Origin: an uncultured Smithella sp.
GTDB taxonomy: Bacteria > Desulfobacterota > Syntrophia > Syntrophales > Smithellaceae
Direction of reading: 5' to 3'
Assembly (NCBI GenBank): GCA_964646755.1
Contig: CAZYIE010000011.1
Coordinates: 4,681 to 68,680, forward strand
Length of the DNA stretch: 64,000 bases
Shown here: piece by piece, positions 1 to 64,000 of the stretch
Layout of the letters: every line of letters starts with the position of its first letter
How positions within the stretch are numbered: the stretch's first letter is position 1
Notes under the pieces: model-generated
What the model was told of the DNA's origin: nothing
The model's database searches: none
What the model saw: the letters and a program-made list of their open reading frames with translations, nothing else
Position numbers and translations under genes: made by a program

Positions 1-1042
1 TGGCGCCAACAGTTTTGCCTGAAACGGTAATTGCTTTTTCATCAATCACCCCTAGCGCGCTGATGACCTTCATTACCGCCTGAATGCCTCCGGCGGTGTC
101 CAGGTCTTCTATATGGTGATGACCGGCGGGGCTGAGTTTACAGATATTGGGAGTCGTCCCGCTGATTTTGTTAAAGAGGTTCAAATCGAGCTTAATTCCC
201 GCCTCATGAGCAATGGCGGGAATATGCAGTACCGTATTGGTGGAACAACCGAGCGCCATATCGACGGCGATGGCGTTTTTAAAAGCAGCCAGTGTGGCAA
301 TGTCGCGCGGTTTAATGTTCTTTTTGCATAAGTCCATGATCTTCATCCCGGCGTATTTCGCCAGCCGATGCCGGGCAGCCAGTACCGCCGGAATTGTTCC
401 GTGGCCAGGCAGACCAAGTCCCAAAGCTTCGGTAACACAATTCATCGAATTGGCGGTGTACATGCCGGAGCAGGAACCGCAGCCCGGGCAGGCGCAATCT
501 TCCAGTTGCTTTAAAGCAGAGGCAGTCATTTTTTTTGCTTTGACCGCGCCGACACCTTCAAAAACGCTAATGAGATCAACAGGCTTCCCCTGAATTTTTC
601 CGGCGAGCATCGGTCCGCCGCTGATAAAAATGGAAGGGATATTGAGGCGCAGGGCAGCCATGAGCATACCCGGCACTATTTTATCGCAATTGGGGATAAA
701 AACCAGCGCGTCAAAAGGATGAGCTGAGGCCATGATTTCAATGGAATCGGCGATCAATTCACGACTGGCAAGCGAATATTTCATGCCGGCATGACCCATC
801 GCGATGCCGTCACAGACGCCGATAACCGGAAATTCTACCGGTGTACCACCGGACATGCGAATTCCCGCTTTCACATCCTGGGTAATTAAGTCCAGATGGA
901 TGTGTCCGGGAATAATTTCATTGGCGGAATTAACAACGCCGATTAACGGACGAGCAATTTCTTCATCGGTATAACCCATGGCCTTAAAGAGCGAACGATG
1001 CGGCGCCCTTTCCAGCCCTTTCTTCATAAGATCGCTGCGCAT
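1..1042 (-). CDS. ilvD: dihydroxy-acid dehydratase, N-terminal ~347 codons; the 3' end runs off the window start
   Basis: Absent from the ORF track because there is no stop in the window. The reverse complement from ATG at 1042..1040 reads [51 protein letters not shown]..., a typical IlvD N-terminus. It lies directly downstream of ilvC on the same strand. Confidence 0.9.
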
Positions 1043-1075
1043 TATATTTTCTCCCTTAATATTTTTACGGAGCCG

Positions 1076-2134
1076 TTATTGCTTCTTTCTTTTTTCCGGT
1101 CTCAGTGCGCGCACCGCTGCCCCTGCCTGCCACATTTCGGATTCCCGCATTTCTTTGAGCTCGGCATCCAGTTTTACTTTATAGTCAGGAGCGCTGTTCA
1201 CTCTCAGGACGATTTCCGTTTCCTTGCCTGTGGCTACAGCGCTGTAGAGTTCGGCAAAGACTGGTTCCACGGCCTTGCGGAATTTATGTCGCCAGTCCAG
1301 AGCGCCTCTTTGAGCCGTCGTTGAGCAATTGGCGTACATCCAATCCATACCGTTTTCGCCTACTAACCGGATGAGGCTTTGCGTCAGTTCCTCGACGGTT
1401 TCGTTGAAAGCTTCACTGGGAGTGTGTCCGTGTTTGCGTAATTCATTGTATTGCGCCTCCATCATACCGGCCAGAGCGCCCATGAGAACACCGCGTTCAC
1501 CGGTCAAGTCGCTGTAAACTTCCATCTGGAAGGTGGTCGGGAAAAGGAATCCGGAGCCAATGGCAATACCCAGAGCTAGTGTTCTTTCCATGGCGCGGCC
1601 GGTAGCATCCTGATGCACGGCGATGCTCGAATTAATGCCGCTGCCATCTACGAAATTCCGGCGTACACTGGTGCCCGACCCTTTGGGCGCAACCATGATT
1701 ACGTCCACAAAATCAGGAGGGATAACACCGGTCTGTTCTTTATAGACAATGGAGAAGCCGTGGGAGAAATAAAGGGCATCACCTTTTTTCAAATTGGCCT
1801 TAACCTTGGGCCAGAGCATCATCTGGGCGGCATCGGAAACCAGATATTGAATGATAGTGCCGCGCTTGACTGCTTCTTCTATCGGGAAAAGAGTTTTTCC
1901 GGGGATCCAGCCGTCGGCGATCGCTTTATCCCAGTATGGTTTATCTTCCTCGGCTTGGCCGATGATGACATTGATACCATTGTCTTTCATATTAAAGGCT
2001 TGCGCAGGGCCTTGAACGCCATAGCCAATTATCGCAATAACTTCATTTTTTAAGACGTCCTGAGCTTTTTTAATAGAAAACTCATCTGCTGTAATAACAT
2101 CTTCTAAAGTACCACCAAAATTTATTTGTGCCAT
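1076..2134 (-). CDS. ilvC: ketol-acid reductoisomerase
   Basis: 352-aa ORF. Contains the Rossmann motif IIGYGVQGPAQAFNMKDNG and has class I KARI length. It sits between ilvN and ilvD. Confidence 0.96.
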   Translation of the reverse strand: MAQINFGGTLEDVITADEFSIKKAQDVLKNEVIAIIGYGVQGPAQAFNMKDNGINVIIGQAEEDKPYWDKAIADGWIPGKTLFPIEEAVKRGTIIQYLVSDAAQMMLWPKVKANLKKGDALYFSHGFSIVYKEQTGVIPPDFVDVIMVAPKGSGTSVRRNFVDGSGINSSIAVHQDATGRAMERTLALGIAIGSGFLFPTTFQMEVYSDLTGERGVLMGALAGMMEAQYNELRKHGHTPSEAFNETVEELTQSLIRLVGENGMDWMYANCSTTAQRGALDWRHKFRKAVEPVFAELYSAVATGKETEIVLRVNSAPDYKVKLDAELKEMRESEMWQAGAAVRALRPEKRKKQ

Positions 2135-2185
2135 AAAACCCCCTTTAATTGTGAATAAAATTGATCAGTGCTGATCATGCTAATG

Positions 2186-2671
2186 TTAATTATCTAATGC
2201 CAATGCTACAATACCGGTTCGAGTAATATCGGCAATACCCAGCGGCTCCAGCCGGGCTAAGGCAAAGTCAATTTGCGGTTTATCGCCGGTTATTTCTAAA
2301 ACCATATAATTATCGGCGGACACTATTACTTTCCATTTATATGTGTCAATAGCTTTTTCGATTTTTCCCTTGGAGTCTGCTTTCAAGGTTAGCTTGACAA
2401 GAATCAGTTCACGGTGAATCGCCTCTACATTGGTTAAATCATCTACCGCAATGACGTCGACAATTTTGCGCAGCTGATTTTCAATCTTAGTGATAGTGGC
2501 CTGATTGCCAACGGATGTCATAACTATTTTGGATATTTCATAGGAAGTAGTGGTATTAACAGACAGGCTTTCGATGTTATATCCTTTCCCCCCTAAAGCT
2601 CCGGCGATTCTGGCCAGCACATCCGGCTTGTTGTGGACTAATATTGAAATTATATGCTCTTTTGTTTCCAT
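2186..2671 (-). CDS. ilvN: acetolactate synthase small (regulatory, ACT-domain) subunit
   Basis: 161-aa ORF. ISILVHNKPDVLARIAG is an ACT-type N-terminus. It lies immediately downstream of the large subunit. Confidence 0.92.
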   Translation of the reverse strand: METKEHIISILVHNKPDVLARIAGALGGKGYNIESLSVNTTTSYEISKIVMTSVGNQATITKIENQLRKIVDVIAVDDLTNVEAIHRELILVKLTLKADSKGKIEKAIDTYKWKVIVSADNYMVLEITGDKPQIDFALARLEPLGIADITRTGIVALALDN

Positions 2672-2699
2672 TTTTCTGTATCCTTTCTCTGTGTAAGAG

Positions 2700-4403
2700 T
2701 TAATTAATCATTTCTCTCGTGCCCAATTTCATATCACTGATGGATGAGCCCGGTCCTACCATCGGATAAACACATTCTTCCCGCGAAACACGGAAATCCA
2801 TTAACACCGGTTTATCCAGAGCAAGGCCTTGCAGTAAGGTGGTCTCTACTTCTTCCGGTTTTGTAGCACGTAAACCGACGACACCAAAAGCCTCCGCCAG
2901 TTTTACAAAATCAGGCGCGTAAGTCATGTCGGTGTGGGAATAACGCTTTTCATAGAATAATTCCTGCCATTGACGCACCATCCCCAGATAGCCGTTGTTT
3001 AAAAGCACTATTTTTACATTAATTTTATATTGCGCAGCTGTTGCTAATTCCTGGATATTCATCTGAATACTTCCATCACCGGCAATATCCACGACGTGTT
3101 TATCGGGAAATGCACATTTCACGCCGATGGCGGCCGGAAGTCCATAGCCCATTGTCCCCAATCCGCCAGAGGTAATAAATGTATTGGGCAGATCGAAGGG
3201 GAAAAATTGTGCGGTCCACATTTGGTTCTGGCCGACTTCGGTTGTGATAATGACATTGCCTTTCGTTACTTTATGGAGCGTTTCAATGACATGCTGCGGT
3301 TTAATTACCTTGCCGTTTTGGCAATAGGTTAATGGAACCTGCTGCCTCCACTCGGCAATTTGGTCGAGCCATTCTTTGCGGTCCGCGGCCTGCTGCTTAT
3401 AATTATGCTCGGCAAAAAATTTAAGCATATCTTGCAGGATAGTCTTCGTTGCGCCAATAATCGGCAAATCAACAACTACATTTTTGTTAATTGAGGAAGG
3501 ATCGATATCAATTTGTACAATTTGGGCGTTAGCAGCAAAAGTTTCAATTGTGCCGGTTACCCGGTCATCAAAACGCACACCCACGGCAATCAACAAATCG
3601 CAGTGGCTCACCGCCATATTGGCGTAATATGATCCATGCATGCCTAACATGCCCAGCCAGAGGGGATCTGTCCCCGGAAATGAACCTATGCCCATTAAAG
3701 TTCCGGTGACCGGGATTGAATATTTTCTGGCTAAAAAGGTGAGCTCGGCCGAGGCTTTTCCCAGAATGACGCCGCCGCCGGTCATGATTAATGGCTTCTT
3801 AGCGTGGGAAAGCATTTCATAAACCTGAGCCATTTTTTTGGGAGCGGGTTTATAGATAGTCTCATGATTTCTAATCTGGATAGCGGAAGGATCAAAATCA
3901 ATTTCCGCAGCCATTACATTTTTCGGTAAATCTACCAGTACAGGGCCGGGCCTTCCTGTGCGGGCAATGTGGAAAGCTTCTTTGATGGTGGCAGCCAATT
4001 CTTCGATATTACGGACAAGAAAATTATGCTTGGTGCAGGGGCGCGTGATTCCGGTGATGTCGCATTCCTGAAAAGCATCATTGCCGATTAAGGTTGTGGG
4101 AACCTGCCCGGTAAAAACGACCAGCGGGATAGAATCCATATTAGCAGTTGCTATGCCGGTGACAGTGTTAGTGGCGCCGGGACCGGAAGTAACCAGACAC
4201 ACGCCAACTTTTCCCGTGGCACGGGCGTACCCGTCGGCCGCATGAACCGCGCCCTGTTCATGGCGAACAAGAACATGTTTAAATTTGCTTTGATAGAGTT
4301 GATCATAAATATCAAGAACGGTGCCACCCGGATATCCGAAAATAATATCTACTTTTTCGAGTTCCAGCATTTTCAGCAGAATTTGTGAACCTTTCAACTT
4401 CAT
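2700..4403 (-). CDS. ilvB: acetolactate synthase large (catalytic) subunit, ThDP-dependent
   Basis: 567-aa ORF. ThDP motifs GLGTMGYGLPAAIG...GDGSIQMNIQEL are present. ATG at 4403 is preceded by GGAGG. Confidence 0.95.
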   Translation of the reverse strand: MKLKGSQILLKMLELEKVDIIFGYPGGTVLDIYDQLYQSKFKHVLVRHEQGAVHAADGYARATGKVGVCLVTSGPGATNTVTGIATANMDSIPLVVFTGQVPTTLIGNDAFQECDITGITRPCTKHNFLVRNIEELAATIKEAFHIARTGRPGPVLVDLPKNVMAAEIDFDPSAIQIRNHETIYKPAPKKMAQVYEMLSHAKKPLIMTGGGVILGKASAELTFLARKYSIPVTGTLMGIGSFPGTDPLWLGMLGMHGSYYANMAVSHCDLLIAVGVRFDDRVTGTIETFAANAQIVQIDIDPSSINKNVVVDLPIIGATKTILQDMLKFFAEHNYKQQAADRKEWLDQIAEWRQQVPLTYCQNGKVIKPQHVIETLHKVTKGNVIITTEVGQNQMWTAQFFPFDLPNTFITSGGLGTMGYGLPAAIGVKCAFPDKHVVDIAGDGSIQMNIQELATAAQYKINVKIVLLNNGYLGMVRQWQELFYEKRYSHTDMTYAPDFVKLAEAFGVVGLRATKPEEVETTLLQGLALDKPVLMDFRVSREECVYPMVGPGSSISDMKLGTREMIN

Positions 4404-4436
4404 TTTTTACTACCTCCAAATGTAAAAGTCTCAGTT

Positions 4437-4476
4437 AATAAAAAAGCCGCTTATCTTCTTTCGAAGAGGCGGCTTT
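4437..4476 (-). terminator. intrinsic terminator (attenuator) immediately upstream of ilvB
   Basis: On the minus strand AAAGCCGCC..(inner CUUC/GAAG stem)..GCGGCUUU is followed by UUUAUU. It ends ~35 nt before the ilvB ATG. A terminator placed between the promoter and the first gene is the classic attenuator geometry. Confidence 0.6.
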
Positions 4477-4491
4477 GTTTCTTAAATAACA

Positions 4492-4520
4492 AAGCCGCGG
4501 GTTTTAGGGGCCCGCGGCTT
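4492..4520 (-). promoter_or_regulatory. GC-rich leader hairpin, a possible alternative-pairing partner of the attenuator
   Basis: Perfect 10-bp stem AAGCCGCGGG / CCCGCGGCUU with a 9-nt loop. It begins 6 nt after the leader-peptide stop. Its 3' arm (GCGGCUUUG) is also complementary to the 5' arm (CAAAGCCGC) of the terminator. Confidence 0.45.
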
Positions 4521-4526
4521 GTATCT

Positions 4527-4637
4527 TTAATTTTGTTTCTTAAAGACACGGAGCGGCAGACCCCTGAGTACTACTACGAGTACCCTTACGTTGCTGATAA
4601 TCAGGCTCTTGCCGCCGACTAAATCTTTAAGATACAT
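4527..4637 (-). CDS. candidate ilv leader peptide, 36 aa, rich in branched-chain residues
   Basis: Hand translation of the minus strand gives MYLKDLVGGKSLIISNVRVLVVVLRGLPLRVFKKQN*. I counted 7 Val, 8 Leu and 2 Ile, including the run VRVLVVVL. An in-frame alternative ATG lies at 4649 (MGNQ-). It is too short for the ORF track. Confidence 0.5.
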   Translation of the reverse strand: MYLKDLVGGKSLIISNVRVLVVVLRGLPLRVFKKQN

Positions 4638-4671
4638 TTGATTTCCCATTTATTTGCTGAACTTGATTTTT

Positions 4672-4700
4672 CTATTAACGGAAAAAAAACTATTTGTCAA
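4672..4700 (-). promoter_or_regulatory. candidate sigma70-type promoter of the ilv leader and operon
   Basis: The minus strand reads TTGACA-17 nt-TAATAG, ~25-35 nt upstream of the leader ATGs. The -10 element is weak. Confidence 0.3.
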
Positions 4701-5114
4701 GGTACTTTCTAGCAGATACTTTCTAAAGATTGTTTATGGTTCATCCGGGCTAAACGCACTTGTCTTATTAGCATAGTTGACTGGATTAAGTAAATTGGCC
4801 GAGTCATAAAAATTTATGCGCTCTGGTGACAGTAATCAAAAAAATCAACAGATATATTTATAAATACAGCTATTTATAAAATATTCGCAATAATTGCTTG
4901 CATCTTGTTTCATTGCTGTGGCATAACTCCCACACTCAATTACGAGCGCTTTATTCAAACACTTTTCTCGCGTCTTATCTCAAGGTTGCTCACTTCGGTA
5001 GTCAATTAAGAACCGATGCCCTATTCATTATGCCGCTGTTTTTGTAGTGGGGAATTGTCAAAACAGCCCCGATATTTTCCAGCTTTGATAATTTGCTTTA
5101 AAAGGAGGATTGTC

Positions 5115-6158
5115 ATGCAACTCTATCGAAGATGCAAGATGTTCTATCGGAAAGCCATTTCTCCTATCTCTATCATATTTATCCCTCAAGGAACCACTCG
5201 CAAGACCATCAATTGGAATATCTCGACAGCCGGCATCGCACTACTAACCCTTTTTTTCTTCGTAAATATAATTTTTCTTTGTTACATGATCCCTTCTTTA
5301 ATCCGCTACAATAATATGAAAAGGCAATTTCTTGATTATTCTCAGAAAGTATCGAATCTCAACTCCATGCTATTATCTTTGAAAACGGCGAATAAGGATC
5401 TCCATGCCTTGGTCTCTCCGGGAATAAAGGGAAAGATTTTGGAAAGAGTTGATACTTCCGATATGGAGTCCTTAGACATTACCAAAGCACAGCAGCAGAT
5501 TGAATCCTCCCTGCAGACTATCGGCGCGGTCAATAACTACCTGCACACGATGAAGGAATTGTATCTCGCTACTTTCAGAAGAAATTATAGGGAGGGGAAA
5601 TTCCACCACGAAAAAAGAATCATTTTCAACATTAAAGACCCTGATATAATCAAATACAATCATATCATTTCGAAGGCATCGGTAAAGTACAATGTGGACG
5701 CTGCTCTGATAAAAGCTATTATCAAAATGGAATCAAACTTCGACCATCTAGCCGTATCACCTAAGGGCGCCCAGGGGTTGATGCAACTCATGCCGCAGAC
5801 AGCTCAGGCTCTCCAGGTTGAAGATTCTTTTCACCCAGAGAATAATATCGAAGGAGGAACTCGTTATCTTCGCTATCTTCTGGATCTTTTCGAAGACAAT
5901 CTTCCTCTCGCCTTGGCTGCCTATAATGTTGGGGAAAATACCGTCATCAAATACAAGAACAAGATTCCTCCCTACAAGGAAACACAAGAGTACGTTCAAC
6001 GCGTTTTAGGCCACTTGTATTCCTTCCAGCAGATGGACCCGACAAACAAAATCAGAAAAGTCATCAGCTATAATGGATTACTATCTCATCGACAGATTGG
6101 ATATTCAACTCCAAAGCAATTAATCTCTGAAAAGTTGAAAATGACCACAGAAAATTGA
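5115..6158 (+). CDS. membrane-anchored lytic transglycosylase (SLT domain)
   Basis: SLT motifs ESNFDHLAVSPKGAQGLMQLMPQTA and AAYNVGENTV are present, with an N-terminal TM segment. I chose ATG 5115 because it is preceded by AGGAGG at 5104-5109. The track ORF begins at 5016. Confidence 0.85.
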   Translation: MQLYRRCKMFYRKAISPISIIFIPQGTTRKTINWNISTAGIALLTLFFFVNIIFLCYMIPSLIRYNNMKRQFLDYSQKVSNLNSMLLSLKTANKDLHALVSPGIKGKILERVDTSDMESLDITKAQQQIESSLQTIGAVNNYLHTMKELYLATFRRNYREGKFHHEKRIIFNIKDPDIIKYNHIISKASVKYNVDAALIKAIIKMESNFDHLAVSPKGAQGLMQLMPQTAQALQVEDSFHPENNIEGGTRYLRYLLDLFEDNLPLALAAYNVGENTVIKYKNKIPPYKETQEYVQRVLGHLYSFQQMDPTNKIRKVISYNGLLSHRQIGYSTPKQLISEKLKMTTEN

Positions 6159-6326
6159 TTCATGCTGAAGATTAATTTTGTGGCAAATCATTCAACCAAA
6201 GTATTAGCCTGCTGACAGGGGAAAAATAACATGGGAACGCAACATTGGTATTGACAGGCGAGTATGATATAAATAACAATTACCTGTGTCCATAATATTT
6301 AATATCAAACGGAGGCATATCCTCAC

Positions 6327-7373
6327 ATGCAAGCACCGAAATCACAGACAGTCCTTTTTTTCGCGATCATGCTGATTGTTACCGTAGCGTTTTTCTATCT
6401 CATTAAGCCGTTCATCTATGCCGTTTTTTGGGCGGTTATTCTGGCGGGGCTCTTCATGCCCGTTTACAAAAATATTGAGAAAAACATGCGCAGGCCCACG
6501 CTCAGCGCGACGATTGTTCTTGTTTTGATTTGCCTCATTTTTATCCTTCCTTTTGTTTTCATCTTCAGTTTGCTGCTTAAGGAATCTATGGACATCTATC
6601 AGGGCATGTCGGATGAAAACAGTCCGATCAATGTCTATGTCCAGAAATTTGCTGAGCTGATCAAACACAATCCCTATACGGACAGTTTACATCTAGACGA
6701 TGCCGCCCTTACAGAGAAGATTTCGCAGCTTTCTAAAAGCGTTGCCGGTTATATTTTCGATACTCTGAAAAGCTTTACTCAAAATACTCTTCAATTTATT
6801 GTTCAATTGGGTGTCATGCTCTATGCGTTATTTTATTTCATCCGGGATGGTGAGAAATTTCTCGATTCGATTCTGCGGCTCCTGCCTCTTGGGCAGGGAA
6901 GAGACAGGATCCTCCTGGCGCACTTTCAGAAAACCGCCAACTCTACGCTCAAGGTAACTTTAATCATCGGTGGAATCCAGGGGTTACTCGGAGGGCTGCT
7001 CTTTCTGTTTACAGGCATTCAGGGGGCGGTACTCTGGGGGGTGGTGATGATTATTACAGCTGTAATTCCCGTTGTCGGTTGTGCCCTTGTCTGGGCACCG
7101 GCGGGCATCTTTATGATGATCATGGGCCATTTTTGGTCAGGCATCTTGATCCTGGGCTTTGGCTCCCTGGTCATCAGCATGGTAGACCATTTTCTCCGTC
7201 CGATACTTTTGGGCAAAGATGTCTCTATGCATCCTCTGCTGATTTTTCTCTCCACGATGGGCGGAATCATCGTATTCGGTTTCTCGGGGTTTATCATTGG
7301 CCCGATTATTATGTCCATGGCCATGGCCGTCTGGCACATGTATGAGGAATATTATATCAAGGAAATTGTTTGA
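6327..7373 (+). CDS. AI-2E family (PerM/UPF0118) transporter
   Basis: 348-aa polytopic membrane protein. It has the typical family length and the C-terminal pattern ...HPLLIFLSTMGGIIVFGFSGFIIGPII. Confidence 0.8.
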   Translation: MQAPKSQTVLFFAIMLIVTVAFFYLIKPFIYAVFWAVILAGLFMPVYKNIEKNMRRPTLSATIVLVLICLIFILPFVFIFSLLLKESMDIYQGMSDENSPINVYVQKFAELIKHNPYTDSLHLDDAALTEKISQLSKSVAGYIFDTLKSFTQNTLQFIVQLGVMLYALFYFIRDGEKFLDSILRLLPLGQGRDRILLAHFQKTANSTLKVTLIIGGIQGLLGGLLFLFTGIQGAVLWGVVMIITAVIPVVGCALVWAPAGIFMMIMGHFWSGILILGFGSLVISMVDHFLRPILLGKDVSMHPLLIFLSTMGGIIVFGFSGFIIGPIIMSMAMAVWHMYEEYYIKEIV

Positions 7374-7414
7374 TCGGAACGTAAGACCGGCGGAATTCAG
7401 CAAGTGATTAATTG

Positions 7415-9457
7415 CTACCGGAATAAATCTTCCTTTTCTTCTGTTATATCGTCAGTTTTTTCGCTGGGTTGGGCATTTTCCAGAAAGGATTCGTAAATGG
7501 TTCCCTTCTCTGTTGACTTAACTCGTGCGCCGGTTTTTGCATCAACCTTAACAAAGACAATTCCTTCCGGGGTGGGAAATGTTTCCACCGGGGCATTGTG
7601 TAAAAATTTTTCCATGAAATAAAGCCAGATAGGCGCCGCCGCCCGTCCGCCAACTTCATTCTTTCCCAAAGAGATCTCCTGGTCAAAGCCAACCCATACG
7701 CCGGTTATTACCGAAGGAGTAAAACCGAGAAACCAGGCATCGCGGACGTCGTTTGTTGTTCCTGTTTTTCCGGCAATCGGGCGGCCGATACTTTTCACTC
7801 GACGGCCTGTCCCGCTTTCCACAACATCCTGCATGACATAAGTTGTCATAAACGCGATCCGGGGATCAATCACTTGTTCTGATTGTACTTTAGCTTCTTC
7901 AAAAATATTGCCGGTACGATCAATAATTTTTTTGATGAAATATGGTGTAACTTTTTTGCCCCCGTTGGCTAATACCCCGTATGCACGCACCAGTTCCTGC
8001 AGTGTTACGCCGGAAGTTCCCAAGGCCAGAGATAGGTTTCTGGTGAGCGGAGAGGTTATTCCCATGTTTATGGCATAGGAGGCCGCGTAATCAATCCCAA
8101 TATCCTGCAAAATTTTGATCGTTACAACATTACGGGATTGTACCAGGGCCGTTCTCATGGTTATTGGTCCCAGGAATTTCTCGTCAAAATTTTTCGGTTT
8201 CCAGAGACCGTCTTCTTTCGATAAATCCTCAAAAACAACAGGAGAATCTACAAAGCGAGTTGACGGATTCATTCCTTTATCAAAGGCGGCCGTATAAATT
8301 AAAGGTTTGAAAGCGGATCCCGGCTGCCTTCGAGATTGCGTTGCGCGGTTGAATTCACTTTTATTAAAATCGCGGCCGCCGACCATTGCCCGAATAGCGC
8401 CTGTCTTTACATCCATGGAAAACAGTGCGCCTTGAGCGAGACCAGTTTCATGATTTTCCCTGCCTTCCAATTCCGCCAGGCCTTTTTCCATTGCGTCGCG
8501 GGCATCTCTTTGCGCGGATAAATTAAGGGTTGTGTAAATAGAGAGTCCTTCCTTGTATAGGACATCAGCGCCATATTTTTCCTGCACGTAACGGCGGACA
8601 TGCTCGACAAAATAAGCGGCAACTTTGTCTTTCGGTTTTATTGGCCGCATTTTCAAGGGAGAGGCAATTGCCAGTTTTAGCTCTGCTGACGAAATGTAAC
8701 CGTCTTCCATCATGCGCGTCAGAACGTAAATCTGTCGTTGTTTTGCTTTGTCGTAATGGAGAAACGGAGAATATGTAGTGGGGGCTTTAGGCAGGCCTGC
8801 CAGCAGCGCTGCTTCGGGTAAAGTCAGGGAGTGGGCGTTCTTGCCGAAGTAACCGAGTGCTGCCGATTCAATGCCATACGTACCATGCCCCAAATAAATC
8901 TGATTTAAATATAGATTCAGAATCTCGTCTTTAGTCAGGTATTTATCGATTTTATAAGCAAGAATGGCTTCCTTGACTTTGCGCATATATTTTTTTTCTG
9001 GCGAAAGATACATCATTTTAGCGACTTGCTGTGTTATGGTGCTGGCGCCCTGGACGATATGTCCTGCTTCAAAATTCTTTAAAACAGCGCGGGAAATACT
9101 TTGCATATCGAAGCCCTGATGCTGATAGAATCTGGAATCCTCGGCAGCAATAAAGGCGGATGAAACGATCTTGGGAATTTCAGTAATCTTAATAATTTTC
9201 CTGTCTTCCAGAAAAAATTCATCGATCAGTTCATTGTTGTCGTCGTAAACGCGCGAGGCAATACTGGGACGGTAATCCTTAAGGGCGTCGATTCCGGGTA
9301 AATCCATAGTCAGGATGTAATAAGCGGCAGTTCCGGCCAAAGCAAGAAATAAGACCAGGATAATTAACCCAAGAGTAAAAAAAAGAAGTCGGGAAGGCTT
9401 TTTCTTTTTGCCTGTTGTTGTGGTTTCTTTGCGGCGTGAAGGCATTATTTTTACCAA
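7415..9457 (-). CDS. mrcA: bifunctional penicillin-binding protein 1A (glycosyltransferase and transpeptidase)
   Basis: GT51 motifs EDSRFYQHQG and RKVKEA. Transpeptidase motifs SAFKP (SxxK), SRN and KTGTT. The track start is TTG at 9457, abutting the tatC stop. ATG at 9445 (MPSRRKE) is an alternative. Confidence 0.93.
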   Translation of the reverse strand: MVKIMPSRRKETTTTGKKKKPSRLLFFTLGLIILVLFLALAGTAAYYILTMDLPGIDALKDYRPSIASRVYDDNNELIDEFFLEDRKIIKITEIPKIVSSAFIAAEDSRFYQHQGFDMQSISRAVLKNFEAGHIVQGASTITQQVAKMMYLSPEKKYMRKVKEAILAYKIDKYLTKDEILNLYLNQIYLGHGTYGIESAALGYFGKNAHSLTLPEAALLAGLPKAPTTYSPFLHYDKAKQRQIYVLTRMMEDGYISSAELKLAIASPLKMRPIKPKDKVAAYFVEHVRRYVQEKYGADVLYKEGLSIYTTLNLSAQRDARDAMEKGLAELEGRENHETGLAQGALFSMDVKTGAIRAMVGGRDFNKSEFNRATQSRRQPGSAFKPLIYTAAFDKGMNPSTRFVDSPVVFEDLSKEDGLWKPKNFDEKFLGPITMRTALVQSRNVVTIKILQDIGIDYAASYAINMGITSPLTRNLSLALGTSGVTLQELVRAYGVLANGGKKVTPYFIKKIIDRTGNIFEEAKVQSEQVIDPRIAFMTTYVMQDVVESGTGRRVKSIGRPIAGKTGTTNDVRDAWFLGFTPSVITGVWVGFDQEISLGKNEVGGRAAAPIWLYFMEKFLHNAPVETFPTPEGIVFVKVDAKTGARVKSTEKGTIYESFLENAQPSEKTDDITEEKEDLFR

Positions 9458-10222
9458 TTATTCTTCTGCTTCTGCGGCAGCAGTTTTTTTCTTTTCCACA
9501 AATCTTGCTACAAATATACTTACTTCATATAAAAACATCAATGGTACCGCCATTAATACCTGACTCAAAGCGTCGGGAGAAGGTGTCAAAATTGCGGCGG
9601 CAATAAAAATCACTAAAACAGCGTAGCGTCTTTGTTTGGACAACATTTGTGCATTGACTATCCCCAATTTAGCGAGGAAAAATATAAAGACGGGTAATTC
9701 AAAAGATAAACCAAAACCCAGTAAAAACGTGACAAAAAGCGAAAGGTAATCACTAAAGGAAATCATTGCCTGCAGGTATTTGTTGTTAAAGCTGACAAAG
9801 AATTCAAACGCCGGCGGCAAGGCAATAAAGTAACCGAAGAGGATGCCGCTGATAAAAAGCAGGCTCGAAGATATCACAAAGGGAATAACATATTTTTTTT
9901 CATTAGGCATCAAACCAGGTGAAATGAATTTCCATATTTGATAGAGAATGAAAGGGCTGGTAATGATTATGGACGCAAAAAAGGCTAATTTCATGTAAAC
10001 AAAAAATGCTTCCGTCAGGCCTGTGTATATCAGATAGCTGTTTTTCGGCAAAGCGGCGGTTAAAGGTCGAGTGATAATGTCGAAAATCAATTCCTTAAAA
10101 TAATAGCAGGCGAAAAAACCTATGCCCACGGCAATAAGCGCACGGGTAAGTCTTTTGCGTAATTCGACTAAATGGTCAGTCAGTGACATTTTTTCTTCTT
10201 CAATGTCTTCGTTGTTTTCCAT
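9458..10222 (-). CDS. tatC: twin-arginine translocase subunit TatC
   Basis: 254 aa with 6 predicted TM segments. The N-terminus MSLTDHLVELRKRL is typical of TatC. Confidence 0.95.
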   Translation of the reverse strand: MENNEDIEEEKMSLTDHLVELRKRLTRALIAVGIGFFACYYFKELIFDIITRPLTAALPKNSYLIYTGLTEAFFVYMKLAFFASIIITSPFILYQIWKFISPGLMPNEKKYVIPFVISSSLLFISGILFGYFIALPPAFEFFVSFNNKYLQAMISFSDYLSLFVTFLLGFGLSFELPVFIFFLAKLGIVNAQMLSKQRRYAVLVIFIAAAILTPSPDALSQVLMAVPLMFLYEVSIFVARFVEKKKTAAAEAEE

Positions 10223-10279
10223 AAATACCTGTTTTAATTAAAAACTTATTAGAATAGCAGCCAGAGATATTTTTCGAGG

Positions 10280-10552
10280 TTATGATTTTTTAGTAGTCTC
10301 ATCGGACGCAACTTGCTTCGGTTCTTCCTGGTCGGTTTTTAATAAAAGCGAATCTTTCAAGCCATTATCTTTTGGTTTATCCTCGCTTTGCATAGTTTGT
10401 TTGATGTCATCGGTGATTCCGTCTGTAGCTTTACGGAATTCACTGAATCCCTTGCCTAACGTTTTGGCCAGATCGGGCAATTTTTTCGGACCGACAATCA
10501 GCAAGGCAATAACGGCAATTATGATTAACTCCTGAAACCCGATACCAAACAT
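10280..10552 (-). CDS. TatA/TatB-family Sec-independent translocase subunit
   Basis: 90 aa. MFGIGFQELIIIAVIALLIVGPKKLPDLAK gives a TM helix, a GP hinge and an amphipathic helix. It lies upstream of tatC. Confidence 0.9.
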   Translation of the reverse strand: MFGIGFQELIIIAVIALLIVGPKKLPDLAKTLGKGFSEFRKATDGITDDIKQTMQSEDKPKDNGLKDSLLLKTDQEEPKQVASDETTKKS

Positions 10553-10699
10553 GAAATATCAACTCCTGAAAAATTTGAATAATTACCATATATTTCGATA
10601 GCTGCTTTTGTCAATAGTTTTTGCATGTACAAAATACTTGTCCGATGGTGCTTATTGTTATTGCTGTGAAATGTCCGGAGGGAGATGTATTAAACAGAA

Positions 10700-10740
10700 G
10701 CCTCACCCTTCATCCAGGGTGCTGGAAAGAAGGGTGAGGC
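10700..10740 (-). terminator. stem-loop downstream of the 614-aa acyl-CoA dehydrogenase
   Basis: Perfect 12-bp stem GCCTCACCCTTC / GAAGGGTGAGGC, beginning 10 nt after the stop. The U-tract on the minus strand is weak (TTCTGTTT). Confidence 0.5.
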
Positions 10741-10749
10741 ATGAGAATT

Positions 10750-12594
10750 TCAGGAAACGAAACTTTCCTCCGCGATCTCCATGATAGACAGATCGTCACT
10801 CTTGACGGCTTTAACGACAGCATCAATCTCCGGCAGGATATGCTTGATAAAATACTTAGCAGCAGTAACCTTCCCAGCGTAGAATGCCGCATCTTTATCG
10901 GATTTTATAATTTCCGCCAGTTTCAGGGGATCGCTGCACAGAGCATCCAGCTTTTCCTTGGCCACGCCAGCCTCCCAGAGGAGCAGCCAGGCCAGAACAA
11001 CCTTACCCATCATCATCAAGAAGGGATAGGCATTTCCCACTGGCACCATGAACTTACCACTTTTTCCGCAGGAAGCGAAGTACATGGCCAGATCGGCCAG
11101 AGCGTTCACGCCATTTTGGACATCCGCAGCCATATCTTTCAAGGCCGGATGGTCTTTGTAACGGGCCACTGTACCTCCCATTTCTCCGAGGAGATTCATG
11201 AAGTACAGGCCTTTCTTCATACCGAGTTTACGTCCAACGAGGTCGAGAGCCTGAATGCCGTTGGTGCCTTCATACAGAGAGGCAATCTTTTCATCGCGCA
11301 TGAACTGTTCAACGGGATACTCGGCGCAGAAGCCGTAACCGCCATATACCTGAATGGCCTGCTCGGTTACCTTGAAACCTATATCCGAACAGTAGGCCTT
11401 GCAGATGGGCGTCAGTACTTCGAGCAGCCCGCGATACTTATCTTTCTGTGCCTCATCGGTCGATGTATGTTCCATATCGACGCAATAGGCGGTATAGTAC
11501 ATCAGTGCCCGCATGCCTTCGACCTGTGCTTTCATCCACAAAAGCATCCGGCGGACGTCAGGGTGCGAAATAATCGGTACGCGGGGCGCTTCCGGGTTCT
11601 TCATATCCATAAGGGATGACCCTTGCAGCCGGTCTTTGGCATATTGAACGGCATGCATATAAGCGATGGAACCGCTGGCCAGTCCCTGGAGTCCCACACC
11701 GATACGGGCCTCATTCATCATCAGGAACATGACTTTCATCCCCTGACGTTCTTCTCCCAGGAGTTCGGCGTAGCATTCATTATTGTCGCCGAAATTGATC
11801 AGGCAGGTGGAACTCCCGTGAAGGCCCATCTTGTGCTCGATTCCGTCGATCGTAAAATCGTTCCTCTTGCCGAGACTTCCGTCTTCATTAACCAGATATT
11901 TGGGGACGAGGAAAATGGAGATGCCGCCGGTACCGGCGGGGTCGCCTTCAATGCGGGCTAGAACAGGATGAATAATATTAGACACCAGATCATGGTCACC
12001 GGAAGTGATGAAAAGCTTTGTGCCTTGGATCTTGAATGTTCCGTCCGGCTGCCGGATGGCCTTTGTCTTGAGAGCGCCGACATCCGAACCGGCCGAGGGC
12101 TCCGTAAGGCACATCGTTCCGCTCCATTCGCCGGTATTCATCTTCTCCATATATTTTTTCTTCTGCGCTTCCGTGCCGAAGGACTCGATGAGATGTGAAG
12201 CTCCTTCCGTCAGACCGGGAAAGGCAACAAAGGCAAAATTGTGCATGAACCAGTCTTTGGCGGCGGTCGAAATGATGAGGGGAAGCCCCTGGCCGCCAAC
12301 CTCCGGTGATTTACTCATACCCATCCAGCCGCCTTCGCAGAAGAGCTTATAGGGCCTGTGGAAAACCTCGGGGGCAAATACCTGACCGTTTTCCAGGCGG
12401 CAACCTTCTTTGTCCGCTGCTGTCAGGGTAGGAAATATCTCTTCAGTGGCGAACTTTTGTGCTTCATTGAGAATCATGTTGAACATGTCTTCTGAAAAAT
12501 CGGCATATTTAGCCGACTTACATATATTAGCAATATTCAGAAGCTCATAAAGAATAAATTTTTGATCCCTTTCATCTAAAATCAAACTTGCCAT
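10750..12594 (-). CDS. long-form (~600 aa) acyl-CoA dehydrogenase with a C-terminal extension domain
   Basis: 614 aa. ACAD motifs CLTEPSAGSDVGALKT and ASLYEGTNGIQALDLVGRK are present. It is a clear paralog of the ORF at 30238-32103 and aligns with it end to end by eye. Confidence 0.9.
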   Translation of the reverse strand: MASLILDERDQKFILYELLNIANICKSAKYADFSEDMFNMILNEAQKFATEEIFPTLTAADKEGCRLENGQVFAPEVFHRPYKLFCEGGWMGMSKSPEVGGQGLPLIISTAAKDWFMHNFAFVAFPGLTEGASHLIESFGTEAQKKKYMEKMNTGEWSGTMCLTEPSAGSDVGALKTKAIRQPDGTFKIQGTKLFITSGDHDLVSNIIHPVLARIEGDPAGTGGISIFLVPKYLVNEDGSLGKRNDFTIDGIEHKMGLHGSSTCLINFGDNNECYAELLGEERQGMKVMFLMMNEARIGVGLQGLASGSIAYMHAVQYAKDRLQGSSLMDMKNPEAPRVPIISHPDVRRMLLWMKAQVEGMRALMYYTAYCVDMEHTSTDEAQKDKYRGLLEVLTPICKAYCSDIGFKVTEQAIQVYGGYGFCAEYPVEQFMRDEKIASLYEGTNGIQALDLVGRKLGMKKGLYFMNLLGEMGGTVARYKDHPALKDMAADVQNGVNALADLAMYFASCGKSGKFMVPVGNAYPFLMMMGKVVLAWLLLWEAGVAKEKLDALCSDPLKLAEIIKSDKDAAFYAGKVTAAKYFIKHILPEIDAVVKAVKSDDLSIMEIAEESFVS

Positions 12595-12984
12595 CTAAAC
12601 TTCCTCCTTTTTTCTGAATTATTTGTATTTGTCGATGTGCCCTCCATCGAAGTCATTTTACATAATCCGTAACAATGGTAATGAATATTGTATGCTCAGT
12701 TCAATAATCCGTAAACGCAAGAGCGATGTAACACAAATCTTCGATTATCAAAAGATAATAATTAATATAAGTCAATAAAAATACAGGAAGTATTTCTATA
12801 TTTCGTTGGACAAGAATCAACATTTTATCGTTTGTGAATGAAAATGCCGGATAAATGAGCGAAATAAGAAAAAATACTTCCTCGGTTCCGCAGAAACCGG
12901 ATCAATCATGTTTTGCTCTTTAGAATCATTTGTGATAAATCAGCGACAGTTTTAATCAGAAAAAATTTAAACAGAGGGTGGCTT

Positions 12985-14040
12985 GTGTCCAGGAAAACAG
13001 GCATTGTCAAAGATAGTCGTTATTTGCGGCATTCGGCCGGTTTTGCTCATCCGGAAAGCCCCGAGCGGCTGGCGGCAATTTATGAAATGCTGGATAATCC
13101 CGGCATGTCCTGGAAGTTCAAGGACATTGAACCGCGCGAAGCCACACATGAAGAGCTGGCGACTATTCATTCTCCCTCTTATATTGATTATATTGCCGGC
13201 ACTGCCGGCGAGGACTGTGTTATGCTTGATTCGGATACAGTCACAAGCCCGGAAACATATCAAACAGCTAAACTGGCGGCTGGCGGTTTTTGCAATGCCA
13301 TTAATGATGTTATCACCGGTGATTTGGATAACGCTTTTGCTTTTGTCCGGCCACCCGGCCATCATGCCGAATATGATGCCGCCGCCGGTTTCTGCATTTT
13401 TAATAATGTTGCGGTCGGGGCGATGCATGCCATTTTGAAACACAAAATGCAAAGGATCCTCATTGTGGATTGGGATTTGCACCACGGCAACGGCACACAG
13501 CATCTTTTTTACAATGATCCGCGTGTCTTGTATTTTTCTACTCACCAGTACCCATATTACCCGGGAACCGGCGGAATAGATGAAATTGGCCAAGGTGAAG
13601 GTAAAGGGTACACTGTTAATGTTCCTCTGAGCGGCGGCGCCGGAGACGATGAGTATATTAAAATATTCCGCAGAATACTTACGCCGGTAGCACTGGAGTT
13701 TCAGCCCGAATTAGTGCTGGTCTCCGCGGGCTTTGATATTTATTGTCATGATCCACTGGGCAGTATGCGCGTTACGCCACAGGGGTTTGCTGCGCTGACC
13801 CGCGTTTTGATGAATATTGCTGATAGTTGTTGCCAGGGGAGGTCGGTGGCTGTGCTGGAAGGCGGTTATAATGTTGAGGGATTGACAAAATCAGCGAAAG
13901 CTGTTTTGGAAGAGATGCTCGATGAAATTCATTGCTCTGAGGAGCAGCTTGCGGATGCCGAGCGCAATGCCGACGATGAAATAAACATTATAATCAAACG
14001 CGTTGCTAAAACAATCGCCCCATACTGGAAGCTCGATTAA
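12985..14040 (+). CDS. histone deacetylase-family (class II HDAC / acetylpolyamine amidohydrolase-like) protein
   Basis: Motifs RPPGHHA, DWDLHHGNGTQ and EGGYN. GTG 12985 after GAGGGTGG is the preferred start. The track ORF starts at TTG 12913. Confidence 0.85.
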   Translation: MSRKTGIVKDSRYLRHSAGFAHPESPERLAAIYEMLDNPGMSWKFKDIEPREATHEELATIHSPSYIDYIAGTAGEDCVMLDSDTVTSPETYQTAKLAAGGFCNAINDVITGDLDNAFAFVRPPGHHAEYDAAAGFCIFNNVAVGAMHAILKHKMQRILIVDWDLHHGNGTQHLFYNDPRVLYFSTHQYPYYPGTGGIDEIGQGEGKGYTVNVPLSGGAGDDEYIKIFRRILTPVALEFQPELVLVSAGFDIYCHDPLGSMRVTPQGFAALTRVLMNIADSCCQGRSVAVLEGGYNVEGLTKSAKAVLEEMLDEIHCSEEQLADAERNADDEINIIIKRVAKTIAPYWKLD

Positions 14041-14061
14041 GTCGGTTAATAAGGAGAATTG

Positions 14062-14346
14062 ATGATTACCGTACAGGAAGTTGAATATGTGGCGCATCTG
14101 GCGCGCCTCGAAATTGACGATGCGCAGAAGGATAAATTTACTTCGCAACTGAACGATATCCTGCTTTACATTGATAAACTCAACGAACTGGATACTACAG
14201 GTGTTGAGCCGATGAGTCATGCGATTGCCGTGACTAATGCGTTTCGTGAAGACAAGATTGCGGATTCTCTCGGCACGGAAAAATCACTGGCCAATGCCCC
14301 GGATGGGCGTGGCGAATTTTTCCGCGTACCGAAGGTAATTGAATAA
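14062..14346 (+). CDS. gatC: Asp/Glu-tRNA amidotransferase subunit C
   Basis: 94 aa. [18 protein letters not shown]... is typical of GatC. ATG follows AAGGAG. Confidence 0.92.
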
Positions 14347-14395
14347 GCAGGGGCGATTCGCGAACCGCCCCTGCAATAATGGAAAGAAGGAAGTT

Positions 14396-15853
14396 ATGGA
14401 GTTAAACACACTTACCATTCATGAATTGCAGGAAAAAATAAAAAACGGTCAAACATCCGCAGTACAAATTGTTGAGTCCGTTTTTAGCAGGATTGGTGTT
14501 GTCGAAGAGCGAGTGCACTCGTATATTCGACTGATGAAAGATGAAGCTCTGGCTGCAGCAAAAAAAGCCGACGAAGATATTAAAAGTGGTGCTATCAAAC
14601 CTCTGGCCGGCATTCCTGTTGCCCTGAAAGATATAGTATGCACAAAAGGTATTGCCACGACCTGCGGTTCACATATTTTGCATAATTTTGTGCCGCCGTA
14701 CGATGCAACAGTTGTCGAAAAACTGCGGGAAGCCGGGGCTGTTTTTGTCGGCAAGGCCAATATGGACGAATTCGCCATGGGATCTTCTACGGAAACTTCC
14801 TGGTTTGGAGTTACGCGCAATCCGTGGGATCTAGAAAGAATTCCCGGCGGTTCCAGCGGCGGCTCGGCAACGGCGGTGGCCGCTGATGAATGCATTGCTT
14901 CCATCGGTTCCGATACCGGCGGTTCTATCCGCCAGCCGGCAGCACTTTGCGGAGTTGTCGGCTTAAAACCAACTTATGGCCGCGTTTCGCGTTTCGGGTT
15001 GATTGCTTTTGCTTCGTCACTGGATCAAATCGGCCCCTTCACGAAAGATGTCGAAGATTGTGCCATTATGATGAATGTTTTAGCCGGTTACGACCCGCGC
15101 GAATCCACATCGGTGCAGGCGGAAGTTCCCGATTACCGGCAATTCGTAGGCAAAGATATTGCCGGCTGGAAAATAGGCATCCCTAAAGAATATTTTATTG
15201 AAGGTATTGATCCCGAAGTTGCCGCCGCAGTAAAAAAAGCCATTACCGTTATTGAAAAATGCGGCGGCCAGTGTGTGGATATTTCTCTGCCGCATACGGA
15301 ATATTGTCTGGCCGTTTATTATATTATTGCTCCGGCGGAAGCGAGCTCCAACCTGGCGCGCTATGACGGCGTGAAATATGGTTTGCGAACTTCCGAAGCC
15401 CGGGACTTACTGGATATGTACAAAAAAACTCGAACGCAGGGATTCGGCAATGAAGTGAAAAGAAGAATAATGATCGGTACTTATGCTTTATCATCCGGAT
15501 ATTATGATGCTTATTATAAAAAAGCGTCGCAGGTACGCGCCTTGATCAAGCAGGATTTTGCGGAGGCATTTAAAAAATGCGATGTAATTCTTACGCCGAC
15601 AACACCGACGCCGGCGTTTAAAATCGGTGAGAAAACGGACAATCCCTTGCAGATGTACCTTTCCGATCTTTTCACCATCTCGTCCAATCTGGCGGGAATT
15701 CCCGGAATATCGGTGCCCTGCGGTTTTACCGCCAGCGGTTTGCCCGTAGGGCTGCAGTTTTTAGCCGGACATTTTGAAGAAGGAAAGCTTATTTCAATAG
15801 CCTCTGCCTATGAAAAGAACGCTAATCTTGAAAAAAGGAGGCCGCAATTATAA
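14396..15853 (+). CDS. gatA: Asp/Glu-tRNA amidotransferase subunit A
   Basis: Carries the amidase signature [14 protein letters not shown] chose ATG 14396 after GAAGGAAG. The track ORF's upstream extension overlaps gatC. A GC hairpin lies at 14347-14374 between gatC and gatA. Confidence 0.96.
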
Positions 15854-17283
15854 TGGAGTTTGAAACAGTAATCGGTCTGGAAGTACATGCTCAACTTTTA
15901 ACGGATACAAAAATATTCTGCAATTGCTCGACTAAATTCGGCCAAGCGCCCAACAGCCATGCCTGTCCGGTATGCCTCGGCATGCCCGGTGTGCTGCCGG
16001 TATTAAATAAGAAGGTCGTGGAGTACGGTATGAAGATGTCTCTGGCGACCAATTGCACCATCAATAAATCCTGCAGTTTTGCGCGGAAAAATTATTTTTA
16101 CCCCGATCTGCCCAAAGGGTATCAAATATCACAATATGCCTATCCTCTTTCGGAGCACGGGCATGTTTTTCTGGAAGTGGATGGAGCACAAAAGAAAGTC
16201 GGTATTACCCGGATCCATATGGAAGAAGATGCTGGCAAGTTGATGCACGATGAACATAATCCCGTCAGTTATGTGGATTTAAACCGCGCCGGTGTGCCGC
16301 TGATTGAAATAGTCAGCGAGCCCGATATGCGTTCACCTGCAGAAGCAGCCGATTACTTGAAGCGCCTGCACGAAATTCTGGTTTATCTGGAAATTTGCGA
16401 CGGCAATATGGAAGAAGGTTCTTTCCGCTGTGATGCTAATGTTTCCATTCGGCCGAAAGGACAGGATGAATTCGGCACCCGCGCCGAACTCAAAAACATG
16501 AATTCCTTCCGCAATGTTCAGCGCGCGCTGGAATATGAAGTCAAGCGCCAGCAGTACATTGTGGAAAACGGGGGAAAAATCGTCCAGGAAACCCGCCTCT
16601 GGGATGACGCGCAGGGGGTGACCAATCCCATGCGCAGCAAGGAAGAGGCTCATGATTACCGCTATTTCCCCGATCCTGATTTAGTTCCTATTATCGTGGA
16701 TGACACCTGGATAGAAGAAATTCGCAGAGAACTGCCCGAGCTGCCGCGGGCCAAGCGGGAAAGATTTGTTAAAGATTATCAGATTCCGGCTTACGATGCC
16801 GGTGTGCTTACCGCCGATAAAGCGCTGTCTGATTATTATGAAGAAGTCGTCCGTCTTTGCGCCAGTCCCAAGGCGGCCAGTAACTGGGTGATGGGTGATG
16901 TGCTGAGATTTTTAAATGAAGAAAAGCGTGATATCCGCAATTGCCCGATCACTGCGGTAAGCTTAGCGGAAATGATCCAGCTCATCGAAGACGGCACCAT
17001 CAGCGGTAAAATGGCTAAAGATATTGTCGGGGAAATGTATAAAACCGGCAGCGCCCCCAAGACCATCATTGCCGAAAAAGGCATGGTGCAGATCACCGAT
17101 GAAGGCGCACTGCTGAAAACAATTTCAGCAATCATAGATGCCAATCCCAATCAACTCAAGGATTACCGTGGCGGGAAAGATAAACTTTTCGGCTTTTTCG
17201 TCGGCCAGGTGATGAAAGCAACGCAAGGCAAAGCCAATCCGCAACTAGTTAATGATTTGCTCAAAAAGATGCTGGCCGGCTGA
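15853..17283 (+). CDS. gatB: Asp/Glu-tRNA amidotransferase subunit B
   Basis: 476 aa. The N-terminus is [15 protein letters not shown]. There is a TAATG overlap with gatA. Confidence 0.96.
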
Positions 17284-18329
17284 TGATTAAGACTGTTATC
17301 TGGAAAAACAATACGGTTGTTTTGATTGATCAAAATGCCCTGCCGCTTATCGAGCGCTATATTACCTGCCATCGCTATCAGGAAGTAATTTCCGCCATTA
17401 AAGATTTAACTCTACGGGGTGCGCCGGCTATTGGCGTTGCTGCGGCTATGGCGGCAGCACTGGGCGCAACAGAGTTGCCGGTATTGCCACCGGAGAAACT
17501 CCGCCAAAATTTTTATGAGATTTGTAACGAGATCGAGCAGTCACGCCCGACGGCACGCAATCTCTTCTGGGCACTGGAGCGCATGAAAAAATGTCTGGAC
17601 AGTGCCATAGCTTCCGGCAAGAAAAAAATAGTCCCGGAATTGGTGGGGGAAGCCAGGCGCATTTGCGCAGAAGATATTGCCAATAACCGTCAGATGGGAA
17701 AAAACGGCAGCGCCCTTATTGCCGATGGAGATAATGTTCTGACCCACTGCAACGCCGGCGCCCTGGCAACGGCAGGTTACGGTACGGCTCTTGGCGTTTT
17801 GCGTGCGGCGCGGGAGCAAGGCAAAAAAATACAAGTCTATGTTGATGAAACGAGGCCAGTTTTGCAGGGAGCGCGCCTTACCGCCTGGGAGCTTAAAAAA
17901 GAAAAGATTCCCGCTATCTTGATTACTGACAACATGGCCGGGTTTTTGATGCAGCAGGGAAAGATTGACAAGGTTATTGTCGGTGCCGACCGGATTGCCG
18001 CCAACGGTGATACCGCCAATAAAATCGGCACTTATTCTTTAGCAGTGCTGGCCTGCGAGCATAGCATTCCTTTTTATATTGCAGCACCTCTTTCCACAAT
18101 AGACTCTTCTTTAAAAACGGGCTTGGCAATACCGATTGAGGAGAGGTCAGCCGCAGAAGTCACCCACTTCCGTAACCTTCAAACAGCGCCTGACGGCATG
18201 AAGGTTTACAATCCGGCCTTCGACATCACGCCGGCCCGATATATATCCGCGATTATTACGGAAAAAGGAATACTCGAAAAGCCTTATCTTCGATCTATCC
18301 GCAGTCTTGAGAAAGGTCAATCCGCCTGA
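17283..18329 (+). CDS. mtnA: S-methyl-5-thioribose-1-phosphate isomerase (eIF-2B-like family)
   Basis: 348 aa. Motifs LRGAPAIGVAAA and GADRIAANGDTANKIGTY. There is a TGATG overlap with gatB. Confidence 0.88.
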   Translation: MIKTVIWKNNTVVLIDQNALPLIERYITCHRYQEVISAIKDLTLRGAPAIGVAAAMAAALGATELPVLPPEKLRQNFYEICNEIEQSRPTARNLFWALERMKKCLDSAIASGKKKIVPELVGEARRICAEDIANNRQMGKNGSALIADGDNVLTHCNAGALATAGYGTALGVLRAAREQGKKIQVYVDETRPVLQGARLTAWELKKEKIPAILITDNMAGFLMQQGKIDKVIVGADRIAANGDTANKIGTYSLAVLACEHSIPFYIAAPLSTIDSSLKTGLAIPIEERSAAEVTHFRNLQTAPDGMKVYNPAFDITPARYISAIITEKGILEKPYLRSIRSLEKGQSA

Positions 18330-18946
18330 TGAAATTATTCCTTTTTGATTTTGACGGTGTGCTGGTAGAGTCTCTGGACATCTACGAAAAGGCAGTCAGC
18401 CTCTCTCTTGCAAAAATGAACAAGCCTCTGACGCGGGGCAGAGAAGATTTCCTGGAATTATTCGACGGCAATTTTTACGAATCACTGACTAAAAGGGGGG
18501 TGGATTTAAAGGAATTTATGGAAGTTTCCAGCGGCCTGCTTGAGCAGGTGGATTACACAGAGATGCAGCCGGTTACTGCCATTATTGATGTAGTTGAGGA
18601 ACTGCAGAAGAATAACATTCTGCTGGTGATTTCTTCCAATTATTCTCAGACGATTTCAGCGGCACTGGAACAATTTAAATTTAATGGGTATTTTCAGGAG
18701 GTGCTCGGTTCCGATTTCCTGCTCTCTAAAAAAGATAAAGTGCTTTATGCCATTAAGAAGTATCAAATTGATCCCGAAGATATTTATTACATTGGTGATA
18801 CAACCGGCGATATTCAGGAAGGACGGGCCGCCGGAGTAAAAACTGTCGGTGTCACCTGGGGCTGGCACAGTAAGGAAAGAATGGCTGCCGCCCAGCCGGA
18901 TTATCTCGTCAATAAGCCGCAAGAATTATTGCAACTAAGCCAGTGA
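18329..18946 (+). CDS. HAD-superfamily hydrolase (phosphoglycolate phosphatase-like)
   Basis: 205 aa. Motif I is FDFDGVL and the C-terminal motif is GDTTGD. There is a TGATG overlap with mtnA. Confidence 0.8.
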   Translation: MKLFLFDFDGVLVESLDIYEKAVSLSLAKMNKPLTRGREDFLELFDGNFYESLTKRGVDLKEFMEVSSGLLEQVDYTEMQPVTAIIDVVEELQKNNILLVISSNYSQTISAALEQFKFNGYFQEVLGSDFLLSKKDKVLYAIKKYQIDPEDIYYIGDTTGDIQEGRAAGVKTVGVTWGWHSKERMAAAQPDYLVNKPQELLQLSQ

Positions 18947-18954
18947 GATTAAAT

Positions 18955-19512
18955 ATGACACAGGGTTGCAGCAAACTTAAGTTTATTTCCGCCGTTTTTT
19001 TCTTTCCGCTGCGCTCGTCGCTTGAGCGTCTGGGAATTCGCTATGATCTTTCCGCTATCACCAATGCCTATTATCGCGAGGAGTTTGATAGTATCCCGGC
19101 TGCCCAAAAGGCGGTTATCCTGCCCCACTGCCTGATCAGCGATAAATGCCCTGCCCGCTTTTCCAAAATGGAGGGAATTATTTGCAGTAAATGCAAAAAA
19201 TGCGGTTGCGGCGAGATATGCATCCTTGCCGAGGAGCAGGGATGGCAATTCTACATCACACCCAGCACAGGATTCACAAAACGGCTTGTGCATAGAAAGA
19301 CAATCCGGGCTGCCGTCGGGGCGGCCTGCAATTTCGAAATCGAAAAAGGCATACGGTCAACACCGATCAACACGAAAGGCGTTCATCTGCAGCGGGAGAA
19401 AGTAATTCCCCAGGTTGTTCTGACAGCCCGGTATGATTGTCTGAACAATGATGTTGACTGGGAACAGTTAAAAAGGATTATCCGGGGTGAAAGGGCATCT
19501 GTTGAGTTCTGA
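18955..19512 (+). CDS. Cys-rich DUF116-like protein of unknown function
   Basis: Contains LPHCLISDKCPARF...CSKCKKCGCGEIC, which I recall as the DUF116 pattern. That assignment is from memory and was not searched. ATG 18955 is preferred over the track's GTG at 18943. Confidence 0.5.
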   Translation: MTQGCSKLKFISAVFFFPLRSSLERLGIRYDLSAITNAYYREEFDSIPAAQKAVILPHCLISDKCPARFSKMEGIICSKCKKCGCGEICILAEEQGWQFYITPSTGFTKRLVHRKTIRAAVGAACNFEIEKGIRSTPINTKGVHLQREKVIPQVVLTARYDCLNNDVDWEQLKRIIRGERASVEF

Positions 19513-19565
19513 TTCAAGTTCAACCTTGTTTTTACCGATAATTAATATATAAGGAGAACAAACTT

Positions 19566-19916
19566 ATGTCGTCCGCTTTTGGAATTGCCCTGACCGCGTT
19601 GAAAGCTTTCGAGAAAAAGCTTGACGTAAACGCCAATAATATTGCCAATGCAGAAACAAATAATTTTAAGAAAAGCCTTGTTGAACTTCAAGAAGCAGCC
19701 AATGGCGGTGTGGTTGTAACAATTAGTAGCGTTGATACTCCCGGCATGGAACTGGACCCCAATGCGCAAACAGGTGTTGCCCAGCAAACATCAAATGTGA
19801 CCCTGGCAGAAGAGATTGCCGATCAGATTCTCGCTCAATATTCCTATGAAGCCAATATCCTGACCATTAAAACCGCCACAGAAATGCAAAAAGAACTGCT
19901 CGATATTAAAGCTTAA
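19566..19916 (+). CDS. short flagellar basal-body rod (FlgB/FlgC)-like protein, orphan
   Basis: 116 aa. The N-terminal LDVNANNIANAETNNFKK matches the rod-protein signature (ANNIAN..T.G[FY]K). The C-terminal SNVTLAEEIADQILAQYSYEANILTIKTATEMQKELLDI matches the rod and hook C-terminal helix. AAGGAG RBS is present. Confidence 0.6.
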   Translation: MSSAFGIALTALKAFEKKLDVNANNIANAETNNFKKSLVELQEAANGGVVVTISSVDTPGMELDPNAQTGVAQQTSNVTLAEEIADQILAQYSYEANILTIKTATEMQKELLDIKA

Positions 19917-20071
19917 CTTACCCTGACCTATATTTACCTTAACAGAAAGTGTCAAATTAAGTCTTGTCTCCATTATCGCATGTACTACTCTTGAGTGCCG
20001 CATTTTCTGGAAAACAATTATTGCCGAAAGAACAGGGAGACATTTTGTAACCGGCATCCCTCAGGATATTG

Positions 20072-20443
20072 CTATTTCTTGCACTCTCCAATGGAACCTT
20101 CTTTACACCTTGACCCGTCCGTCCAAGTTGCCGTACTCAGGTCTGCCCCACCCAGTTTTGCCTCTTTCAGGTTTGCCATGTACAGGTCTGCACCACACAG
20201 TTTTGCCCCACTTATGTCTGCCTTGCTCAGATTTGCCTTGAACAGTCTTGCCCCGGCCAGGTTTGCCTTGCTCAGATTTGCCCCGCTCAGGTTCGCATTG
20301 TCCAGATTGCATTTCGGGCATGAATTTGTTGTTCTTAACTTCTTCAAATCTGCTTCGCTATACGCATATACCCCTCTTACCGATAGCATACCTATCATAA
20401 GAATCGCTATGACTGAAAGAAACACTCTGCTCCCTGTCTGCAT
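20072..20443 (-). CDS. secreted pentapeptide-repeat protein
   Basis: 123 aa. There is a signal peptide (..LSVRGVYA/YS), then A(N/D)LxX repeats: NANLSGANLSKANLAGARLFKANLSKADISGAKLCGADLYMANLKEAKLGGADL. A Cys-containing tail follows. Confidence 0.85.
   Translation of the reverse strand: MQTGSRVFLSVIAILMIGMLSVRGVYAYSEADLKKLRTTNSCPKCNLDNANLSGANLSKANLAGARLFKANLSKADISGAKLCGADLYMANLKEAKLGGADLSTATWTDGSRCKEGSIGECKK
20219..20282 (-). repeat. in-frame coding duplication inside the pentapeptide-repeat gene
   Basis: The 19-mer TGCCTTGCTCAGATTTGCC occurs at 20219-20237 and 20264-20282. The offset is 45 nt, which equals three 15-nt pentapeptide units. Confidence 0.8.
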
Positions 20444-20633
20444 AATCCTGCCTCCATTTTGTTGGGTGAAGTATAAGAAGCGCCGCGTTATATGTCAAGA
20501 AAATCTGGGCCACATCAGACAGTGCTTACCTTTCTTGAGGATGGGAAGTTATGTGGAATGACCATAGCGTGTCGACGAAGAAGCTGTCCAGGTTTCATTC
20601 TCTGGGTATTTAATTCAGATTCCTTTAATTTTC

Positions 20634-20661
20634 TTGACATCAAAATATTTTTCCCTATAAT
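20634..20661 (+). promoter_or_regulatory. near-consensus sigma70 promoter of ABC cassette A
   Basis: TTGACA (20634-20639), a 16-nt spacer, then TATAAT (20656-20661). It lies ~80 nt upstream of the first permease gene. Confidence 0.6.
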
Positions 20662-20743
20662 CACAAAACCCAAATTTGTTTTAAGCAAGCCTTTTCCCAT
20701 AGCATCGAGCAAAAAAATAGTTCTACCGTGATGAGGTTTTGAC

Positions 20744-21799
20744 ATGGACATGAAGCGCGATTACTATGAAGATATCCAGCTGTTTGAAAGCAACGTTGTT
20801 TTATTCTGGTCCATTTCCTTTCTGATTTTTATTTTTACCTTACCGTTATACGTTCCAGATTATCACTTTTATTTGCTGAATCTTGTGCTTGTTCACGTCA
20901 TTCTGGCAGTAGGGCTGAATATACTCGTCGGTTATACCGGGCAAATCTCACTCGGCCATGCTGGTTTCTTTGCTATCGGCGCCTATGGGACGGCTTTGCT
21001 CATGCTGAAACTGCAATTGCCGTTTTTTGTGGCGTTGCCACTGGCCGGATTCATTGCCGCCTTTTTCGGTTTTATTCTCGGCTTGCCAGCCCTCCGCCTG
21101 GAGGGCCCCTATTTGTCGATTGCGACGCTCGGATTCGGGTTGACCATCATGCAGATTATCGGCCACTGGGATTTCTTTGGCGGGCGCACCGGCATTCAGG
21201 TTCCACCCCTCGATATCGGTTTTGGTTTTATCCTGAAGACCGATATCAGCAAGTATTACCTGATCCTGATTATTACTGTACTGTTGGTGATTGCCGCCCG
21301 AAATCTCATGAAAACCCGTGTCGGCCGCGCCTTTGTGGCTATTCGGGACAGCGATATCGCCGCGGAAGTAATCGGTGTGAACCTGACCGCCTACAAGACT
21401 CTTTCCTTTGCTGTCAGCGCTTTCTATGCCGGTATTGCCGGGGGCCTCTTCGGCTTTGTTCTCGGCTATTTTAACCCTGAGCCGTTCAACCTCATTCTGT
21501 CCATTATCTTTCTAGTTATGATCGTTGTCGGAGGGCTGGGTTCCATCTTGGGGGCCATCCTCGGCGCCAGTCTGATCACGATCCTTCAGTTCAGCCTGCT
21601 GAAGAACATCAAGGAAATGCCATATGTCGGCGACTTCCTGGTGGCTGTCTCGAACCGGTGGTTTACCGTTGTGGGATTAGAAAATTTCGGCAGCATTGTT
21701 CTCGGCCTTATTATGATTGGCATTGTCATCTTCGAACCTCTGGGGATGTATGGCGTCTGGCTGCGGATTAAAAAATACTGGCGGACGTGGCCGTTTTAA
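20744..21799 (+). CDS. Liv-type ABC permease (LivM-like), cassette A
   Basis: 351 aa. Contains GYTGQISLGHAGFFAIGAY. The C-terminus is ...RIKKYWRTWPF. Confidence 0.9.
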   Translation: MDMKRDYYEDIQLFESNVVLFWSISFLIFIFTLPLYVPDYHFYLLNLVLVHVILAVGLNILVGYTGQISLGHAGFFAIGAYGTALLMLKLQLPFFVALPLAGFIAAFFGFILGLPALRLEGPYLSIATLGFGLTIMQIIGHWDFFGGRTGIQVPPLDIGFGFILKTDISKYYLILIITVLLVIAARNLMKTRVGRAFVAIRDSDIAAEVIGVNLTAYKTLSFAVSAFYAGIAGGLFGFVLGYFNPEPFNLILSIIFLVMIVVGGLGSILGAILGASLITILQFSLLKNIKEMPYVGDFLVAVSNRWFTVVGLENFGSIVLGLIMIGIVIFEPLGMYGVWLRIKKYWRTWPF

Positions 21800-21825
21800 T
21801 TGTTTTCTTAATCTAGGGAGGTTGC

Positions 21826-22698
21826 ATGTTTGGTCAACTGATCATGGAAGGACTCGCCATTGGTATCTGCTACGCTCTGTTCGGCATTGCTGTTGTCATC
21901 ATTTATAAAACATCCGAGGTTGTCAATTTCGCCCAGGGAGAGATGGCCATGCTCTCAACGTTTGTGGCATTTCAAATCCTGACCATTTATCAATGGCCTT
22001 TCTGGATGGCCTTCATCGGGACGATGATTTTTGCCGTCCTGCTGGGCATTTTCATCGAGTTCTTCTTTCTTCGGCCGGCTAAGGATCCCAGCCTTCTGGG
22101 ACTGATCGTCATTACCCTCGGTGCGGAGATGCTTCTCATGGGTGTTGCCGGATGGAAGTGGGGGGCTGAGCAGAAAGAATTTTCCCTTCCTTTCTCTTTT
22201 TCCAGCACGCATGAGCTGTTTCAAGGTGTTATTATTAATGACTGGACGATTGCTGTTTTTATGACGGCGGCCTTTCTAATGATTTTTCTGTTCTTGTTTT
22301 TCAGGTACACAAAATTGGGTGTGGCCATGCGGGCCACTCAGCAGAACCAACATGCTGCCAGAATTATGGGCATCCGAGTAGAACGGGTTTTTTCCTTTGC
22401 GTGGGGCTTCAGCTCAATGATCGGCGCTATTGCCGCGATGTTCTTTGCCGCTCGTTCGACGGTTGATCCTGCGTTCATGATGGAACCATTTCTCCGGGCT
22501 TTTGCGGCGGCCGTTCTCGGCGGTTTGATGAGTATTCCCGGTGTCGTCATCGGTGGCGCAATTCTGGGGTTGTTGGAAAACATGTTTGGCTATTTCTGGC
22601 CGGAGTGGAAGCCCATTGTTGCCTTTTTGGTGATTATTGTTGTCCTGTGCATCCGCCCCAGCGGGCTGTTTGCCAAACATTACATAAAGAAAGTGTAG
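21826..22698 (+). CDS. Liv-type ABC permease (LivH-like), cassette A
   Basis: 290 aa. The motif VVNFAQGEMAM is typical of LivH. GGGAGG RBS is present. Confidence 0.9.
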   Translation: MFGQLIMEGLAIGICYALFGIAVVIIYKTSEVVNFAQGEMAMLSTFVAFQILTIYQWPFWMAFIGTMIFAVLLGIFIEFFFLRPAKDPSLLGLIVITLGAEMLLMGVAGWKWGAEQKEFSLPFSFSSTHELFQGVIINDWTIAVFMTAAFLMIFLFLFFRYTKLGVAMRATQQNQHAARIMGIRVERVFSFAWGFSSMIGAIAAMFFAARSTVDPAFMMEPFLRAFAAAVLGGLMSIPGVVIGGAILGLLENMFGYFWPEWKPIVAFLVIIVVLCIRPSGLFAKHYIKKV

Positions 22699-22700
22699 TC

Positions 22701-23195
22701 ATGCTATCGTTGATGATGGGGAAATCGAAAATCCTTTTTCAATTTATCCGGGGCGGTATTGCAGTAGCAATCGTTTTTTGCTGTTTCGCCTTTTGTGCTG
22801 AAGGTCTTTGTGCGGAGCCTCCCGTTAAAACAGCCTCTTTACAGGAAGAGCAGGCCATTTATGAAGCAGCTAAAAAGTATCTCGATGCCGAAATCAGAAG
22901 AGATCTCCCCGCCGTTTACGCCTGCCTGGCGCCGTCTTCAGTTTATTGTGCCACCCATGACTATGAGGCCTTTCTTGCCGAGGCCAATGCCTCCTCGGTC
23001 AGAATCGTGGGATATAAAATACTCCGTATCGCTAACATTCGAGATAATGAAGACCTCAAAAGTTTTCCCAAGGTAGAGAAGTTTGCCCATGTCGAAGTTG
23101 ATGTCATCGTTTTTTATAAGGACACTAATGTGAAGGGTGACATCAATTTCGGGTTTACGTTCATCAAGGAAATGGGCAAGTGGTATAAAGGCTGA
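22701..23195 (+). CDS. small exported protein of unknown function inside cassette A
   Basis: 164 aa from ATG 22701, 3 nt after the permease stop. The track ORF at 22605 overlaps the permease. There is an N-terminal hydrophobic signal or anchor (GIAVAIVFCCFAFCAEGLCA). I recognise no family motif. Confidence 0.55.
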   Translation: MLSLMMGKSKILFQFIRGGIAVAIVFCCFAFCAEGLCAEPPVKTASLQEEQAIYEAAKKYLDAEIRRDLPAVYACLAPSSVYCATHDYEAFLAEANASSVRIVGYKILRIANIRDNEDLKSFPKVEKFAHVEVDVIVFYKDTNVKGDINFGFTFIKEMGKWYKG

Positions 23196-23232
23196 TGTCC
23201 GTTAAAAAATTAAGGAAGAGAAGGGGGAGATC

Positions 23233-24426
23233 ATGAAGAAGCAAAGATTAAGCGTTTTATCTTTTATTATCGTCATGTCGTTTTTCGTTTTAACTGCGTC
23301 AGTTTACGCAGCACCCGGTTTTGATGACAAAGAGATCCGGATTGCCGCCTGGGGGCCGCAGACTGGTCCGGCGGCGCCTTGGGGGAGTGTTGCCCGGGGG
23401 CCATCCGTACTGGCGGCCCTGATCAATGATGAAGGCGGGATTAACGGTCGCAAGCTGAAGCACTTTGTCCGGGACGACATGTACAACCCGGCGCAAACAA
23501 AGGTTGTCGTGAAGGAACTCGTTGAAAAGCAGGGCATCTTTGCCTTTGTGTGCGGAACCGGTTCCGCCGGCGGTCTGGCTGTAAAGGATTATCTGGCAGA
23601 GCACAAGGTGATCTGGGTAGGTCCGGCAACGTCCATCAAAGAATATGTCTTTCCAGTCAATCCCTATCTTTTCAGTATTTATCCGCTATATGAGGATGAA
23701 GGGAGTATCCTGGCCAAGTATGCAGTGGAAAAGCTCAATATAAAAGAAATCGGTGTGATCTATCAGAATGATCCTTACGGCAAAAATGGTCTGGACGGTG
23801 TCAGGCAGCGGCTGGATAAACTCGGGATGAAGGCAGTGGCAGAGATACCAATTGAATCAACGGAGAAGGATCTGTCTTCCCATATTCTGAAGTTGAAAAA
23901 TTCAGGAGCCAAGGCTGTTTTAATGTGGGTCAATCCGACCTCCGGCGTCATTCTCCTGAAAACGGCTGCGACCATAGGTTACAAGCCACAATGGATTGCT
24001 TCCAATACTTTGTCGGACTTCGCCCTGATGCATAAAATTTCCGGCGGATTATGGGAAGGGGTGATCACGGGTTCGTTCATGCTTCCGCCCGATTCCACTG
24101 ATCCTCGGATTGTGAGATATCGGAATGCCATCCAGAAATATGCGCCGGAAGAACGGCCGGGGCTTTTCTTCATGGCCGGTATGATGTTCACGGAACCTCT
24201 CATCGACGCCTTGAAGAGGGCAGGGAAGAAACTGAGCACGGAAGCGGCCCTCAAAGCATTGAATTCGACAAAAAACTTCCAGGGAACCGGCCCGCGGGTG
24301 AACTGGACTGCAGCGCAGCATCAAGGTACCGATTCCATTCAGATATGGAAGTGCGGACCGGGTGGCAGCACGGCACTGATTCAGGATTGGACGGTCAATG
24401 AGTTGGCTACCTGGAAAAAGAAGTAA
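23233..24426 (+). CDS. periplasmic substrate-binding protein (type I PBP, LivK-like), cassette A
   Basis: 397 aa. A signal peptide ends ..ASVYA. The motif INDEGGINGRKL is typical of the Peripla_BP_6 family. Confidence 0.9.
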   Translation: MKKQRLSVLSFIIVMSFFVLTASVYAAPGFDDKEIRIAAWGPQTGPAAPWGSVARGPSVLAALINDEGGINGRKLKHFVRDDMYNPAQTKVVVKELVEKQGIFAFVCGTGSAGGLAVKDYLAEHKVIWVGPATSIKEYVFPVNPYLFSIYPLYEDEGSILAKYAVEKLNIKEIGVIYQNDPYGKNGLDGVRQRLDKLGMKAVAEIPIESTEKDLSSHILKLKNSGAKAVLMWVNPTSGVILLKTAATIGYKPQWIASNTLSDFALMHKISGGLWEGVITGSFMLPPDSTDPRIVRYRNAIQKYAPEERPGLFFMAGMMFTEPLIDALKRAGKKLSTEAALKALNSTKNFQGTGPRVNWTAAQHQGTDSIQIWKCGPGGSTALIQDWTVNELATWKKK

Positions 24427-24469
24427 TCAGTATTTTGGATTTATTAAATTTTAACAGATGACTTTGTTT

Positions 24470-24528
24470 CCCCGCCTCAACTGGGCTTTCCCCTTCCAGG
24501 GGGAGAGCCCGAAGGTGGACGGGGTTTT
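24470..24528 (+). terminator. intercistronic terminator-like stem-loop between the SBP and ATPase genes
   Basis: Long imperfect hairpin. The outer stem is CCCCG../..CGGGG and the inner stem is GGGCUUUCCCC/GGGGAGAGCCC. It is followed by UUUUGU. Confidence 0.6.
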
Positions 24529-24571
24529 GTAACGGAATAAAATTATTCCTAAAGAAGGAACTTTTGTAAAC

Positions 24572-25357
24572 ATGGATCACTTCAGGGTTGAAAATCTGAG
24601 CATCAGTTTTGGTGGTTTAAAGGCCGTCAACAACGTGAGTTTCAATGTTGAACCCAACAGCATTTTTTCCATTATCGGTCCCAACGGTTCGGGAAAGACG
24701 ACTATATTTAATCTGATATCCGGTATCTACCATCCCAACAGCGGTCGAATTATCCTGGATGGGGAAGATATGGTGGGTAGGACACCGGATCGTATCGCTC
24801 GCAAGGGTATTGCCCGAACCTTCCAGAATATTGAACTGTTTGCCAAGGCAACGGTGATGGATAATATCATGTTGGGCCGGCACATCCACATGAAAACAGG
24901 TATATTTACCGGCGCCACTATGTTGGGGAGAAGGTCCCGGGCGGCGCGTGAAGAGATAAAAAACCGGGAGATTGTGGAGGGGATCATCGACTTTCTGGAT
25001 TTGCAGTCGTCTCGCGATCAGTATGTGGCGAGTCTGTCTTATGGTAAGCGGAAATTGGTCGAATTGGGTCGGGCTTTGGCCCTGCAACCAAAGATTTTGC
25101 TTCTGGATGAACCGTCGGCGGGAATGAATACGGAAGAAAAGGAAGATCTCAATATTTGGATCAAGGATATTCGTGAGGATTATAAGGTCACTATTTTACT
25201 CATCGAGCATGACATGAATATGATCATGGGTATCTCCGACCGTATATTTGCCATCAATCACGGCGAGAAGATCACCGAAGGTCTTCCCCGCGATGTCCAG
25301 ACCCATCCGGAGGTCATCAAGGCCTACCTTGGGGAGGAGGATATATTTCATGCTTAA
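24572..25357 (+). CDS. ABC ATPase (LivG-like), cassette A
   Basis: 261 aa. Walker A is GPNGSGKTT, the signature is LSYGKRK and Walker B is LLLDEP. Confidence 0.93.
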   Translation: MDHFRVENLSISFGGLKAVNNVSFNVEPNSIFSIIGPNGSGKTTIFNLISGIYHPNSGRIILDGEDMVGRTPDRIARKGIARTFQNIELFAKATVMDNIMLGRHIHMKTGIFTGATMLGRRSRAAREEIKNREIVEGIIDFLDLQSSRDQYVASLSYGKRKLVELGRALALQPKILLLDEPSAGMNTEEKEDLNIWIKDIREDYKVTILLIEHDMNMIMGISDRIFAINHGEKITEGLPRDVQTHPEVIKAYLGEEDIFHA

Positions 25358-26132
25358 AGTTAGTAATGTGGAAACCTGGTATGATCTTATCCGAGCTCTT
25401 CACGGTATCTCCTTTCAGGTGACTCAGGGCAATATCGTTGCCCTTCTCGGCTCCAATGGGGCTGGTAAATCGACTACCTTAAAGACGATTCTCCGGCTCC
25501 TATATGAGTTGAAGGAAGAACAGCCGGAAAAGGGAACCATCGAGTTTCTTGGGCAGCGCATCGATAGGAAGGATACGGACGAAATCGTTAGAATGGGCAT
25601 CAGCTATGTCCCGGAAGGCCGGGAGGTTTTCCCCGAGCTGACTGTAATGGAGAACATTCAGATGGGCGCCTATACGAGAAAAGACAGGAAAGGCATTAAG
25701 TCTGATATCGATCGCATCCTGAAGCGTTTTCCGATTCTGAATGAACGACGAAATCAGCAGGCGGGTTATCTCAGCGGCGGGGAGCAGCAGATGCTGGCTA
25801 TCGGTCGGGCGCTCATGAGCCGGCCTAAGCTCCTGATGCTCGATGAACCATCACTGGGTCTGTCGCCTTTGCTAACCAACGATATTTTCCACATCATTAA
25901 GGAAATAAACGAGAAGGACGGTGTGACAATCCTGTTGGTTGAACAGAATGTCAATATGGCGCTCAGGTATTCCCATTTTGCCTACCTGATGGAAAATGGC
26001 AGAATCGTTCGTGCAGACAAACCGGAAGTTCTGCGTGAAGACGATGACGTGAAGGAGTTCTACCTGGGAATCGCGAAAGAGGTGTCGGTGAAGGGATTCA
26101 AGCGCTACCGCAGAAAGGTAAGATTTCGATGA
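25350..26132 (+). CDS. ABC ATPase (LivF-like) with a basic/aromatic C-terminal tail, cassette A
   Basis: ATG 25350 gives an ATGCTTAA overlap with the livG-like stop. Walker A is GSNGAGKST, the signature is LSGGEQQ and Walker B is LMLDEP. A tail follows EFYLG: IAKEVSVKGFKRYRRKVRFR. Confidence 0.92.
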   Translation: MLKVSNVETWYDLIRALHGISFQVTQGNIVALLGSNGAGKSTTLKTILRLLYELKEEQPEKGTIEFLGQRIDRKDTDEIVRMGISYVPEGREVFPELTVMENIQMGAYTRKDRKGIKSDIDRILKRFPILNERRNQQAGYLSGGEQQMLAIGRALMSRPKLLMLDEPSLGLSPLLTNDIFHIIKEINEKDGVTILLVEQNVNMALRYSHFAYLMENGRIVRADKPEVLREDDDVKEFYLGIAKEVSVKGFKRYRRKVRFR

Positions 26133-27964
26133 CCCAGTTAACTAATCAGTTCCCCAATTCAATAGTAGATACGCTACCGAAGGCTCTGGTCCATCTCGCC
26201 CAAAAACAGCCTGAGCGGATTGCCTTGAGGCGCAAGGATTTCGGCATCTGGCAAGATATTTACTGGTCGGGATACCTGGAGAATGTCAAACAGGTAGCGT
26301 TGGGGCTTCATGCCCTGGGCGTCAAGCGGGGAGACCATGTCTCCATAATCGGGGAAAATAAACCAGAGTGGCTCTATAGCGCCCTGGGTGTCATGTCCAT
26401 AGGAGCGACCTTCGTTGGGGTTTACACGACGAATCCTCCTGCCGAATGTGAATATGTTGTAGGCCATTCCGAATCTGCGGTTTACATCTGCGAAGATGAA
26501 GAACAGTTCGACAAGGCTCTTGTTTTTCGGTCCCGGACGCCGCATTTACGTAAGCTGATTGTCTGGGATATGGAAGGGCTGCGGCACTTTGAAGACCCCA
26601 TGATGATGAGTTTTGACGACCTCCTGGCTCTGGGAAAAAAGACCGGTGATGAGCATCCTCAACTATTTGATGAGCTTGTGGCAGGGGGCAAGGGAGAAGA
26701 TATCGGCGGTATCATTTATACATCAGGAACGACTGGTCCACCGAAGGGAGCCATGCTGTCTCATGAAGGTTATCTTTGGGTTGGCAAACAGGCCAGTTTT
26801 ATCACCCGAACCGTTATTGATGACGAGACGATTTCGTTTCTGCCGCTGAATCATGTTTATGAACAGATTTTTGATATGATGGTGCACTTGACGGTAGGTC
26901 ACATTGTGAATTTTACAGAAAATACCGATACTGTTACCATGGACATGCAGGAAGTTTCTCCAACGCTGTTTCATGCAGTGCCGAGGATATGGGAGAAATA
27001 CTATTCCAGCATCATTTTAAAGATGGCCGATGCAACATGGCTCAAAAGAAAGAGTTATGATGTGGCCCTCAATATCGGGTCTCAATACAACGCCGTAAAA
27101 CTCAGCGGTAAAACGCCGTCACCGGCACTGAAACTGGCCTATTGGGCGGCCTACTTTGTAGTTTTTCGAAAGTTGAAGAAGCGCCTGGGGTTTGACCGGG
27201 TGCGTCTGGGGTTTTCCGGCGCCGCGCCTATCTCGCATAATATCTTGAAGTATTTTCAAAGTATCGGCATCCCCATCCGGGAAGGTTACGGAATGACCGA
27301 GACAACAGGGATTACCCATATGTCCGATGAGTTCAACTTCAAACTGGGAACTGTCGGCAAAGCCCTGCCGGAGACGGAAGTGCGGATTGCCGAAGATGGA
27401 GAAATTCTGGTTAAACATAAAGGGATCATTAAAGGCTACTTCAGGGATGAGGAGAACACCCGGGAGGCTGTTCATGACGGCTGGATGCATACGGGTGATG
27501 TGGGTGAGATCGACGAAGAAGGCTACCTGAAAATCACGGATAGGAAGAAGGATCTGATCATTACGGCTGGGGGTAAGAATATTGCTCCGCAATACATTGA
27601 GAATATGTTGAAGTTCTCCCCTTATATTAATGATGCTGTCATCATCGGCGACAAACGAAAATTCATTGCTGCGCTCATTGTTATTGACGAGGAGAACGTC
27701 GTTAAATATGCTCAGGACAACAAGGTCCAGTACACAACATTTGCCAGTCTAACCAAGTCGGAAGAAGTCGTGAATCTGATCTCGGCGGAGATCAACAAGG
27801 TCAACGATCAGGTGGCGCGTGTGGAAAACATCCGGAAGTTCAGAATCCTCGACAAAAAGCTTTACACCGAAGACGGGGAAGTTACTCCAACCATGAAGGT
27901 CAAGCGCAAGTCCATCAATGAACAGTATAAAGATCTCATAGAAGAAATGTACAGAAGCGATTGA
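26129..27964 (+). CDS. AMP-forming long-chain-type acyl-CoA synthetase (COG1022-like, 611 aa), cassette A
   Basis: Motifs YTSGTTGPPKGAMLSH, GYGMTET, TGDVGEIDEEGYLKITDRKKDLIITAGGKNIAP and PTMKVKRK. Its ATG overlaps the LivF-like stop (ATGA). Confidence 0.92.
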   Translation: MTQLTNQFPNSIVDTLPKALVHLAQKQPERIALRRKDFGIWQDIYWSGYLENVKQVALGLHALGVKRGDHVSIIGENKPEWLYSALGVMSIGATFVGVYTTNPPAECEYVVGHSESAVYICEDEEQFDKALVFRSRTPHLRKLIVWDMEGLRHFEDPMMMSFDDLLALGKKTGDEHPQLFDELVAGGKGEDIGGIIYTSGTTGPPKGAMLSHEGYLWVGKQASFITRTVIDDETISFLPLNHVYEQIFDMMVHLTVGHIVNFTENTDTVTMDMQEVSPTLFHAVPRIWEKYYSSIILKMADATWLKRKSYDVALNIGSQYNAVKLSGKTPSPALKLAYWAAYFVVFRKLKKRLGFDRVRLGFSGAAPISHNILKYFQSIGIPIREGYGMTETTGITHMSDEFNFKLGTVGKALPETEVRIAEDGEILVKHKGIIKGYFRDEENTREAVHDGWMHTGDVGEIDEEGYLKITDRKKDLIITAGGKNIAPQYIENMLKFSPYINDAVIIGDKRKFIAALIVIDEENVVKYAQDNKVQYTTFASLTKSEEVVNLISAEINKVNDQVARVENIRKFRILDKKLYTEDGEVTPTMKVKRKSINEQYKDLIEEMYRSD

Positions 27965-28109
27965 TGTATCTTGTAGTTTCAGAGCATTATTCAAGTATCA
28001 GAATGAAATTTTCCATCCCGGTGTCAGGGACGTCTATCAAAAGGTCATCCCCGAGAGTTGCTTCTGAGGCTTATGCCGCAGGTGCTAGAATAAAAGAAGT
28101 CTGCATTAT

Positions 28110-28138
28110 TTGACAAAGTTGTGAAGGTGGCTTATAGC
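28110..28138 (+). promoter_or_regulatory. candidate promoter giving a leaderless or near-leaderless mRNA
   Basis: TTGACA (28110-28115), a 17-nt spacer, then TATAGC (28133-28138). The ATG at 28146 lies only 7 nt past the -10 element and has no Shine-Dalgarno sequence. Confidence 0.35.
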
Positions 28139-28145
28139 ATCTTCC

Positions 28146-29762
28146 ATGAAAACAGAAAATAAAACTGCGCCGCTGCTGGTTGGTGCCGCACAGTATACCC
28201 AGCCCAAAGATGTTGTTTGCGCCCTGGATCCGCTGGGGCTTATGATCAAAGCCAGCCGTGCAGCATTTGCTGATGCAGGTGCTGGTGGTCTGGCGGCGCT
28301 TGTTGATACGGTATGTGTGGTCAATAGTTTTTCCCGGGATGATGAAAACACTGCTGCCGCATTGGCGGCAGCAGTAGGCATTCGGCCACGGGAGGCCATC
28401 TACTCGGCAATCGGTGGTAATACTCCCCAAAAACTGGTCAACAGGTTTGCCCGTGATATTGCGGCAGGCAGAAGAAGGGGGGTATTAATTTCCGGCGCGG
28501 AAGCCGTTTATGCCATGTACAGAGCATCCCGCGGAACAACAAAACTTGACTGGCCTGATAACATAACCCTTCAGCAGCTCAATACCCATAATCTTCCTAC
28601 TAATTTTGACGCCATGCTCCATCTGGGTTGTGACCACGAAAAGGAAATACTGGAAGCCCGGGGCGATAAGTATGACGAACCCAACAACACGATAGAAAAA
28701 GCCTACGATCTTTTTCTGCCTCAGTATATGTATCCTTTTTTTGAAACCGCTCTGCGGCGTTTCGCCGGGAGAACGCCTGAGGAACACCGCCTCTACATGG
28801 GCAGGCGCTATGAACGCCTTTCCCAGATTGCTTCCGAGAACCCCTATGCCTGGAACCGCAAGTTCCTATCGGCAGATGAGATTACGCTGCCGACAGCACA
28901 CAACCGCTTTGTGGTCTATCCCTACACCCTCCGCATGATGTCCAACATCAATGTTGATCAAGCGGCGGCTCTGATTATGACCAGTGAGAGCGATGCCCGG
29001 GCACTGGGCATTGAATCTTCACGATGGGTTTATCCGATGGGTGGGGCGGAATTGAATAATATCCGGCACGTCACACAAAGGCCGCGGCTTTACGATTCGC
29101 CGGCCATTACGGAAGCATCCCGCTTGGCCCTGCAGCAAGCCGGTTTGTCTCTCGGCGATATTGGAATATTTGACCTTTATAGTTGCTTTCCCTCTGCTGT
29201 GGACATTTCCCGTCAGGCCATCGGAATTGACGAAAATGATTCTCGCGATTTATCGGTAACAGGAGGACTTGCCTATTTTGGTGGTCCCGGGAATAATTAT
29301 TCCCTGCACGCCATCGCTACCGTCATGAGCCATATCCGCCGGGATCGTCGCTTAAAAGCTATGGTAACGGCCAATGGCTGGTACAACTCCAAACATGCCA
29401 TTGGCATCTATGGTGCGGAATCTCCGGCGAACCCCTGGGAGGATGAAGATTATTCGGCAATCCAGAAAGCAATCGATGCCGAAGCTTTACCCGAGCCGGT
29501 TGAACGAGCAGAAGGTCCTTTGACGGTTGAGGCATATTCGATTCGGTATGATGCCGCCGGGCATCCGGAGCGTGTCACCGTTATTGGTAGCCTGCAGAGC
29601 GGTCGCCGGGCACTGGCAGATATTCAAGCCGAGACACACGAACTCAGAAAACTCGAGCAGGTCAAGCTGGTAGGAAAGACAGGTGCAGCAAGATTTAACT
29701 TTGCAGCAGGCAGGAATTCCGTGGTTTTTGATCCTGCCCTGTATCAGTCCATGACGCCATAA
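28146..29762 (+). CDS. thiolase-fold protein fused to a C-terminal OB/DUF35-like domain (538 aa)
   Basis: The first ~420 aa have thiolase-like layout and motifs (..VTGGLAYFGGPGNNYSLHAIA..). The C-terminal ~110 aa (EGPLTVEAYSIRYDAAGHPERVTVIGSLQSGRRALADI..) resembles the OB half of the DUF35 protein at 50165-50584. Confidence 0.6.
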   Translation: MKTENKTAPLLVGAAQYTQPKDVVCALDPLGLMIKASRAAFADAGAGGLAALVDTVCVVNSFSRDDENTAAALAAAVGIRPREAIYSAIGGNTPQKLVNRFARDIAAGRRRGVLISGAEAVYAMYRASRGTTKLDWPDNITLQQLNTHNLPTNFDAMLHLGCDHEKEILEARGDKYDEPNNTIEKAYDLFLPQYMYPFFETALRRFAGRTPEEHRLYMGRRYERLSQIASENPYAWNRKFLSADEITLPTAHNRFVVYPYTLRMMSNINVDQAAALIMTSESDARALGIESSRWVYPMGGAELNNIRHVTQRPRLYDSPAITEASRLALQQAGLSLGDIGIFDLYSCFPSAVDISRQAIGIDENDSRDLSVTGGLAYFGGPGNNYSLHAIATVMSHIRRDRRLKAMVTANGWYNSKHAIGIYGAESPANPWEDEDYSAIQKAIDAEALPEPVERAEGPLTVEAYSIRYDAAGHPERVTVIGSLQSGRRALADIQAETHELRKLEQVKLVGKTGAARFNFAAGRNSVVFDPALYQSMTP

Positions 29763-30237
29763 AGATAATCTAGCTTTCTGAAGAAATATCCGGAGAATCC
29801 AATGGGCAATCCGTTGATTGCTTTGTAGTATATTTTACGCTTCAATCCCGTTTTTTACTGCGAAATATTCCACTTCTTTACGCGAGTTTCAGCGCATACT
29901 TGCCCAATCGCCGGATCAGCATCACCCCGTAATTGAAAAAGTCATTCGTGAAATAATTGCCAAAGCTGTTTTTAAAAAGTTCAATTATATTAATGGGATT
30001 GATGTCGTCAGATTTCTTAAATAATTCTTGACATCAAAGAGATATTAAGGTACTCCACCATTGGTATTATTACCGGCGGTCAAACAATGACCGCTGTTCA
30101 CGAGTTCAAAATTTCCCTTACCATGACGGATAAAAACCCTTTCCCGTCAAAAGGTTTTATCTCTCAGAGGTTTTTCAGCAGATGGACATGAAGCTTATAA
30201 TCACAAGTCTACATCAAATCAATATGAGGAGGTATAT

Positions 30238-32103
30238 ATGAGTAACGGGTTAGTTAATACTAGAGATCAGCAGTTTATCCTCTTTGAACAGCTGGGCATC
30301 GAGAAACTGTTCACAACGGAGAAGTTCAAGGATTTCTCCAAGGATGACGTGTTGATGATGCAGAATGAGGCCGAGAAAATGGCCATCAACGTTATCCTTC
30401 CTACGTACACGGAAGGAGACAAGGAAGGCTGTCACCTGAAAGACGGCAATGTATCGACACCGAAAATTTTCAAGGATGCCTTTAATAAATACAAGGAAGG
30501 CGGATGGTTATGCCCCATGAAGTCGCCCGATGTAGGTGGACAGGGAATGCCGATGATTATGGCTACGGCTTACAGCGAAATGTTTATCGCTGCCAACATC
30601 GCTTTCGTCATGTACGGCGGCCTCACAATCGGCGCAGCCGGGCTGATTGAAAAATTCGGGACGGAAGAGCAGAAGAACAAATATATGTACAAGATGTACT
30701 CCGGTGAATGGTGCGGCACAATGTGTCTGACTGAACCGGGTGCCGGCAGCGATGTCGGGGCGCTGAAAACTGTAGCCAAGAGACTTCCCGACGGAACTTA
30801 CAGCATCTCGGGAACCAAGTGCTTCATCTCCGCCGGAGATCACGATCTGGCGCCGAACATTATTCATCCGGTTCTGGCCAGAATCGAAGGTGATCCTCCC
30901 GGAACGGGCGGTATCTCTATTTTCATTGTTCCGAAGTTTAAGGTCAAGGAAGACGGCAGTCTCGGTAAGCTCAACGACGTCCATACCGGTAACGTAGAAC
31001 ACAAGATGGGACTCAAAGGAAACGCCACCTGTACACTGAACTTTGGTGATGACGGCAAATGTATCGGCGAGCTTCTCGGCAAGGAAAAGGAAGGCATGAA
31101 AGTCATGTTCCACATGATGAACGAAGCCCGTCTGGAAGTCGGTATGCAGGGATTAGGACATGGTACCGCCGCCTACGAGCATGCTGTCCAGTACGCCAAG
31201 GAAAGAATCCAGAGTACGCCAGTCTGGGAAATGAAGAACCCCGACGCCAAGTCCGTTGCCATTATTCAGCATCCGGACGTCCGCAAGGATTTGATGTGGA
31301 TGAAGGCATATGTGGAAGGTATCCGCGCCATGAATTACTTTGCGGCCTACTGTATGGATCTGGCCGAAACAGCGGAAACAAAGGAAGAACATGATAAATG
31401 GCACGGTTTTGTGGAATTACTCACGCCTCTGTGCAAGGCTTTCTCCTCCGACCGCGGATTCGATATTTGTAATAAGGCTATCGATGTATACGGCGGTTAC
31501 GGCTACTGCCAGGAATATCCTGTCGAGCAGTATCTGCGGGACTGCAAAATCGCCTGCATCTATGAAGGAACTAACGGCATCCAGTCTCTGGATCTAGTGG
31601 GAAGAAAACTGGGTCAGCGCAAGGGCGCGAACATGATGGCTATGATGGGAGAAATCGGTGGAACGATCGCCAAAGCAAAGACCTTTGAAGATCTAAAAAA
31701 GTACGCCGTTAAGATGGAAGATTCCTTCAATGCCCTGGTGGACCTGGTAATGACATTGGCTTCGCTTGGAAAGAGTGCCAATTTCCTGGTTCCCATTCTG
31801 AATGCTTCAGCGGTTATGGATATTTTTGGTGACGTCCTGATGGGACATTTTCTTATGCAGGCCGCATGCATCGCCGAGGAAAAGCTGGGCGTAATTTATC
31901 AGGGAGCAGGCGCCGAGGATTCCAAGGGTAAACAGCGCGGGTTGATCCGCGATAACGCCGACGTGGCTTTCTACGCCGGAAAGGTAGCTTCGGCTAAATT
32001 CTTCGCAGCGGAAATTCTCCCGACTGTCAAGGGCCGTTGCGAAGTTATCAAGGCCGCCGACAAGATCACGATTGAAATTGCCGACGAGTCTTTCACAATC
32101 TAA
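30238..32103 (+). CDS. long-form acyl-CoA dehydrogenase (621 aa)
   Basis: Motifs CLTEPGAGSDVGALKT and ACIYEGTNGIQSLDLVGRK. GAGGAGG RBS is present. It is a paralog of the ORF at 10750-12594. Confidence 0.92.
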   Translation: MSNGLVNTRDQQFILFEQLGIEKLFTTEKFKDFSKDDVLMMQNEAEKMAINVILPTYTEGDKEGCHLKDGNVSTPKIFKDAFNKYKEGGWLCPMKSPDVGGQGMPMIMATAYSEMFIAANIAFVMYGGLTIGAAGLIEKFGTEEQKNKYMYKMYSGEWCGTMCLTEPGAGSDVGALKTVAKRLPDGTYSISGTKCFISAGDHDLAPNIIHPVLARIEGDPPGTGGISIFIVPKFKVKEDGSLGKLNDVHTGNVEHKMGLKGNATCTLNFGDDGKCIGELLGKEKEGMKVMFHMMNEARLEVGMQGLGHGTAAYEHAVQYAKERIQSTPVWEMKNPDAKSVAIIQHPDVRKDLMWMKAYVEGIRAMNYFAAYCMDLAETAETKEEHDKWHGFVELLTPLCKAFSSDRGFDICNKAIDVYGGYGYCQEYPVEQYLRDCKIACIYEGTNGIQSLDLVGRKLGQRKGANMMAMMGEIGGTIAKAKTFEDLKKYAVKMEDSFNALVDLVMTLASLGKSANFLVPILNASAVMDIFGDVLMGHFLMQAACIAEEKLGVIYQGAGAEDSKGKQRGLIRDNADVAFYAGKVASAKFFAAEILPTVKGRCEVIKAADKITIEIADESFTI

Positions 32104-32202
32104 TGTTGACAAACAACTTATAACCCGGTGACGGACGTCGATGCGACCTGTCATGGCATACATCGACGCCGCACCGGGGTAATCTCTCTTGAGGAGGAAA
32201 CT

Positions 32203-34623
32203 ATGTCTTATAAAATTAAAAAAGCAGCTGTTCTGGGTGCCGGTGTTATGGGTGCCACCATCGCGGCCCATTTGACCAATGCGGGGATCGAGTGTGTTCT
32301 TCTGGACATTATCCCTTTTGAATTGACGGACGCCGATAAGGCTAAAGGACTGACGGAAAAGAGTCCGGCATGGCGGAACCGTTTTGCCGCCAACGGTCTG
32401 GCCGGGATTATGAAGGCAAAACCCGCCGCATTTTTTACCAAGAAAAACGCATCTATGATCACAATAGGCAATCTGGAAGACAATCTGGGTATGCTGAAAG
32501 ATGTTGACTGGGTATGCGAAGTCGTTATCGAAAACCTGAAAATCAAACAGGAGCTCTTTGCCAAACTGGAAAAAGCATTAAAAAAGGATTGCATTATCTC
32601 CACGAACACATCCGGTATTCCCATTAAGGACGTTTCGGCTAAATTCAGCGCCAATATGAAAGCACATTTTCTGGGCACTCACTTCTTCAATCCGCCCCGT
32701 TACATGAAGCTCCTGGAAGTCATTCCCGGCAAGGAAACGAAGAAAGAGATCGTCGACTATATGGTTACCTTCTGTGAAGAAGTTCTGGGCAAGGGTGTTG
32801 TTGTCTGCAAAGACTCGCCGAACTTTATCGGAAACCGCATCGGTATATTCGATATTTCCAATGTCATCCACCTGATGGTTGAAAAAGACATGAAGATTGA
32901 GGAAATCGACGCCATTTTCGGGAAGGCCATGGGGCGTCCGGGCACGGCCGTTTTCGGCACGATGGACCTTGTCGGTCTTGATACCGGTATCCATGTTATG
33001 AAAAACCTCCATGACGCCGTCCCAGATGACGAAATGAAGGAATGGTTTATACCTACAGACTTCCTGACTGCAATGATGGAAAAGAAGTGGCTTGGCAACA
33101 AGACGAAGCAGGGCTTTTACAAGAAAACAAAAGATGAAAAAGGCAAGAAGGTCAAACTGGTTATCGATTACAAGACACTGGAATACAAACCGGCGCCGAA
33201 GGTACAGTTTGCATCCGTTTCAGCAGCCAACAAGGTTGAAGGCGGTCCGGGTGCCAAGATAAAAGCCCTTTTCAACGGCAAAGATGCTGCCGCCGAATTT
33301 GTCCGCGAATTTCTCTGCAACAATTTCATTTATGCAGCGAACCGGATTCCCGAGATTGCCGAGAGGGTTATGGAAATAGACAACACCATGAAGTGGGGCT
33401 ACAATCAGAAACTCGGTCCCTTCGAAGTATGGGATGCCGTGGGTGTGCGTGAAGCCGTTGAAGTCATGAAGAAGCTCAAGAAAAAAGTGCCCAAGAAGAT
33501 CGAAGAAATGCTGAAAGCCGGTTGCGAATCCTTCTACACCAAGAAGAAGGACGGTCAGTACATCTATGATTTTGCAACCAAGGGCTACGTTAAAGTCGAT
33601 GAAAATCCGAAGATTATTCTTCTGCCCTCCCTGAAAGACCAGAAAAAGGTCGTCAAGGAAAACGCCAGTGCCAGCCTAGTCGATATCGGTGACGGCGTGG
33701 CCTGTCTTGAGTTCCATACGAAGATGAATGCCATCGACGACGGCATGGTCGAGATGATTAAAGCCAGTTGCGATATCGTTGAAAAAGACTTCAAAGGTCT
33801 GGTTGTTGCCAATCACGATGAGCGTGCTTTTTCCGCCGGCGCCAATGTCTTCAAGGTACTCATGGCGATTCAGAAAGGCGAATGGGATTTCGTGGAGAAC
33901 AGCATCTCCGACCTCCAGAACGCCCTCATGAAAATGAAATATCTCTCCAAGCCCACTGTAACTGCTCCTGCGGGCATGGCTCTGGGCGGGGGATGTGAAA
34001 TAGCAATGCACGGTGCACGATGCCAACCCTGCGGCGAGACCTACATCGGTCTTGTTGAAGTGGGTGTCGGCCTCATTCCGGCCGGCGGCGGCTGCAAGGA
34101 AACCGCCTTGCGTCTCACCGAAGGCATTCCGACCGGTGCAGTGGAGGGTGGTCTTAACCTCCAGCATTATTATATCAAGGCCTTCGAGAATATCGCCACG
34201 GCAAAAGTGGCTACCAGCGCGGCGGAAGCCATGGATCTGGGCTATATCCGGAAAACAGAAAACATCAGTCTCGGTCGCGACCAGCAGATTTGGGACGCCA
34301 AACAACTCGTCCTCGGCATGTCGCTGTACTACAAACCGGGACGGCAGGCACTGATTCCCGTTATGGGCGAAAACTTCCGCGGCCTGATTAATGCGGCGCT
34401 TTACAACATGCGTGCCGGCAATTACGTTTCCGACTACGATGTCCATGTATCCAAGAAGATCGCCTACATTATGTCGGGCGGTGACTGTGCGGAAGGAACC
34501 TTTGTAACGGAACAGGAACTTCTGGATCTGGAAAGAGAAGCCTTCCTGAGTCTCGCCGGCGAGCAGAAGACCCAGGATCGTATTATGCACATGTGGACAA
34601 CAGGCAAGCCCCTGCGCAACTAA
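32203..34623 (+). CDS. bifunctional 3-hydroxyacyl-CoA dehydrogenase (N-terminal) / enoyl-CoA hydratase (C-terminal), FadN-type order
   Basis: ATG 32203 follows GAGGAGG. The N-terminus has the Rossmann motif AAVLGAGVMGATIA. The C-terminal half has crotonase-like FSAGANV...ALGGGCEIAM. The product is 806 aa. Confidence 0.9.
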   Translation: MSYKIKKAAVLGAGVMGATIAAHLTNAGIECVLLDIIPFELTDADKAKGLTEKSPAWRNRFAANGLAGIMKAKPAAFFTKKNASMITIGNLEDNLGMLKDVDWVCEVVIENLKIKQELFAKLEKALKKDCIISTNTSGIPIKDVSAKFSANMKAHFLGTHFFNPPRYMKLLEVIPGKETKKEIVDYMVTFCEEVLGKGVVVCKDSPNFIGNRIGIFDISNVIHLMVEKDMKIEEIDAIFGKAMGRPGTAVFGTMDLVGLDTGIHVMKNLHDAVPDDEMKEWFIPTDFLTAMMEKKWLGNKTKQGFYKKTKDEKGKKVKLVIDYKTLEYKPAPKVQFASVSAANKVEGGPGAKIKALFNGKDAAAEFVREFLCNNFIYAANRIPEIAERVMEIDNTMKWGYNQKLGPFEVWDAVGVREAVEVMKKLKKKVPKKIEEMLKAGCESFYTKKKDGQYIYDFATKGYVKVDENPKIILLPSLKDQKKVVKENASASLVDIGDGVACLEFHTKMNAIDDGMVEMIKASCDIVEKDFKGLVVANHDERAFSAGANVFKVLMAIQKGEWDFVENSISDLQNALMKMKYLSKPTVTAPAGMALGGGCEIAMHGARCQPCGETYIGLVEVGVGLIPAGGGCKETALRLTEGIPTGAVEGGLNLQHYYIKAFENIATAKVATSAAEAMDLGYIRKTENISLGRDQQIWDAKQLVLGMSLYYKPGRQALIPVMGENFRGLINAALYNMRAGNYVSDYDVHVSKKIAYIMSGGDCAEGTFVTEQELLDLEREAFLSLAGEQKTQDRIMHMWTTGKPLRN

Positions 34624-34689
34624 TAACCAATAATTGACAGGACGCCGGTTCCGCGGATCCGGCGTCCGTTACATACAAGGAGGAACATC

Positions 34690-35880
34690 ATGAGAGAAGC
34701 TGTCATTGTAGATGCCGTCAGAAGTGCCGGTGGACGTTCAAAAAGAGGCGGTCTCGCTGGAACCAGAGCCGATGAAATCGGGATTCAAGTAATAAAAGGT
34801 CTGCTGGCCAGAGTACCCCAACTGGATCCCGCAGACGTTGACGATGTTATCTGCGGCAATGCCTTCCCGGAAGGTGAACAGGGCATGCAAATGGGAAGGT
34901 GTCTTGCTGTTGGCGCCGGTCTGCCTATAACTACTTCCGGCATGACTATCAACCGTTTCTGCTCTTCGGGCGTGCAGTCCATGGCCGATGCAACGGCCAA
35001 GATCAATATGGGCTGGTCCGATGTCATTATAGCAGGTGGCGTGGAATCAATGTCCCACATCCCTATGGGCGGTTCTATTATGCGTCCCAATGTTGATTGG
35101 CCTGCAGGTGCACCCTGGGTGTATATCTCCATGGGCATGACGGCAGAAAACATCGCTGCCGACTATAAAATTTCGCGGGAAGACATGGACGCCATGGGTA
35201 TGGAAAGCAATCGCCGGGCCTATGAAGCCATCAAGGCCGGGAAGTTCAAGGGGGAGATCATTCCCATTAATGCTTACAAATACAAAACCGCCAAAAACGG
35301 CAAGCGCATCCGGGAAACTTACGTCTTCGATACGGATGACGGCGTAAGATGGCCGGTGACGCTGGCGGATATGGCTAAGCTGAAATCTCCCTTCAAGGCC
35401 GGCGGGAATTGCACGGCCGCCAACTCGTCTCAAACGACGGACGGCGCCGGCTTCGCCCTGATCATGACGGCGGAGAAGGCCAAGGCCATTGGTGTGAAGC
35501 CACTGGCAAAACTAGCCAATTATGCAGTAGCGGGATGCAGGCCCGAGGAAATGGGTGTCGGTCCGAGATACGCTATTCCCAAGGTTCTCAAGCAGGCGGG
35601 ACTGACAACCAAAGACATCGATCTCTTCGAGATCAATGAAGCTTTCGCTTCGCAGGCGCTTTATTCCATCCGCGAGCTTGGCATCGAAGACAGACTTAAG
35701 GCCGGCGATATTAACCCCAACGGGGGCGCCATTGCTCTGGGTCATCCACTGGGAGCATCGGGCGCCAAGCTGACGGCTCAACTGCTTCATGAAATGAAAC
35801 GCCGCAAGTCAAAGCGCGGTATCGTTTCGATGTGTATCGGCGGCGGCATGGGTGCTGCGGCTATTTTTGAGATGCTGTAG
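34690..35880 (+). CDS. fadA: acetyl-CoA C-acyltransferase (3-ketoacyl-CoA thiolase)
   Basis: 396 aa. The nucleophile loop is NRFCSSG. NPNGGAIALGHPLGASG and CIGGGMGAA are also present. Confidence 0.94.
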   Translation: MREAVIVDAVRSAGGRSKRGGLAGTRADEIGIQVIKGLLARVPQLDPADVDDVICGNAFPEGEQGMQMGRCLAVGAGLPITTSGMTINRFCSSGVQSMADATAKINMGWSDVIIAGGVESMSHIPMGGSIMRPNVDWPAGAPWVYISMGMTAENIAADYKISREDMDAMGMESNRRAYEAIKAGKFKGEIIPINAYKYKTAKNGKRIRETYVFDTDDGVRWPVTLADMAKLKSPFKAGGNCTAANSSQTTDGAGFALIMTAEKAKAIGVKPLAKLANYAVAGCRPEEMGVGPRYAIPKVLKQAGLTTKDIDLFEINEAFASQALYSIRELGIEDRLKAGDINPNGGAIALGHPLGASGAKLTAQLLHEMKRRKSKRGIVSMCIGGGMGAAAIFEML

Positions 35881-35917
35881 AAAAGAATATACCAATTTAA
35901 AGCAGAATTATTACAGA

Positions 35918-35957
35918 GGCGGCGGCGCTTTTTAAATAGAGCGTCGCCGTTTTTTTA
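35918..35957. terminator. bidirectional terminator between convergent genes
   Basis: The stem GGCGGCGC / GCGUCGCC contains one G.U pair. It is followed by a T7 run on the plus strand and flanked by an A-run on the other side. Confidence 0.6.
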
Positions 35958-36248
35958 ACTATTATCAATATTTACAAAATCAGGAAGATGAGCGATAAAT
36001 ACCTCGTCCTTGATTGTTTGCAAATACATTCTTCCCTCTCGAGTAATGTGAATAATCCCCTTTAAATTTAAGGCAACGCTTTTTCCGTAGGCCAGATGAT
36101 GCTCGCAGACTCTTTTTAAGAGCGGAATGGACTCATCATCAAGAATGCCGTCCACCTCAATGGTCATGATGTTTTTCTGTAGATCAGCCTCTTTGATGTA
36201 AATCATGGGAACATCTTCTTTCGGATAAATATACTTCTTCGACAACAA
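35955..36248 (-). CDS. small hypothetical protein, weakly STAS-like
   Basis: 97-aa track ORF. An internal ATG at 36206 (MIYIKEADL...) is an alternative start. My hand translation matched the track from the stop up to 36239. I could not reproduce the first three codons, so the start is uncertain. Confidence 0.35.
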   Translation of the reverse strand: MLSKKYIYPKEDVPMIYIKEADLQKNIMTIEVDGILDDESIPLLKRVCEHHLAYGKSVALNLKGIIHITREGRMYLQTIKDEVFIAHLPDFVNIDNS

Positions 36249-36695
36249 GAGGCAATTCCTGTGCCGGACAAATTTTTTATTTCATAAGTTTGCCCGAGCG
36301 CTTTGTGGCGCGCCTCTTTTGCGGGCTGAAAACCAGCGCTGAATAGTTCCTACTATTGAAAATTTAAGGCAATTAAAATCAGAACAAACCTGTAGCAATA
36401 AAATCTTGAAACTTGTATAATTGACAATATCGTGTTACCATGACAATAAAGGGAAGAAAGAGAAACAGCGGAATTGCGCCATATATGGATGATTAAAGAC
36501 AACATATGGTGCAACATGGCGGCACAAAATACAGTAACTGCACAGTGCTTTAACGATTATCCATCTAATATTTCAGGCTTTATATATTTAAATAGGTTGT
36601 GGCATCTGTCTTGCAAAGCCAGAGGCTGTTCTTTGTTAGAATTGTGCTTTACTGTGGTTGTACTTGTTTCAACACAAAAGTGTTAGGAGCTGTCA

Positions 36696-37490
36696 ATGCT
36701 GAAAGTTACAAATCTCGAAACGACCTACAATGATATCATCCTGTCGCTCAAGGGAATTTCCCTTGAAGTTCCACCTGCTAAAATTGTTGCTCTGCTTGGA
36801 GCCAACGGTTCCGGCAAAACTACCACACTCAATACAATTTCCGGGATCCGCAAGACGATTGATCTGGCCGTTGAAGATGGTGTAATCGAATTCGAAGGTC
36901 AGGTTATCAATGAAAAAGAGCCTTACAGTATAGTTTCTCTGGGGATCTCCCAGGTTCCCGAGGGAAGGCGGATTTTTGCTGAGCTGACCGTTGAGGAAAA
37001 TATCATAATCGGTTCCTATGTTCTGGCCGATCGTAAAAAATTCCCCCTTAGTCTGGAGACGGTCTTTGGTTACTTCCCCATTCTGAGAGAACGCCGCCGT
37101 CAGCTTGCCGGTTACCTAAGTGGCGGAGAGCAGCAGATGCTGGCTATTGCCCGGGCCCTGATCGCCGATCCCAAGTTGATCATGCTGGACGAACCGTCCC
37201 TCGGGATTGCTCCTCTTGTCGTAAAAGAAATATTTGAAATCGTCAGCACTATTAATAGAGAAAGAGGTGTGGCCATTTTGCTGGTGGAACAAAACGCCAA
37301 TGTTGCCTTATCGATTGCTCATTATGGTTACATCCTGGAGAACGGCAGAATCGTGATGGAAGGACCGAGCGAAGTATTGCGAGAAAACAGGGATATCAAG
37401 GAATTTTACCTTGGTCTGACGGATGTGGGTACCAAGAAAAGTTTCCGGGACGTTAAACATTACAAGAGAAGGAAAAGATGGCTGTCATGA
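36696..37490 (+). CDS. ABC ATPase (LivF-like) with a basic/aromatic C-terminal tail, cassette B
   Basis: 264 aa. Walker A is GANGSGKTT, the signature is LSGGEQQ and Walker B is IMLDEP. A tail follows EFYLG: LTDVGTKKSFRDVKHYKRRKRWLS. Confidence 0.92.
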   Translation: MLKVTNLETTYNDIILSLKGISLEVPPAKIVALLGANGSGKTTTLNTISGIRKTIDLAVEDGVIEFEGQVINEKEPYSIVSLGISQVPEGRRIFAELTVEENIIIGSYVLADRKKFPLSLETVFGYFPILRERRRQLAGYLSGGEQQMLAIARALIADPKLIMLDEPSLGIAPLVVKEIFEIVSTINRERGVAILLVEQNANVALSIAHYGYILENGRIVMEGPSEVLRENRDIKEFYLGLTDVGTKKSFRDVKHYKRRKRWLS

Positions 37491-38266
37491 ATTCGGATAA
37501 ATCAATGCAACTGGAGATAGCGGATCTTTCCATGAGCTTCGGTGGAATTAAGGCCATTCGGAATGTTTCCATCGGCGTGAAATCAGGGGAAATCTATTCG
37601 ATTATCGGGCCGAACGGGGCCGGCAAGACAACCATTTTCAATTGTATCAGCGGTATCTACAAGGCCCAGCAGGGCAGCATCCGGTTTGAAAATCGGGAGT
37701 TGCTTGGGGTCAAGCCGGACCGGATTGCGCAAATGGGTGTGGCCAGAGCTTTTCAGAACATTGCCCTTTTCAAGGGAATGACCGTTCTGGATAATCTGAT
37801 GTCCGCACGGGTCCATCTCATGAAATATGGACTTTTAGGGGCGGCCCTGTACCTTGGCAAATGCCAGCGGGAGGAGGTTGAAAACCGCGATGCCGTGGAA
37901 GATGTAATTGAGTTTCTTGATTTGCAGTCTGTGCGGAAGTCTCCCGTAAGCAGTTTGTCTTATGGCCTCCAGAAACGGGTGGAGCTGGCGCGCGCCCTGG
38001 CCATGAAACCGAAGATTCTGCTGGTTGACGAACCTGTCAGCGGAATGAATCTCGAAGAGCGCGAAGACATGGCGAGGTACATAATTGATATCAATGAAGA
38101 GATGGATATAACAGTTGTGCTGATCGAACATGACATGGGGCTGGTCATGGACCTGTCCGATCGAGTTACAGTCCTTAATTTCGGCACCAAAATCGCTGAA
38201 GGCACACCCGGAGAAGTGAGTGCGAATCCGGAGGTGGTCAAGGCTTACCTGGGAGATGAACAATGA
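37478..38266 (+). CDS. ABC ATPase (LivG-like), cassette B
   Basis: 262 aa. Walker A is GPNGAGKTT, the signature is LSYGLQK and Walker B is LLVDEP. It overlaps the preceding gene by 13 nt. Confidence 0.93.
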   Translation: MAVMNSDKSMQLEIADLSMSFGGIKAIRNVSIGVKSGEIYSIIGPNGAGKTTIFNCISGIYKAQQGSIRFENRELLGVKPDRIAQMGVARAFQNIALFKGMTVLDNLMSARVHLMKYGLLGAALYLGKCQREEVENRDAVEDVIEFLDLQSVRKSPVSSLSYGLQKRVELARALAMKPKILLVDEPVSGMNLEEREDMARYIIDINEEMDITVVLIEHDMGLVMDLSDRVTVLNFGTKIAEGTPGEVSANPEVVKAYLGDEQ

Positions 38267-38315
38267 GGGTCATGCGATCTTTAGCGACGATCAGCGTGTG
38301 GGGGGAGCAACATTC

Positions 38316-40127
38316 ATGGAGAGGGTAAATACGACATTACCGAAGCTGCTGCTGGAGAAAGCGGGGCTTTATCAAGACCGGGTTGCCATGCGCGAAAAAT
38401 TCAAAGGCATCTGGCAGGAAATCTCTTGGAATATGTACTTGGAAAAGGTCAGTGAATTCTGTTTGGGGCTTACGGACCTGGGCATGAAAAAAGGAGACCA
38501 GGCCTCGATTTTGGGAGAGAACTGCCCGGAATGGCTCTTTGCCGACTTGGGAATTCAGAGTCTGGGTGGTGTGGCAGTTGGTATTTATCCCACAAATTCG
38601 GCGGAGCAGGTCAAATATATTCTCGATCACTCCGAATCAAAGTTTGTTGTTGTTAAGGACCAGGAACAGGCAGACAAGGTACTGGCAGTAAAGGAAGAAT
38701 TGCCGCTGCTCAAAAAGATCATCGTCATCGACGTAAAAGGATTGCGTCACTACAATGAACCCCTGATCATTAGTTATAAGGATGTAGAAGCTTTAGGCAT
38801 AGAAGCCCTCCGGAAAGACCCGGCGGCTTTTACCCGTCTTGTTGAGCAGGGCCGGGCGGAGGATGTGGCTTTTATCGTCTATACGTCCGGAACAACGGGA
38901 CATCCCAAAGGCGCCATGCTTTCCCATCGGAATGTAATTCACCAGGCTGTCTATGCTCTGCAGCCGGTATTACACTTTACGGATCGGGATACTCTGCTCT
39001 CCTATTTGCCGCTGTGCCATATACTCGAGAGAAGCCTGACTATGAGCATGCCGCTGGTTTTCGGTTATACTGTAAGCTTTGCCGAATCGATCGATACGGT
39101 TCAGCAGAACATTCAGGAGATTCGCCCTTCTTTCTTTGCCGCCGTTCCGCGCATTTTGGAAAAACTTCACTCCGGCGTGCTAATCAAGATGGAAGACACG
39201 ACGCGTTTCAAGAAATTCATGTATAACTTCTGGCAGCCCGTAGGCTTGCGGGTATCGAGTTACCGAATGAACAACGAGAAGGTTCCGCTGCAATGGCTTT
39301 TGCTGTATGCGGTAGGTTATCTCTGGAGCTTTCGGTCCGTCCGCGACAAGGTCGGGATGCTCAATTGCCGGACTCTTATGAGCGGCGGCGCGCCTATTGC
39401 CCCGGAGGTCCTGACATTTTTCCGCTCGCTGGGTGTGCGAACCGTGGAAATGTATGGAGCTACGGAAACGTCCGGAACGATTTCCGGCCCCCATAAGAAA
39501 ATAAAACATGGATCTGTGGGTGAGCCTTGTCAAGGTTTGGAATTTCGACTGGCCGAGGATGGAGAAATTCATGTTAAGGGAGATTCCATCTTTGTCGGTT
39601 ATTATCGGGATGCCGAGGCCACATGTGAAGTTGTCCGTGACGGTTGGTATTGTACAGGGGATGTGGGCCAACTCGATGAAGACAATCACCTTTATATCGT
39701 TGATCGTAAGAAGGATATCATTATCACTTCCGGAGGAAAGAATATCTCTCCTTCGGAAATTGAAAACAAGCTTAAGTGCAGCATGTACATAAAAGAGGCT
39801 ATTGCCATTGGTGACCGCCGAAAGTATATCAGTGCGCTGATTCAGATCGATTACGAAAACGTGGGGAACTGGGCGCAGAAGAACAAAATTGCTTATACGA
39901 CCTATCGTAGTCTGGCGGAAAATCCCAAAGTCAAGGAACTGATTAAGCAGGAGATTGACGCGGCGAATGAAGGTCTGGCCAATGTGGAAAGTGTCAAGAA
40001 GTTCAAGATTCTGGAAAAGGAGCTAGACCAGGATGATGAGGAATTGACCGCCACGCAGAAAGTAAAGCGCAAGACCATTGAGAAGCGGTTTCAACAGGAG
40101 ATAGCGGAAATGTACGGCGGGCGCTGA
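38316..40127 (+). CDS. AMP-forming long-chain-type acyl-CoA synthetase (COG1022-like), cassette B
   Basis: Motifs YTSGTTGHPKGAMLSH, TGDVGQLDEDNHLYIVDRKKDIIITSGGKNISP and TQKVKRK. ATG 38316 after GGGGGGAG aligns best with the paralog N-termini. An upstream ATG at 38256 would overlap the livG-like stop. Confidence 0.9.
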   Translation: MERVNTTLPKLLLEKAGLYQDRVAMREKFKGIWQEISWNMYLEKVSEFCLGLTDLGMKKGDQASILGENCPEWLFADLGIQSLGGVAVGIYPTNSAEQVKYILDHSESKFVVVKDQEQADKVLAVKEELPLLKKIIVIDVKGLRHYNEPLIISYKDVEALGIEALRKDPAAFTRLVEQGRAEDVAFIVYTSGTTGHPKGAMLSHRNVIHQAVYALQPVLHFTDRDTLLSYLPLCHILERSLTMSMPLVFGYTVSFAESIDTVQQNIQEIRPSFFAAVPRILEKLHSGVLIKMEDTTRFKKFMYNFWQPVGLRVSSYRMNNEKVPLQWLLLYAVGYLWSFRSVRDKVGMLNCRTLMSGGAPIAPEVLTFFRSLGVRTVEMYGATETSGTISGPHKKIKHGSVGEPCQGLEFRLAEDGEIHVKGDSIFVGYYRDAEATCEVVRDGWYCTGDVGQLDEDNHLYIVDRKKDIIITSGGKNISPSEIENKLKCSMYIKEAIAIGDRRKYISALIQIDYENVGNWAQKNKIAYTTYRSLAENPKVKELIKQEIDAANEGLANVESVKKFKILEKELDQDDEELTATQKVKRKTIEKRFQQEIAEMYGGR

Positions 40128-40168
40128 GAGTCCCGCCGGGAGGAAAATTCAGAGAGGGTGTTGATATA

Positions 40169-41068
40169 ATGGAAAAAATTATCGAGATTCTGTTTAATGG
40201 TTTGTCCATGGGAGCGATTTACGCCCTGATGGCCCTGGGTTTTGTTCTCATCTTTAAATCGACAGGTGTGATTAACTTTGCCCAGGGCGAGTTAGCCATG
40301 GTGGGTGCTTTTATCTGTTACAGCTTTGCCACTATGATGAATGTTCCTTATATTTATGCCTTCTTTATAGCCTTGATCGGCGGCATCATTCTGGGTGCGG
40401 CAGTTTACCAGATCTTCTTTAGGACCATGGTGGGTGAACCACTGTTTTCCACGATCATGGTCACCGTAGGACTTGCCAGTATCCTGACGTGTCTCGCGGG
40501 GCTCATCTGGGGTCACGATGTCTATTCGCTTAGTTCCCCTTTTACAGACAAGGTCATTCACCTGGATAAAATTACCTTGGCCCAGGGTTCGATCTCCACT
40601 ATTATTGTATCTATCGTACTGTTTGTCGTCGTCATCCTGTTTTTTAGCCGCTCTCTGCTGGGAATCTCTATGCGGGGTTCGGCGGAAGACCCGGATACGG
40701 CGGGGCTCATGGGAATCAACGTGAAGAAAATTCACATGGTGGCCTGGGCATTGGGAGGGCTGGTGGCAGCTGTGGCCGGTATGTTCCTTGCGGAGCAGAG
40801 CTTTGTCCGTCTGGCGATGAGCCATGTGGGGCTTAAGGCCATGGCGGCGGCAATTCTCGGTGGAATGGAAAGCATCGGCGGTGCTATCGTGGGCGGCATA
40901 ATTATTGGTGTTGTCGAAGGGTTGGCGGCGAATTATCTAAGTGGCATGTCGCTGGGAAATTTCCACATGGGTGATATCAAGGACGTGGCCGCCTTTGCGA
41001 TTATGATCATCGTTCTGATGATCCGGCCGCACGGTATTTTCGGCAAGGAAAAAGTGGAAAGGGTGTAA
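40169..41068 (+). CDS. Liv-type ABC permease (LivH-like), cassette B
   Basis: 299 aa with the motif VINFAQGELAM. Confidence 0.9.
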   Translation: MEKIIEILFNGLSMGAIYALMALGFVLIFKSTGVINFAQGELAMVGAFICYSFATMMNVPYIYAFFIALIGGIILGAAVYQIFFRTMVGEPLFSTIMVTVGLASILTCLAGLIWGHDVYSLSSPFTDKVIHLDKITLAQGSISTIIVSIVLFVVVILFFSRSLLGISMRGSAEDPDTAGLMGINVKKIHMVAWALGGLVAAVAGMFLAEQSFVRLAMSHVGLKAMAAAILGGMESIGGAIVGGIIIGVVEGLAANYLSGMSLGNFHMGDIKDVAAFAIMIIVLMIRPHGIFGKEKVERV

Positions 41069-41076
41069 AAACGTTT

Positions 41077-42111
41077 ATGGCGAATTTTAAAGTCAGTTAC
41101 CGGGAAGATACAGCGCTTTTCCAGAACCTCTGGGTCAAGTCCTGGTTGGTAATATTTATCGTGGCGATGCTGGTGCTCCCTTTTCTGCTGTCTCGTTATC
41201 AGTTGAGCATTCTCGATGAGATGGGGATTGCCGTGATTGGCGCTTTGGGCCTCAATCTCCTGATAGGCTATACGGGGCAGATTTCGCTGGGGCACGGCGC
41301 CTTTGTCGCCATCGGTGCATATACATCTGGTTTGCTCGCCGGAACGCTGGGAGTGCCTTTCATAATTTCGCTGCCTCTTTCCGGCCTTATGGCCGCCTTG
41401 CTTAGCCTGATCGTGGGCGTTCCCTCTCTGCGGTTGAAAGGCCTTTATCTGGCCCTCGGGACATTGGCCTTTGGTTTTATCATCGAGTACATCCTGTTTC
41501 ACTGGGACCTTACCAGAGGAGATACGGGCATGGCCGTTCCGAAGATCGGAACGGAAGGCTTTTATATCGAAACGGAACGGCAGTTCTTTTTCCTGATCAT
41601 GTTTTTTGCGGTCATCGCGACACTTGTGGCGAAGAATCTTGCCCGGACGAAAATTGGACGCTCATTTGTAGCCATCCGCGATCGCGACATCGCGGCGGAG
41701 GCCATGGGGATTTCACTGGCTAAATATAAAATAATGGCGTTTGCTGTTGCCGCTTTTTATGCCGGTGTGGCGGGAAGTCTGATGGCTTACTACCAGAAAT
41801 GGATCGTGCCCGGAAACTTTGATATTACCTTGTCTATCGCCTATATTGCCATGATCGTTCTCGGGGGCATGGGTACTGTTCTGGGCTCCATTCTTGGAGC
41901 CATTTTGATCACCGGCATTCCCCACGCCATCGTTTACCTGACCGACGCACTTCGCGGTACTTATCCCAATCTCAGCAACTTGATCGTGGATTTGAAACTC
42001 GGCATCTTCGGTCTGGTCATTGTTTTAACACTCCTGTTCGAACCTCAGGGGCTTGTTGGCATCTATCGGCGTATCAAAATTTACTGGAAGACCTGGCCCT
42101 TTAAGTATTAA
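41077..42111 (+). CDS. Liv-type ABC permease (LivM-like), cassette B
   Basis: 344 aa with GYTGQISLGHGAFVAIGAY. The C-terminus is ...RIKIYWKTWPFKY. Confidence 0.9.
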   Translation: MANFKVSYREDTALFQNLWVKSWLVIFIVAMLVLPFLLSRYQLSILDEMGIAVIGALGLNLLIGYTGQISLGHGAFVAIGAYTSGLLAGTLGVPFIISLPLSGLMAALLSLIVGVPSLRLKGLYLALGTLAFGFIIEYILFHWDLTRGDTGMAVPKIGTEGFYIETERQFFFLIMFFAVIATLVAKNLARTKIGRSFVAIRDRDIAAEAMGISLAKYKIMAFAVAAFYAGVAGSLMAYYQKWIVPGNFDITLSIAYIAMIVLGGMGTVLGSILGAILITGIPHAIVYLTDALRGTYPNLSNLIVDLKLGIFGLVIVLTLLFEPQGLVGIYRRIKIYWKTWPFKY

Positions 42112-42370
42112 GTTTGTTGCAATGCTGGTACAACATTGATTTTAGAAGAGAATGCTTTATTTCAACCAGCGATAAATGATATAAATTACATTGATTATAA
42201 TGATAGGAATAGGTTGTTTTTATGAGGTGTTGAACTACACCATTGTATGGTCAAAATAATGTAGGATCGCCGGGAAAAAGGCGGCAAGAGGAGTATGTGA
42301 GACTTAACATTTAGCTGATGGAAAAGCCGGTCTGCCGGATCTGTCAATCCATGAAAGGAGCAAATTACCA

Positions 42371-43696
42371 ATGAAGAAGATTATGAGGGGAGTAGTATTA
42401 GCGGTGTTAACGATTCCCGTGTTCTGTGTTATTGTCTTTGCTCAGGCCCAGTCCCCGAAATTTCCCGACGCGGCGGCGTCAGATCCTGTAGTGCTCGGAT
42501 GGATGCAGGGTTTTCCACCCAAGGCTGACAAGATCATTCGCTTCGGTGATGTTAGCTTCTACCGTTTTCCCCAATCACGCTGGTCATTTAGCAACATGAG
42601 GCAGCTCGTTCCGACGGTTGCAGTTTCACGTGGTGATGGTCCGGTTACCCCACTGCCTCGCGCCGAGAGGACGGATCTGGATGCTGTGAAGTTTACGACC
42701 CTCGATGGCCGGGAAATGACGTGGGGTGAGTCGATCGCAGCGAACTACACCGACGGCATCGTTGTGCTGCACAAAGGCAGGATCGTATATGAGAAATTCT
42801 TAGGCGCTTTCAGCCCGATTAAGCTGCATTGGGCGGCGTCGGTAACGAAGTCCTTTGTGGGCACCCTCGCCGCCATTCTTGTTGACGAGGGCAAGCTTGA
42901 TCCTGAGGCTCTCTGCTCGAAATATGTGCCGGAACTCAAGGATACCGCTTACGCCGACGCGACGCTCCGGCAGGTTATGGATATGACGGTCAGTGTGAAG
43001 TTTTCGGAAGTCTATGCCGACCCGAAGGCCGACATTTGGGTTTTTGCAAGGGCCACCGGAATGTTTCCGCTGCCGCCGAACTATGATGGTCCGCGCAATA
43101 CCTATGACATGCTCCTCGCACTCACCAAGCAGAAAAATGGCGAACATGGGGAGAGGTTTACCTATAAGAGCGTCGATCCCGAAGTTTTGGCCTGGATTAT
43201 TAGCCGTGTCTCGGGGAAATCTCTTGCTGAACTCACCTCAGAAAAGATATGGACAAAACTCGGCGCTGAGCACGATGCCTGCTACTGGGTAGACAGCATT
43301 GGTGTGAATTTGGCAGGCGGGGGCCTGAACACGTCACTGCGTGATCTCGCCCGATTCGGGGAGATGCTGCGTCTGGACGGCTACTACAACGGACAGCAGA
43401 TTGTCCCCCGCTCTGTTGTGGCTGATATACGCCGTGGCGCCGACAAGGGAAACTTTGCCAAAGCCGGTTATAAAACTCTGCCCGGATGGTCTTACCGGAA
43501 CTTCTGGTGGGTGTCGCACAATGAACATGGCGTCTACACTGCGCGCGGAGTTCACGGGCAGCTCATCTGGATCGATCCAAAGGCAGAAATGGTGATTGCC
43601 CGGTATGCATCTTATCCCATAGCATCGAACCCTCTCATCGATCCCACGTCATTGCCGGCTTATATGGCCATAGCAAAGCACCTGATGAAGGACTAG
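42371..43696 (+). CDS. exported serine hydrolase of the beta-lactamase/transpeptidase-like (class C / esterase) family
   Basis: 441 aa. A signal peptide ends ..VFAQAQS. The SxxK motif is ASVTKSF. GAAAGGAG RBS is present. It lies between the permease and SBP genes of cassette B. Confidence 0.8.
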   Translation: MKKIMRGVVLAVLTIPVFCVIVFAQAQSPKFPDAAASDPVVLGWMQGFPPKADKIIRFGDVSFYRFPQSRWSFSNMRQLVPTVAVSRGDGPVTPLPRAERTDLDAVKFTTLDGREMTWGESIAANYTDGIVVLHKGRIVYEKFLGAFSPIKLHWAASVTKSFVGTLAAILVDEGKLDPEALCSKYVPELKDTAYADATLRQVMDMTVSVKFSEVYADPKADIWVFARATGMFPLPPNYDGPRNTYDMLLALTKQKNGEHGERFTYKSVDPEVLAWIISRVSGKSLAELTSEKIWTKLGAEHDACYWVDSIGVNLAGGGLNTSLRDLARFGEMLRLDGYYNGQQIVPRSVVADIRRGADKGNFAKAGYKTLPGWSYRNFWWVSHNEHGVYTARGVHGQLIWIDPKAEMVIARYASYPIASNPLIDPTSLPAYMAIAKHLMKD

Positions 43697-43802
43697 TCCA
43701 GTGAAAGACGTAATAAGTAGCCTCGGAGGCCGGTCGTTTCCGCCGGCGTCGAAAAGTCCAAATAGATTAGTGTCAAAATCGATGTCAATGGTTGTTTGCA
43801 CC

Positions 43803-43835
43803 GTCCCTGTCCCCGTTCCACAGCGGGACAGGGAC
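43803..43835 (+). other. perfect 11-bp stem-loop between the hydrolase and SBP genes
   Basis: GTCCCTGTCCC, an 11-nt loop, then GGGACAGGGAC. There is no U-tract. Confidence 0.6.
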
Positions 43836-43874
43836 ACTAATAATATTGACCATATTATAAAAAGGAGGAAGTAT

Positions 43875-45086
43875 ATGAAAATTAGATTGTGGGGATTAAG
43901 CTTGATGTTGGCGGTTGTCTTGTGTCTGTCGGTGCAGAGCGCCTGGGCGGCAACCGTGCGCGGCGTTACAGATAAGGAAATCAAAATAGCCTGTCTCGTC
44001 GACCTTTCCGGACCGGGGAAATACGGCGGCCCGCCTATTGCCGATGCTTTTCGTGATTATGTGGCCTGGGTCAATGATACGGGTGGAATTAGCGGCAGAA
44101 AAATCAATCTGATTGTCGAGGACAACGGGATCCTTCCCACCACAACGATGAATGCGGCCAAGAAAGTGATTCTGAAAGATGAGGTTTTGGCCATTGCCTT
44201 CAACCTGGGCAGTGCTGGTTCCAGCGCGATCGTGCCCCTGTGTGCCGAGAACAAGGTTGTCCTTATGCCCCACGGGGCCAACAAGGGATTCTATCATCCC
44301 GGCAATAAATGGGTCTTCGTGCCCCATACGGTTCAGTTCGGTATGGCTTCCCGGGCGGTTGAGTATATTCTGAGTAAAAATAGCAAGGCGCGGATCGGAG
44401 TCATTTATCAGGATGACGATTTTGGCAAAGAAGGGCTGGAGGGAGCAAGCGCGGCTGCCACGTTCATGAAGACGAAGCTGGTGGCACAGGCTCCTTACAA
44501 GACCGGTACGATCGATTTCACACCGCATATGAATGCCATGAAGGAAGCCAACGTGGACGCAATCGTCCTTTGGACTTACCTGCCCCAGTCAGCAGCGATC
44601 ATTAAACAGAAGGTCAAGATGGCCTGGGATGTTCAGTTGATATCGAACAATACCACGGGCGTCCCGCCGCTCTTTGCTCTGACCGGTGAGGCGGCAGACG
44701 GCTATATGCTGGTCACGCCTTACGCGCCGGGGCACACCGATCTACCGGGGATTAAACGCATCAAGGAGATTAACAAGAAGTACGGCAATGCCGCCAAGAC
44801 CCTGGAAAATCCAGCGTACCCGGACTATCTGTACCTGGCCGGTTGGGGATACATTGAAGCCATGGCCCAGGGGCTGCGCAAGGCCGGTAGGGATTTGAAT
44901 CCCGAGACTTTGGTGAAAGGACTGGAAAGCGTCCATAATTTTGATATGGGCGGTCTGTGTCCAAACATTACTTTTGGACCCAAGCAGCATGTGAGCAGTT
45001 TCTCCAGCCTGATCCTCAAGGCGGACGGAAAAGCCAAGCGTTTTGTCATTGTCGATTCGATTAAGGCGCCTAAGACGCCGCAGTAG
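43875..45086 (+). CDS. periplasmic substrate-binding protein (type I PBP, LivK-like), cassette B
   Basis: ATG 43875 follows AAAGGAGGAA. The signal peptide is MKIRLWGLSLMLAVVLCLSVQSAWA and VNDTGGISGRKI is present. The track ORF's upstream extension from 43701 has no support. Confidence 0.9.
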   Translation: MKIRLWGLSLMLAVVLCLSVQSAWAATVRGVTDKEIKIACLVDLSGPGKYGGPPIADAFRDYVAWVNDTGGISGRKINLIVEDNGILPTTTMNAAKKVILKDEVLAIAFNLGSAGSSAIVPLCAENKVVLMPHGANKGFYHPGNKWVFVPHTVQFGMASRAVEYILSKNSKARIGVIYQDDDFGKEGLEGASAAATFMKTKLVAQAPYKTGTIDFTPHMNAMKEANVDAIVLWTYLPQSAAIIKQKVKMAWDVQLISNNTTGVPPLFALTGEAADGYMLVTPYAPGHTDLPGIKRIKEINKKYGNAAKTLENPAYPDYLYLAGWGYIEAMAQGLRKAGRDLNPETLVKGLESVHNFDMGGLCPNITFGPKQHVSSFSSLILKADGKAKRFVIVDSIKAPKTPQ

Positions 45087-45140
45087 TAGCCGGAATATCG
45101 CTGGTCTGGTAATGCATAGGACCAAAGTCCATTTGTCGAT

Positions 45141-45175
45141 GTTAGGAGGCAGGTAGGTTGTCCCGGCCTCCTAAC
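45141..45175 (+). terminator. terminator-like hairpin after cassette B
   Basis: Perfect 10-bp stem GTTAGGAGGC / GCCTCCTAAC with a 15-nt loop, ~55 nt after the SBP stop. The U-tract is weak. Confidence 0.5.
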
Positions 45176-45467
45176 ATTGGCAGTTTTACAGAAATTATTG
45201 AAATTACTTGATTACAGCCTTCGTAACCTCAAGGTCATCTACGTCGGGAATGATGACAAAAAGGGCAAAATCGACTTTTTACGAGGCCAATTTAGATGAA
45301 ATTTGGCCGCGTTTGATCTGCCGGAGTGTCGGCGAGAGCGTGCCCGCGCAACATATGGATGGTTGCAAAACCGTATGTTGTGCGCTCTCTTGCGTTTTCA
45401 GGGAAACTTCCGGGTTAAGTCCTTGAAATAAAAAGCACTTAATGTAATCAGATGGTTGGCATTTATC

Positions 45468-45496
45468 TTGCAGTAAATGCTGTCTGTTTGTATTAT
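45468..45496 (+). promoter_or_regulatory. candidate promoter of the atypical beta-oxidation module
   Basis: TTGCAG, a 17-nt spacer, then TATTAT. It lies ~35 nt upstream of the GTG start at 45531, which has an AAAGGAGA RBS. Confidence 0.4.
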
Positions 45497-45530
45497 CTGG
45501 CAATAAATATTCGGAAAAGGAGAATAAATC

Positions 45531-46295
45531 GTGGATACATCCTATTTATCATTGGAAGGGAAAGTTGCAGTTGTTACCGGAGGAAGCCGGGGCATTGGTG
45601 AGGCGATAGCATTGGTTTTTGCTGATGCAGGAGCCGATGTGGCTATTTGTAGCCGTAAACTGGAAGATCTGGAAAAGGTTGCTGTGAAAATCAGGGCCAT
45701 GGGACGTAAAGCCCTTGCCGTGCCTATGCACAACCGGGAAATAGACAGTATAAAGAACGGAATTGATGCTATCGTCAAAGAATTCGGGCGGATTGATATT
45801 CTGGTGAATAATGCGGCCACCAATCCCGGCATGGGCTACCTCGTTGATATGGACGAGAAAATGTACGACCAGATCATGGTCACTAACCTCAAGGGTTATA
45901 CCGTCATGAGCCAGCTGGTGGGCAAGATTATGCGCGAGCAGAAGAGCGGCAATATAGTTAATGTCTCTTCTGTCGGCGGCGTAAGTCCCGATAAAGGTTT
46001 GGGATTGTATTGCATTAGTAAAGCCGGCATCGGCATGCTGACCCGCGCTATGGCCAAAGAAATGGGTGAATTCGGTATCCGTGTGAACTGTATCGCACCG
46101 GGTGTGACAAGGACTAAATTCAGCAAAGCTCTGTGGAGCAACGAAGAGATGATGAAGGTGGAAATGGCTCATATGCCGATTAAACGTGTTGCCGAGCCGG
46201 TAGAAATGGGTCGTATAGCATTATTTCTCGCTTCGGAGGCCTCGGCTTACATGACGGGACAGATTCTTGTTGCGGACGGTGGCGGATCAATTTAG
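45531..46295 (+). CDS. short-chain dehydrogenase/reductase (3-oxoacyl / 3-hydroxyacyl reductase-like)
   Basis: 254 aa. Motifs are TGGSRGIG, NNAA and the catalytic S...YCISK. Confidence 0.9.
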   Translation: MDTSYLSLEGKVAVVTGGSRGIGEAIALVFADAGADVAICSRKLEDLEKVAVKIRAMGRKALAVPMHNREIDSIKNGIDAIVKEFGRIDILVNNAATNPGMGYLVDMDEKMYDQIMVTNLKGYTVMSQLVGKIMREQKSGNIVNVSSVGGVSPDKGLGLYCISKAGIGMLTRAMAKEMGEFGIRVNCIAPGVTRTKFSKALWSNEEMMKVEMAHMPIKRVAEPVEMGRIALFLASEASAYMTGQILVADGGGSI

Positions 46296-46418
46296 TTGTG
46301 TCCGGGGCAACATGGTTTCCTGAAAGAGAAAGGAAAACCGGAAGAACTAAGGTCAGAACTGAAGTGTAAGGCAATAAATATTTCAGAAGAGTCAAAAAAT
46401 CAGGAGGTATAAATTACA

Positions 46419-47864
46419 ATGGGCTTAATGACAGCAGATCAATATAGAGAGAGTTTAAACGACGGCAGGGTTGTCTATTACAAAGGCAAGAAGATCGATA
46501 ATGTTTGCGACCATCCCCATCTCGCTGCCTGCGTCAATACGGTGGCCGTGGATTATGAAATGGCCCACGATCCGCAGTACAAGGATCTGGCACTGGTTTA
46601 CGATGAAGAACTCAAAGAAAATATCAGCAGATACAACCATATCCCCAAGAACGGCCAGGATCTGTTGAAGCACCTGGAGCTTATCATCAAGGCAACGGAA
46701 CTGGGGCAAGGATACATTCCCCTGGCCCACGATATCGGCGCCGATGCCATGAACGCCATTGCCATTACGGCCAGGACCATGGGCGAGGCCGGCAAGGTGT
46801 ATGCCGAACGTATCGAAAAATACAGAAAATACTTAAAGCAGACTGATAAATGCGTCGTGGCGGGAGTGACTGATGCCAAAGGCGACCGGCATCTGAAGCC
46901 TTCCGATCCGGGGCAGGCGAATCCCGACTTTCAAGTGCGTCTGGTCAGCAAAGATGATAAAGGGATTATCGTTCGGGGCGCCAAGGTTCATATTACCGGA
47001 GCTGCCTACTGTAACGAATTCTTCGTTATCCCCTGTAAGGCCATGAGTTCTCCCGAGGAAGCTCCCTACGCAGTAGCATTTGCCATCCAGGCCAATGCCA
47101 AGGGGATCCGGCAGATCGTCCGTCCATTCAATGGCCGGATCAGTGATGACGAGTTTCCCCTGGACTCACCGTTGAGAATGATGCACACGGACTCCCTGAT
47201 TATCTTTGATGATGTTTTTGTGCCCTGGGACAGGGTGTTCCTTTGCGGTGAGTGGAAGTTTGCGGCCACCATGGTTTATAATTTTGCGCTGATGCATCGC
47301 CGGACAGGATGCGCCTATCGCATTCCAATGAGCGAGCAACTGCTGGGTATTGCCCAGGCTATCGCCGAGTATAACGGCGTGGCCGACGCCCCCCACGTTA
47401 AGGAAAAGATCACGGAGATCGTAATCTATCTCGAGACGCTCAATGCACTGTCGCGGTCGGCCTGTCTGGATTTCGTGGATCATGCCGGCATTCCCGTTCC
47501 TAATCCCATTACAACAAATATCGCCAAATACCATTTTGCTCACAACTACCACAAGATTTGCGAGATCATTCAGGATCTGGCCGGTGGGCTTCTGGTTACC
47601 GCGCCGACTTACAGAGACTGGATGAACCCCGAAACGCACGAGGACATCAAGAAGTACCTCCAGGGCAGTGCAAAAGTTCCGACGGAGCACAGACTGCGGA
47701 TGTTTGATTTGGTTCGCCGATTGACCGCAGGTGATCTGGAAACGATTTGTCTCCACGGAGAGGGTTCACCCTTTGCGGAAAGAATGACCATTCTGATGGA
47801 AGCGCGAAAGACCATCGCCCGCTGCAAGGCGCTTGCCGAGGAAATGGCAGGTATCAAGAAATAA
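46419..47864 (+). CDS. 4-hydroxybutyryl-CoA dehydratase / vinylacetyl-CoA isomerase (AbfD)-HpaB family protein
   Basis: 481 aa. The N-terminus MTADQYRESLNDGRVVYYKGKKIDNV.DHP and the C-terminus ...AEEMAGIKK closely parallel AbfD as I recall it. AGGAGG RBS is present. Confidence 0.8.
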   Translation: MGLMTADQYRESLNDGRVVYYKGKKIDNVCDHPHLAACVNTVAVDYEMAHDPQYKDLALVYDEELKENISRYNHIPKNGQDLLKHLELIIKATELGQGYIPLAHDIGADAMNAIAITARTMGEAGKVYAERIEKYRKYLKQTDKCVVAGVTDAKGDRHLKPSDPGQANPDFQVRLVSKDDKGIIVRGAKVHITGAAYCNEFFVIPCKAMSSPEEAPYAVAFAIQANAKGIRQIVRPFNGRISDDEFPLDSPLRMMHTDSLIIFDDVFVPWDRVFLCGEWKFAATMVYNFALMHRRTGCAYRIPMSEQLLGIAQAIAEYNGVADAPHVKEKITEIVIYLETLNALSRSACLDFVDHAGIPVPNPITTNIAKYHFAHNYHKICEIIQDLAGGLLVTAPTYRDWMNPETHEDIKKYLQGSAKVPTEHRLRMFDLVRRLTAGDLETICLHGEGSPFAERMTILMEARKTIARCKALAEEMAGIKK

Positions 47865-47883
47865 TTAAACCACAATTGGCTGA

Positions 47884-47919
47884 CGGATGCGACCACCATC
47901 TTACGGTGGTGCGCATCCG
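47884..47919 (+). other. strong GC hairpin after the AbfD-like gene
   Basis: CGGATGCGACCACC, a 7-nt loop, then GGTGGTGCGCATCCG, with one bulge. There is no U-tract. Confidence 0.6.
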
Positions 47920-48032
47920 GAAGGCAATGTGTTCTTGCCGGGTCAGACTTTTCGAAGCATCAGGAAACAAGGCTGGTCCGTGTCGTAATTCTTCTTGTCG
48001 CTTCATAAAAGCGACAGGAATAAAGGACAAAT

Positions 48033-48941
48033 ATGGTGCCCCGAATTTCAACAGAATTCACGGCTATGATGGGAATTCGTTATCCGATTATCGGGGCGCC
48101 AATGTTTTTAGTATCATATGAAGAACTAGTGGTTGCCGTCTGCAATGCCGGAGGATTGGGGATGCTTCCCCTGCCGAATTATCGCACGACGGAACAGTTG
48201 CGGCAGGCCATGGAGGTTATCCGTTCCCAAACGGAGGCGCCGGTGGGTGTCAATATTCATCTCTCCGGGAAGTTTCCCTGGCAGGAACAACTCTCCATCT
48301 GTCTCGATTACGGTGTCAAATTTTTCATTACATCCCTGGGAGATCCCCGTCTGATTCTGGATGCCGTGCATGCCGGCGGGGGATTGGTATTTGCTGATGT
48401 TGTTTCCCTGGCCCAAGGGCGTAAAGCCCGCGAGGGAGGAGTAGATGGCCTGGTGGCTGTAGGGGCCGGGGCCGGGGGCCATGGCGGGCGGGTGTCCACA
48501 CTTATTCTCGTGCCCTATCTTAGAGAGAAAATCGGACTGCCCGTTGTTGCGGCCGGGGGAATCAGTACAGGAGCGCAGATGGCCTCAGCAATTGCCTGCG
48601 GCGCCTGTGCGGTGATCGTGGGGACGCGACTTGTCGCCACACCCGAATCCCGCGCATCCGATGCCTACAAACAGGCGCTTATAGATACTGATCCCGAGGG
48701 GATAGTCTGTACAAACCGGGTAACTGGAAACCCGGCGAACTGGATCGCAGCAAGTATCGCGGATATAGAGGAGAGGCCGCCGCTGACGTCGAAAAAATGG
48801 CTCGATTTCTGGAGTGCCGGGCAGAGCGTGGCCCAGGTGCAAGATATAAAACCGGCGGCACAGATTGTCGCCGAAATGGTAAATGAATATTGCGAAACGT
48901 GCCGGCGGCTGCCGGGCACGATGATGTCAGAAGAATTGTGA
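48033..48941 (+). CDS. nitronate monooxygenase / FabK-like FMN enoyl reductase family protein
   Basis: 302 aa. Motifs are YPIIGAPM, AGGLGMLP and AAGGISTG. Confidence 0.82.
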   Translation: MVPRISTEFTAMMGIRYPIIGAPMFLVSYEELVVAVCNAGGLGMLPLPNYRTTEQLRQAMEVIRSQTEAPVGVNIHLSGKFPWQEQLSICLDYGVKFFITSLGDPRLILDAVHAGGGLVFADVVSLAQGRKAREGGVDGLVAVGAGAGGHGGRVSTLILVPYLREKIGLPVVAAGGISTGAQMASAIACGACAVIVGTRLVATPESRASDAYKQALIDTDPEGIVCTNRVTGNPANWIAASIADIEERPPLTSKKWLDFWSAGQSVAQVQDIKPAAQIVAEMVNEYCETCRRLPGTMMSEEL

Positions 48942-48960
48942 TCATGTAAGGAGGTCAACC

Positions 48961-50145
48961 ATGAGTAAACTGAAAGGTAAGGCGGCGTTCATTGGGATCG
49001 GCGAGGTTCCCACAGGACGCTTTCCGGAGACAGCGGCGATCTATCATGCGATAGAATCAGCTAAGCTGGCGATACGTGATGCGGGAATAAACAAGGATGA
49101 GATTGATTATGTGCTGCCGACGGCAGCCCTGTATAGTCCTGCATTCAATACGGAGCTGGTGACGTGCCGTGTTGTGGAAGAACTGGGATTGAAAAATGTG
49201 AAGAAGAACTGCCAGTTATTCGCGGGTGGATCAAGCAGCACTTGCATCACGGAGGTCGCGGCAAGTCTGATTAACAGCGGCGCGGCAAATACGATTTTAT
49301 TCGTTCATGCGGACCGGTTGGGAACGGGAGTAACCGCCCAGGGCGGCATTGACCTGTTCTCGACGGCGGGAATATCGGCGGAGTGGGAAGTGCCCTTCGG
49401 TCAGCACTATTCGGCGATAGCGGCGCTGTCCACAATGCGTTACAAACATGAGACGGGATGCACGGATGAACAACTGGCGGCGGTCTGTGTTTCGAATCGC
49501 AAATGGGCGCTGTTGAATCCCAATGCTTTTTTTAATAAACCGTTGACAATAGAAGAGGTGATGGCATCGAAAATGCTGTCAACGCCGCTGCGGGCGAAGA
49601 TGTCGAATATGTTGTTCGACGGCGGCTGTGCTTTTATTATAACGTCGGCTGAGCGTGCCCGCGCTGTTGCGAAGAAACCGGTATATCTGCTGGGCGAAGG
49701 TGGTGTGGTGACACACTTCGTGTTTTCCCAGGAGCCGGATGTGGCGCGTTTCGGTTGGGCGCGAGCGGGAAAGGCCGCGTTCGAGATGGCGGGGCTTACG
49801 CCGCAGGACATGGATATTGCGGAGATTTATGATTCCTATCCTATCTATCAGATGATCGGTTTTGAAGAGCTGGGCTTTGCCAAGCGTGGCGAGGGTGGCG
49901 AGATGTTCCTGCGCGGCGATACTTGGCCCGGTGGTAAGATGCCGACGACGACCAATGGCGGGATGCTGTCCCAGGGTCATACAGGCGCGGGCGGAGCCTG
50001 CGCCCTGATGGTGGAGACAGTGCGTCAGTTGATGGGCAAAGCCGGAGATCGTCAGGTTAAGGATGCGAAATTCGCCGTGGAAACGGCTGTTGGAGGGACC
50101 TACATGGATGCCCAGGTGACAATTCTGGGGACAGAAATTCCGTAG
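48961..50145 (+). CDS. SCP-x/Ltp-type thiolase-fold protein, partner of the downstream DUF35 protein
   Basis: 394 aa. Contains NGGMLSQGHTGAGGA. The expected nucleophile region reads FAGGSSSTC. AAGGAGG RBS is present. Confidence 0.85.
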   Translation: MSKLKGKAAFIGIGEVPTGRFPETAAIYHAIESAKLAIRDAGINKDEIDYVLPTAALYSPAFNTELVTCRVVEELGLKNVKKNCQLFAGGSSSTCITEVAASLINSGAANTILFVHADRLGTGVTAQGGIDLFSTAGISAEWEVPFGQHYSAIAALSTMRYKHETGCTDEQLAAVCVSNRKWALLNPNAFFNKPLTIEEVMASKMLSTPLRAKMSNMLFDGGCAFIITSAERARAVAKKPVYLLGEGGVVTHFVFSQEPDVARFGWARAGKAAFEMAGLTPQDMDIAEIYDSYPIYQMIGFEELGFAKRGEGGEMFLRGDTWPGGKMPTTTNGGMLSQGHTGAGGACALMVETVRQLMGKAGDRQVKDAKFAVETAVGGTYMDAQVTILGTEIP

Positions 50146-50164
50146 GATGAAAGGAGATAAGAAG

Positions 50165-50584
50165 ATGGATACACCCGTAAAACCAAAACCGGTTCCCGTA
50201 GTTAATCCCTGGGCGAAGCCCTTTTGGGATGCTGCCCGGGAAGAGAAACTGGTTATTCAGCATTGCAAGGACTGTGGGGCGAATATTTTTTATCCGCGGA
50301 TTGCCTGTCCGAATTGTTTTTCGGATAATGTAGAGTGGATTCAGGCATCGGGGAAAGCGACAGTTTATACTTACACGGTCGTGGAGAGCAATCCCCCGTC
50401 GGCTTTTATTGTTGATCTGCCGTATGTAGTAGCGGTGGTGAAACTGGCGGAAGGGGTTCAGATGTTGAGCAATATTGTGGGTTGCAAGCCGGAGGATGTG
50501 CGTTGCGACATGCCTGTGGAGGTAGTGTTCGAGACGCTCAACGAGGAGTTTAAGCTTCCCAAGTTCCGTCCTGTAAGTAAATAG
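50165..50584 (+). CDS. DUF35 Zn-ribbon plus OB-fold protein
   Basis: The Zn ribbon is CKDCGANIFYPRIACPNC and the OB segment is GKATVYTYTVVES...VVAVVKLAEGVQ. ATG 50165 follows AAAGGAGA. The track start is at 50147. Confidence 0.85.
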   Translation: MDTPVKPKPVPVVNPWAKPFWDAAREEKLVIQHCKDCGANIFYPRIACPNCFSDNVEWIQASGKATVYTYTVVESNPPSAFIVDLPYVVAVVKLAEGVQMLSNIVGCKPEDVRCDMPVEVVFETLNEEFKLPKFRPVSK

Positions 50585-50612
50585 GGAACGGCTATTTTAA
50601 GGAGAGTCAACG

Positions 50613-51062
50613 ATGACGCAGAAATATTACGAAGATTTTGATATCGGGTTTAATTTCAAGACGCTGTCCATTACGGTGACGGAAACGCACGTGGTAAACT
50701 GGGCCGGTCTGACGATGGATTTTTACCCGCTGCATATGGACGCTGAGTTTTGTGCAAAGACGGTATTTAAGGAGCGGATCGCCCATGGTCCTTTGATTTT
50801 CGGCATGGCCGTCGGTATGGCTGGTCTGGCGAAAATGGAAGGTGGTTCGATCATTGCCTGGATGGGTGCGGATAAAATGCGGATGCTGGCCCCGGTAAAG
50901 TTCGGGGACACGATTACGCTCTATGTGGAAGTTGTGGAGCGCAAAGAAACGAGTAAACCGTCGCAGGGGTTGCAGACTTGGCGCTATACTGTGAAGAACC
51001 AGCGCGACGAGGCCGTCATGGTTTTCGATATGAAGTTTCTCATGCAACGGAAGGCTGTATGA
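50613..51062 (+). CDS. MaoC-like (R)-specific enoyl-CoA hydratase (single hot-dog fold)
   Basis: 149 aa. Contains TVTETHVVNWAGLTMDFYPLHMD...AHG. AAGGAGAG RBS is present. Confidence 0.85.
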   Translation: MTQKYYEDFDIGFNFKTLSITVTETHVVNWAGLTMDFYPLHMDAEFCAKTVFKERIAHGPLIFGMAVGMAGLAKMEGGSIIAWMGADKMRMLAPVKFGDTITLYVEVVERKETSKPSQGLQTWRYTVKNQRDEAVMVFDMKFLMQRKAV

Positions 51063-51132
51063 CGTCTGATTTGTCAGAAACCACGAATTTATTCAGGGGT
51101 ATCTGAGCGAAATCATCGGAAGGAGACCGAAA

Positions 51133-52281
51133 GTGGATTTTAATTTTACAGATAAGCAGAATACATTGCGTGACAAGGTGCGGGGATATGTAGATAACAA
51201 TATTGCCCCGGCCTTGATCCGAGAAATTGAAGAAAAGGATGAGTTCCCCCATGATCTGGTGAAGAAATTTTGTGATCTGGGTCTGGCCAAAGTCAATATA
51301 CCTGAGGCTTACGGTGGTCTGGGAGGCGACATCGTGGATCTGATGATTGTCTTTGAGGAGATCGCTAAAAAACTTCCGGTGCTGTGCTGGAACCTGGGCA
51401 ACATCCTCTTGTATGGCAATGAAATTATCGGCGTTAACGGTAATCAGGAACAAAAGGACGAATTCCTGCCGAAACTGGCCGCAGGCGAAATCATGTTCAG
51501 TTTTGCCATTACGGAACCGAACGCCGGGTCCGATGCCGCCAGTATTAAAACGCGGGCGTTTTTCGAAAACGGGCATTACGTGATCAATGGCGGCAAGATG
51601 TTCATTACCGGTGCGGGGGTTTCGACTTATGCGGTGACGTTTGCCCGGACGGCTGAATCTAAATACAATGGGATCACGTCTTTTATCGTGGACAAGTCCC
51701 TGGAAGGCTACAGCGCTAAAAACATCAAGAAGCTCGGCTTTCACGGCTCCAATACCTGTGAAGTGGTCTATGACAACGTCCGGGTCTTGCCGCGTTTTAT
51801 CCTGGGCGGAGAAGAAAAGGGGCTTAACAACGGCTGGAAACAGGAGATGAAGCTTCTGAATCAGGAGCGACTCGTTCTGTCATCAATGACATTGGGGATG
51901 GCGCAAGCCTCGTTCGATGAGGCTCTGAAGTTCGCCCGCGAGAAGATGAAGCGGACTGCTCCGTCAACGGATGTGCAGTCCATTCAGCACGACATCGCCG
52001 AAATGGCGTCCGAACTGGAGGCGATGAAGGTGCTGGCTTACAGCACTGCCTGGAAAGAAGCGCAGGGTATGGACCCGGTGCGGGAAACCTCTATGACCAA
52101 GTACTTCTGCGCGGAAACGGCCAAGCACATAATCATGAAGGGCATGAACGTCCTGGGTGCCAGCGGCGCTTCGATGGATTACGATATGCAGAGAAACCTG
52201 AGAGAAATTCTCATTTTTTCCATCGGCGGCGGTACTTCACAGATCCAGAAGAACATTATCTGCAAGACGTTCGGACTGTAA
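51133..52281 (+). CDS. acyl-CoA dehydrogenase (standard ~380 aa form)
   Basis: 382 aa with a GTG start after GGAAGGAG. Contains FAITEPNAGSDAAS and SIGGGTSQIQKNII. Confidence 0.92.
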   Translation: MDFNFTDKQNTLRDKVRGYVDNNIAPALIREIEEKDEFPHDLVKKFCDLGLAKVNIPEAYGGLGGDIVDLMIVFEEIAKKLPVLCWNLGNILLYGNEIIGVNGNQEQKDEFLPKLAAGEIMFSFAITEPNAGSDAASIKTRAFFENGHYVINGGKMFITGAGVSTYAVTFARTAESKYNGITSFIVDKSLEGYSAKNIKKLGFHGSNTCEVVYDNVRVLPRFILGGEEKGLNNGWKQEMKLLNQERLVLSSMTLGMAQASFDEALKFAREKMKRTAPSTDVQSIQHDIAEMASELEAMKVLAYSTAWKEAQGMDPVRETSMTKYFCAETAKHIIMKGMNVLGASGASMDYDMQRNLREILIFSIGGGTSQIQKNIICKTFGL

Positions 52282-52307
52282 AATCGAGAAAGGGAGGATA
52301 TCAATAC

Positions 52308-54317
52308 ATGGGACAGATTTTTGCCTGTGAAAATCAGGATGGTATAGCCGTGGTAAGGTTTGATGTACCCGGCGAACAGATGAATACATGGACAGAAGGA
52401 GCCATTGCGGATTTTAACACTATGCTGGCATTCCTGGAAAAAGAGAAAAGCGCTTATAAAGGGGTGATCTTCATATCCGGCAAAGCTTCTAATTTTCATG
52501 CCGGCGCCAATCTCAATATGTTGGGATCGGAGAAGAATCTCGACGACTTCCGTAAAGGGTGCGATGAGTTCAACGGCATGTTTGTCCGTCTGGAGAATCT
52601 CGGGATTCCTACAGTGGCCGCCATTAATGGCCCCTGCATGGGTGGAGGTTACGAATTTGCCCTGACGATGATGGCACGGATGGCGACCGACAGCAAGCGA
52701 ACTACCATCGGCCTGCCCGAGTGTAACGTAGGAGTTATCCCCGGAGCGGGTGGCACGCAGCGTCTTCCCCGCCTGATCGGTTATCCTGCTCTGGATTTTA
52801 TTCCCCGAGGCGCGGTACTTCCGGCGGCCAAGGCAATGGAAGCAGGCATGATCGACCGGGTCATCCCGGAGGCGGACGATCTGCTGGCGAAAGCGAAAGA
52901 ATTTTTATTGGAAATAGTTGCCGGTACGGCCGGATTAAAGCGGGCGAAACCGGATCTTTCCTCTCTGGATGCAGCCCTGGAGGCGGCAAAGAAGAATGTT
53001 CTGAAGGCGACGCGGGGCCGGGCAATTCCGGCGCCGATGCTGGCCCTCAAGGCCATGAGCGAAGGTTTGAAGGTGTCGATCGAACAGGGCCTGAAAATTG
53101 AAACGGATTGTTTTATCGAAGCACTGAAAGCCCCTGAATCCAAGGGAACGATTAACACGTTCTTCCTGAAAACAATGTCCGACAAGCCGAAGGCAATGAT
53201 ACCCAAAGGCTTCGAACCCAAACCCATCCGGAAATTCGGTGTGCTCGGTTTCGGCACGATGGGGCGGGGGATCATTATCAACATCCTTATCCGTACCAAA
53301 CTGCCGGTTGTCGTCAAGGATGTTCCCGAGGCACTGGAGCCGGGAATGGCATTCATCCGCGGTATTCTTGAGGGCATGGCGGCAAAGAAGCGGCTGAAGG
53401 ACCCTGTCGAAAGCCTGATGGCCCTGGTGAAACCTGTGGCAGAATGGACGGATGATTTCAAAGATGTCGACGTGGTCATCGAAGCCGTTTTCGAAGATCC
53501 CGCCATCAAGGATAAGGTCTACAAGGAACTGTGCCAGGTTGTGGCGAAAGACTGTCTGCTCGCGACAAATACATCGAGTCTGCCGGTAGACAAGCTCGCG
53601 GGAAGCGTCCTGAATCCGGATCGTTTTATCGGCGCCCATTTCTTCTCTCCAGTCTGGATGATGGAACTCCTGGAGGTGATCCGTGGCAAAGAGACCAGCG
53701 AGGCCACGGTGAACAACATGCTGGCGGTCTGTGCAGCTCTAGGCAAGCGCCCGGTTGTCTGCAACGACAACCCCGGATTCGTGGTTAATGCGATGCTCTT
53801 CCCCTACTTTATCAAATCCTTTGAGCTCCTGGCGGAAGGTGTGGCGATGGAAAAGATCGATGCCGCCATGATGAAGTTCGGCCTGCCGGTGGGTCCCATC
53901 CGTCTGACCGACGAGGTTGGGATTGACGTATCCTATCTAGTCCTGACGAAATCTTTAGGAATGGTGCCGCCTGTGGCCCTGGAAAATATTTATAAGGCCG
54001 GTCGTTACGGACGCAACAAAAACGGCAAGGGATTTTATACTAAGGAAGGCGCCCCCGATCCGGAGGCTCTGCCCCTGGTTAACCCGGACAATAAACAAAA
54101 GGAATATTCTGTAGCCGAGCTGCAGGAAATGCTCTTTACCCCCTTTGTCCAAACCGGATATGAGCTCTTGCAAAAGAAGGTAGTTAGTGATCCCCGGTCG
54201 ATCGATATCGGCGCCATTTGGGGAGTCGGCTTCCCCTCGGACAAGGGAGGTCCGATGAAATGGGCCGATCTTATCGGTTTGAGTGAGAAGCTTTATGGAA
54301 AGAAATTTTATAAATAA
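52308..54317 (+). CDS. bifunctional enoyl-CoA hydratase (N-terminal) / 3-hydroxyacyl-CoA dehydrogenase (C-terminal), FadB-type order
   Basis: 669 aa. The crotonase region is FHAGANL...CMGGGYEFAL. The Rossmann motif is FGVLGFGTMGRGI. Confidence 0.9.
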   Translation: MGQIFACENQDGIAVVRFDVPGEQMNTWTEGAIADFNTMLAFLEKEKSAYKGVIFISGKASNFHAGANLNMLGSEKNLDDFRKGCDEFNGMFVRLENLGIPTVAAINGPCMGGGYEFALTMMARMATDSKRTTIGLPECNVGVIPGAGGTQRLPRLIGYPALDFIPRGAVLPAAKAMEAGMIDRVIPEADDLLAKAKEFLLEIVAGTAGLKRAKPDLSSLDAALEAAKKNVLKATRGRAIPAPMLALKAMSEGLKVSIEQGLKIETDCFIEALKAPESKGTINTFFLKTMSDKPKAMIPKGFEPKPIRKFGVLGFGTMGRGIIINILIRTKLPVVVKDVPEALEPGMAFIRGILEGMAAKKRLKDPVESLMALVKPVAEWTDDFKDVDVVIEAVFEDPAIKDKVYKELCQVVAKDCLLATNTSSLPVDKLAGSVLNPDRFIGAHFFSPVWMMELLEVIRGKETSEATVNNMLAVCAALGKRPVVCNDNPGFVVNAMLFPYFIKSFELLAEGVAMEKIDAAMMKFGLPVGPIRLTDEVGIDVSYLVLTKSLGMVPPVALENIYKAGRYGRNKNGKGFYTKEGAPDPEALPLVNPDNKQKEYSVAELQEMLFTPFVQTGYELLQKKVVSDPRSIDIGAIWGVGFPSDKGGPMKWADLIGLSEKLYGKKFYK

Positions 54318-54400
54318 TAACTGAATCGTCAGCCGCCGGATCGCCCGCTTATTTTTAGAAACGAACGATCCGGATGACCGGCGAAAAGAGGAGGACTATT

Positions 54401-55984
54401 ATGACAACAATGTTTCACGGTATCAGCTGTGCCGATTTGTACGACCGATCGGTCGCGGCATTCCGGCAGAATACCGCCATTCTTTTCAATGACGAAAAAT
54501 ATACCTACGATGACCTGCAGAAGAACGCCTACTCGCTGGCGAACGCCATGCACAAGCTGGGGCTCAAGAAGGGAGATCGGGTTGGTTTTCTTATGGCCAA
54601 CTGCCCGGAATACATTTTCGCGGAGTACGCTCTGGGCAAACTGGGGATGGTTCGCATTCCGCTGGCCGTACTGCTCAATTCCAAAGATCATATTTACATG
54701 CTGAACCAGTCCGAATGCAAAGTGCTGATCTACCATGAGAAGATGGCAGCCCGGGTACAGGAGATGATTCCTTCACTCGAGACGGTCAAGCATTTCATTT
54801 GCGTGGCTAAGGATTCGGCGAAAGTTCCGGCCGGACATGAGCACATGCAGAGCCTTATCGCCAAAAATCTGCCGGAAGTGCCCAAGGTCGAGCATGATTG
54901 CGAAGATCTGGTCGGTATTTTTTATACCGGCGGTACTACGGGCCTTCCCAAAGGTGTGATGCTGACCCAGAATACCTGGGTGGGAACATTCATCAGCGAG
55001 ATGCTGCACCTTGGTTTGGATTGGGATGAAACATTTGCCTTTGCCACGCCTTTGACCCATGCGGGCGGTTGTTTGATCCTGCCGGTTCTGCTGAAACGGG
55101 GAATCTGCGAGATCCATGACCATTTTGATCCGAAGATATTTCTGGAGCGGGTGGAGAAGGTAAAGATAACGTCTACATTCATTGTGCCTACGATGATCTA
55201 TGTTCTTCTGGACCATCCGGACCTCAAAAAATACGATCTGTCGAGTCTGCGCAACGTAATTTATGGTGCATCCGCCATTGCTCCGGCCCGCCTGAAGCAG
55301 GCAGTAGATACTCTGGGTCCGATATTCACCCAGCTTTTCGGCCAAACAGAAACTCCCATGATGATCAGTGCCCTGTCCCGCCAGGAACATGTCATTGCGG
55401 ATCCGGAAAAACGGATGAAGATTTACACATCCTGCGGCAGGCCCGTGATGTCAGCCGACGTGCGCATTATCGGTGAAGACGGCAAAGAAGTTCCTCAGGG
55501 AGAATCTGGCGATATCGTCTGCCGGACAATAAACATGATGTCCGGCTATCTCAAGAATCCGGAACAGACTGCGGAGACAATCCGGGACGGATTTTTGTGG
55601 ACAGGAGATGTCGGCAAGTTCGATGAAGAAGGCTATCTCTACATCGTGGACCGTTCCAAGGACATGATCGTCAGTGGCGGCTTCAACATTTTCCCCCGGG
55701 AGATTGAGGATACCCTCCATGAACATCCGGCGGTAAAGAGTGCCGCAGTTATTGGTGTGCCGCATGAAAAGTGGGGTGAACTGGTCAAAGCCATTGTGGT
55801 TTTGCACAAGGATAAGCCGGCCACTGAAGAAGAGTTGATCAATTTCGTGAAGTCGAAAAAGGGAAGTCTGGTTACCCCCAAGAGTGTCGAGTTCTGGGAG
55901 GAGATTCCGCTCACGAATCTGGGAAAAATTGATAAGAAAAAGATCCGGGCACCCTTCTGGAAGGGCCATGATCGAAAAGTGTAA
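54401..55984 (+). CDS. medium/long-chain acyl-CoA synthetase (class I adenylate-forming, 527 aa)
   Basis: ATG 54401 follows GAGGAGG. Motifs are FYTGGTTGLPKG, TGDVGKFDEEGYLYIVDRSKD and LGKIDKK. Confidence 0.9.
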   Translation: MTTMFHGISCADLYDRSVAAFRQNTAILFNDEKYTYDDLQKNAYSLANAMHKLGLKKGDRVGFLMANCPEYIFAEYALGKLGMVRIPLAVLLNSKDHIYMLNQSECKVLIYHEKMAARVQEMIPSLETVKHFICVAKDSAKVPAGHEHMQSLIAKNLPEVPKVEHDCEDLVGIFYTGGTTGLPKGVMLTQNTWVGTFISEMLHLGLDWDETFAFATPLTHAGGCLILPVLLKRGICEIHDHFDPKIFLERVEKVKITSTFIVPTMIYVLLDHPDLKKYDLSSLRNVIYGASAIAPARLKQAVDTLGPIFTQLFGQTETPMMISALSRQEHVIADPEKRMKIYTSCGRPVMSADVRIIGEDGKEVPQGESGDIVCRTINMMSGYLKNPEQTAETIRDGFLWTGDVGKFDEEGYLYIVDRSKDMIVSGGFNIFPREIEDTLHEHPAVKSAAVIGVPHEKWGELVKAIVVLHKDKPATEEELINFVKSKKGSLVTPKSVEFWEEIPLTNLGKIDKKKIRAPFWKGHDRKV

Positions 55985-56008
55985 ATAATTGTCCTTGCGG
56001 GGATATGG

Positions 56009-56040
56009 GGGTAGGCAGACCGGTAAAGGTCTGCCTACCC
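56009..56040 (+). other. perfect 13-bp stem-loop between the CoA ligase and the next ACAD
   Basis: GGGTAGGCAGACC, loop GGTAAA, then GGTCTGCCTACCC. There is no U-tract. Confidence 0.65.
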
Positions 56041-56074
56041 TAAACTCAGAATGTAAAGAGAAAAGGAATAAAAA

Positions 56075-57217
56075 ATGGATTTCGCACTGACTGAAGAACA
56101 GGGATTTGTTAAAGATACGATACAGAAGTTTGTGGCGAAAGAGTGTGAGCGGGAAGCCATCAAAAAAATGGATGAAGAAGGGATATTCCCCGGAAAACTC
56201 TTTGGCAATGTGGCCGATATTGGTCTTTGCGCGTTAACCGTTCCCGAAGCCTATGGCGGCGGTGGACCCAATACCTTGGGGGCGGTTATCGTGACCGCCG
56301 AACTTGCGGCCATTTATCCCGCATTGGCCGGAGCTTTTGCCACCCAGAGTTTTTGCGGGGGCAAGGTTATTGCCGATGTAGGGACCGAGGCGCAGAAAAA
56401 CAAATATCTTCCCGGTGTGATTGATGGATCAGCACTGATTACGCTAGCCCTGATGGAACCGGGGCAGGGTTATGAGGAAACGGGCAATATGACGATAGCC
56501 CGGCCGGAAGGTGAACAGTTTGTTCTCAACGGAACAAAAACGTTTGTGCGCCTGGCCGATCGGGCCGCTTTTATGATTACACGCGTTGCGATAGCGAGCA
56601 CCGAAGGTGTCCCGGCTTTTCTGATTGTCGATATGAAGAGCCCCGGGATCGTTGTCCGTCCGCTTGCGCAGGTCGGATTTCACGGCATGAGCCTTTGTGA
56701 GGTGTCGCTGAACTCCGTTACTGTTGGGGCAAGTGAGCGTCTCGGTGGTGATGCCGACGCAGCAGCTGAGCAAAAGAAATTTGAACGGATCATGAGCGCC
56801 GAACATCTGGCTGTCGCAGCCTGCGGGATGGGACTGGCGAAGGGCGCTTATGAATATGCGCTCAATTATGCCAAGGAGCGCTCACAGTTCGGCCGGCCGA
56901 TTATCAAGTTTGGCGCCATCCAGGAAATTCTGGTGGATATGGCCCAACACGTACGCGTAGCGGAGCTGATGACTTGTCAGGCTGCATCTCTTGCTGATCA
57001 AGGGAAGGATTGTCTGGCTGAAATTATTCAGGCGCGGCTGGTGGCAACCCAAGCGGCGCGCAAGGCATCACTGCATTGTGTGCAGATTTTCGGTGGCTAT
57101 GGTTATGCTATGGAATACGATGCTCAACGTTATTTGCGGGATGCCATGGTAGTGCTCAGCGGAGGCGGAACCAAGCAGACCTTAAGCAACACGCTGGCGT
57201 CACTCTGGAATTATTGA
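56075..57217 (+). CDS. acyl-CoA dehydrogenase (standard ~380 aa form)
   Basis: 380 aa. It is ACAD-like throughout (..LALMEPGQGY.., ..FGGYGYAMEYDAQRYLRDA..). Confidence 0.88.
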   Translation: MDFALTEEQGFVKDTIQKFVAKECEREAIKKMDEEGIFPGKLFGNVADIGLCALTVPEAYGGGGPNTLGAVIVTAELAAIYPALAGAFATQSFCGGKVIADVGTEAQKNKYLPGVIDGSALITLALMEPGQGYEETGNMTIARPEGEQFVLNGTKTFVRLADRAAFMITRVAIASTEGVPAFLIVDMKSPGIVVRPLAQVGFHGMSLCEVSLNSVTVGASERLGGDADAAAEQKKFERIMSAEHLAVAACGMGLAKGAYEYALNYAKERSQFGRPIIKFGAIQEILVDMAQHVRVAELMTCQAASLADQGKDCLAEIIQARLVATQAARKASLHCVQIFGGYGYAMEYDAQRYLRDAMVVLSGGGTKQTLSNTLASLWNY

Positions 57218-57452
57218 ATCAACGTTCTTTGAAAAAGAAAAAGCTTTTTCTTTTATGGGATGATTTACCATCCATTCCCATAACGCATATGTAATAGTAT
57301 CAGTATCAACTTAATTGCAAATTGAAATCAGAGGTGGCGGCCTTATTGGGGTTGCCGTAAGCAGTTCCGTTTTTTCTGATGAATAAGATCGTAGGCAAGG
57401 GGGGCGAATATCCGAAAAGGGGGTGTTTTGCCTTGTCAAGGGTGGGGAGAGT

Positions 57453-57480
57453 TTGAACTCTCCTCTATGTAAGCTATGAT
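57453..57480 (+). promoter_or_regulatory. candidate promoter of ABC cassette C
   Basis: TTGAAC (57453-57458), a 16-nt spacer, then TATGAT (57475-57480). The GAGGAGG RBS is at 57492-57498 and the ATG at 57505. Confidence 0.5.
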
Positions 57481-57504
57481 ACTTTATTATTGAGGAGGCG
57501 ACGT

Positions 57505-58698
57505 ATGAGAAAGGGTTTGTTTTGGATACTGTTGGTGATTACGTGCATGTCCCTGCCGGTTGCTGCAATGGCGGCCGACACTCCGGGTGTGACCAAAGAC
57601 GAGGTCGTAATCGGTATGACCTGTCCCATGTCCGGACCGGCAGCCCTGTGGAGCGCTATGGCGCTCGGCAATTCAGCCTGGGCCAAACATATTAATGATC
57701 AGGGCGGCATTCACGGACGCAAAATCAAGTTTGTGGTTAAAGATGACGGGTACAACCCGAGTCGGGCACTAGCCAATCTTACGGAAATGAAGAACGACGT
57801 CCTCGCGTTCGGATGCGTGATTGGATCGGCTACGGCCAATGCCAGCAAGGATTTTCTCTTAACGAGCAAGGTGCCGGTAGTGCATGTCCACGCCAACCCC
57901 CGCATCTGGTTAGCGACACCAACCGCCGAGCGGCGGCACATTTTTATCGCCTATCCTGACTACATCGACGAGGCCGAAGCTGTTACAAACTATGCCGTCA
58001 CCAAGCTGGGGATTAAGACCATCGCCCTGTTCGGCCAGAACGACGATTGGGGAAAATCAGCCGAGATCGGCATTCAGAAAGCTATCAAGAAACTGGGCAA
58101 TAAAGGAAAATTTGCCGGCTTCATAACCTTTGAGCCGACAGACCGTGCTGTGGGTGGCCATGCCCTGAAACTCAAGGAACTGGGCGCCGATGCCGTAATT
58201 ATCTACGGACCGCCGACTCAGGCGGCACTAATCATTAAAGAAATGTCCAAGATCGGTTATAAACCAAAGATTTTCACCGCCAATCCACTGGGCGATCCCC
58301 TGATGTACAAGATAGCCGGCCCATTGTGGGAAGGTGCTTATCCCGCTGCTTCTGGTAATGTTTCGATGCCCGGGATAGAGCCACAGGCCGATAAGATCGT
58401 CGAAATTCTTCTGAAGTACGAACCGGCTTTAAAGGGGCGGGAATTTCTCGCTGTGACCGGCGCCACGACGATGATGCTGATAGCTGAAGGCTTGAAAAAA
58501 GCCGGCCCGAACCTGACGCGCGATAGTTTCGTCAAGGCGATGGAGAGCATCAAAGATTTCAAATGTGAGGGGATGGGTGCTCCCATTACCTTCTCCGCCA
58601 CTCAACACCACGGACTGAATGCTATCCGGGTCTGTGAGGCGAAAGATGGAAAGCATGTGCCGATCAGCGGGTACATGATCTTTAAACCCCTATTTTAA
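57505..58698 (+). CDS. periplasmic substrate-binding protein (type I PBP, LivK-like), cassette C
   Basis: 397 aa from ATG 57505. A signal peptide ends ..PVAAMAA. Contains INDQGGIHGRKI. Confidence 0.9.
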   Translation: MRKGLFWILLVITCMSLPVAAMAADTPGVTKDEVVIGMTCPMSGPAALWSAMALGNSAWAKHINDQGGIHGRKIKFVVKDDGYNPSRALANLTEMKNDVLAFGCVIGSATANASKDFLLTSKVPVVHVHANPRIWLATPTAERRHIFIAYPDYIDEAEAVTNYAVTKLGIKTIALFGQNDDWGKSAEIGIQKAIKKLGNKGKFAGFITFEPTDRAVGGHALKLKELGADAVIIYGPPTQAALIIKEMSKIGYKPKIFTANPLGDPLMYKIAGPLWEGAYPAASGNVSMPGIEPQADKIVEILLKYEPALKGREFLAVTGATTMMLIAEGLKKAGPNLTRDSFVKAMESIKDFKCEGMGAPITFSATQHHGLNAIRVCEAKDGKHVPISGYMIFKPLF

Positions 58699-58713
58699 GG
58701 TGATTTGAAGAAA

Positions 58714-59466
58714 ATGAGCTTATTGAAGGTAGATAAACTGACCGTTTCGTTCGGGGGTATCAAAGCCCTGACGGCAATTGATTTTGCAATGGAGGAAAAA
58801 GAAATCCTCGCCATCATCGGTCCGAACGGGGCTGGTAAGACCACCCTCTTTAACTGTGTTTCGGGAGTTTATCATCCGACCAGTGGAGAGATTCTGTTTA
58901 ACGGGGAGAGCCTTTTGGGGCTCTCCCCCGACAGAATTGCTAAGCGGGGGATCGGCAGAACATTTCAGAATATACGTCTTTTTAATAACATGTCTGTTCT
59001 CGACAACCTCATGCTGGGCCGGCACATGAAATTCCAGCGGAACATCCTCCAGGCCTTTTTACGCATCCGGAAAGAAGAACTGGTTCACCGGGAGAAGGTT
59101 GAAGAAATTATCGATTTTCTCGATCTGGCGGCCTACCGGCAAGCCCGGGTCATCGATTGTCCTTATGGTGTACAGAAACGAGTGGAACTGGGGCGCGCCA
59201 TTGTCATGGAACCAAAACTCCTGCTGCTGGATGAACCGGTGGCGGGGTTGACGGTTGAGGAAAAAAACCGCGTGGCCTATCTGGTAACGGAGATGCGGGG
59301 CCGGTTCGGCTTTGGCATCCTGCTCATCGAGCATGATTTGCGCATTGTTTCCCGCCTGGCCGATCGCCTGGTGGTTTTGAATTTTGGACAGAAATTAGCA
59401 GAAGGCAATCCTGCGGAGGTGCAGCGAAACCCCGAGGTGATTCGTGCCTATGTCGGTGAAGGATAA
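58714..59466 (+). CDS. ABC ATPase (LivG-like), cassette C
   Basis: Walker A is GPNGAGKTT and Walker B is LLLDEP. ATG 58714 is preferred. The track start is TTG at 58705. Confidence 0.92.
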   Translation: MSLLKVDKLTVSFGGIKALTAIDFAMEEKEILAIIGPNGAGKTTLFNCVSGVYHPTSGEILFNGESLLGLSPDRIAKRGIGRTFQNIRLFNNMSVLDNLMLGRHMKFQRNILQAFLRIRKEELVHREKVEEIIDFLDLAAYRQARVIDCPYGVQKRVELGRAIVMEPKLLLLDEPVAGLTVEEKNRVAYLVTEMRGRFGFGILLIEHDLRIVSRLADRLVVLNFGQKLAEGNPAEVQRNPEVIRAYVGEG

Positions 59467-59467
59467 A

Positions 59468-60241
59468 ATGAGCCTTTTAAAAATAGCCAGTATTGAAACC
59501 CTTTATTTCGATCGTATCTATGCCCTGCAAGGGATTTCCCTGGAAGTGCAGGAGAACGACATCTTCACCGTGCTGGGACCAAACGGGGCGGGGAAGACCA
59601 CGCTCTTGAAGACTATTGCGGGGCTCCTCAAAGACCAGCCCAAAAAAGGAACCATCGAGTTTTGCGGTAAAAAGATCAGCGGTCTGTCTCCGGAAAAGAT
59701 CGCTGCCATGGGCATTGTGTATGTGCCGGAGGATCGCGGACTTTTTAAGGAACTGACGGTTAAGGAAAATCTTGATCTGGGCTGTTGGGGTCGCCGGGAC
59801 AAAGACGTGAAGCACGACATAGACTTTATCTACGATCTCTTCCCTATTCTGAAGGAGCGAGGCGAACAGCAGGCGGAAACGCTTTCCGGTGGCGAGCAGC
59901 AGATGCTGGCCGTGGGTAGGGCCATCCTGCGCCGTCCGAAGCTTCTCATGCTGGACGAACCGTCTCTGGGGTTGTCCCCCATTATGGCGCGTACTGTGTA
60001 TGATACGCTCCGCAAAGTCAGTAAACGGAATATGACGATCCTCCTGGTCGAGCAGAATGCGAAAATGGCGCTGGACATCGCCAACTACGGATACATTATG
60101 GAGACAGGTCGGATTGTTCTGAAAGGGACATCTGCCGAGCTCAAAGAGAATGCCGACGTGAAGGAACTTTATCTGGGAATGGAGCAGGAAGGGGCCTCCG
60201 ACAAGGGGTACCGTTTTTATACGAAGCGGAGGAGATGGTAA
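59468..60241 (+). CDS. ABC ATPase (LivF-like) with a basic/aromatic C-terminal tail, cassette C
   Basis: ATG 59468 lies 1 nt after the livG-like TAA. Walker A is GPNGAGKTT, the signature is LSGGEQQ and Walker B is LMLDEP. A tail follows ELYLG: MEQEGASDKGYRFYTKRRRW. Confidence 0.92.
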   Translation: MSLLKIASIETLYFDRIYALQGISLEVQENDIFTVLGPNGAGKTTLLKTIAGLLKDQPKKGTIEFCGKKISGLSPEKIAAMGIVYVPEDRGLFKELTVKENLDLGCWGRRDKDVKHDIDFIYDLFPILKERGEQQAETLSGGEQQMLAVGRAILRRPKLLMLDEPSLGLSPIMARTVYDTLRKVSKRNMTILLVEQNAKMALDIANYGYIMETGRIVLKGTSAELKENADVKELYLGMEQEGASDKGYRFYTKRRRW

Positions 60242-62053
60242 ATGGAATTTCAGGCGAAGATTATCCCTCGGTCCTTTTTCGAGCAGACGGTGCGCTACCG
60301 GAACCGGGTGGCATTGCGGCACAAGCAGTACGGTATCTGGCACAAGGTTACCTGGGGGCAATACGGTGACCAGGTGCGCACGGTGGCTTCGGCAATTCTG
60401 TCTATGGGTCTTCCGAAAGGTCAGACGGTTTGTATTCTGGGAGACAACCGTCCGGAGTGGTTGATCTGCCATATGGCGGTTATGACGCTGGGCATGGCCA
60501 CCTGCGGGATCTACCCGACATCATCGTCCGACGAAATCCGTTACATCATCGACCATTCGGAAGCGAAACTGCTGTTTGTGGAGAACGAGGAACAACTGGA
60601 CAAGATCATGGACATTCTGCCGGATCTCAAACTTCAGCAGATTGTGGTGTGGGATGCGAAGGGTCTGTGGGGTTACCGGCATGACCAGGTGATCTTTTTT
60701 GAGGATTTCCTCAAGCAGGCCGAGGGGTTCCGGAAGGCTAATCCGGATGCCGTGGACAACATCGTGGAGACTATCGTGCCCGACGATACGGCGATGGTGA
60801 TCTACACATCGGGGACAACGGGGCGTCCCAAGGGAGCTCTTTTATCCCACAAGAATATTTCCACGGTCATTCAGGCCTTTTTGCAAATTATTCCCATTAA
60901 CGAGAATGACGAGGTGGTGTCCTACCTGCCGCTGGCCCACATCTTCGAGAACGCCGTATCGGTTTTCACGCCGGTGTTTACGGGGGCGACGGTGAACTTT
61001 GTTGAGAGCATGGATACTCTGGCGGCGAACCTGCGGGAGACGTCCCCGACGATTTTTGGCAGCGTGCCCCGTATCTGGGAGAAGTTCGCCTCGAACATTC
61101 ACATCAAGATGGACGACTCCACCTGGCTTAAGCGGTTTCTGTACAACCTCAGTTTCCAGGTGGGGAAGCGATACCTTACGGCCAAGTCGTCGGGGGATGC
61201 GTCTCTGCCTCTGTGGCGGGTGCTGTATTTTGCATCCTATTGGGGTGTGCTGTACCATCTGAAGCGGCAGCTGGGCTTCGAACGTATCCGTTGGGCCCTG
61301 TGCTCGGCGGCGGCAGCCTCGAAGGAGCTGTTCGAGTATTTCAACATCCTGGGCATTCCGCTGCGCGACGGGTACGGCCAGACGGAATCTACGGGGATCA
61401 TCGCCATCCAGCGCCTGGACAAGCTGCCTCGATACGGATATGTGGGCGAGGCCCTGCCGGGGTTGGAGATGAAAATCACGGAGGCCGGCGAGATCATTGC
61501 CAAAGGACCCGGGGTATTTAAAGGTTATTTCAAGAATCCCGAGCTGACGGCGGAGACGATCCGCGACGGCTGGCTGCACACGGGTGACCTGGGCGTCATT
61601 GACGACGGCTGGCTGAAGATCGTGGGGCGCATGAAGGACATCATCATTACCTCCGGCGGCAAGAACGTCACGCCGGAATTTATTGAGAATAAGCTGAAAT
61701 TCAGTACGTATATCCAGGACGCGGTTATTATCGGCGATGGGAAGCATTATCTGACGGCCCTGATTCTGATTGACGAAGACAACGTAATGAAGTTTGCCCA
61801 GGATAATAGGATTCCCTTTACGACCTACGAAGATCTGACGCAGAACAAGGAGATCAACAAGCTCATCGAAGGGGAGTTAAGCGAGGTGAACAAGACCCTG
61901 GCCCGGGTGGAGACGATCAAAAAGTTCCGTCTGATCCCGCGTCGGTTCTATGCGGAGGACGGGGACGTAACGCCGACACAGAAGGTCAAGCGGAGGAATC
62001 TGGAGAAGCAGTATAAGGATATTATCGATTCTATGTACAAGGGCGGCGAATAA
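60242..62053 (+). CDS. AMP-forming long-chain-type acyl-CoA synthetase (COG1022-like, 603 aa), cassette C
   Basis: Motifs YTSGTTGRPKGALLSH, GYGQTEST, TGDLGVIDDGWLKIVGRMKDIIITSGGKNVTP and TQKVKRR. Its ATG directly abuts the LivF-like TAA. Confidence 0.92.
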   Translation: MEFQAKIIPRSFFEQTVRYRNRVALRHKQYGIWHKVTWGQYGDQVRTVASAILSMGLPKGQTVCILGDNRPEWLICHMAVMTLGMATCGIYPTSSSDEIRYIIDHSEAKLLFVENEEQLDKIMDILPDLKLQQIVVWDAKGLWGYRHDQVIFFEDFLKQAEGFRKANPDAVDNIVETIVPDDTAMVIYTSGTTGRPKGALLSHKNISTVIQAFLQIIPINENDEVVSYLPLAHIFENAVSVFTPVFTGATVNFVESMDTLAANLRETSPTIFGSVPRIWEKFASNIHIKMDDSTWLKRFLYNLSFQVGKRYLTAKSSGDASLPLWRVLYFASYWGVLYHLKRQLGFERIRWALCSAAAASKELFEYFNILGIPLRDGYGQTESTGIIAIQRLDKLPRYGYVGEALPGLEMKITEAGEIIAKGPGVFKGYFKNPELTAETIRDGWLHTGDLGVIDDGWLKIVGRMKDIIITSGGKNVTPEFIENKLKFSTYIQDAVIIGDGKHYLTALILIDEDNVMKFAQDNRIPFTTYEDLTQNKEINKLIEGELSEVNKTLARVETIKKFRLIPRRFYAEDGDVTPTQKVKRRNLEKQYKDIIDSMYKGGE

Positions 62054-62118
62054 ACGGGATCGTGCCTCATCGTTGGAGGCCGGGCCGATACCTTTATGCA
62101 AAGTGAGAATGAATTCCT

Positions 62119-63099
62119 ATGAATTTAGTGGAAAGTTATAAAGACGATCTCAAATTAATTGAAAAACCATGGACGGGATGCTGGATTACGATGACCGTTA
62201 TTGCCCTGTTATTGCTTCCCTGGTTCGGCAGCGAGCATCTGATCTATATGGGCACCCTGATTTTTATCGTTTCCGTCGGTATCATGGGGCAGAATATTCT
62301 GATCGGGTATACGGGCCAGATTTCGTTAGGACAGGCGGGCTTTCTCGCCATCGGCGCCTTTAGCTTCGGCCATATGGCCCAAATGGGTGTACCGATAGGC
62401 TTGGCGCTTCTGGGTGCGGGATGCATGGCCGCCTTTTTCGGCGTACTGGTCGGGTTTCCCTCTCTGCGCCTGAAGGGGCCGTATCTGGCGATTGTAACTC
62501 TGGGGTTCGGCATTGCCGTGTATCAGACCTTTGCCAGTTTTGAGGTCCTCTCCGGAGGTAGGATGGGGCTTGTCATCCCGAAATTCCCCGCTCTTTTCGG
62601 CCTTACCCGGGAGGCGTCGATGTACTACTTTTCCCTTTTTCTGGGAATAGCCTTTACGCTGGCCACGTACAATCTCATTTCGTCTTATATGGGCAGGGCC
62701 TTTGTCGCCATACGGGACAACGATATTGCGGCGGAGGTGTTAGGCGTAAATCTCACCAGGTACAAACTCCTGTCCTTCGCCATCAGCTCATTTTATACAG
62801 GGATTCACGGCGCCATGTTCGCTATGTTCATGGGGTTCATTGACCCCCAGATGTTCAACTTTTCCGAATCCCTGATCATCTTCGTGGCTGTTGTCATTGG
62901 CGGTTTGGCTTCGGTGGAGGGTGCAATCTTCGGAGCTGCTTTCGTCATCCTGGTGCCGCAGGTATTCAGCGGTTACAAAGAATTCGTTCCCGTTATCTTC
63001 GGTGTGACGGTTATTTTTATCATGATCTTTGAGCCTCTTGGACTCGCGGGACGGTGGTTCAAGATGCGTCTTTACTACCGTAACTGGCCGTTCCGCTAA
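62119..63099 (+). CDS. Liv-type ABC permease (LivM-like), cassette C
   Basis: 326 aa with GYTGQISLGQAGFLAIGAF. The C-terminus is ...KMRLYYRNWPFR. Confidence 0.9.
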   Translation: MNLVESYKDDLKLIEKPWTGCWITMTVIALLLLPWFGSEHLIYMGTLIFIVSVGIMGQNILIGYTGQISLGQAGFLAIGAFSFGHMAQMGVPIGLALLGAGCMAAFFGVLVGFPSLRLKGPYLAIVTLGFGIAVYQTFASFEVLSGGRMGLVIPKFPALFGLTREASMYYFSLFLGIAFTLATYNLISSYMGRAFVAIRDNDIAAEVLGVNLTRYKLLSFAISSFYTGIHGAMFAMFMGFIDPQMFNFSESLIIFVAVVIGGLASVEGAIFGAAFVILVPQVFSGYKEFVPVIFGVTVIFIMIFEPLGLAGRWFKMRLYYRNWPFR

Positions 63100-63124
63100 C
63101 GATGTCGAGGAGGATGTACACAAC

Positions 63125-64000
63125 ATGGTAAACTTCATCCAATATCTGATTTCCGGTTTGTCAGCGGGCAGCCTTTACGCACTCGTTGCTCTGGGTGTCG
63201 TGCTGATCTACCGCTCCACGAGAATCCTGAATTTTGCCCATGGGGACATGGCGACGATGGGAACCTTTTTTGCTTTCACTCTTCTGTCCTGGCGTTTCCC
63301 CTTCTACATTGCTTTGCCGCTCAGCCTTTTGTTCGGGGCGCTGTTGGCCGTGGCCTTCTATTTCGCCATTATTGTGCCGGCTCAACGCCGTGATGCGACC
63401 ATGCTGGGGCAGATTACCCTCACGGTAGGATTAAGCATGATTTTTCAGGGGGCCATTGTCTATCTGTGGGGAACGGACTCCAAGATGTTGAGCTTTCCCC
63501 TATCGGATACAAAAACCTGGCAACTGGGGCCGATCTACCTGAATGAGCTGAGCGTTGGTACGCTGATTGTCGGTATCCTGGGCAGTGTGCTGTTGTATCT
63601 GCTCATTCAGAAGACCCGTCTGGGGCTGGCCATGAAGGCAACTTCGGAAAACCTGCCCGCAGCGCAGACACTGGGCATTCCGACGCGGACCATCCTTGCC
63701 ACTTCCTGGGGCCTTGCCGCCCTGCTGGGTGTTCTTGCCGGGCTCTTTCTGGCGCCGGCCCTGATTCTCGATCCCTTCTTCATGCTGGAGCCTTTCCTGA
63801 AGGGCTTTGCCGGGGCTATTCTGGGCGGAATGAACAGTCTTCCCGGCGCAATTATCGGGGGTCTTTTGATCGGCATTATCGAGAATCTTTGTGGCGGGTA
63901 CATTTCGCTGGAATTTAAAAATACGGTGCCCTTCATCATCATCATAATAGTTTTGTTATTCAAGCACGAAGGTCTCCTGGGGAAGGAATTCAAGGAACGG
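63125..64000 (+). CDS. Liv-type ABC permease (LivH-like), cassette C; the 3' end runs off the window
   Basis: Absent from the ORF track because there is no stop in the window. ATG 63125 reads MVNFIQYLISGLSAGSLYALVALGVVLIYRSTRILNFAHGDMA... and stays open to position 64000. Confidence 0.88.
   Translation, partial: MVNFIQYLISGLSAGSLYALVALGVVLIYRSTRILNFAHGDMATMGTFFAFTLLSWRFPFYIALPLSLLFGALLAVAFYFAIIVPAQRRDATMLGQITLTVGLSMIFQGAIVYLWGTDSKMLSFPLSDTKTWQLGPIYLNELSVGTLIVGILGSVLLYLLIQKTRLGLAMKATSENLPAAQTLGIPTRTILATSWGLAALLGVLAGLFLAPALILDPFFMLEPFLKGFAGAILGGMNSLPGAIIGGLLIGIIENLCGGYISLEFKNTVPFIIIIIVLLFKHEGLLGKEFKER

Follow-up and report, generated by a model that had tools for sequence, protein, structure and literature searches.

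4-Hydroxybutyryl-CoA dehydratase (AbfD) is the textbook radical dehydratase that combines a flavin with a [4Fe-4S] cluster. The passages of bioRxiv 10.1101/2020.02.05.935528 that quote work on this enzyme give C99, C103, C299 and H292 as the cluster ligands. They also give T190 and E257 as the flavin N5 pair, in which T190 is hydrogen-bonded to N5, and Y296 and E455 as residues reported to be needed for dehydratase activity. The second known activity of AbfD, which is shared by the Nitrosopumilus enzyme, is the isomerization of vinylacetyl-CoA. In the methods given for the E449Q, Y299F, E260Q and T194V variants, isomerase assays used 10–75 times less enzyme than dehydratase assays and, on the methods alone, isomerization is read here as depending less on E449, Y299, E260 and T194. 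Metagenome surveys (for example PMC11216029) also take AbfD as the marker for carbon fixation through 4-hydroxybutyrate cycles.

AbfD is also a member of the Pfam HpaB_N and HpaB_C families, which take their name from the HpaB monooxygenases. In Thermus thermophilus HpaB, Arg100 and Tyr104 of the GRSPDY motif bind the phenol substrate. LvaC and ACAD10/11 are, like BbuA, flavin-only enzymes that eliminate a group from C4 of their substrates. BbuA itself is a gamma-butyrobetainyl-CoA TMA-lyase that carries out this flavin-only elimination within the acyl-CoA dehydrogenase (ACAD) superfamily and is approximately 10% identical to 4HBD (PMC8364193).

The gene analysed here lies in a stretch of 64,000 nucleotides, which is referred to as the window. 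The open reading frame is real and is preceded by a strong ribosome-binding site (Table 1); its N-terminal MGLMT is common to all homologues. Both Pfam domains score above their gathering thresholds, HpaB_N at 3.9e-79 (266.5 bits) and HpaB_C at 1.2e-54 (184.9 bits). The initial annotation had proposed that the protein parallels AbfD from end to end and this was borne out: phmmer aligned residues 3–480 with residues 2–490 of AbfD (PDB 1u8v) at E=3e-70 and about 30–32% identity, with the MTAdQYrESL...DHP start and the AGIK end both in register. The best solved relatives in phmmer and Foldseek are 1u8v and 6vjr and the predicted fold matches each of them with a TM-score of 0.86, so that full-length homology and fold are both of the AbfD type. 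By homology, the protein is probably a flavoprotein (FAD by homology) with putative FAD and CoA binding, which would act on an acyl-CoA thioester. Conservation was read from 120 close homologues, which are 64–98% identical to the query.

Table 1. Positions in the window of the AbfD-like gene, its diagnostic motifs and its neighbours.
Feature	Position	Strand	Remarks
Classical SDR, 254 aa	45531..46295	+	YxxxK; TGGSRGIG and CSRK, read as NADP(H)-type; DHRS4/FabG-like
Shine-Dalgarno GGAGG	46403..46407	+	11 nt 5' of the ATG; sequence read directly
Cys-less AbfD-like flavoprotein gene (clade c2)	46419..47864	+	ORF, 481 aa
ELGQGYIPLAHDIGADAMNAI, residues 94-114	46698..46760	+	Place of AbfD C99xxxC103; no Cys
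LMHRRTGCAY, residues 291-300	47289..47318	+	His293 = AbfD H292; Gly297 at Y296; Tyr300 at C299
Tyr337	47427..47429	+	Clade-specific invariant; AbfD L336; 1.00 in c2, 120/120 close homologues
HGEGS, residues 446-450	47754..47768	+	Glu448 at AbfD A460 column
FabK-like FMN enoyl reductase (NMO family)	48033..48941	+	Pfam NMO; PDB FabK match 7e-38
SCPx-type thiolase	48961-50145	+
DUF35 zinc-ribbon/OB protein	50147-50584	+
MaoC-type R-hydratase	50613-51062	+
Thiolase/DUF35/MaoC trio	48961..51062		Recurs in orthologous loci
ACAD	51133-52281	+
FadB-like hydratase/dehydrogenase	52308-54317	+
Acyl-CoA ligase	54374-55984	+
Second ACAD	56075-57217	+
ACAD/FadB/ligase/ACAD block	51133..57217		Order kept in L004-L006 and L087-L089

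The AbfD sequence was rebuilt from the phmmer alignment and C99, C103, H292, C299, T190, E257, Y296 and E455 all fell at their published numbers, the four ligands among them as the initial annotation had listed them. The cysteines of the query are at positions 30, 38, 145, 198, 206, 276, 298, 349, 381, 444 and 469. There is none in residues 39–144 and the missing CxxxC pair is therefore independent of the alignment. C99 falls opposite a gap and C103 opposite Asp105, which is kept in all 120 close homologues. None of the 120 has a Cys in residues 85–125, so that the absence is a fixed trait of the family and not a chance or sequencing event.

At the second site, HMMER and MAFFT both put His293 in the H292 column, where it is present in 119 of 120 close homologues and at a frequency of 1.00 in the Cys-less clade, c2. 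Cys298 of LMHRRTGCAY aligns with AbfD G297 and so falls two residues short of the ligand column; 8 of the 120 have Ser in its place, and distant clade members have V, I, L or A. The C299 column itself is occupied by Tyr300 (120/120) and the next residue, Arg301, is at the K300 column. Three of the four ligands (C99, C103 and C299) are thus absent from the homologous columns and only His292 is kept. It had been proposed from the sequence that two ligands were lost and that a His...Cys pair remained. The loss of C99 and C103 and the retention of the His stand, but the count is three and the Cys is out of register. In the wider clade no Cys is conserved and none reaches 85% in c2. Recent ligand loss, or a pseudogene, is rejected in view of the 120 homologues in the same state and their strong conservation.

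The T190 column holds Thr193 in the query, with Thr in 92 of the 120 and Ser in the other 28, and the E257 column holds Asp258 (119/120), which keeps the residue acidic; both are conservative equivalents. The columns of Y296 and E455 hold Gly297 and Ile443, each in 119 of 120. Together with the loss of C99, C103 and C299, these two replacements argue for a flavin-only acyl-CoA enzyme rather than a radical [4Fe-4S] dehydratase, as first suggested, and the lack of a conserved Cys in the wider clade points the same way. The query shares KGDR, H292-R293, NxxK, DIAGGL and HGxGS with the Fe-S clade, motifs that are absent from HpaB oxygenases. It differs from AbfD in having Tyr at C299 and L336, Glu at A460, Gly at Y296 and Ile at E455. 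His293, Tyr300, Tyr337 and Glu448 are invariant in the Cys-less lineage, Glu448 being present in 120/120 close homologues and at 1.00 in clade c2.

Glu448 was missed in the initial annotation, whose interpretation overall is partly supported. When the c2 and c3 profiles were aligned with an ACAD profile by hhalign, this residue coincided with the catalytic Glu in the YEGT (IYEGT) motif of ACADs, with a posterior confidence digit of 9; the same column holds Ala in AbfD. In addition, the TDxKGDR motif aligned with the ACAD TEPxAGSD signature. The homology to ACADs (such as MCAD and the butyryl-CoA dehydrogenases 1buc and 4l1f) is remote, with an hhalign probability of 93%. The query is about 16% identical to ACADs and some 100 residues longer, and its TM-score to their structures is only 0.4–0.58. 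Of the three ACAD domains in Pfam (N-terminal, middle and C-terminal), none passed its threshold, and the single match, to the middle domain, scored 20 bits where 33.3 are required. In the AF2 model, no part is predicted less well than the loop that carries HGEGS (residues 439–450; pLDDT < 50). Since the lineage lacks the iron-sulfur site and has the ACAD catalytic glutamate instead, it almost certainly carries out a chemistry different from that of 4-hydroxybutyryl-CoA dehydratase, within a cluster for fatty-acid-type breakdown.

Trees were built by neighbour joining only, with capped distances and 200 bootstraps. The query was on the AbfD side relative to HpaB in 200/200 replicates and outside the Fe-S clade in 200/200. 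The Cys-less group was recovered as one in only 116/200, so it may be a grade and not a clade. Among 93 family genes sampled from genomes, 43 are of the Cys-less type, including genes from Asgard and Bathyarchaeia genomes. On these sequences, the query is a member of a large, widespread and separate Cys-less lineage and not a decayed AbfD. As 43 of 93 sampled genes are Cys-less, the archaeal ones included, 4-hydroxybutyrate pathway calls made by homology alone are at risk. Homologues of the A. fulgidus type were considered as Cys-less members and rejected, as the Archaeoglobales loci are full Fe-S types (CCHYC..E..A). The family also has a subgroup that combines C103, H292 and C299 with Glu460. 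Genomes can carry multiple paralogues, with tandem copies (L013, L014, L043, L065), and the hosts of orthologues belong to anaerobe lineages (Syntrophales, Desulfobacterales and Dehalococcoidia). The literature search returned no characterized member of the Cys-less clade and nothing on Cys-less AbfD homologues.

The surroundings of the gene are those of acyl-CoA metabolism, which is a further likeness to ACADs. Beta-oxidation genes flank it on both sides, both ACADs of the window have an LCAD/IVD-type base, and none of the query, SDR and FabK-like genes is needed to complete the core beta-oxidation cycle, so that auxiliary roles would fit all three. Synteny is kept across Syntrophales, Desulfobacterales, Chloroflexota and Desulfovirgula. 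The SDR is the most constant neighbour, within 3 kb in 10 of 13 orthologous loci; a FabK-like gene is found within 9 kb in 11 of 14, and a CrtI-like flavoprotein gene is linked in 8 of 13. The FabK-like protein itself is below the cut-off of TIGR03151. Around distant clade members, the SDR is the only recurrent neighbour family (7 of 125 neighbour ORFs, 26 loci) in a Pfam census from which spurious antisense ORFs overlapping the central gene, found in high-GC loci, had been removed beforehand. A DECR-type identity of this SDR was considered and is unsupported; its best matches are DHRS4 and FabG. When 40 neighbouring window proteins were compared with Pfam, no gene for the 4-hydroxybutyrate route (CoA-transferase, 4-hydroxybutyrate dehydrogenase or succinic-semialdehyde dehydrogenase) was detected. 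The literature search likewise returned nothing on an SDR/CrtI-like/AbfD-like gene cluster.

The best guess for the function, which is held tentatively and falls short of an even chance, is a cluster-free enoyl-CoA delta3-to-delta2 isomerase. Here, Glu448 would take the alpha-proton from an enoyl-CoA held against oxidized FAD, and the dienolate would be re-protonated at C4 from the His293/Tyr300 side of the pocket. The net result would be a redox-neutral shift of the double bond from beta,gamma to alpha,beta, a reaction that corresponds to the second activity of AbfD and should need no iron-sulfur cluster. The isomerase would play an auxiliary part alongside its neighbours, the NADP-type SDR and the FabK-like reductase, and the three may supply the co-encoded beta-oxidation enzymes of a Syntrophales-type anaerobe with intermediates that are unsaturated, branched or both. 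FadB-type proteins can already isomerize 3-enoyl-CoA, and a separate isomerase may for this reason be redundant. The SDR is of the classical YxxxK carbonyl-reductase type and not obviously a dienoyl-CoA reductase, and the CrtI-like flavoprotein link hints at another chemistry; both count against an isomerase. So does Glu448, since an alpha,beta-dehydrogenase would account no less well for a Glu in the canonical place of the ACAD base. For this reason the main rival, an acyl-CoA dehydrogenase with the AbfD fold (an enoyl-CoA reductase if it runs backwards), is about as plausible, though somewhat less favoured. Glu448 would take the alpha-proton and the beta-hydride would pass to FAD N5 as in MCAD. 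ETF or some other partner would accept the electrons, and a bulky or branched acyl-CoA from the co-encoded pathway would serve as substrate. The confident placement of Glu448 on the YEGT Glu and of TDxKGDR on TEPxAGSD speaks for a dehydrogenase, as does Thr193, which matches the T190 that hydrogen-bonds flavin N5; the paralogues and tandem copies also resemble substrate-diversified ACAD families. Against it, the cluster already has two ACADs, no ETF gene adjoins the query among the subset of window ORFs scanned, and the invariant His293, Tyr300 and Tyr337 in the former cluster pocket would have no role in simple alpha,beta-dehydrogenation. In addition, no dehydrogenase is known from the AbfD/HpaB branch.

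These same three residues are given work in a cluster-free gamma-(de)hydratase or gamma-eliminase, which is an improbable reading. The NADPH-type SDR would make a 4-hydroxyacyl-CoA from a 4-oxoacyl-CoA and the query would remove or add the gamma-substituent, with Glu448 at C2, a flavin that is transiently reduced or radical, and His293, Tyr300 and Tyr337 taking over, as general acids, from the iron Lewis acid. The polar invariants Tyr300 and His293 (with Asp105 in orthologues) indeed fill ligand columns which in AbfD face C4, and among the neighbours only an SDR, resembling an NADPH carbonyl reductase, recurs throughout the Cys-less clade. Hydroxide is a poor leaving group, however, and the query lacks the Y296/E455 pair that is linked to the formation of the AbfD radical. 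LvaC and ACAD10/11 also eliminate at C4 with flavin alone. The precedent in BbuA (PMC8364193) shows conceptually how gamma-carbon acyl-CoA chemistry can proceed with a flavin and no iron-sulfur cluster. These enzymes are a separate superfamily branch from the query and act on good leaving groups. Trimethylamine or phosphate is the leaving group of those flavin-only eliminases that are known, and in the loci compared the neighbourhood has no conserved kinase. Equally doubtful is the broader proposal that the Cys-less lineage is an evolutionary link between ordinary ACADs and the radical Fe-S dehydratase. Such a link would perform flavin-only gamma-carbon chemistry on acyl-CoAs (reversible 4-hydroxy/4-oxo-acyl-CoA dehydration or another C4 elimination), with the ACAD glutamate at C2, a His/Tyr/Tyr acid-base set at the AbfD cluster site, and a fixed pairing with an NADPH carbonyl-reducing SDR. 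It is very unlikely that an iron-sulfur cluster or other metal is bound through other ligands, namely C298 and C349 (with C38, C206, C276 and C469) and His293. All six Cys are kept in 25–27 of 27 orthologues, and in the predicted secondary structure C298 is on the His293 helix and C349 on a helix judged to be its antiparallel neighbour; but outside the orthologues the clade conserves none of the six, C298 being the residue that is two positions out of register and variably Ser, with Tyr300 filling the C299 position. Least probable of all is a two-component flavin monooxygenase that uses O2, as HpaB does. The formal domain matches are HpaB_N and HpaB_C, and the overall fold is close to that of HpaB structures (such as 2yyg, from Thermus thermophilus), with TM-scores of 0.83–0.85. 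The NCBIfam equivalogs TIGR02309 and TIGR02310, on the other hand, are far from reached (207.5 against 480.2 and 112 against 885.2), and the HpaB-specific motifs are replaced by AbfD-specific ones: the GRSPDY columns read PLAHDI, where Asp105 of the query orthologues matches the Asp and the substrate-binding Arg and Tyr are absent, and the C-terminal F-x-G-D-P is H-G-E-G-S. The HpaB match ends at residue 436, whereas the AbfD match runs to the end. No flavin reductase partner (Flavin_Reduct-type) was detected among the scanned window neighbours, and the hosts are anaerobes. A monooxygenase is rejected on motifs, thresholds, tree and context.

A Cys-less sister lineage that carries the ACAD glutamate offers a way to test how radical AbfD arose from ACAD-like ancestors and also to ask which AbfD activities need the cluster. 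Further, the orthologues mark a conserved, uncharacterized gene cluster in anaerobic degraders of the Syntrophales, Desulfobacterales and Chloroflexota, which comprises the SDR, the CrtI-like flavoprotein, the AbfD-like enzyme, the FabK-like reductase and, for beta-oxidation, a group of enzymes that suits branched substrates. The delta3-to-delta2 isomerization proposed for the query is a reaction that ECI and FabM of the crotonase family catalyse with an unrelated fold and no flavin. In streptococci FabM is encoded beside FabK, and the query gene likewise adjoins a FabK-like gene.

A search of all PDB chains (phmmer) with the 481-residue, AbfD-like protein gave AbfD itself, the 4-hydroxybutyryl-CoA dehydratase of Clostridium aminobutyricum (1u8v), as the top match (E = 3e-70; residues 3–480 against 2–490), followed by the Nitrosopumilus enzyme, 4HBD (6vjr; 4e-65). 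The HpaB oxygenases ranked after these, from 1e-49, with the match ending at residue 436. The Pfam domains are HpaB_N and HpaB_C, families to which AbfD belongs as well, and scores on the NCBIfam HpaB equivalogs are far under the cut-offs. An AlphaFold2 model (pLDDT 86; lowest in the HGEGS loop, at <50) is predicted to be closest to 1u8v and 6vjr (TM-score 0.86), with fold matches of 0.83–0.85 to HpaB structures and 0.4–0.58 to acyl-CoA dehydrogenases (ACADs). Binding of FAD and CoA is assumed by homology. The N-terminus, MGLMT, is common to all homologues, which are named AbfD, "HpaB N-terminal domain-containing protein" or hypothetical in their sources.

The AbfD sequence was rebuilt from the phmmer alignment with 1u8v, and C99, C103, H292, C299, T190, E257, Y296 and E455, whose roles are quoted in bioRxiv 10.1101/2020.02.05.935528, all fall at their published numbers. 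The initial annotation described the segment ELGQGYIPLAHDIGADAMNAI (residues 94–114) as lacking the CxxxC pair, and this is borne out: residues 39–144 contain no Cys, so the absence is independent of alignment details, and 0 of 120 homologues (64–98% identity) have Cys in residues 85–125. The C103 column holds Asp105 which, like Arg301, is found in 119–120 of 120 close homologues. The second site, LMHRRTGCAY (residues 291–300), was thought to retain a His...Cys pair. Its histidine stands, as His293 occupies the H292 column, but Cys298 aligns with G297, which is not a ligand column, and is replaced by Ser in 8/120 close homologues and by V/I/L/A in distant relatives. The C299 column is Tyr300, a tyrosine in 120/120 close homologues. 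Consequently, three of the four [4Fe-4S] ligands are absent and not two, as had been proposed. His292 is kept, and Thr190 and the acidic residue at 257 have conservative equivalents; the Tyr296/Glu455 pair, reported to be important for dehydratase activity (bioRxiv 10.1101/2020.02.05.935528), is replaced by Gly297 and Ile443. Separately, C38, C206, C276, C298, C349 and C469 are conserved in 25–27 of 27 orthologues and not in the remaining Cys-less clade. The six could form a disulfide or a metal site or serve in redox sensing; C298 and C349 may sit next to each other on adjacent helices.

An alignment of 123 members (the protein, close homologues, 50%-identity cluster representatives, AbfD, Nitrosopumilus 4HBD and Thermus HpaB) resolves three groups: the HpaB-like oxygenases; c3, which has CxxxC...H...C and contains true AbfD; and the Cys-less c2, to which the protein belongs. 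In neighbour-joining trees, the only kind built, c2 and c3 split from HpaB in 200/200 bootstraps and c3 leaves out the protein's group in 200/200. Just 116/200 replicates unite c2, which may therefore be a grade. The motifs T[DC]xKGDR, H292-R293, N367xxK370, D386-IAGGL and H458-G-x-G-S are common to c2 and c3 and occur in none of the HpaB oxygenases. Of 93 family genes taken from contigs of one genome per species, c2 accounts for 43, the full Fe-S AbfD type for 35 and a third type for 12. Hosts of c2 include Syntrophaceae, Desulfomonilaceae, Dehalococcoidia, Ardenticatenales, Binatia, Methylomirabilota, Tepidiforma, Freyarchaeota and Bathyarchaeia. Desulfatitalea alkaliphila, Smithellaceae, Promethearchaeota CR_4 and others carry the third type (central genes of loci L026, L027, L033, L036-L038, L040, L041, L043, L044 and L081, and protein P0126). 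In this type, C99 is missing, the C103 column is Cys, His292 is retained and the A460 column is Glu. There is also a GTCK motif, which probably corresponds to C299-K300, displaced by one column in MAFFT. The type may be an intermediate that combines three ligands with the ACAD base.

Invariant in c2 are Tyr300 (Cys299 in c3), Tyr337 (Leu336 in AbfD, variable in c3) and Glu448 (Ala or Gly at 460 in c3), while His293 is invariant in both groups; each of the four is present in 119–120 of 120 close homologues. No Cys reaches 85% conservation in the c2 alignment. When the two group profiles were aligned with a profile of 29 ACADs, the match probabilities were 93% for c2 and 98% for c3. Here, the ACAD IYEGT aligned with HGEGS of the protein and HGAGS of AbfD, the signature TEPxAGSD aligned with TDxKGDR, and the ACAD catalytic glutamate fell on the Glu448 column, which is Ala460 in AbfD, with top posterior confidence. 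Thus, the Cys-less lineage keeps an ACAD base that AbfD lacks and, as this base is kept, parsimony favours a lineage that never had the cluster over one that lost it.

The gene belongs to a run of genes on one strand, between which no convincing terminators are seen (see table). Even with the AbfD-like gene, the FabK-like protein and the SDR set aside, the acyl-CoA neighbourhood holds a full beta-oxidation cycle. The SDR itself belongs to the classical YxxxK enzymes and is nearest to DHRS4 and FabG; its TGGSRGIG and CSRK motifs, under established SDR cofactor rules, are read as a preference for NADP(H). In place of the canonical YEGT, GGGT occurs in the two cluster ACADs, which thus lack the usual catalytic Glu. 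In each, a Glu lies in a QERL/AEHL stretch, taken here as the alternative base of LCAD/IVD-type enzymes, at the position that corresponds to MCAD T255. Substrates of LCAD/IVD-type ACADs are typically branched or bulky.

Features of the AbfD-like gene, its surroundings and related loci
Feature	Position	Strand	Remarks
AbfD-like gene	46419-47864	+	ORF, 481 aa
GGAGG box	11 nt upstream of ATG	+	sequence reading
Liv-type ABC transporter and AMP-binding protein, then beta-lactamase-family hydrolase and binding protein			first genes of run
SDR	45531-46295		directly before AbfD-like gene
FabK-like NMO protein	48033-48941		directly after AbfD-like gene
SCPx-type thiolase, DUF35 protein, MaoC hydratase			after FabK-like gene
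ACAD, FadB-like protein, CoA ligase, second ACAD			end of run, in this order
Cluster ACADs	51133-52281; 56075-57217
Beta-lactamase-family serine hydrolase	42371-43696		between permease and binding-protein genes of ABC transporter operon
Liv-type ABC transporter gene sets	20744-27964; 36696-45086; 57490-63099		interleaved with beta-oxidation genes
Upstream beta-oxidation genes	28146-29762; 30238-32103; 32128-34623		unusual architecture
Two-gene insert, related Syntrophales	L087 11580-14258; L088 11607-14284		directly downstream of AbfD-like gene
Tandem Cys-less copies, Freyarchaeota (Asgard) chromosome	L013 9956-13207		two copies, ~51% identity to the protein, then SDR genes

The orthologues (at least 56% identity) represent 13 non-redundant loci, part of which lie on short contigs. 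Within 3 kb are an SDR (10/13), a CrtI-like flavoprotein of the amine-oxidase family (8/13) and an SCPx thiolase (7/13); with the window counted in, 11 of 14 loci have NMO and ACAD genes within 9 kb. Neither the window nor the Syntrophales relatives nearest to it (L087-L089, 80–98% identity) have the CrtI-like gene. In 8/13 loci, this flavoprotein (460–540 aa) directly adjoins the orthologue (L001, L002/L003, L004-L006, L007-L010 and L012); it has no close solved relative, and its matches are limited to the N-terminal dinucleotide fold. In an unbiased Pfam scan of 125 neighbour ORFs of distant c2 genes, SDR (7 members) was the sole recurrent family.

Every functional statement on the protein derives from sequence, model and context. 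We tentatively favour a flavin-containing, redox-neutral enoyl-CoA delta3-to-delta2 isomerase, in which Glu448 would deprotonate C2 and His293/Tyr300 would protonate C4. This isomerisation is also catalysed by AbfD and the archaeal enzyme and, judged solely from the assay enzyme amounts, variants of dehydration residues seem to keep it better. An AbfD-fold acyl-CoA dehydrogenase or reductase, to which the canonical Glu and paralogy point, is the main rival and somewhat less likely. The catalytic Glu is one ACAD hallmark that the protein has, but by domain models it is not an ACAD.

Flavin-only C4 elimination by BbuA (PMC8364193) is a precedent for a gamma-(de)hydratase or eliminase that has no cluster and is coupled to the SDR; this reading is unlikely. 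The scaffold of the protein is that of AbfD, but it departs from the defining features of AbfD at three ligands, at Y296/E455 and in pathway context. It is very improbable that a cluster is bound via alternative, orthologue-specific cysteines. An O2-dependent, HpaB-type monooxygenase is scarcely credible, as the protein departs from HpaB in equivalog scores, substrate motif, reductase partner and phylogeny.

A literature search returned no characterised member of the Cys-less group and no paper on it. The lineage bears on how the AbfD-type radical dehydratase arose and, as AbfD is in use as a marker, the group has consequences for inferring 4-hydroxybutyrate carbon-fixation cycles by homology. 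Its orthologues also flag a conserved, so far uncharacterised catabolic cluster in anaerobes.

Several other features of these loci were observed. The L087/L088 insert, which encodes a 488-aa HMG-CoA-synthase-like protein fused to a DUF35 OB domain and a 402-aa thiolase, is missing in the window. At the place of the serine hydrolase gene, the otherwise collinear relatives L088 and L089 have no gene. Each Liv-type set includes a ~600-aa AMP-binding protein with an AMP-binding_C_3 domain. The upstream beta-oxidation genes encode a 538-aa thiolase-like protein in which TLP1 C-terminal is the sole domain recognised, a 621-aa long-form ACAD, and an 831-aa protein whose dehydrogenase domain precedes its hydratase domain, opposite to the FadB order.

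What the first reader, a model, noticed from the sequence alone, without database searches (positions are those of the whole stretch)
48961..52281. Thiolase-like, DUF35, MaoC and ACAD genes in a row, resembling Ltp2/ChsH/ChsE (retro-aldolase) and BbsAB architectures
In actinobacterial steroid side-chain degradation, an Ltp2 thiolase-fold aldolase works with a DUF35 domain and MaoC hydratases (ChsH1/H2) after an ACAD (ChsE). In anaerobic toluene degradation, the BbsB thiolase needs the DUF35 protein BbsA. Here the same four functions are adjacent as separate genes. The region where thiolases carry the nucleophilic Cys reads FAGGSSSTC in the 394-aa protein. Whether Cys is in register cannot be decided by eye. 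If the nucleophile is missing, the enzyme is more likely a retro-aldolase or retro-Claisen variant acting on alpha-branched or tertiary 3-hydroxyacyl-CoAs.
Basis: partly seen in the sequence, partly recalled or inferred. Interest (0 to 1): 0.6.

Follow-up and report, generated by a model that had tools for sequence, protein, structure and literature searches.

The report
Cysteine-less thiolase-fold aldolase module
Four adjacent genes encode a thiolase-shaped protein that has lost both catalytic cysteines, its zinc-ribbon partner, a hydratase and a dehydrogenase; together they most likely cut a C-C bond by a retro-aldol reaction, and the module recurs in more than 80 uncultured bacterial species but has never been studied.

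Summary
Window 48961-52281 holds four same-strand genes, each with a ribosome-binding site: a thiolase-like protein (394 aa), a DUF35 protein, a MaoC hydratase and an acyl-CoA dehydrogenase (ACAD).

The Cys in FAGGSSSTC (C95) is not in register. The nucleophile position is Gly90, as in the aldolases CtSal and TcLtp2. C95 is kept in only 53% of 81 orthologues.
- **The second thiolase Cys is also gone.** The HDCF motif reads Y290-D-S292-Y293. Tyr290 matches the catalytic base of Sal and Ltp2. His340 sits where Ltp2 has its catalytic acid, Tyr344.
- **Best explanation (inferred, not shown).** ACAD, then (R)-hydratase, then a thiolase-like/DUF35 retro-aldolase that releases acetyl-CoA plus a carbonyl compound.
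- **It differs from both known aldolases.** The Tyr/Ser/His set is unlike Ltp2 (YDHF plus Tyr) and Sal (YDCY plus Gln). It is shared with the uncharacterised structure 4U4E.
- **The BbsAB-type thiolase reading is rejected.**
- **Distribution.** The protein is 67-94% identical across about 85 MAG species, both anaerobes and aerobes. DUF35 and MaoC follow it in 76 of 76 loci. No isolate or curated family name was found.

The substrate is unknown. IVD/LCAD-type ACADs and the absence of an aldehyde dehydrogenase hint at beta-branched acids. I rate it a new variant of a known kind, of moderate interest.

The parts
48961..50145 (+). Thiolase-fold protein without catalytic cysteines (THL, 394 aa); putative retro-aldolase catalytic subunit
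   Evidence: Pfam Thiolase_C_1 7e-53, with no Thiolase_N hit. Sequence matches to solved structures: 4U4E 1.5e-57, CtSal 9MYR 6e-47, TcLtp2 6OK1 6e-34. G89, G90, Y290, D291, S292, Y293 and H340 are invariant in 81 orthologues, whereas C95 is only 53% conserved. AF2 model pTM 0.85; Foldseek TM 0.75-0.82 to SCP2-thiolase-like and DUF35-associated proteins.
50165..50584 (+). DUF35 protein (rubredoxin-like Zn ribbon plus OB fold); putative partner subunit of THL. The ORF is open from 50147, but the start is probably 50165.
   Evidence: Pfam zf-ChsH2 and OB_ChsH2_C. Best solved relatives are ChsH2(DUF35) 6OK1_B at 3e-22 and Shy(DUF35) 9MYR_B at 1e-21. C40, C43, C54 and C57 (CxxC-x10-CxxC) are invariant in 76 orthologues. 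Ribosome-binding site before 50165.
50613..51062 (+). MaoC-type (R)-specific enoyl-CoA hydratase, single hot-dog, 149 aa
   Evidence: Pfam MaoC_dehydratas 8.6e-21. Solved relatives: 1Q6W, 4FFU, the PaaZ C-terminal domain and PhaJ. The hydratase-2 dyad D36 and H41 is invariant in 77 orthologues.
51133..52281 (+). Acyl-CoA dehydrogenase (ACAD1, 382 aa) with the catalytic base on helix G, the IVD/LCAD layout
   Evidence: Three ACAD Pfam domains. IGGGT replaces the IYEGT motif of the MCAD/SCAD type. The ungapped alignment ranges to IVD 1IVH and LCAD 8W0T place Glu245 on IVD residue 254 and LCAD residue 261. PMC10925408 states that only IVD and LCAD place the base there.
48033..48941 (+). NMO/FabK-family FMN enzyme (putative enoyl reductase), 19 nt upstream of THL; part of the same operon
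   Evidence: Pfam NMO 2.7e-42. Best solved relative is FabK 5GVJ. Co-conserved in many related loci.
46419..47864 (+). HpaB/AbfD-family flavoprotein, related to 4-hydroxybutyryl-CoA dehydratase but lacking three of its four Fe-S ligands
   Evidence: Pfam HpaB_N and HpaB. Solved relatives 1U8V at 3e-70 and 6VJR at 4e-65; the alignment shows C99, C103 and C299 are not conserved. Conservation in 26 orthologues.
45531..46295 (+). SDR oxidoreductase, co-conserved with the module
   Evidence: Pfam adh_short 3e-54. Orthologues at 43-96% identity occur in most related loci.
52308..54317 (+). FadB/FadJ-like enoyl-CoA hydratase / 3-hydroxyacyl-CoA dehydrogenase
   Evidence: Pfam ECH_1, 3HCDH_N and 3HCDH. 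NCBIfam FadJ scores 493 bits, below its cut-off.
54374..55984 (+). Acyl-CoA synthetase, the most constant companion of the THL-DUF35-MaoC core
   Evidence: Pfam AMP-binding 5.7e-76. An orthologue (45-97% identity) is present in 46 of 53 loci with 6 kb flanks, usually directly after MaoC.
56075..57217 (+). Second ACAD (ACAD2, 380 aa), also with helix-G Glu and SGGGT; last gene before a terminator-like hairpin at 57347-57369
   Evidence: Pfam; motif check; terminator-like site followed by TTTTTT.

Best explanation
The 394-aa protein and the DUF35 protein most likely form a Sal/Ltp2-type heteromeric retro-aldolase, that is, a 3-hydroxyacyl-CoA lyase built on the thiolase fold. The proposed sequence is:
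1. The co-conserved acyl-CoA synthetase activates a carboxylic acid.
2. The IVD/LCAD-type ACAD makes the 2-enoyl-CoA.
3. The MaoC hydratase adds water to give a (3R)-3-hydroxyacyl-CoA.
4. The thiolase-like subunit cleaves the C2-C3 bond without a covalent acyl-enzyme. Tyr290 deprotonates the 3-hydroxyl. The enolate of acetyl-CoA (or another short acyl-CoA) is then stabilised and protonated with the help of His340, which occupies the position of the Ltp2 catalytic acid Tyr344 and of the thiolase oxyanion-hole His.
5. The products are an acyl-CoA and a ketone or aldehyde.

The DUF35 zinc-ribbon/OB protein would bind the catalytic dimer and help shape the substrate cleft.

Shown here: gene content, loss of both thiolase cysteines, invariance of Tyr290, Ser292 and His340, intact hydratase and Zn-ribbon residues, and strict co-conservation. 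Inferred: the complex, the aldolase activity and the residue roles. The substrate is unknown. A beta-branched or otherwise bulky acid that gives a tertiary alcohol and a ketone product is my favoured guess, held with low confidence.
For: - **No thiolase chemistry is possible.** Gly90 aligns with the nucleophilic Cys of the P. furiosus thiolase (EAACAS) and with CtSal Gly89. Ser292 replaces the HDCF acid/base Cys. No cysteine near these sites is conserved: C95 is 53% and C84 is 77%.
- **The Tyr base is kept.** Tyr290 aligns with CtSal Tyr302 and TcLtp2 Tyr294, the catalytic bases shown by mutagenesis (PMC12329534). It is invariant in 81 orthologues.
- **His340 is at the acid position.** It aligns with TcLtp2 Tyr344, the catalytic acid, and is invariant.
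- **CoA binding looks intact.** Invariant Lys204 aligns with the CoA-pyrophosphate-binding Arg216 of CtSal.
- **Characterised homologues are aldolases.** Both the catalytic subunit and the DUF35 protein have the two steroid aldolase complexes as their best characterised relatives.
- **The partner proteins look functional.** The four Zn-ribbon Cys and the hydratase Asp36/His41 are invariant.
- **Co-conservation is strict.** THL-DUF35-MaoC occurs in 76 of 76 loci, with an ACAD in 51 of 53 and the synthetase in 46 of 53. The same four functions recur in a different gene order around a 45%-identical relative with the same GG/YDSY/H set.
- **It is not the pathway's thiolase.** Canonical Cys-type thiolases sit beside the module in several related loci and 13 kb upstream in the window.
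- **The wider clade is Cys-less.** Nearly all of the 117 nearest 50%-identity cluster representatives have Gly-Gly and Tyr-Asp-x-[FY].
- **Hints at a beta-branched substrate.** Both operon ACADs have the helix-G Glu layout otherwise known only from IVD and LCAD. No aldehyde dehydrogenase was found in the window or in six Pfam-annotated related loci, whereas SDRs are conserved.
Against: - No biochemical data exist for any member. All orthologues found come from MAGs or metagenomes.
- The catalytic set matches neither characterised aldolase. Ser292 sits where CtSal needs Cys304, and the CtSal C304S variant was inactive. TcLtp2 has His at that position and Tyr where this protein has His.
- The AF2 model has low confidence in the active-site loops (121-148, 209-218, 254-258, 334-344), and its coordinates could not be inspected. 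Residue geometry is therefore untested.
- Foldseek does not separate aldolases from true thiolases; all score TM 0.75-0.82.
- The operon also encodes a FadB-like enzyme and contains no Cys-type thiolase of its own. A thiolase role would fill that apparent gap.
- The hints about substrate class are indirect.
Confidence: 0.6

Rival explanations
1. It is a genuine DUF35-dependent 3-ketoacyl-CoA thiolase, like BbsAB or the archaeal acetoacetyl-CoA thiolase. It would complete the beta-oxidation begun by the operon's ACADs and FadB-like enzyme.
For: Thiolase fold with a DUF35 partner. The thiolase His (His340) is retained. The operon 45531-57217 has a FadB-like enzyme but no canonical thiolase. Source databases call the protein acetyl-CoA acetyltransferase.
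Against: The nucleophilic Cys is Gly90 and the acid/base Cys is Ser292, both invariant, and no other active-site Cys is conserved. There is no Thiolase_N Pfam hit. Every NCBIfam thiolase or BbsB model scores far below its cut-off: BbsB 118 against 750, and the archaeal thiolase 173 against 600. Related loci carry a canonical thiolase next to this gene.
Confidence: 0.05
2. The Cys-less protein does something other than aldol cleavage. It might decarboxylate a malonyl-type or beta-keto acyl-CoA, by analogy with the weak malonyl-CoA decarboxylase activity of TbSLP. It might instead act as a non-catalytic scaffold or substrate-binding subunit for the hydratase or another enzyme.
For: TbSLP, a close structural neighbour (TM 0.80), only showed slow malonyl-CoA decarboxylation (PMC12329534). 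The third motif position is highly variable across the Cys-less clade. Ser at the CtSal Cys304 position killed CtSal.
Against: Residue conservation is extreme: 100 of 394 positions are invariant at 67-94% identity across phyla, including Tyr290, Asp291, Ser292, Tyr293 and His340. That argues for catalysis. Strict pairing with an (R)-hydratase and an ACAD fits a 3-hydroxyacyl-CoA substrate. The authors of the CtSal paper themselves propose that TbSLP is an aldolase.
Confidence: 0.2
3. It is a retro-aldolase of the Sal kind that acts on an ordinary secondary 3-hydroxyacyl-CoA and releases an aldehyde, for example a steroid-like, aromatic or alicyclic side chain. No tertiary alcohol or beta-branch would be involved.
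For: CtSal, the best characterised homologue, cleaves a secondary alcohol to an aldehyde. Some hosts are Steroidobacteraceae and Rhodocyclaceae/Zoogloeaceae.
Against: No aldehyde dehydrogenase lies in the window or in six annotated related loci, unlike the Sal/Sad system. The ACADs have the IVD/LCAD layout linked to branched or bulky substrates. Most hosts are Syntrophales, Desulfobacterales and other lineages with no steroid-degradation context.
Confidence: 0.15

Closest known systems
CtSal-CtShy(DUF35) bile-acid side-chain aldolase of Comamonas testosteroni (PDB 9MYR; PMC12329534)
   Same: Thiolase fold. Gly at the nucleophile position (CtSal Gly89 = Gly90 here). Tyr base in the Y-D-x-Y motif (Tyr302 = Tyr290). 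Basic residue at the CoA-pyrophosphate site (Arg216 = Lys204). Works with a DUF35 partner and a MaoC hydratase. Best characterised sequence match, at 6e-47 and about 31% identity.
   Different: CtSal uses Cys304 as the acid, where this protein has Ser292, and the C304S variant was inactive. CtSal has Gln352 where this protein has His340. The CtSal DUF35 is the C-terminal domain of the hydratase Shy and has a Cys3His zinc site; here DUF35 is free-standing with four Cys. The host, pathway and substrate context are different and unknown.
TcLtp2-ChsH2(DUF35) with ChsH1/ChsH2 and ChsE1/ChsE2 (actinobacterial steroid C3 side-chain cleavage; PDB 6OK1)
   Same: The same logic of ACAD, then MaoC hydratase, then Cys-less thiolase-fold aldolase bound to a DUF35 with a C4 zinc ribbon. 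Tyr294 = Tyr290. The catalytic acid position (Tyr344) is occupied here by another possible acid, His340. The DUF35 protein's best solved match is ChsH2(DUF35), at 3e-22.
   Different: The motif is YDHF there and YDSY here, and the acid is Tyr there and His here. About 29% identity. The hydratase here is a single 149-aa hot-dog, not a heteromeric ChsH1/ChsH2, and is not fused to DUF35. The ACADs are IVD/LCAD-like, with no ChsE-type pairing shown. There is no steroid gene context.
Putative thiolase of Sphaerobacter thermophilus (PDB 4U4E, structural genomics, function unknown)
   Same: Best sequence and fold match (1.5e-57, about 35% identity, Foldseek rank 1). Same active-site pattern: GG, YDSF and His.
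   Different: Uncharacterised, so it adds no functional information. It belongs to a different 50%-identity cluster.
Benzoylsuccinyl-CoA thiolase BbsAB (PDB 7PXP)
   Same: A thiolase-fold subunit plus a separate DUF35 zinc-ribbon subunit encoded side by side, in an anaerobe's modified beta-oxidation.
   Different: BbsB is a true thiolase. The sequence match covers only residues 141-379 (7e-32). The NCBIfam BbsB equivalog scores 118 against 750. There are no BbsCD or BbsEF-type neighbours. That BbsB retains catalytic cysteines is from my memory of the literature and was not checked here.
[quoted passage not shown]
   Same: An SCP2-type thiolase fold bound to a DUF35 scaffold (TM 0.82).
   Different: The thiolase there has catalytic Cys and needs an HMGCS partner, and no HMGCS-like gene lies in this operon. 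Such a pair, an HMGCS-like-DUF35 fusion plus a Cys-type thiolase, does occur next to the module in related loci L001 and L004.
Peroxisomal D-specific beta-oxidation (MFE-2 hydratase-2/SDR plus SCPx thiolase) and ibuprofen IpfD/IpfE (both from memory, not tested)
   Same: A MaoC hydratase, an SDR and an SCP2-type thiolase-fold enzyme acting on branched or bulky acyl-CoAs. IpfD/IpfE is another SCPx-like plus DUF35 pair proposed to remove an acyl-CoA side chain.
   Different: SCPx has the HDCF motif and a nucleophilic Cys. No oxygenase context is present here.

Membership tests
Thiolase (degradative/biosynthetic, including SCP2-type) | Nucleophilic Cys in the N-terminal domain | tested here: not met
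   Gly90, invariant in 81 orthologues, aligns with the Cys of 7YVY (EAACAS). C95 lies 5 residues downstream and is only 53% conserved.
Thiolase (degradative/biosynthetic, including SCP2-type) | Acid/base Cys (HDCF motif in SCP2-type thiolases) | tested here: not met
   The motif is Y290-D-S292-Y293, invariant. The SCP2 HDCF motif is taken from PMC12329534.
Thiolase (degradative/biosynthetic, including SCP2-type) | Conserved His of the G-H motif; thiolase fold | tested here: met
   His340 is invariant. Foldseek TM 0.75-0.82 to thiolase-fold proteins. Only Thiolase_C_1 is hit in Pfam, not Thiolase_N.
Ltp2-type steroid aldolase | Cys-less active site with a Tyr base in the YDHF motif | tested here: inconclusive
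   Gly90 and Tyr290 are present, but the motif is YDSY: Ser replaces the oxyanion-hole His296.
Ltp2-type steroid aldolase | Second catalytic Tyr (Tyr344) as acid | tested here: not met
   His340 occupies that column.
Ltp2-type steroid aldolase | Complex with the DUF35 domain of the ChsH2 hydratase | not testable with these tools
   A DUF35 gene lies 19 nt downstream and is closest to ChsH2(DUF35). It is free-standing, and the complex itself was not tested.
Sal-type bile-acid aldolase | YDCY motif with catalytic Cys304, and Gln352 | tested here: not met
   Ser292 and His340. CtSal C304S is inactive.
Sal-type bile-acid aldolase | Partner DUF35 with a Cys3His zinc site, fused to the MaoC hydratase Shy | tested here: not met
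   The site is C40-x2-C43-x10-C54-x2-C57, of the C4 type, and invariant. The gene is separate and lies upstream of MaoC.
BbsAB benzoylsuccinyl-CoA thiolase | BbsB equivalog score and bbs gene context | tested here: not met
   NF053628 scores 118 bits against a cut-off of 750. No CoA-transferase or BbsCD-type pair lies nearby.
Archaeal thiolase/HMGCS/DUF35 complex | Cys-type thiolase plus an adjacent HMG-CoA synthase | tested here: not met
   NF053570 scores 173 bits against 600. No HMGCS-like gene lies in 45531-57217.
DUF35 (zf-ChsH2 + OB_ChsH2_C) | Both Pfam domains above the gathering score, and four zinc-binding Cys | tested here: met
   57.9 and 83.6 bits against cut-offs of 23.2 and 27.1. 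The four Cys are invariant.
MaoC (R)-specific enoyl-CoA hydratase | Hot-dog fold with the Asp/His catalytic dyad of the hydratase-2 motif | tested here: met
   Pfam 74.3 bits against 27. D36-x4-H41 is invariant in 77 orthologues. The motif definition is from memory.
Acyl-CoA dehydrogenase, IVD/LCAD-type | Catalytic Glu on helix G instead of the J-K loop | tested here: met
   Gly-Gly replaces Tyr-Glu of IYEGT. The ungapped alignment ranges place Glu245 on IVD residue 254 and LCAD residue 261. Rule taken from PMC10925408.

The most novel reading that the evidence does not exclude
The protein represents a third catalytic class of thiolase-fold retro-aldolase, using a Tyr290/His340 dyad with Ser at the Cys/His position. 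On this reading, the conserved island is a widespread, so far unrecognised bypass of beta-oxidation for beta-substituted acyl-CoAs that form tertiary 3-hydroxy intermediates. The island comprises two CoA ligases, IVD-type ACADs, an NMO reductase, an SDR, MaoC, the aldolase/DUF35 pair, and either an AbfD-like flavoprotein (anaerobes) or an APH-type kinase (aerobes). Candidate substrates are isoprenoid-derived 3-methyl acids or alicyclic acetic acids. The island could then supply genes for orphan lyase reactions of the (1-hydroxycyclohexan-1-yl)acetyl-CoA lyase or 3-hydroxy-3-methylacyl-CoA lyase type, and would pass through a 4-oxo/4-hydroxyacyl-CoA intermediate.
Probability: 0.25. Interest if true: 0.75.

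Novelty: new variant of a known kind. Interest (0 to 1): 0.55.

Why it matters
Thiolase-fold aldolases are known from only two steroid side-chain systems, and each uses a different catalytic pair. This module shows a third residue set. It is extremely conserved (67-94% identity) in more than 80 uncultured species, from Syntrophales and sulfate reducers to Steroidobacteraceae, Burkholderiales and Acidimicrobiia, and it sits in a conserved catabolic island that has no curated name.

If the aldolase reading is right, three things follow:
- The repurposing of the thiolase fold would reach well beyond steroid degraders.
- Databases that call these proteins acetyl-CoA acetyltransferase would be wrong for a large clade. 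Nearly all of the 117 nearest cluster representatives lack the nucleophile.
- There would be a concrete gene set to test for how anaerobes and aerobes get past beta-substituents that block ordinary beta-oxidation.

The enzymes could also serve as C-C bond-forming biocatalysts.

Tried and rejected
- **NCBIfam scans.** All ten operon proteins and four proteins of the aerobic island version were scanned. Nothing reached a curated cut-off, so no name could be transferred.
- **Foldseek against the PDB.** It confirmed the fold but cannot separate aldolases from thiolases.
- **AF2 model.** Active-site loops have low confidence, and no model coordinate files were found in the script environment. The geometry of Tyr290, Ser292 and His340 was therefore not checked.
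- **Promoter and terminator scan.** Counts were no better than in shuffled sequence. Only the hairpin at 57347-57369 lies in an intergenic gap.
- **Literature searches.** I looked for this cluster in Syntrophales, Smithella and Desulfatiglans, and for DUF35 combined with tertiary alcohols or isoprenoids. No study of it turned up. The limonene paper PMC12583861 and the Ambrox paper PMC13599519 describe other enzymes. The BbsAB structure paper is not in the library.
- **Cluster-member look-up.** It found no isolate and no informative name.
- **C95 or C84 as a displaced nucleophile.** Rejected, because neither is conserved.
- **ChsE-like heteromeric ACAD pairing.** Considered but not tested. ACAD1 and ACAD2 are separated by two genes, and each has its own Glu.
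- **4-hydroxyacyl-CoA intermediate.** The idea rests on AbfD-like and APH-type genes replacing each other across loci. This may only reflect the split between anaerobic and aerobic lineages, so I keep it as a lead, not a conclusion.

Full report
**1. What is in the sequence**

The interval 48961-52281 contains four + strand ORFs:
- 48961-50145, 394 aa;
- 50147-50584;
- 50613-51062, 149 aa;
- 51133-52281, 382 aa.

Pfam assigns them as follows:
- Thiolase_C_1 (7e-53, with no Thiolase_N hit);
- zf-ChsH2 plus OB_ChsH2_C, i.e. DUF35;
- MaoC_dehydratas;
- the three ACAD domains.

Each gene has a GGAG-type ribosome-binding site, and the gaps between genes are 19-70 nt. The DUF35 gene probably starts at 50165. 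A ribosome-binding site lies at 50151-50156, homologues are 138 aa, and the source metagenome calls a 139-aa gene. The peptide FAGGSSSTC is at residues 87-95.

The four genes sit inside a longer same-strand array:
- SDR, 45531-46295;
- HpaB/AbfD-like flavoprotein, 46419-47864;
- NMO/FabK-like protein, 48033-48941;
- the four genes of the finding;
- FadB-like enzyme, 52308-54317;
- acyl-CoA synthetase, 54374-55984;
- second ACAD, 56075-57217;
- a terminator-like hairpin, 57347-57369.

The rest of the window holds three LIV-type ABC transporter sets, a second beta-oxidation set that includes a canonical thiolase (34690-35880), and housekeeping genes. The contig comes from a JGI metagenome. The closest species are uncultured Syntrophales-like deltaproteobacteria, at 94% identity.

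**2. Is the Cys in register?**

It is not. I combined phmmer alignments to solved structures with a MAFFT alignment that included five reference sequences. Both place the second Gly of F87-A-G-G90 on the nucleophilic Cys of the Pyrococcus furiosus thiolase (EAACAS). They also place it on Gly89 of CtSal, which its authors identify as the residue equivalent to the thiolase nucleophile (PMC12329534).

C95 lies five residues downstream. In 81 orthologues it is Cys in only 53% and Asn in 36%. G89 and G90 are invariant.

The second thiolase Cys, in the SCP2 HDCF motif, is also absent. The motif reads Y290-D291-S292-Y293 and is invariant. His340, the thiolase G-H histidine, is retained and invariant.

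| Position here | CtSal | TcLtp2 | Role in the known enzyme |
|---|---|---|---|
| Tyr290 | Tyr302 | Tyr294 | catalytic base |
| Ser292 | Cys304 | His296 | acid in CtSal; oxyanion hole in TcLtp2 |
| His340 | Gln352 | Tyr344 | acid in TcLtp2 |
| Lys204 | Arg216 | not examined | CoA pyrophosphate binding in CtSal |

The protein cannot perform covalent thiolysis. It keeps the one residue shared by both characterised thiolase-fold aldolases, and it has a potential acid where Ltp2 has its acid.

**3. Relatives**

- **Solved structures by sequence.** In order: 4U4E (uncharacterised Sphaerobacter 'thiolase', 1.5e-57, same GG/YDSF/His pattern), CtSal (6e-47), the P. furiosus thiolase, ST0096, TcLtp2 (6e-34), BbsB (7e-32, C-terminal half only) and the archaeal thiolase of the HMGCS complex.
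- **Fold.** An AF2 model (pLDDT 78, pTM 0.85) matches all of these at TM 0.75-0.82. The fold is confirmed, but it does not discriminate between them.
- **DUF35 protein.** It is closest to the DUF35 domains of ChsH2 and Shy (3e-22 and 1e-21). It has an invariant C4 zinc ribbon, whereas Shy has Cys3His.
- **MaoC protein.** It is a single hot-dog related to 1Q6W, the PaaZ hydratase domain and PhaJ. Its Asp36 and His41 are invariant.
- **NCBIfam.** No model reaches its cut-off for any of the ten operon proteins.

**4. Conservation and context**

The thiolase-like protein is unusually conserved. It is 67-94% identical in about 85 species-level genomes:
- Syntrophales/Smithellaceae, Desulfobacterales, Desulfatiglandales, Desulfomonilaceae and Spirochaetes;
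- also Hyphomonadaceae, Steroidobacteraceae, Burkholderiales, Rhodocyclaceae/Zoogloeaceae and Acidimicrobiia.

All hits are MAGs or metagenome contigs, with no isolate and no informative name. At 50% clustering the whole orthologue group collapses into one representative, and the next relatives drop to 49%.

Gene neighbourhood counts:
- DUF35 and MaoC accompany the gene in 76 of 76 loci with enough downstream sequence, and lie directly downstream in 75.
- The synthetase orthologue is present in 46 of 53 loci with 6 kb flanks, and an ACAD in 51 of 53.
- A 45%-identical relative with the same GG/YDSY/His set sits in an ACAD-MaoC-THL-DUF35 array with overlapping stop and start codons.
- A 48%-identical relative with YDFT has only the DUF35 neighbour.

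Of the 117 nearest full-length cluster representatives, nearly all have Gly-Gly at the nucleophile site and Tyr-Asp-x-[FY]. The third motif position varies (C, A, S, P, G). The protein therefore belongs to a large Cys-less clade in which only Sal and Ltp2 have been studied.

Several related loci carry a canonical Cys-type thiolase right beside the module. This argues that the Cys-less protein is not the pathway's thiolase.

**5. How it most likely works**

Shown:
- gene content;
- loss of both thiolase cysteines;
- invariant Tyr290, Ser292 and His340;
- an intact hydratase dyad and zinc ribbon;
- strict co-conservation.

Inferred steps:
1. The synthetase activates an acid.
2. ACAD1 forms the 2-enoyl-CoA.
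3. MaoC hydrates it to the (3R)-3-hydroxyacyl-CoA.
4. The THL-DUF35 complex cleaves C2-C3 by a retro-aldol reaction. Tyr290 acts as base on the hydroxyl, and His340 stabilises or protonates the enolate.
5. Acetyl-CoA (or another short acyl-CoA) and a carbonyl compound are released.

I put this at about 0.6.

The main caveat is that the CtSal C304S variant is inactive. This protein must therefore use a different acid than Sal does, and no member of its clade with this residue set has been assayed.

**6. Substrate hints (weak)**

- Both operon ACADs lack the J-K-loop Glu. IGGGT and SGGGT replace IYEGT.
- They carry a Glu on helix G instead. Ungapped alignment ranges place ACAD1 Glu245 on IVD residue 254 and LCAD residue 261. 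This layout is described as unique to IVD and LCAD, the ACADs for beta-branched and bulky substrates (PMC10925408).
- No aldehyde dehydrogenase lies in the window or in six Pfam-annotated related loci, whereas SDRs are conserved.
- Aerobic versions of the island read: FAD amine-oxidase/phytoene-desaturase-like protein, THL, DUF35, MaoC, synthetase, ACAD, (thiolase, FadB), APH-type kinase. They also carry an NMO protein, an SDR and a second synthetase.
- In 57 loci with 6 kb flanks, the AbfD-like flavoprotein (23 loci) and the APH-type kinase (18 loci) never co-occur.
- APH kinase plus ACAD is the known route for 4-hydroxyacyl-CoAs (ACAD10/11 and LvaA; PMC12440821, PMC11342911). AbfD is the anaerobic 4-hydroxybutyryl-CoA dehydratase. 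A 4-oxo/4-hydroxyacyl-CoA intermediate is therefore conceivable. However, the pattern may only reflect the split between aerobic and anaerobic lineages.
- The AbfD-like protein here lacks three of the four AbfD Fe-S ligands by alignment.

Together these hints favour a beta-substituted acid that gives a tertiary alcohol and a ketone, for example an isoprenoid-derived or alicyclic acetic acid. This is a guess, not a result.

**7. Comparison and verdict**

The module works like the Sal/Shy and Ltp2/ChsH/ChsE systems. It fails the specific membership features of both:
- the catalytic residues differ;
- DUF35 is not fused to the hydratase;
- the zinc-site type differs from that of Shy;
- the hydratase architecture differs;
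- there is no steroid context.

It also fails the tests for true thiolases, BbsAB and the archaeal thiolase/HMGCS complex.

I class it as a new variant of a known kind: a free-standing three-protein hydratase/aldolase module with a Tyr/Ser/His site, widespread in uncultured bacteria and currently mis-annotated as acetyl-CoA acetyltransferase. The conditional retro-aldolase interpretation is supported by sequence evidence, and the BbsAB alternative is rejected. Interest is moderate (0.55). It would be higher if the aldolase activity and a beta-branched substrate were demonstrated.

Noticed in passing
window 46419-47864: The HpaB-family protein is closest to the 4-hydroxybutyryl-CoA dehydratases (1U8V at 3e-70, 6VJR at 4e-65). 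Three of the four AbfD [4Fe-4S] ligands are not conserved by alignment: C99 falls in a gap, C103 is Asp105 and C299 is Tyr300. His293 is kept. It may be a cluster-free isomerase or dehydratase variant. C38, C206, C276 and C444 are invariant in 26 orthologues.
   Followed up: partly
related loci L042-L088 compared with the window and L001-L041: In 57 loci with at least 6 kb on each side, the AbfD-like gene (23 loci, anaerobic lineages) and an APH-type kinase gene next to an ACAD (18 loci, aerobic lineages) never co-occur. Both enzyme types are known solutions for converting 4-hydroxyacyl-CoA to enoyl-CoA, which hints at such an intermediate in the pathway.
   Followed up: partly
window 51133-52281 and 56075-57217: Both operon ACADs have Gly-Gly in place of the Tyr-Glu of the usual catalytic loop, and a Glu on helix G. 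This is the layout otherwise described only for isovaleryl-CoA and long-chain acyl-CoA dehydrogenases. The ACADs of the aerobic islands share it (Glu plus Val-Gly).
   Followed up: yes
window 28146-29762: A 538-aa protein whose only Pfam hit is the extra C-terminal domain of thiolase-like protein type 1 (TLP1). It lies beside a FadE-like ACAD, an HCDH/ECH fusion and a canonical thiolase (30238-35880). This is another non-canonical thiolase-like protein in the same window.
   Followed up: no
L001 7253-9931; L004 17359-20179: In related Syntrophales and Desulfatiglandales loci the module is accompanied by a fusion of an HMG-CoA-synthase-like domain (ACP_syn_III_C) with a DUF35 OB domain (471-488 aa). 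Next to the fusion lies a Thiolase_N/Thiolase_C_1 protein. The pair looks like a bacterial, fused version of the archaeal thiolase/HMGCS/DUF35 complex placed in a catabolic context.
   Followed up: no
window 20744-27964, 36696-42111, 57490-63099: There are three LIV-type ABC transporter gene sets. Each includes a 600-635-aa AMP-binding protein with the AMP-binding_C_3 domain. A beta-lactamase-fold protein (42371-43696) and a solute-binding protein (43701-45086) lie just upstream of the operon.
   Followed up: no
L086-L088, L002, L004 (immediately upstream of or near THL): A 430-540-aa FAD protein of the amine-oxidase/phytoene-desaturase type (NAD_binding_8 plus Amino_oxidase) directly precedes the thiolase-like gene in the aerobic islands. 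It occurs in 36 of 57 loci overall and is absent from this window's operon. NCBIfam gave no name.
   Followed up: partly
databases: Sources annotate this protein and its relatives as 'acetyl-CoA C-acetyltransferase' or 'thiolase family protein'. Yet nearly all of the 117 nearest 50%-identity cluster representatives lack the nucleophilic Cys, so this looks like a systematic mis-annotation of a large clade.
   Followed up: yes
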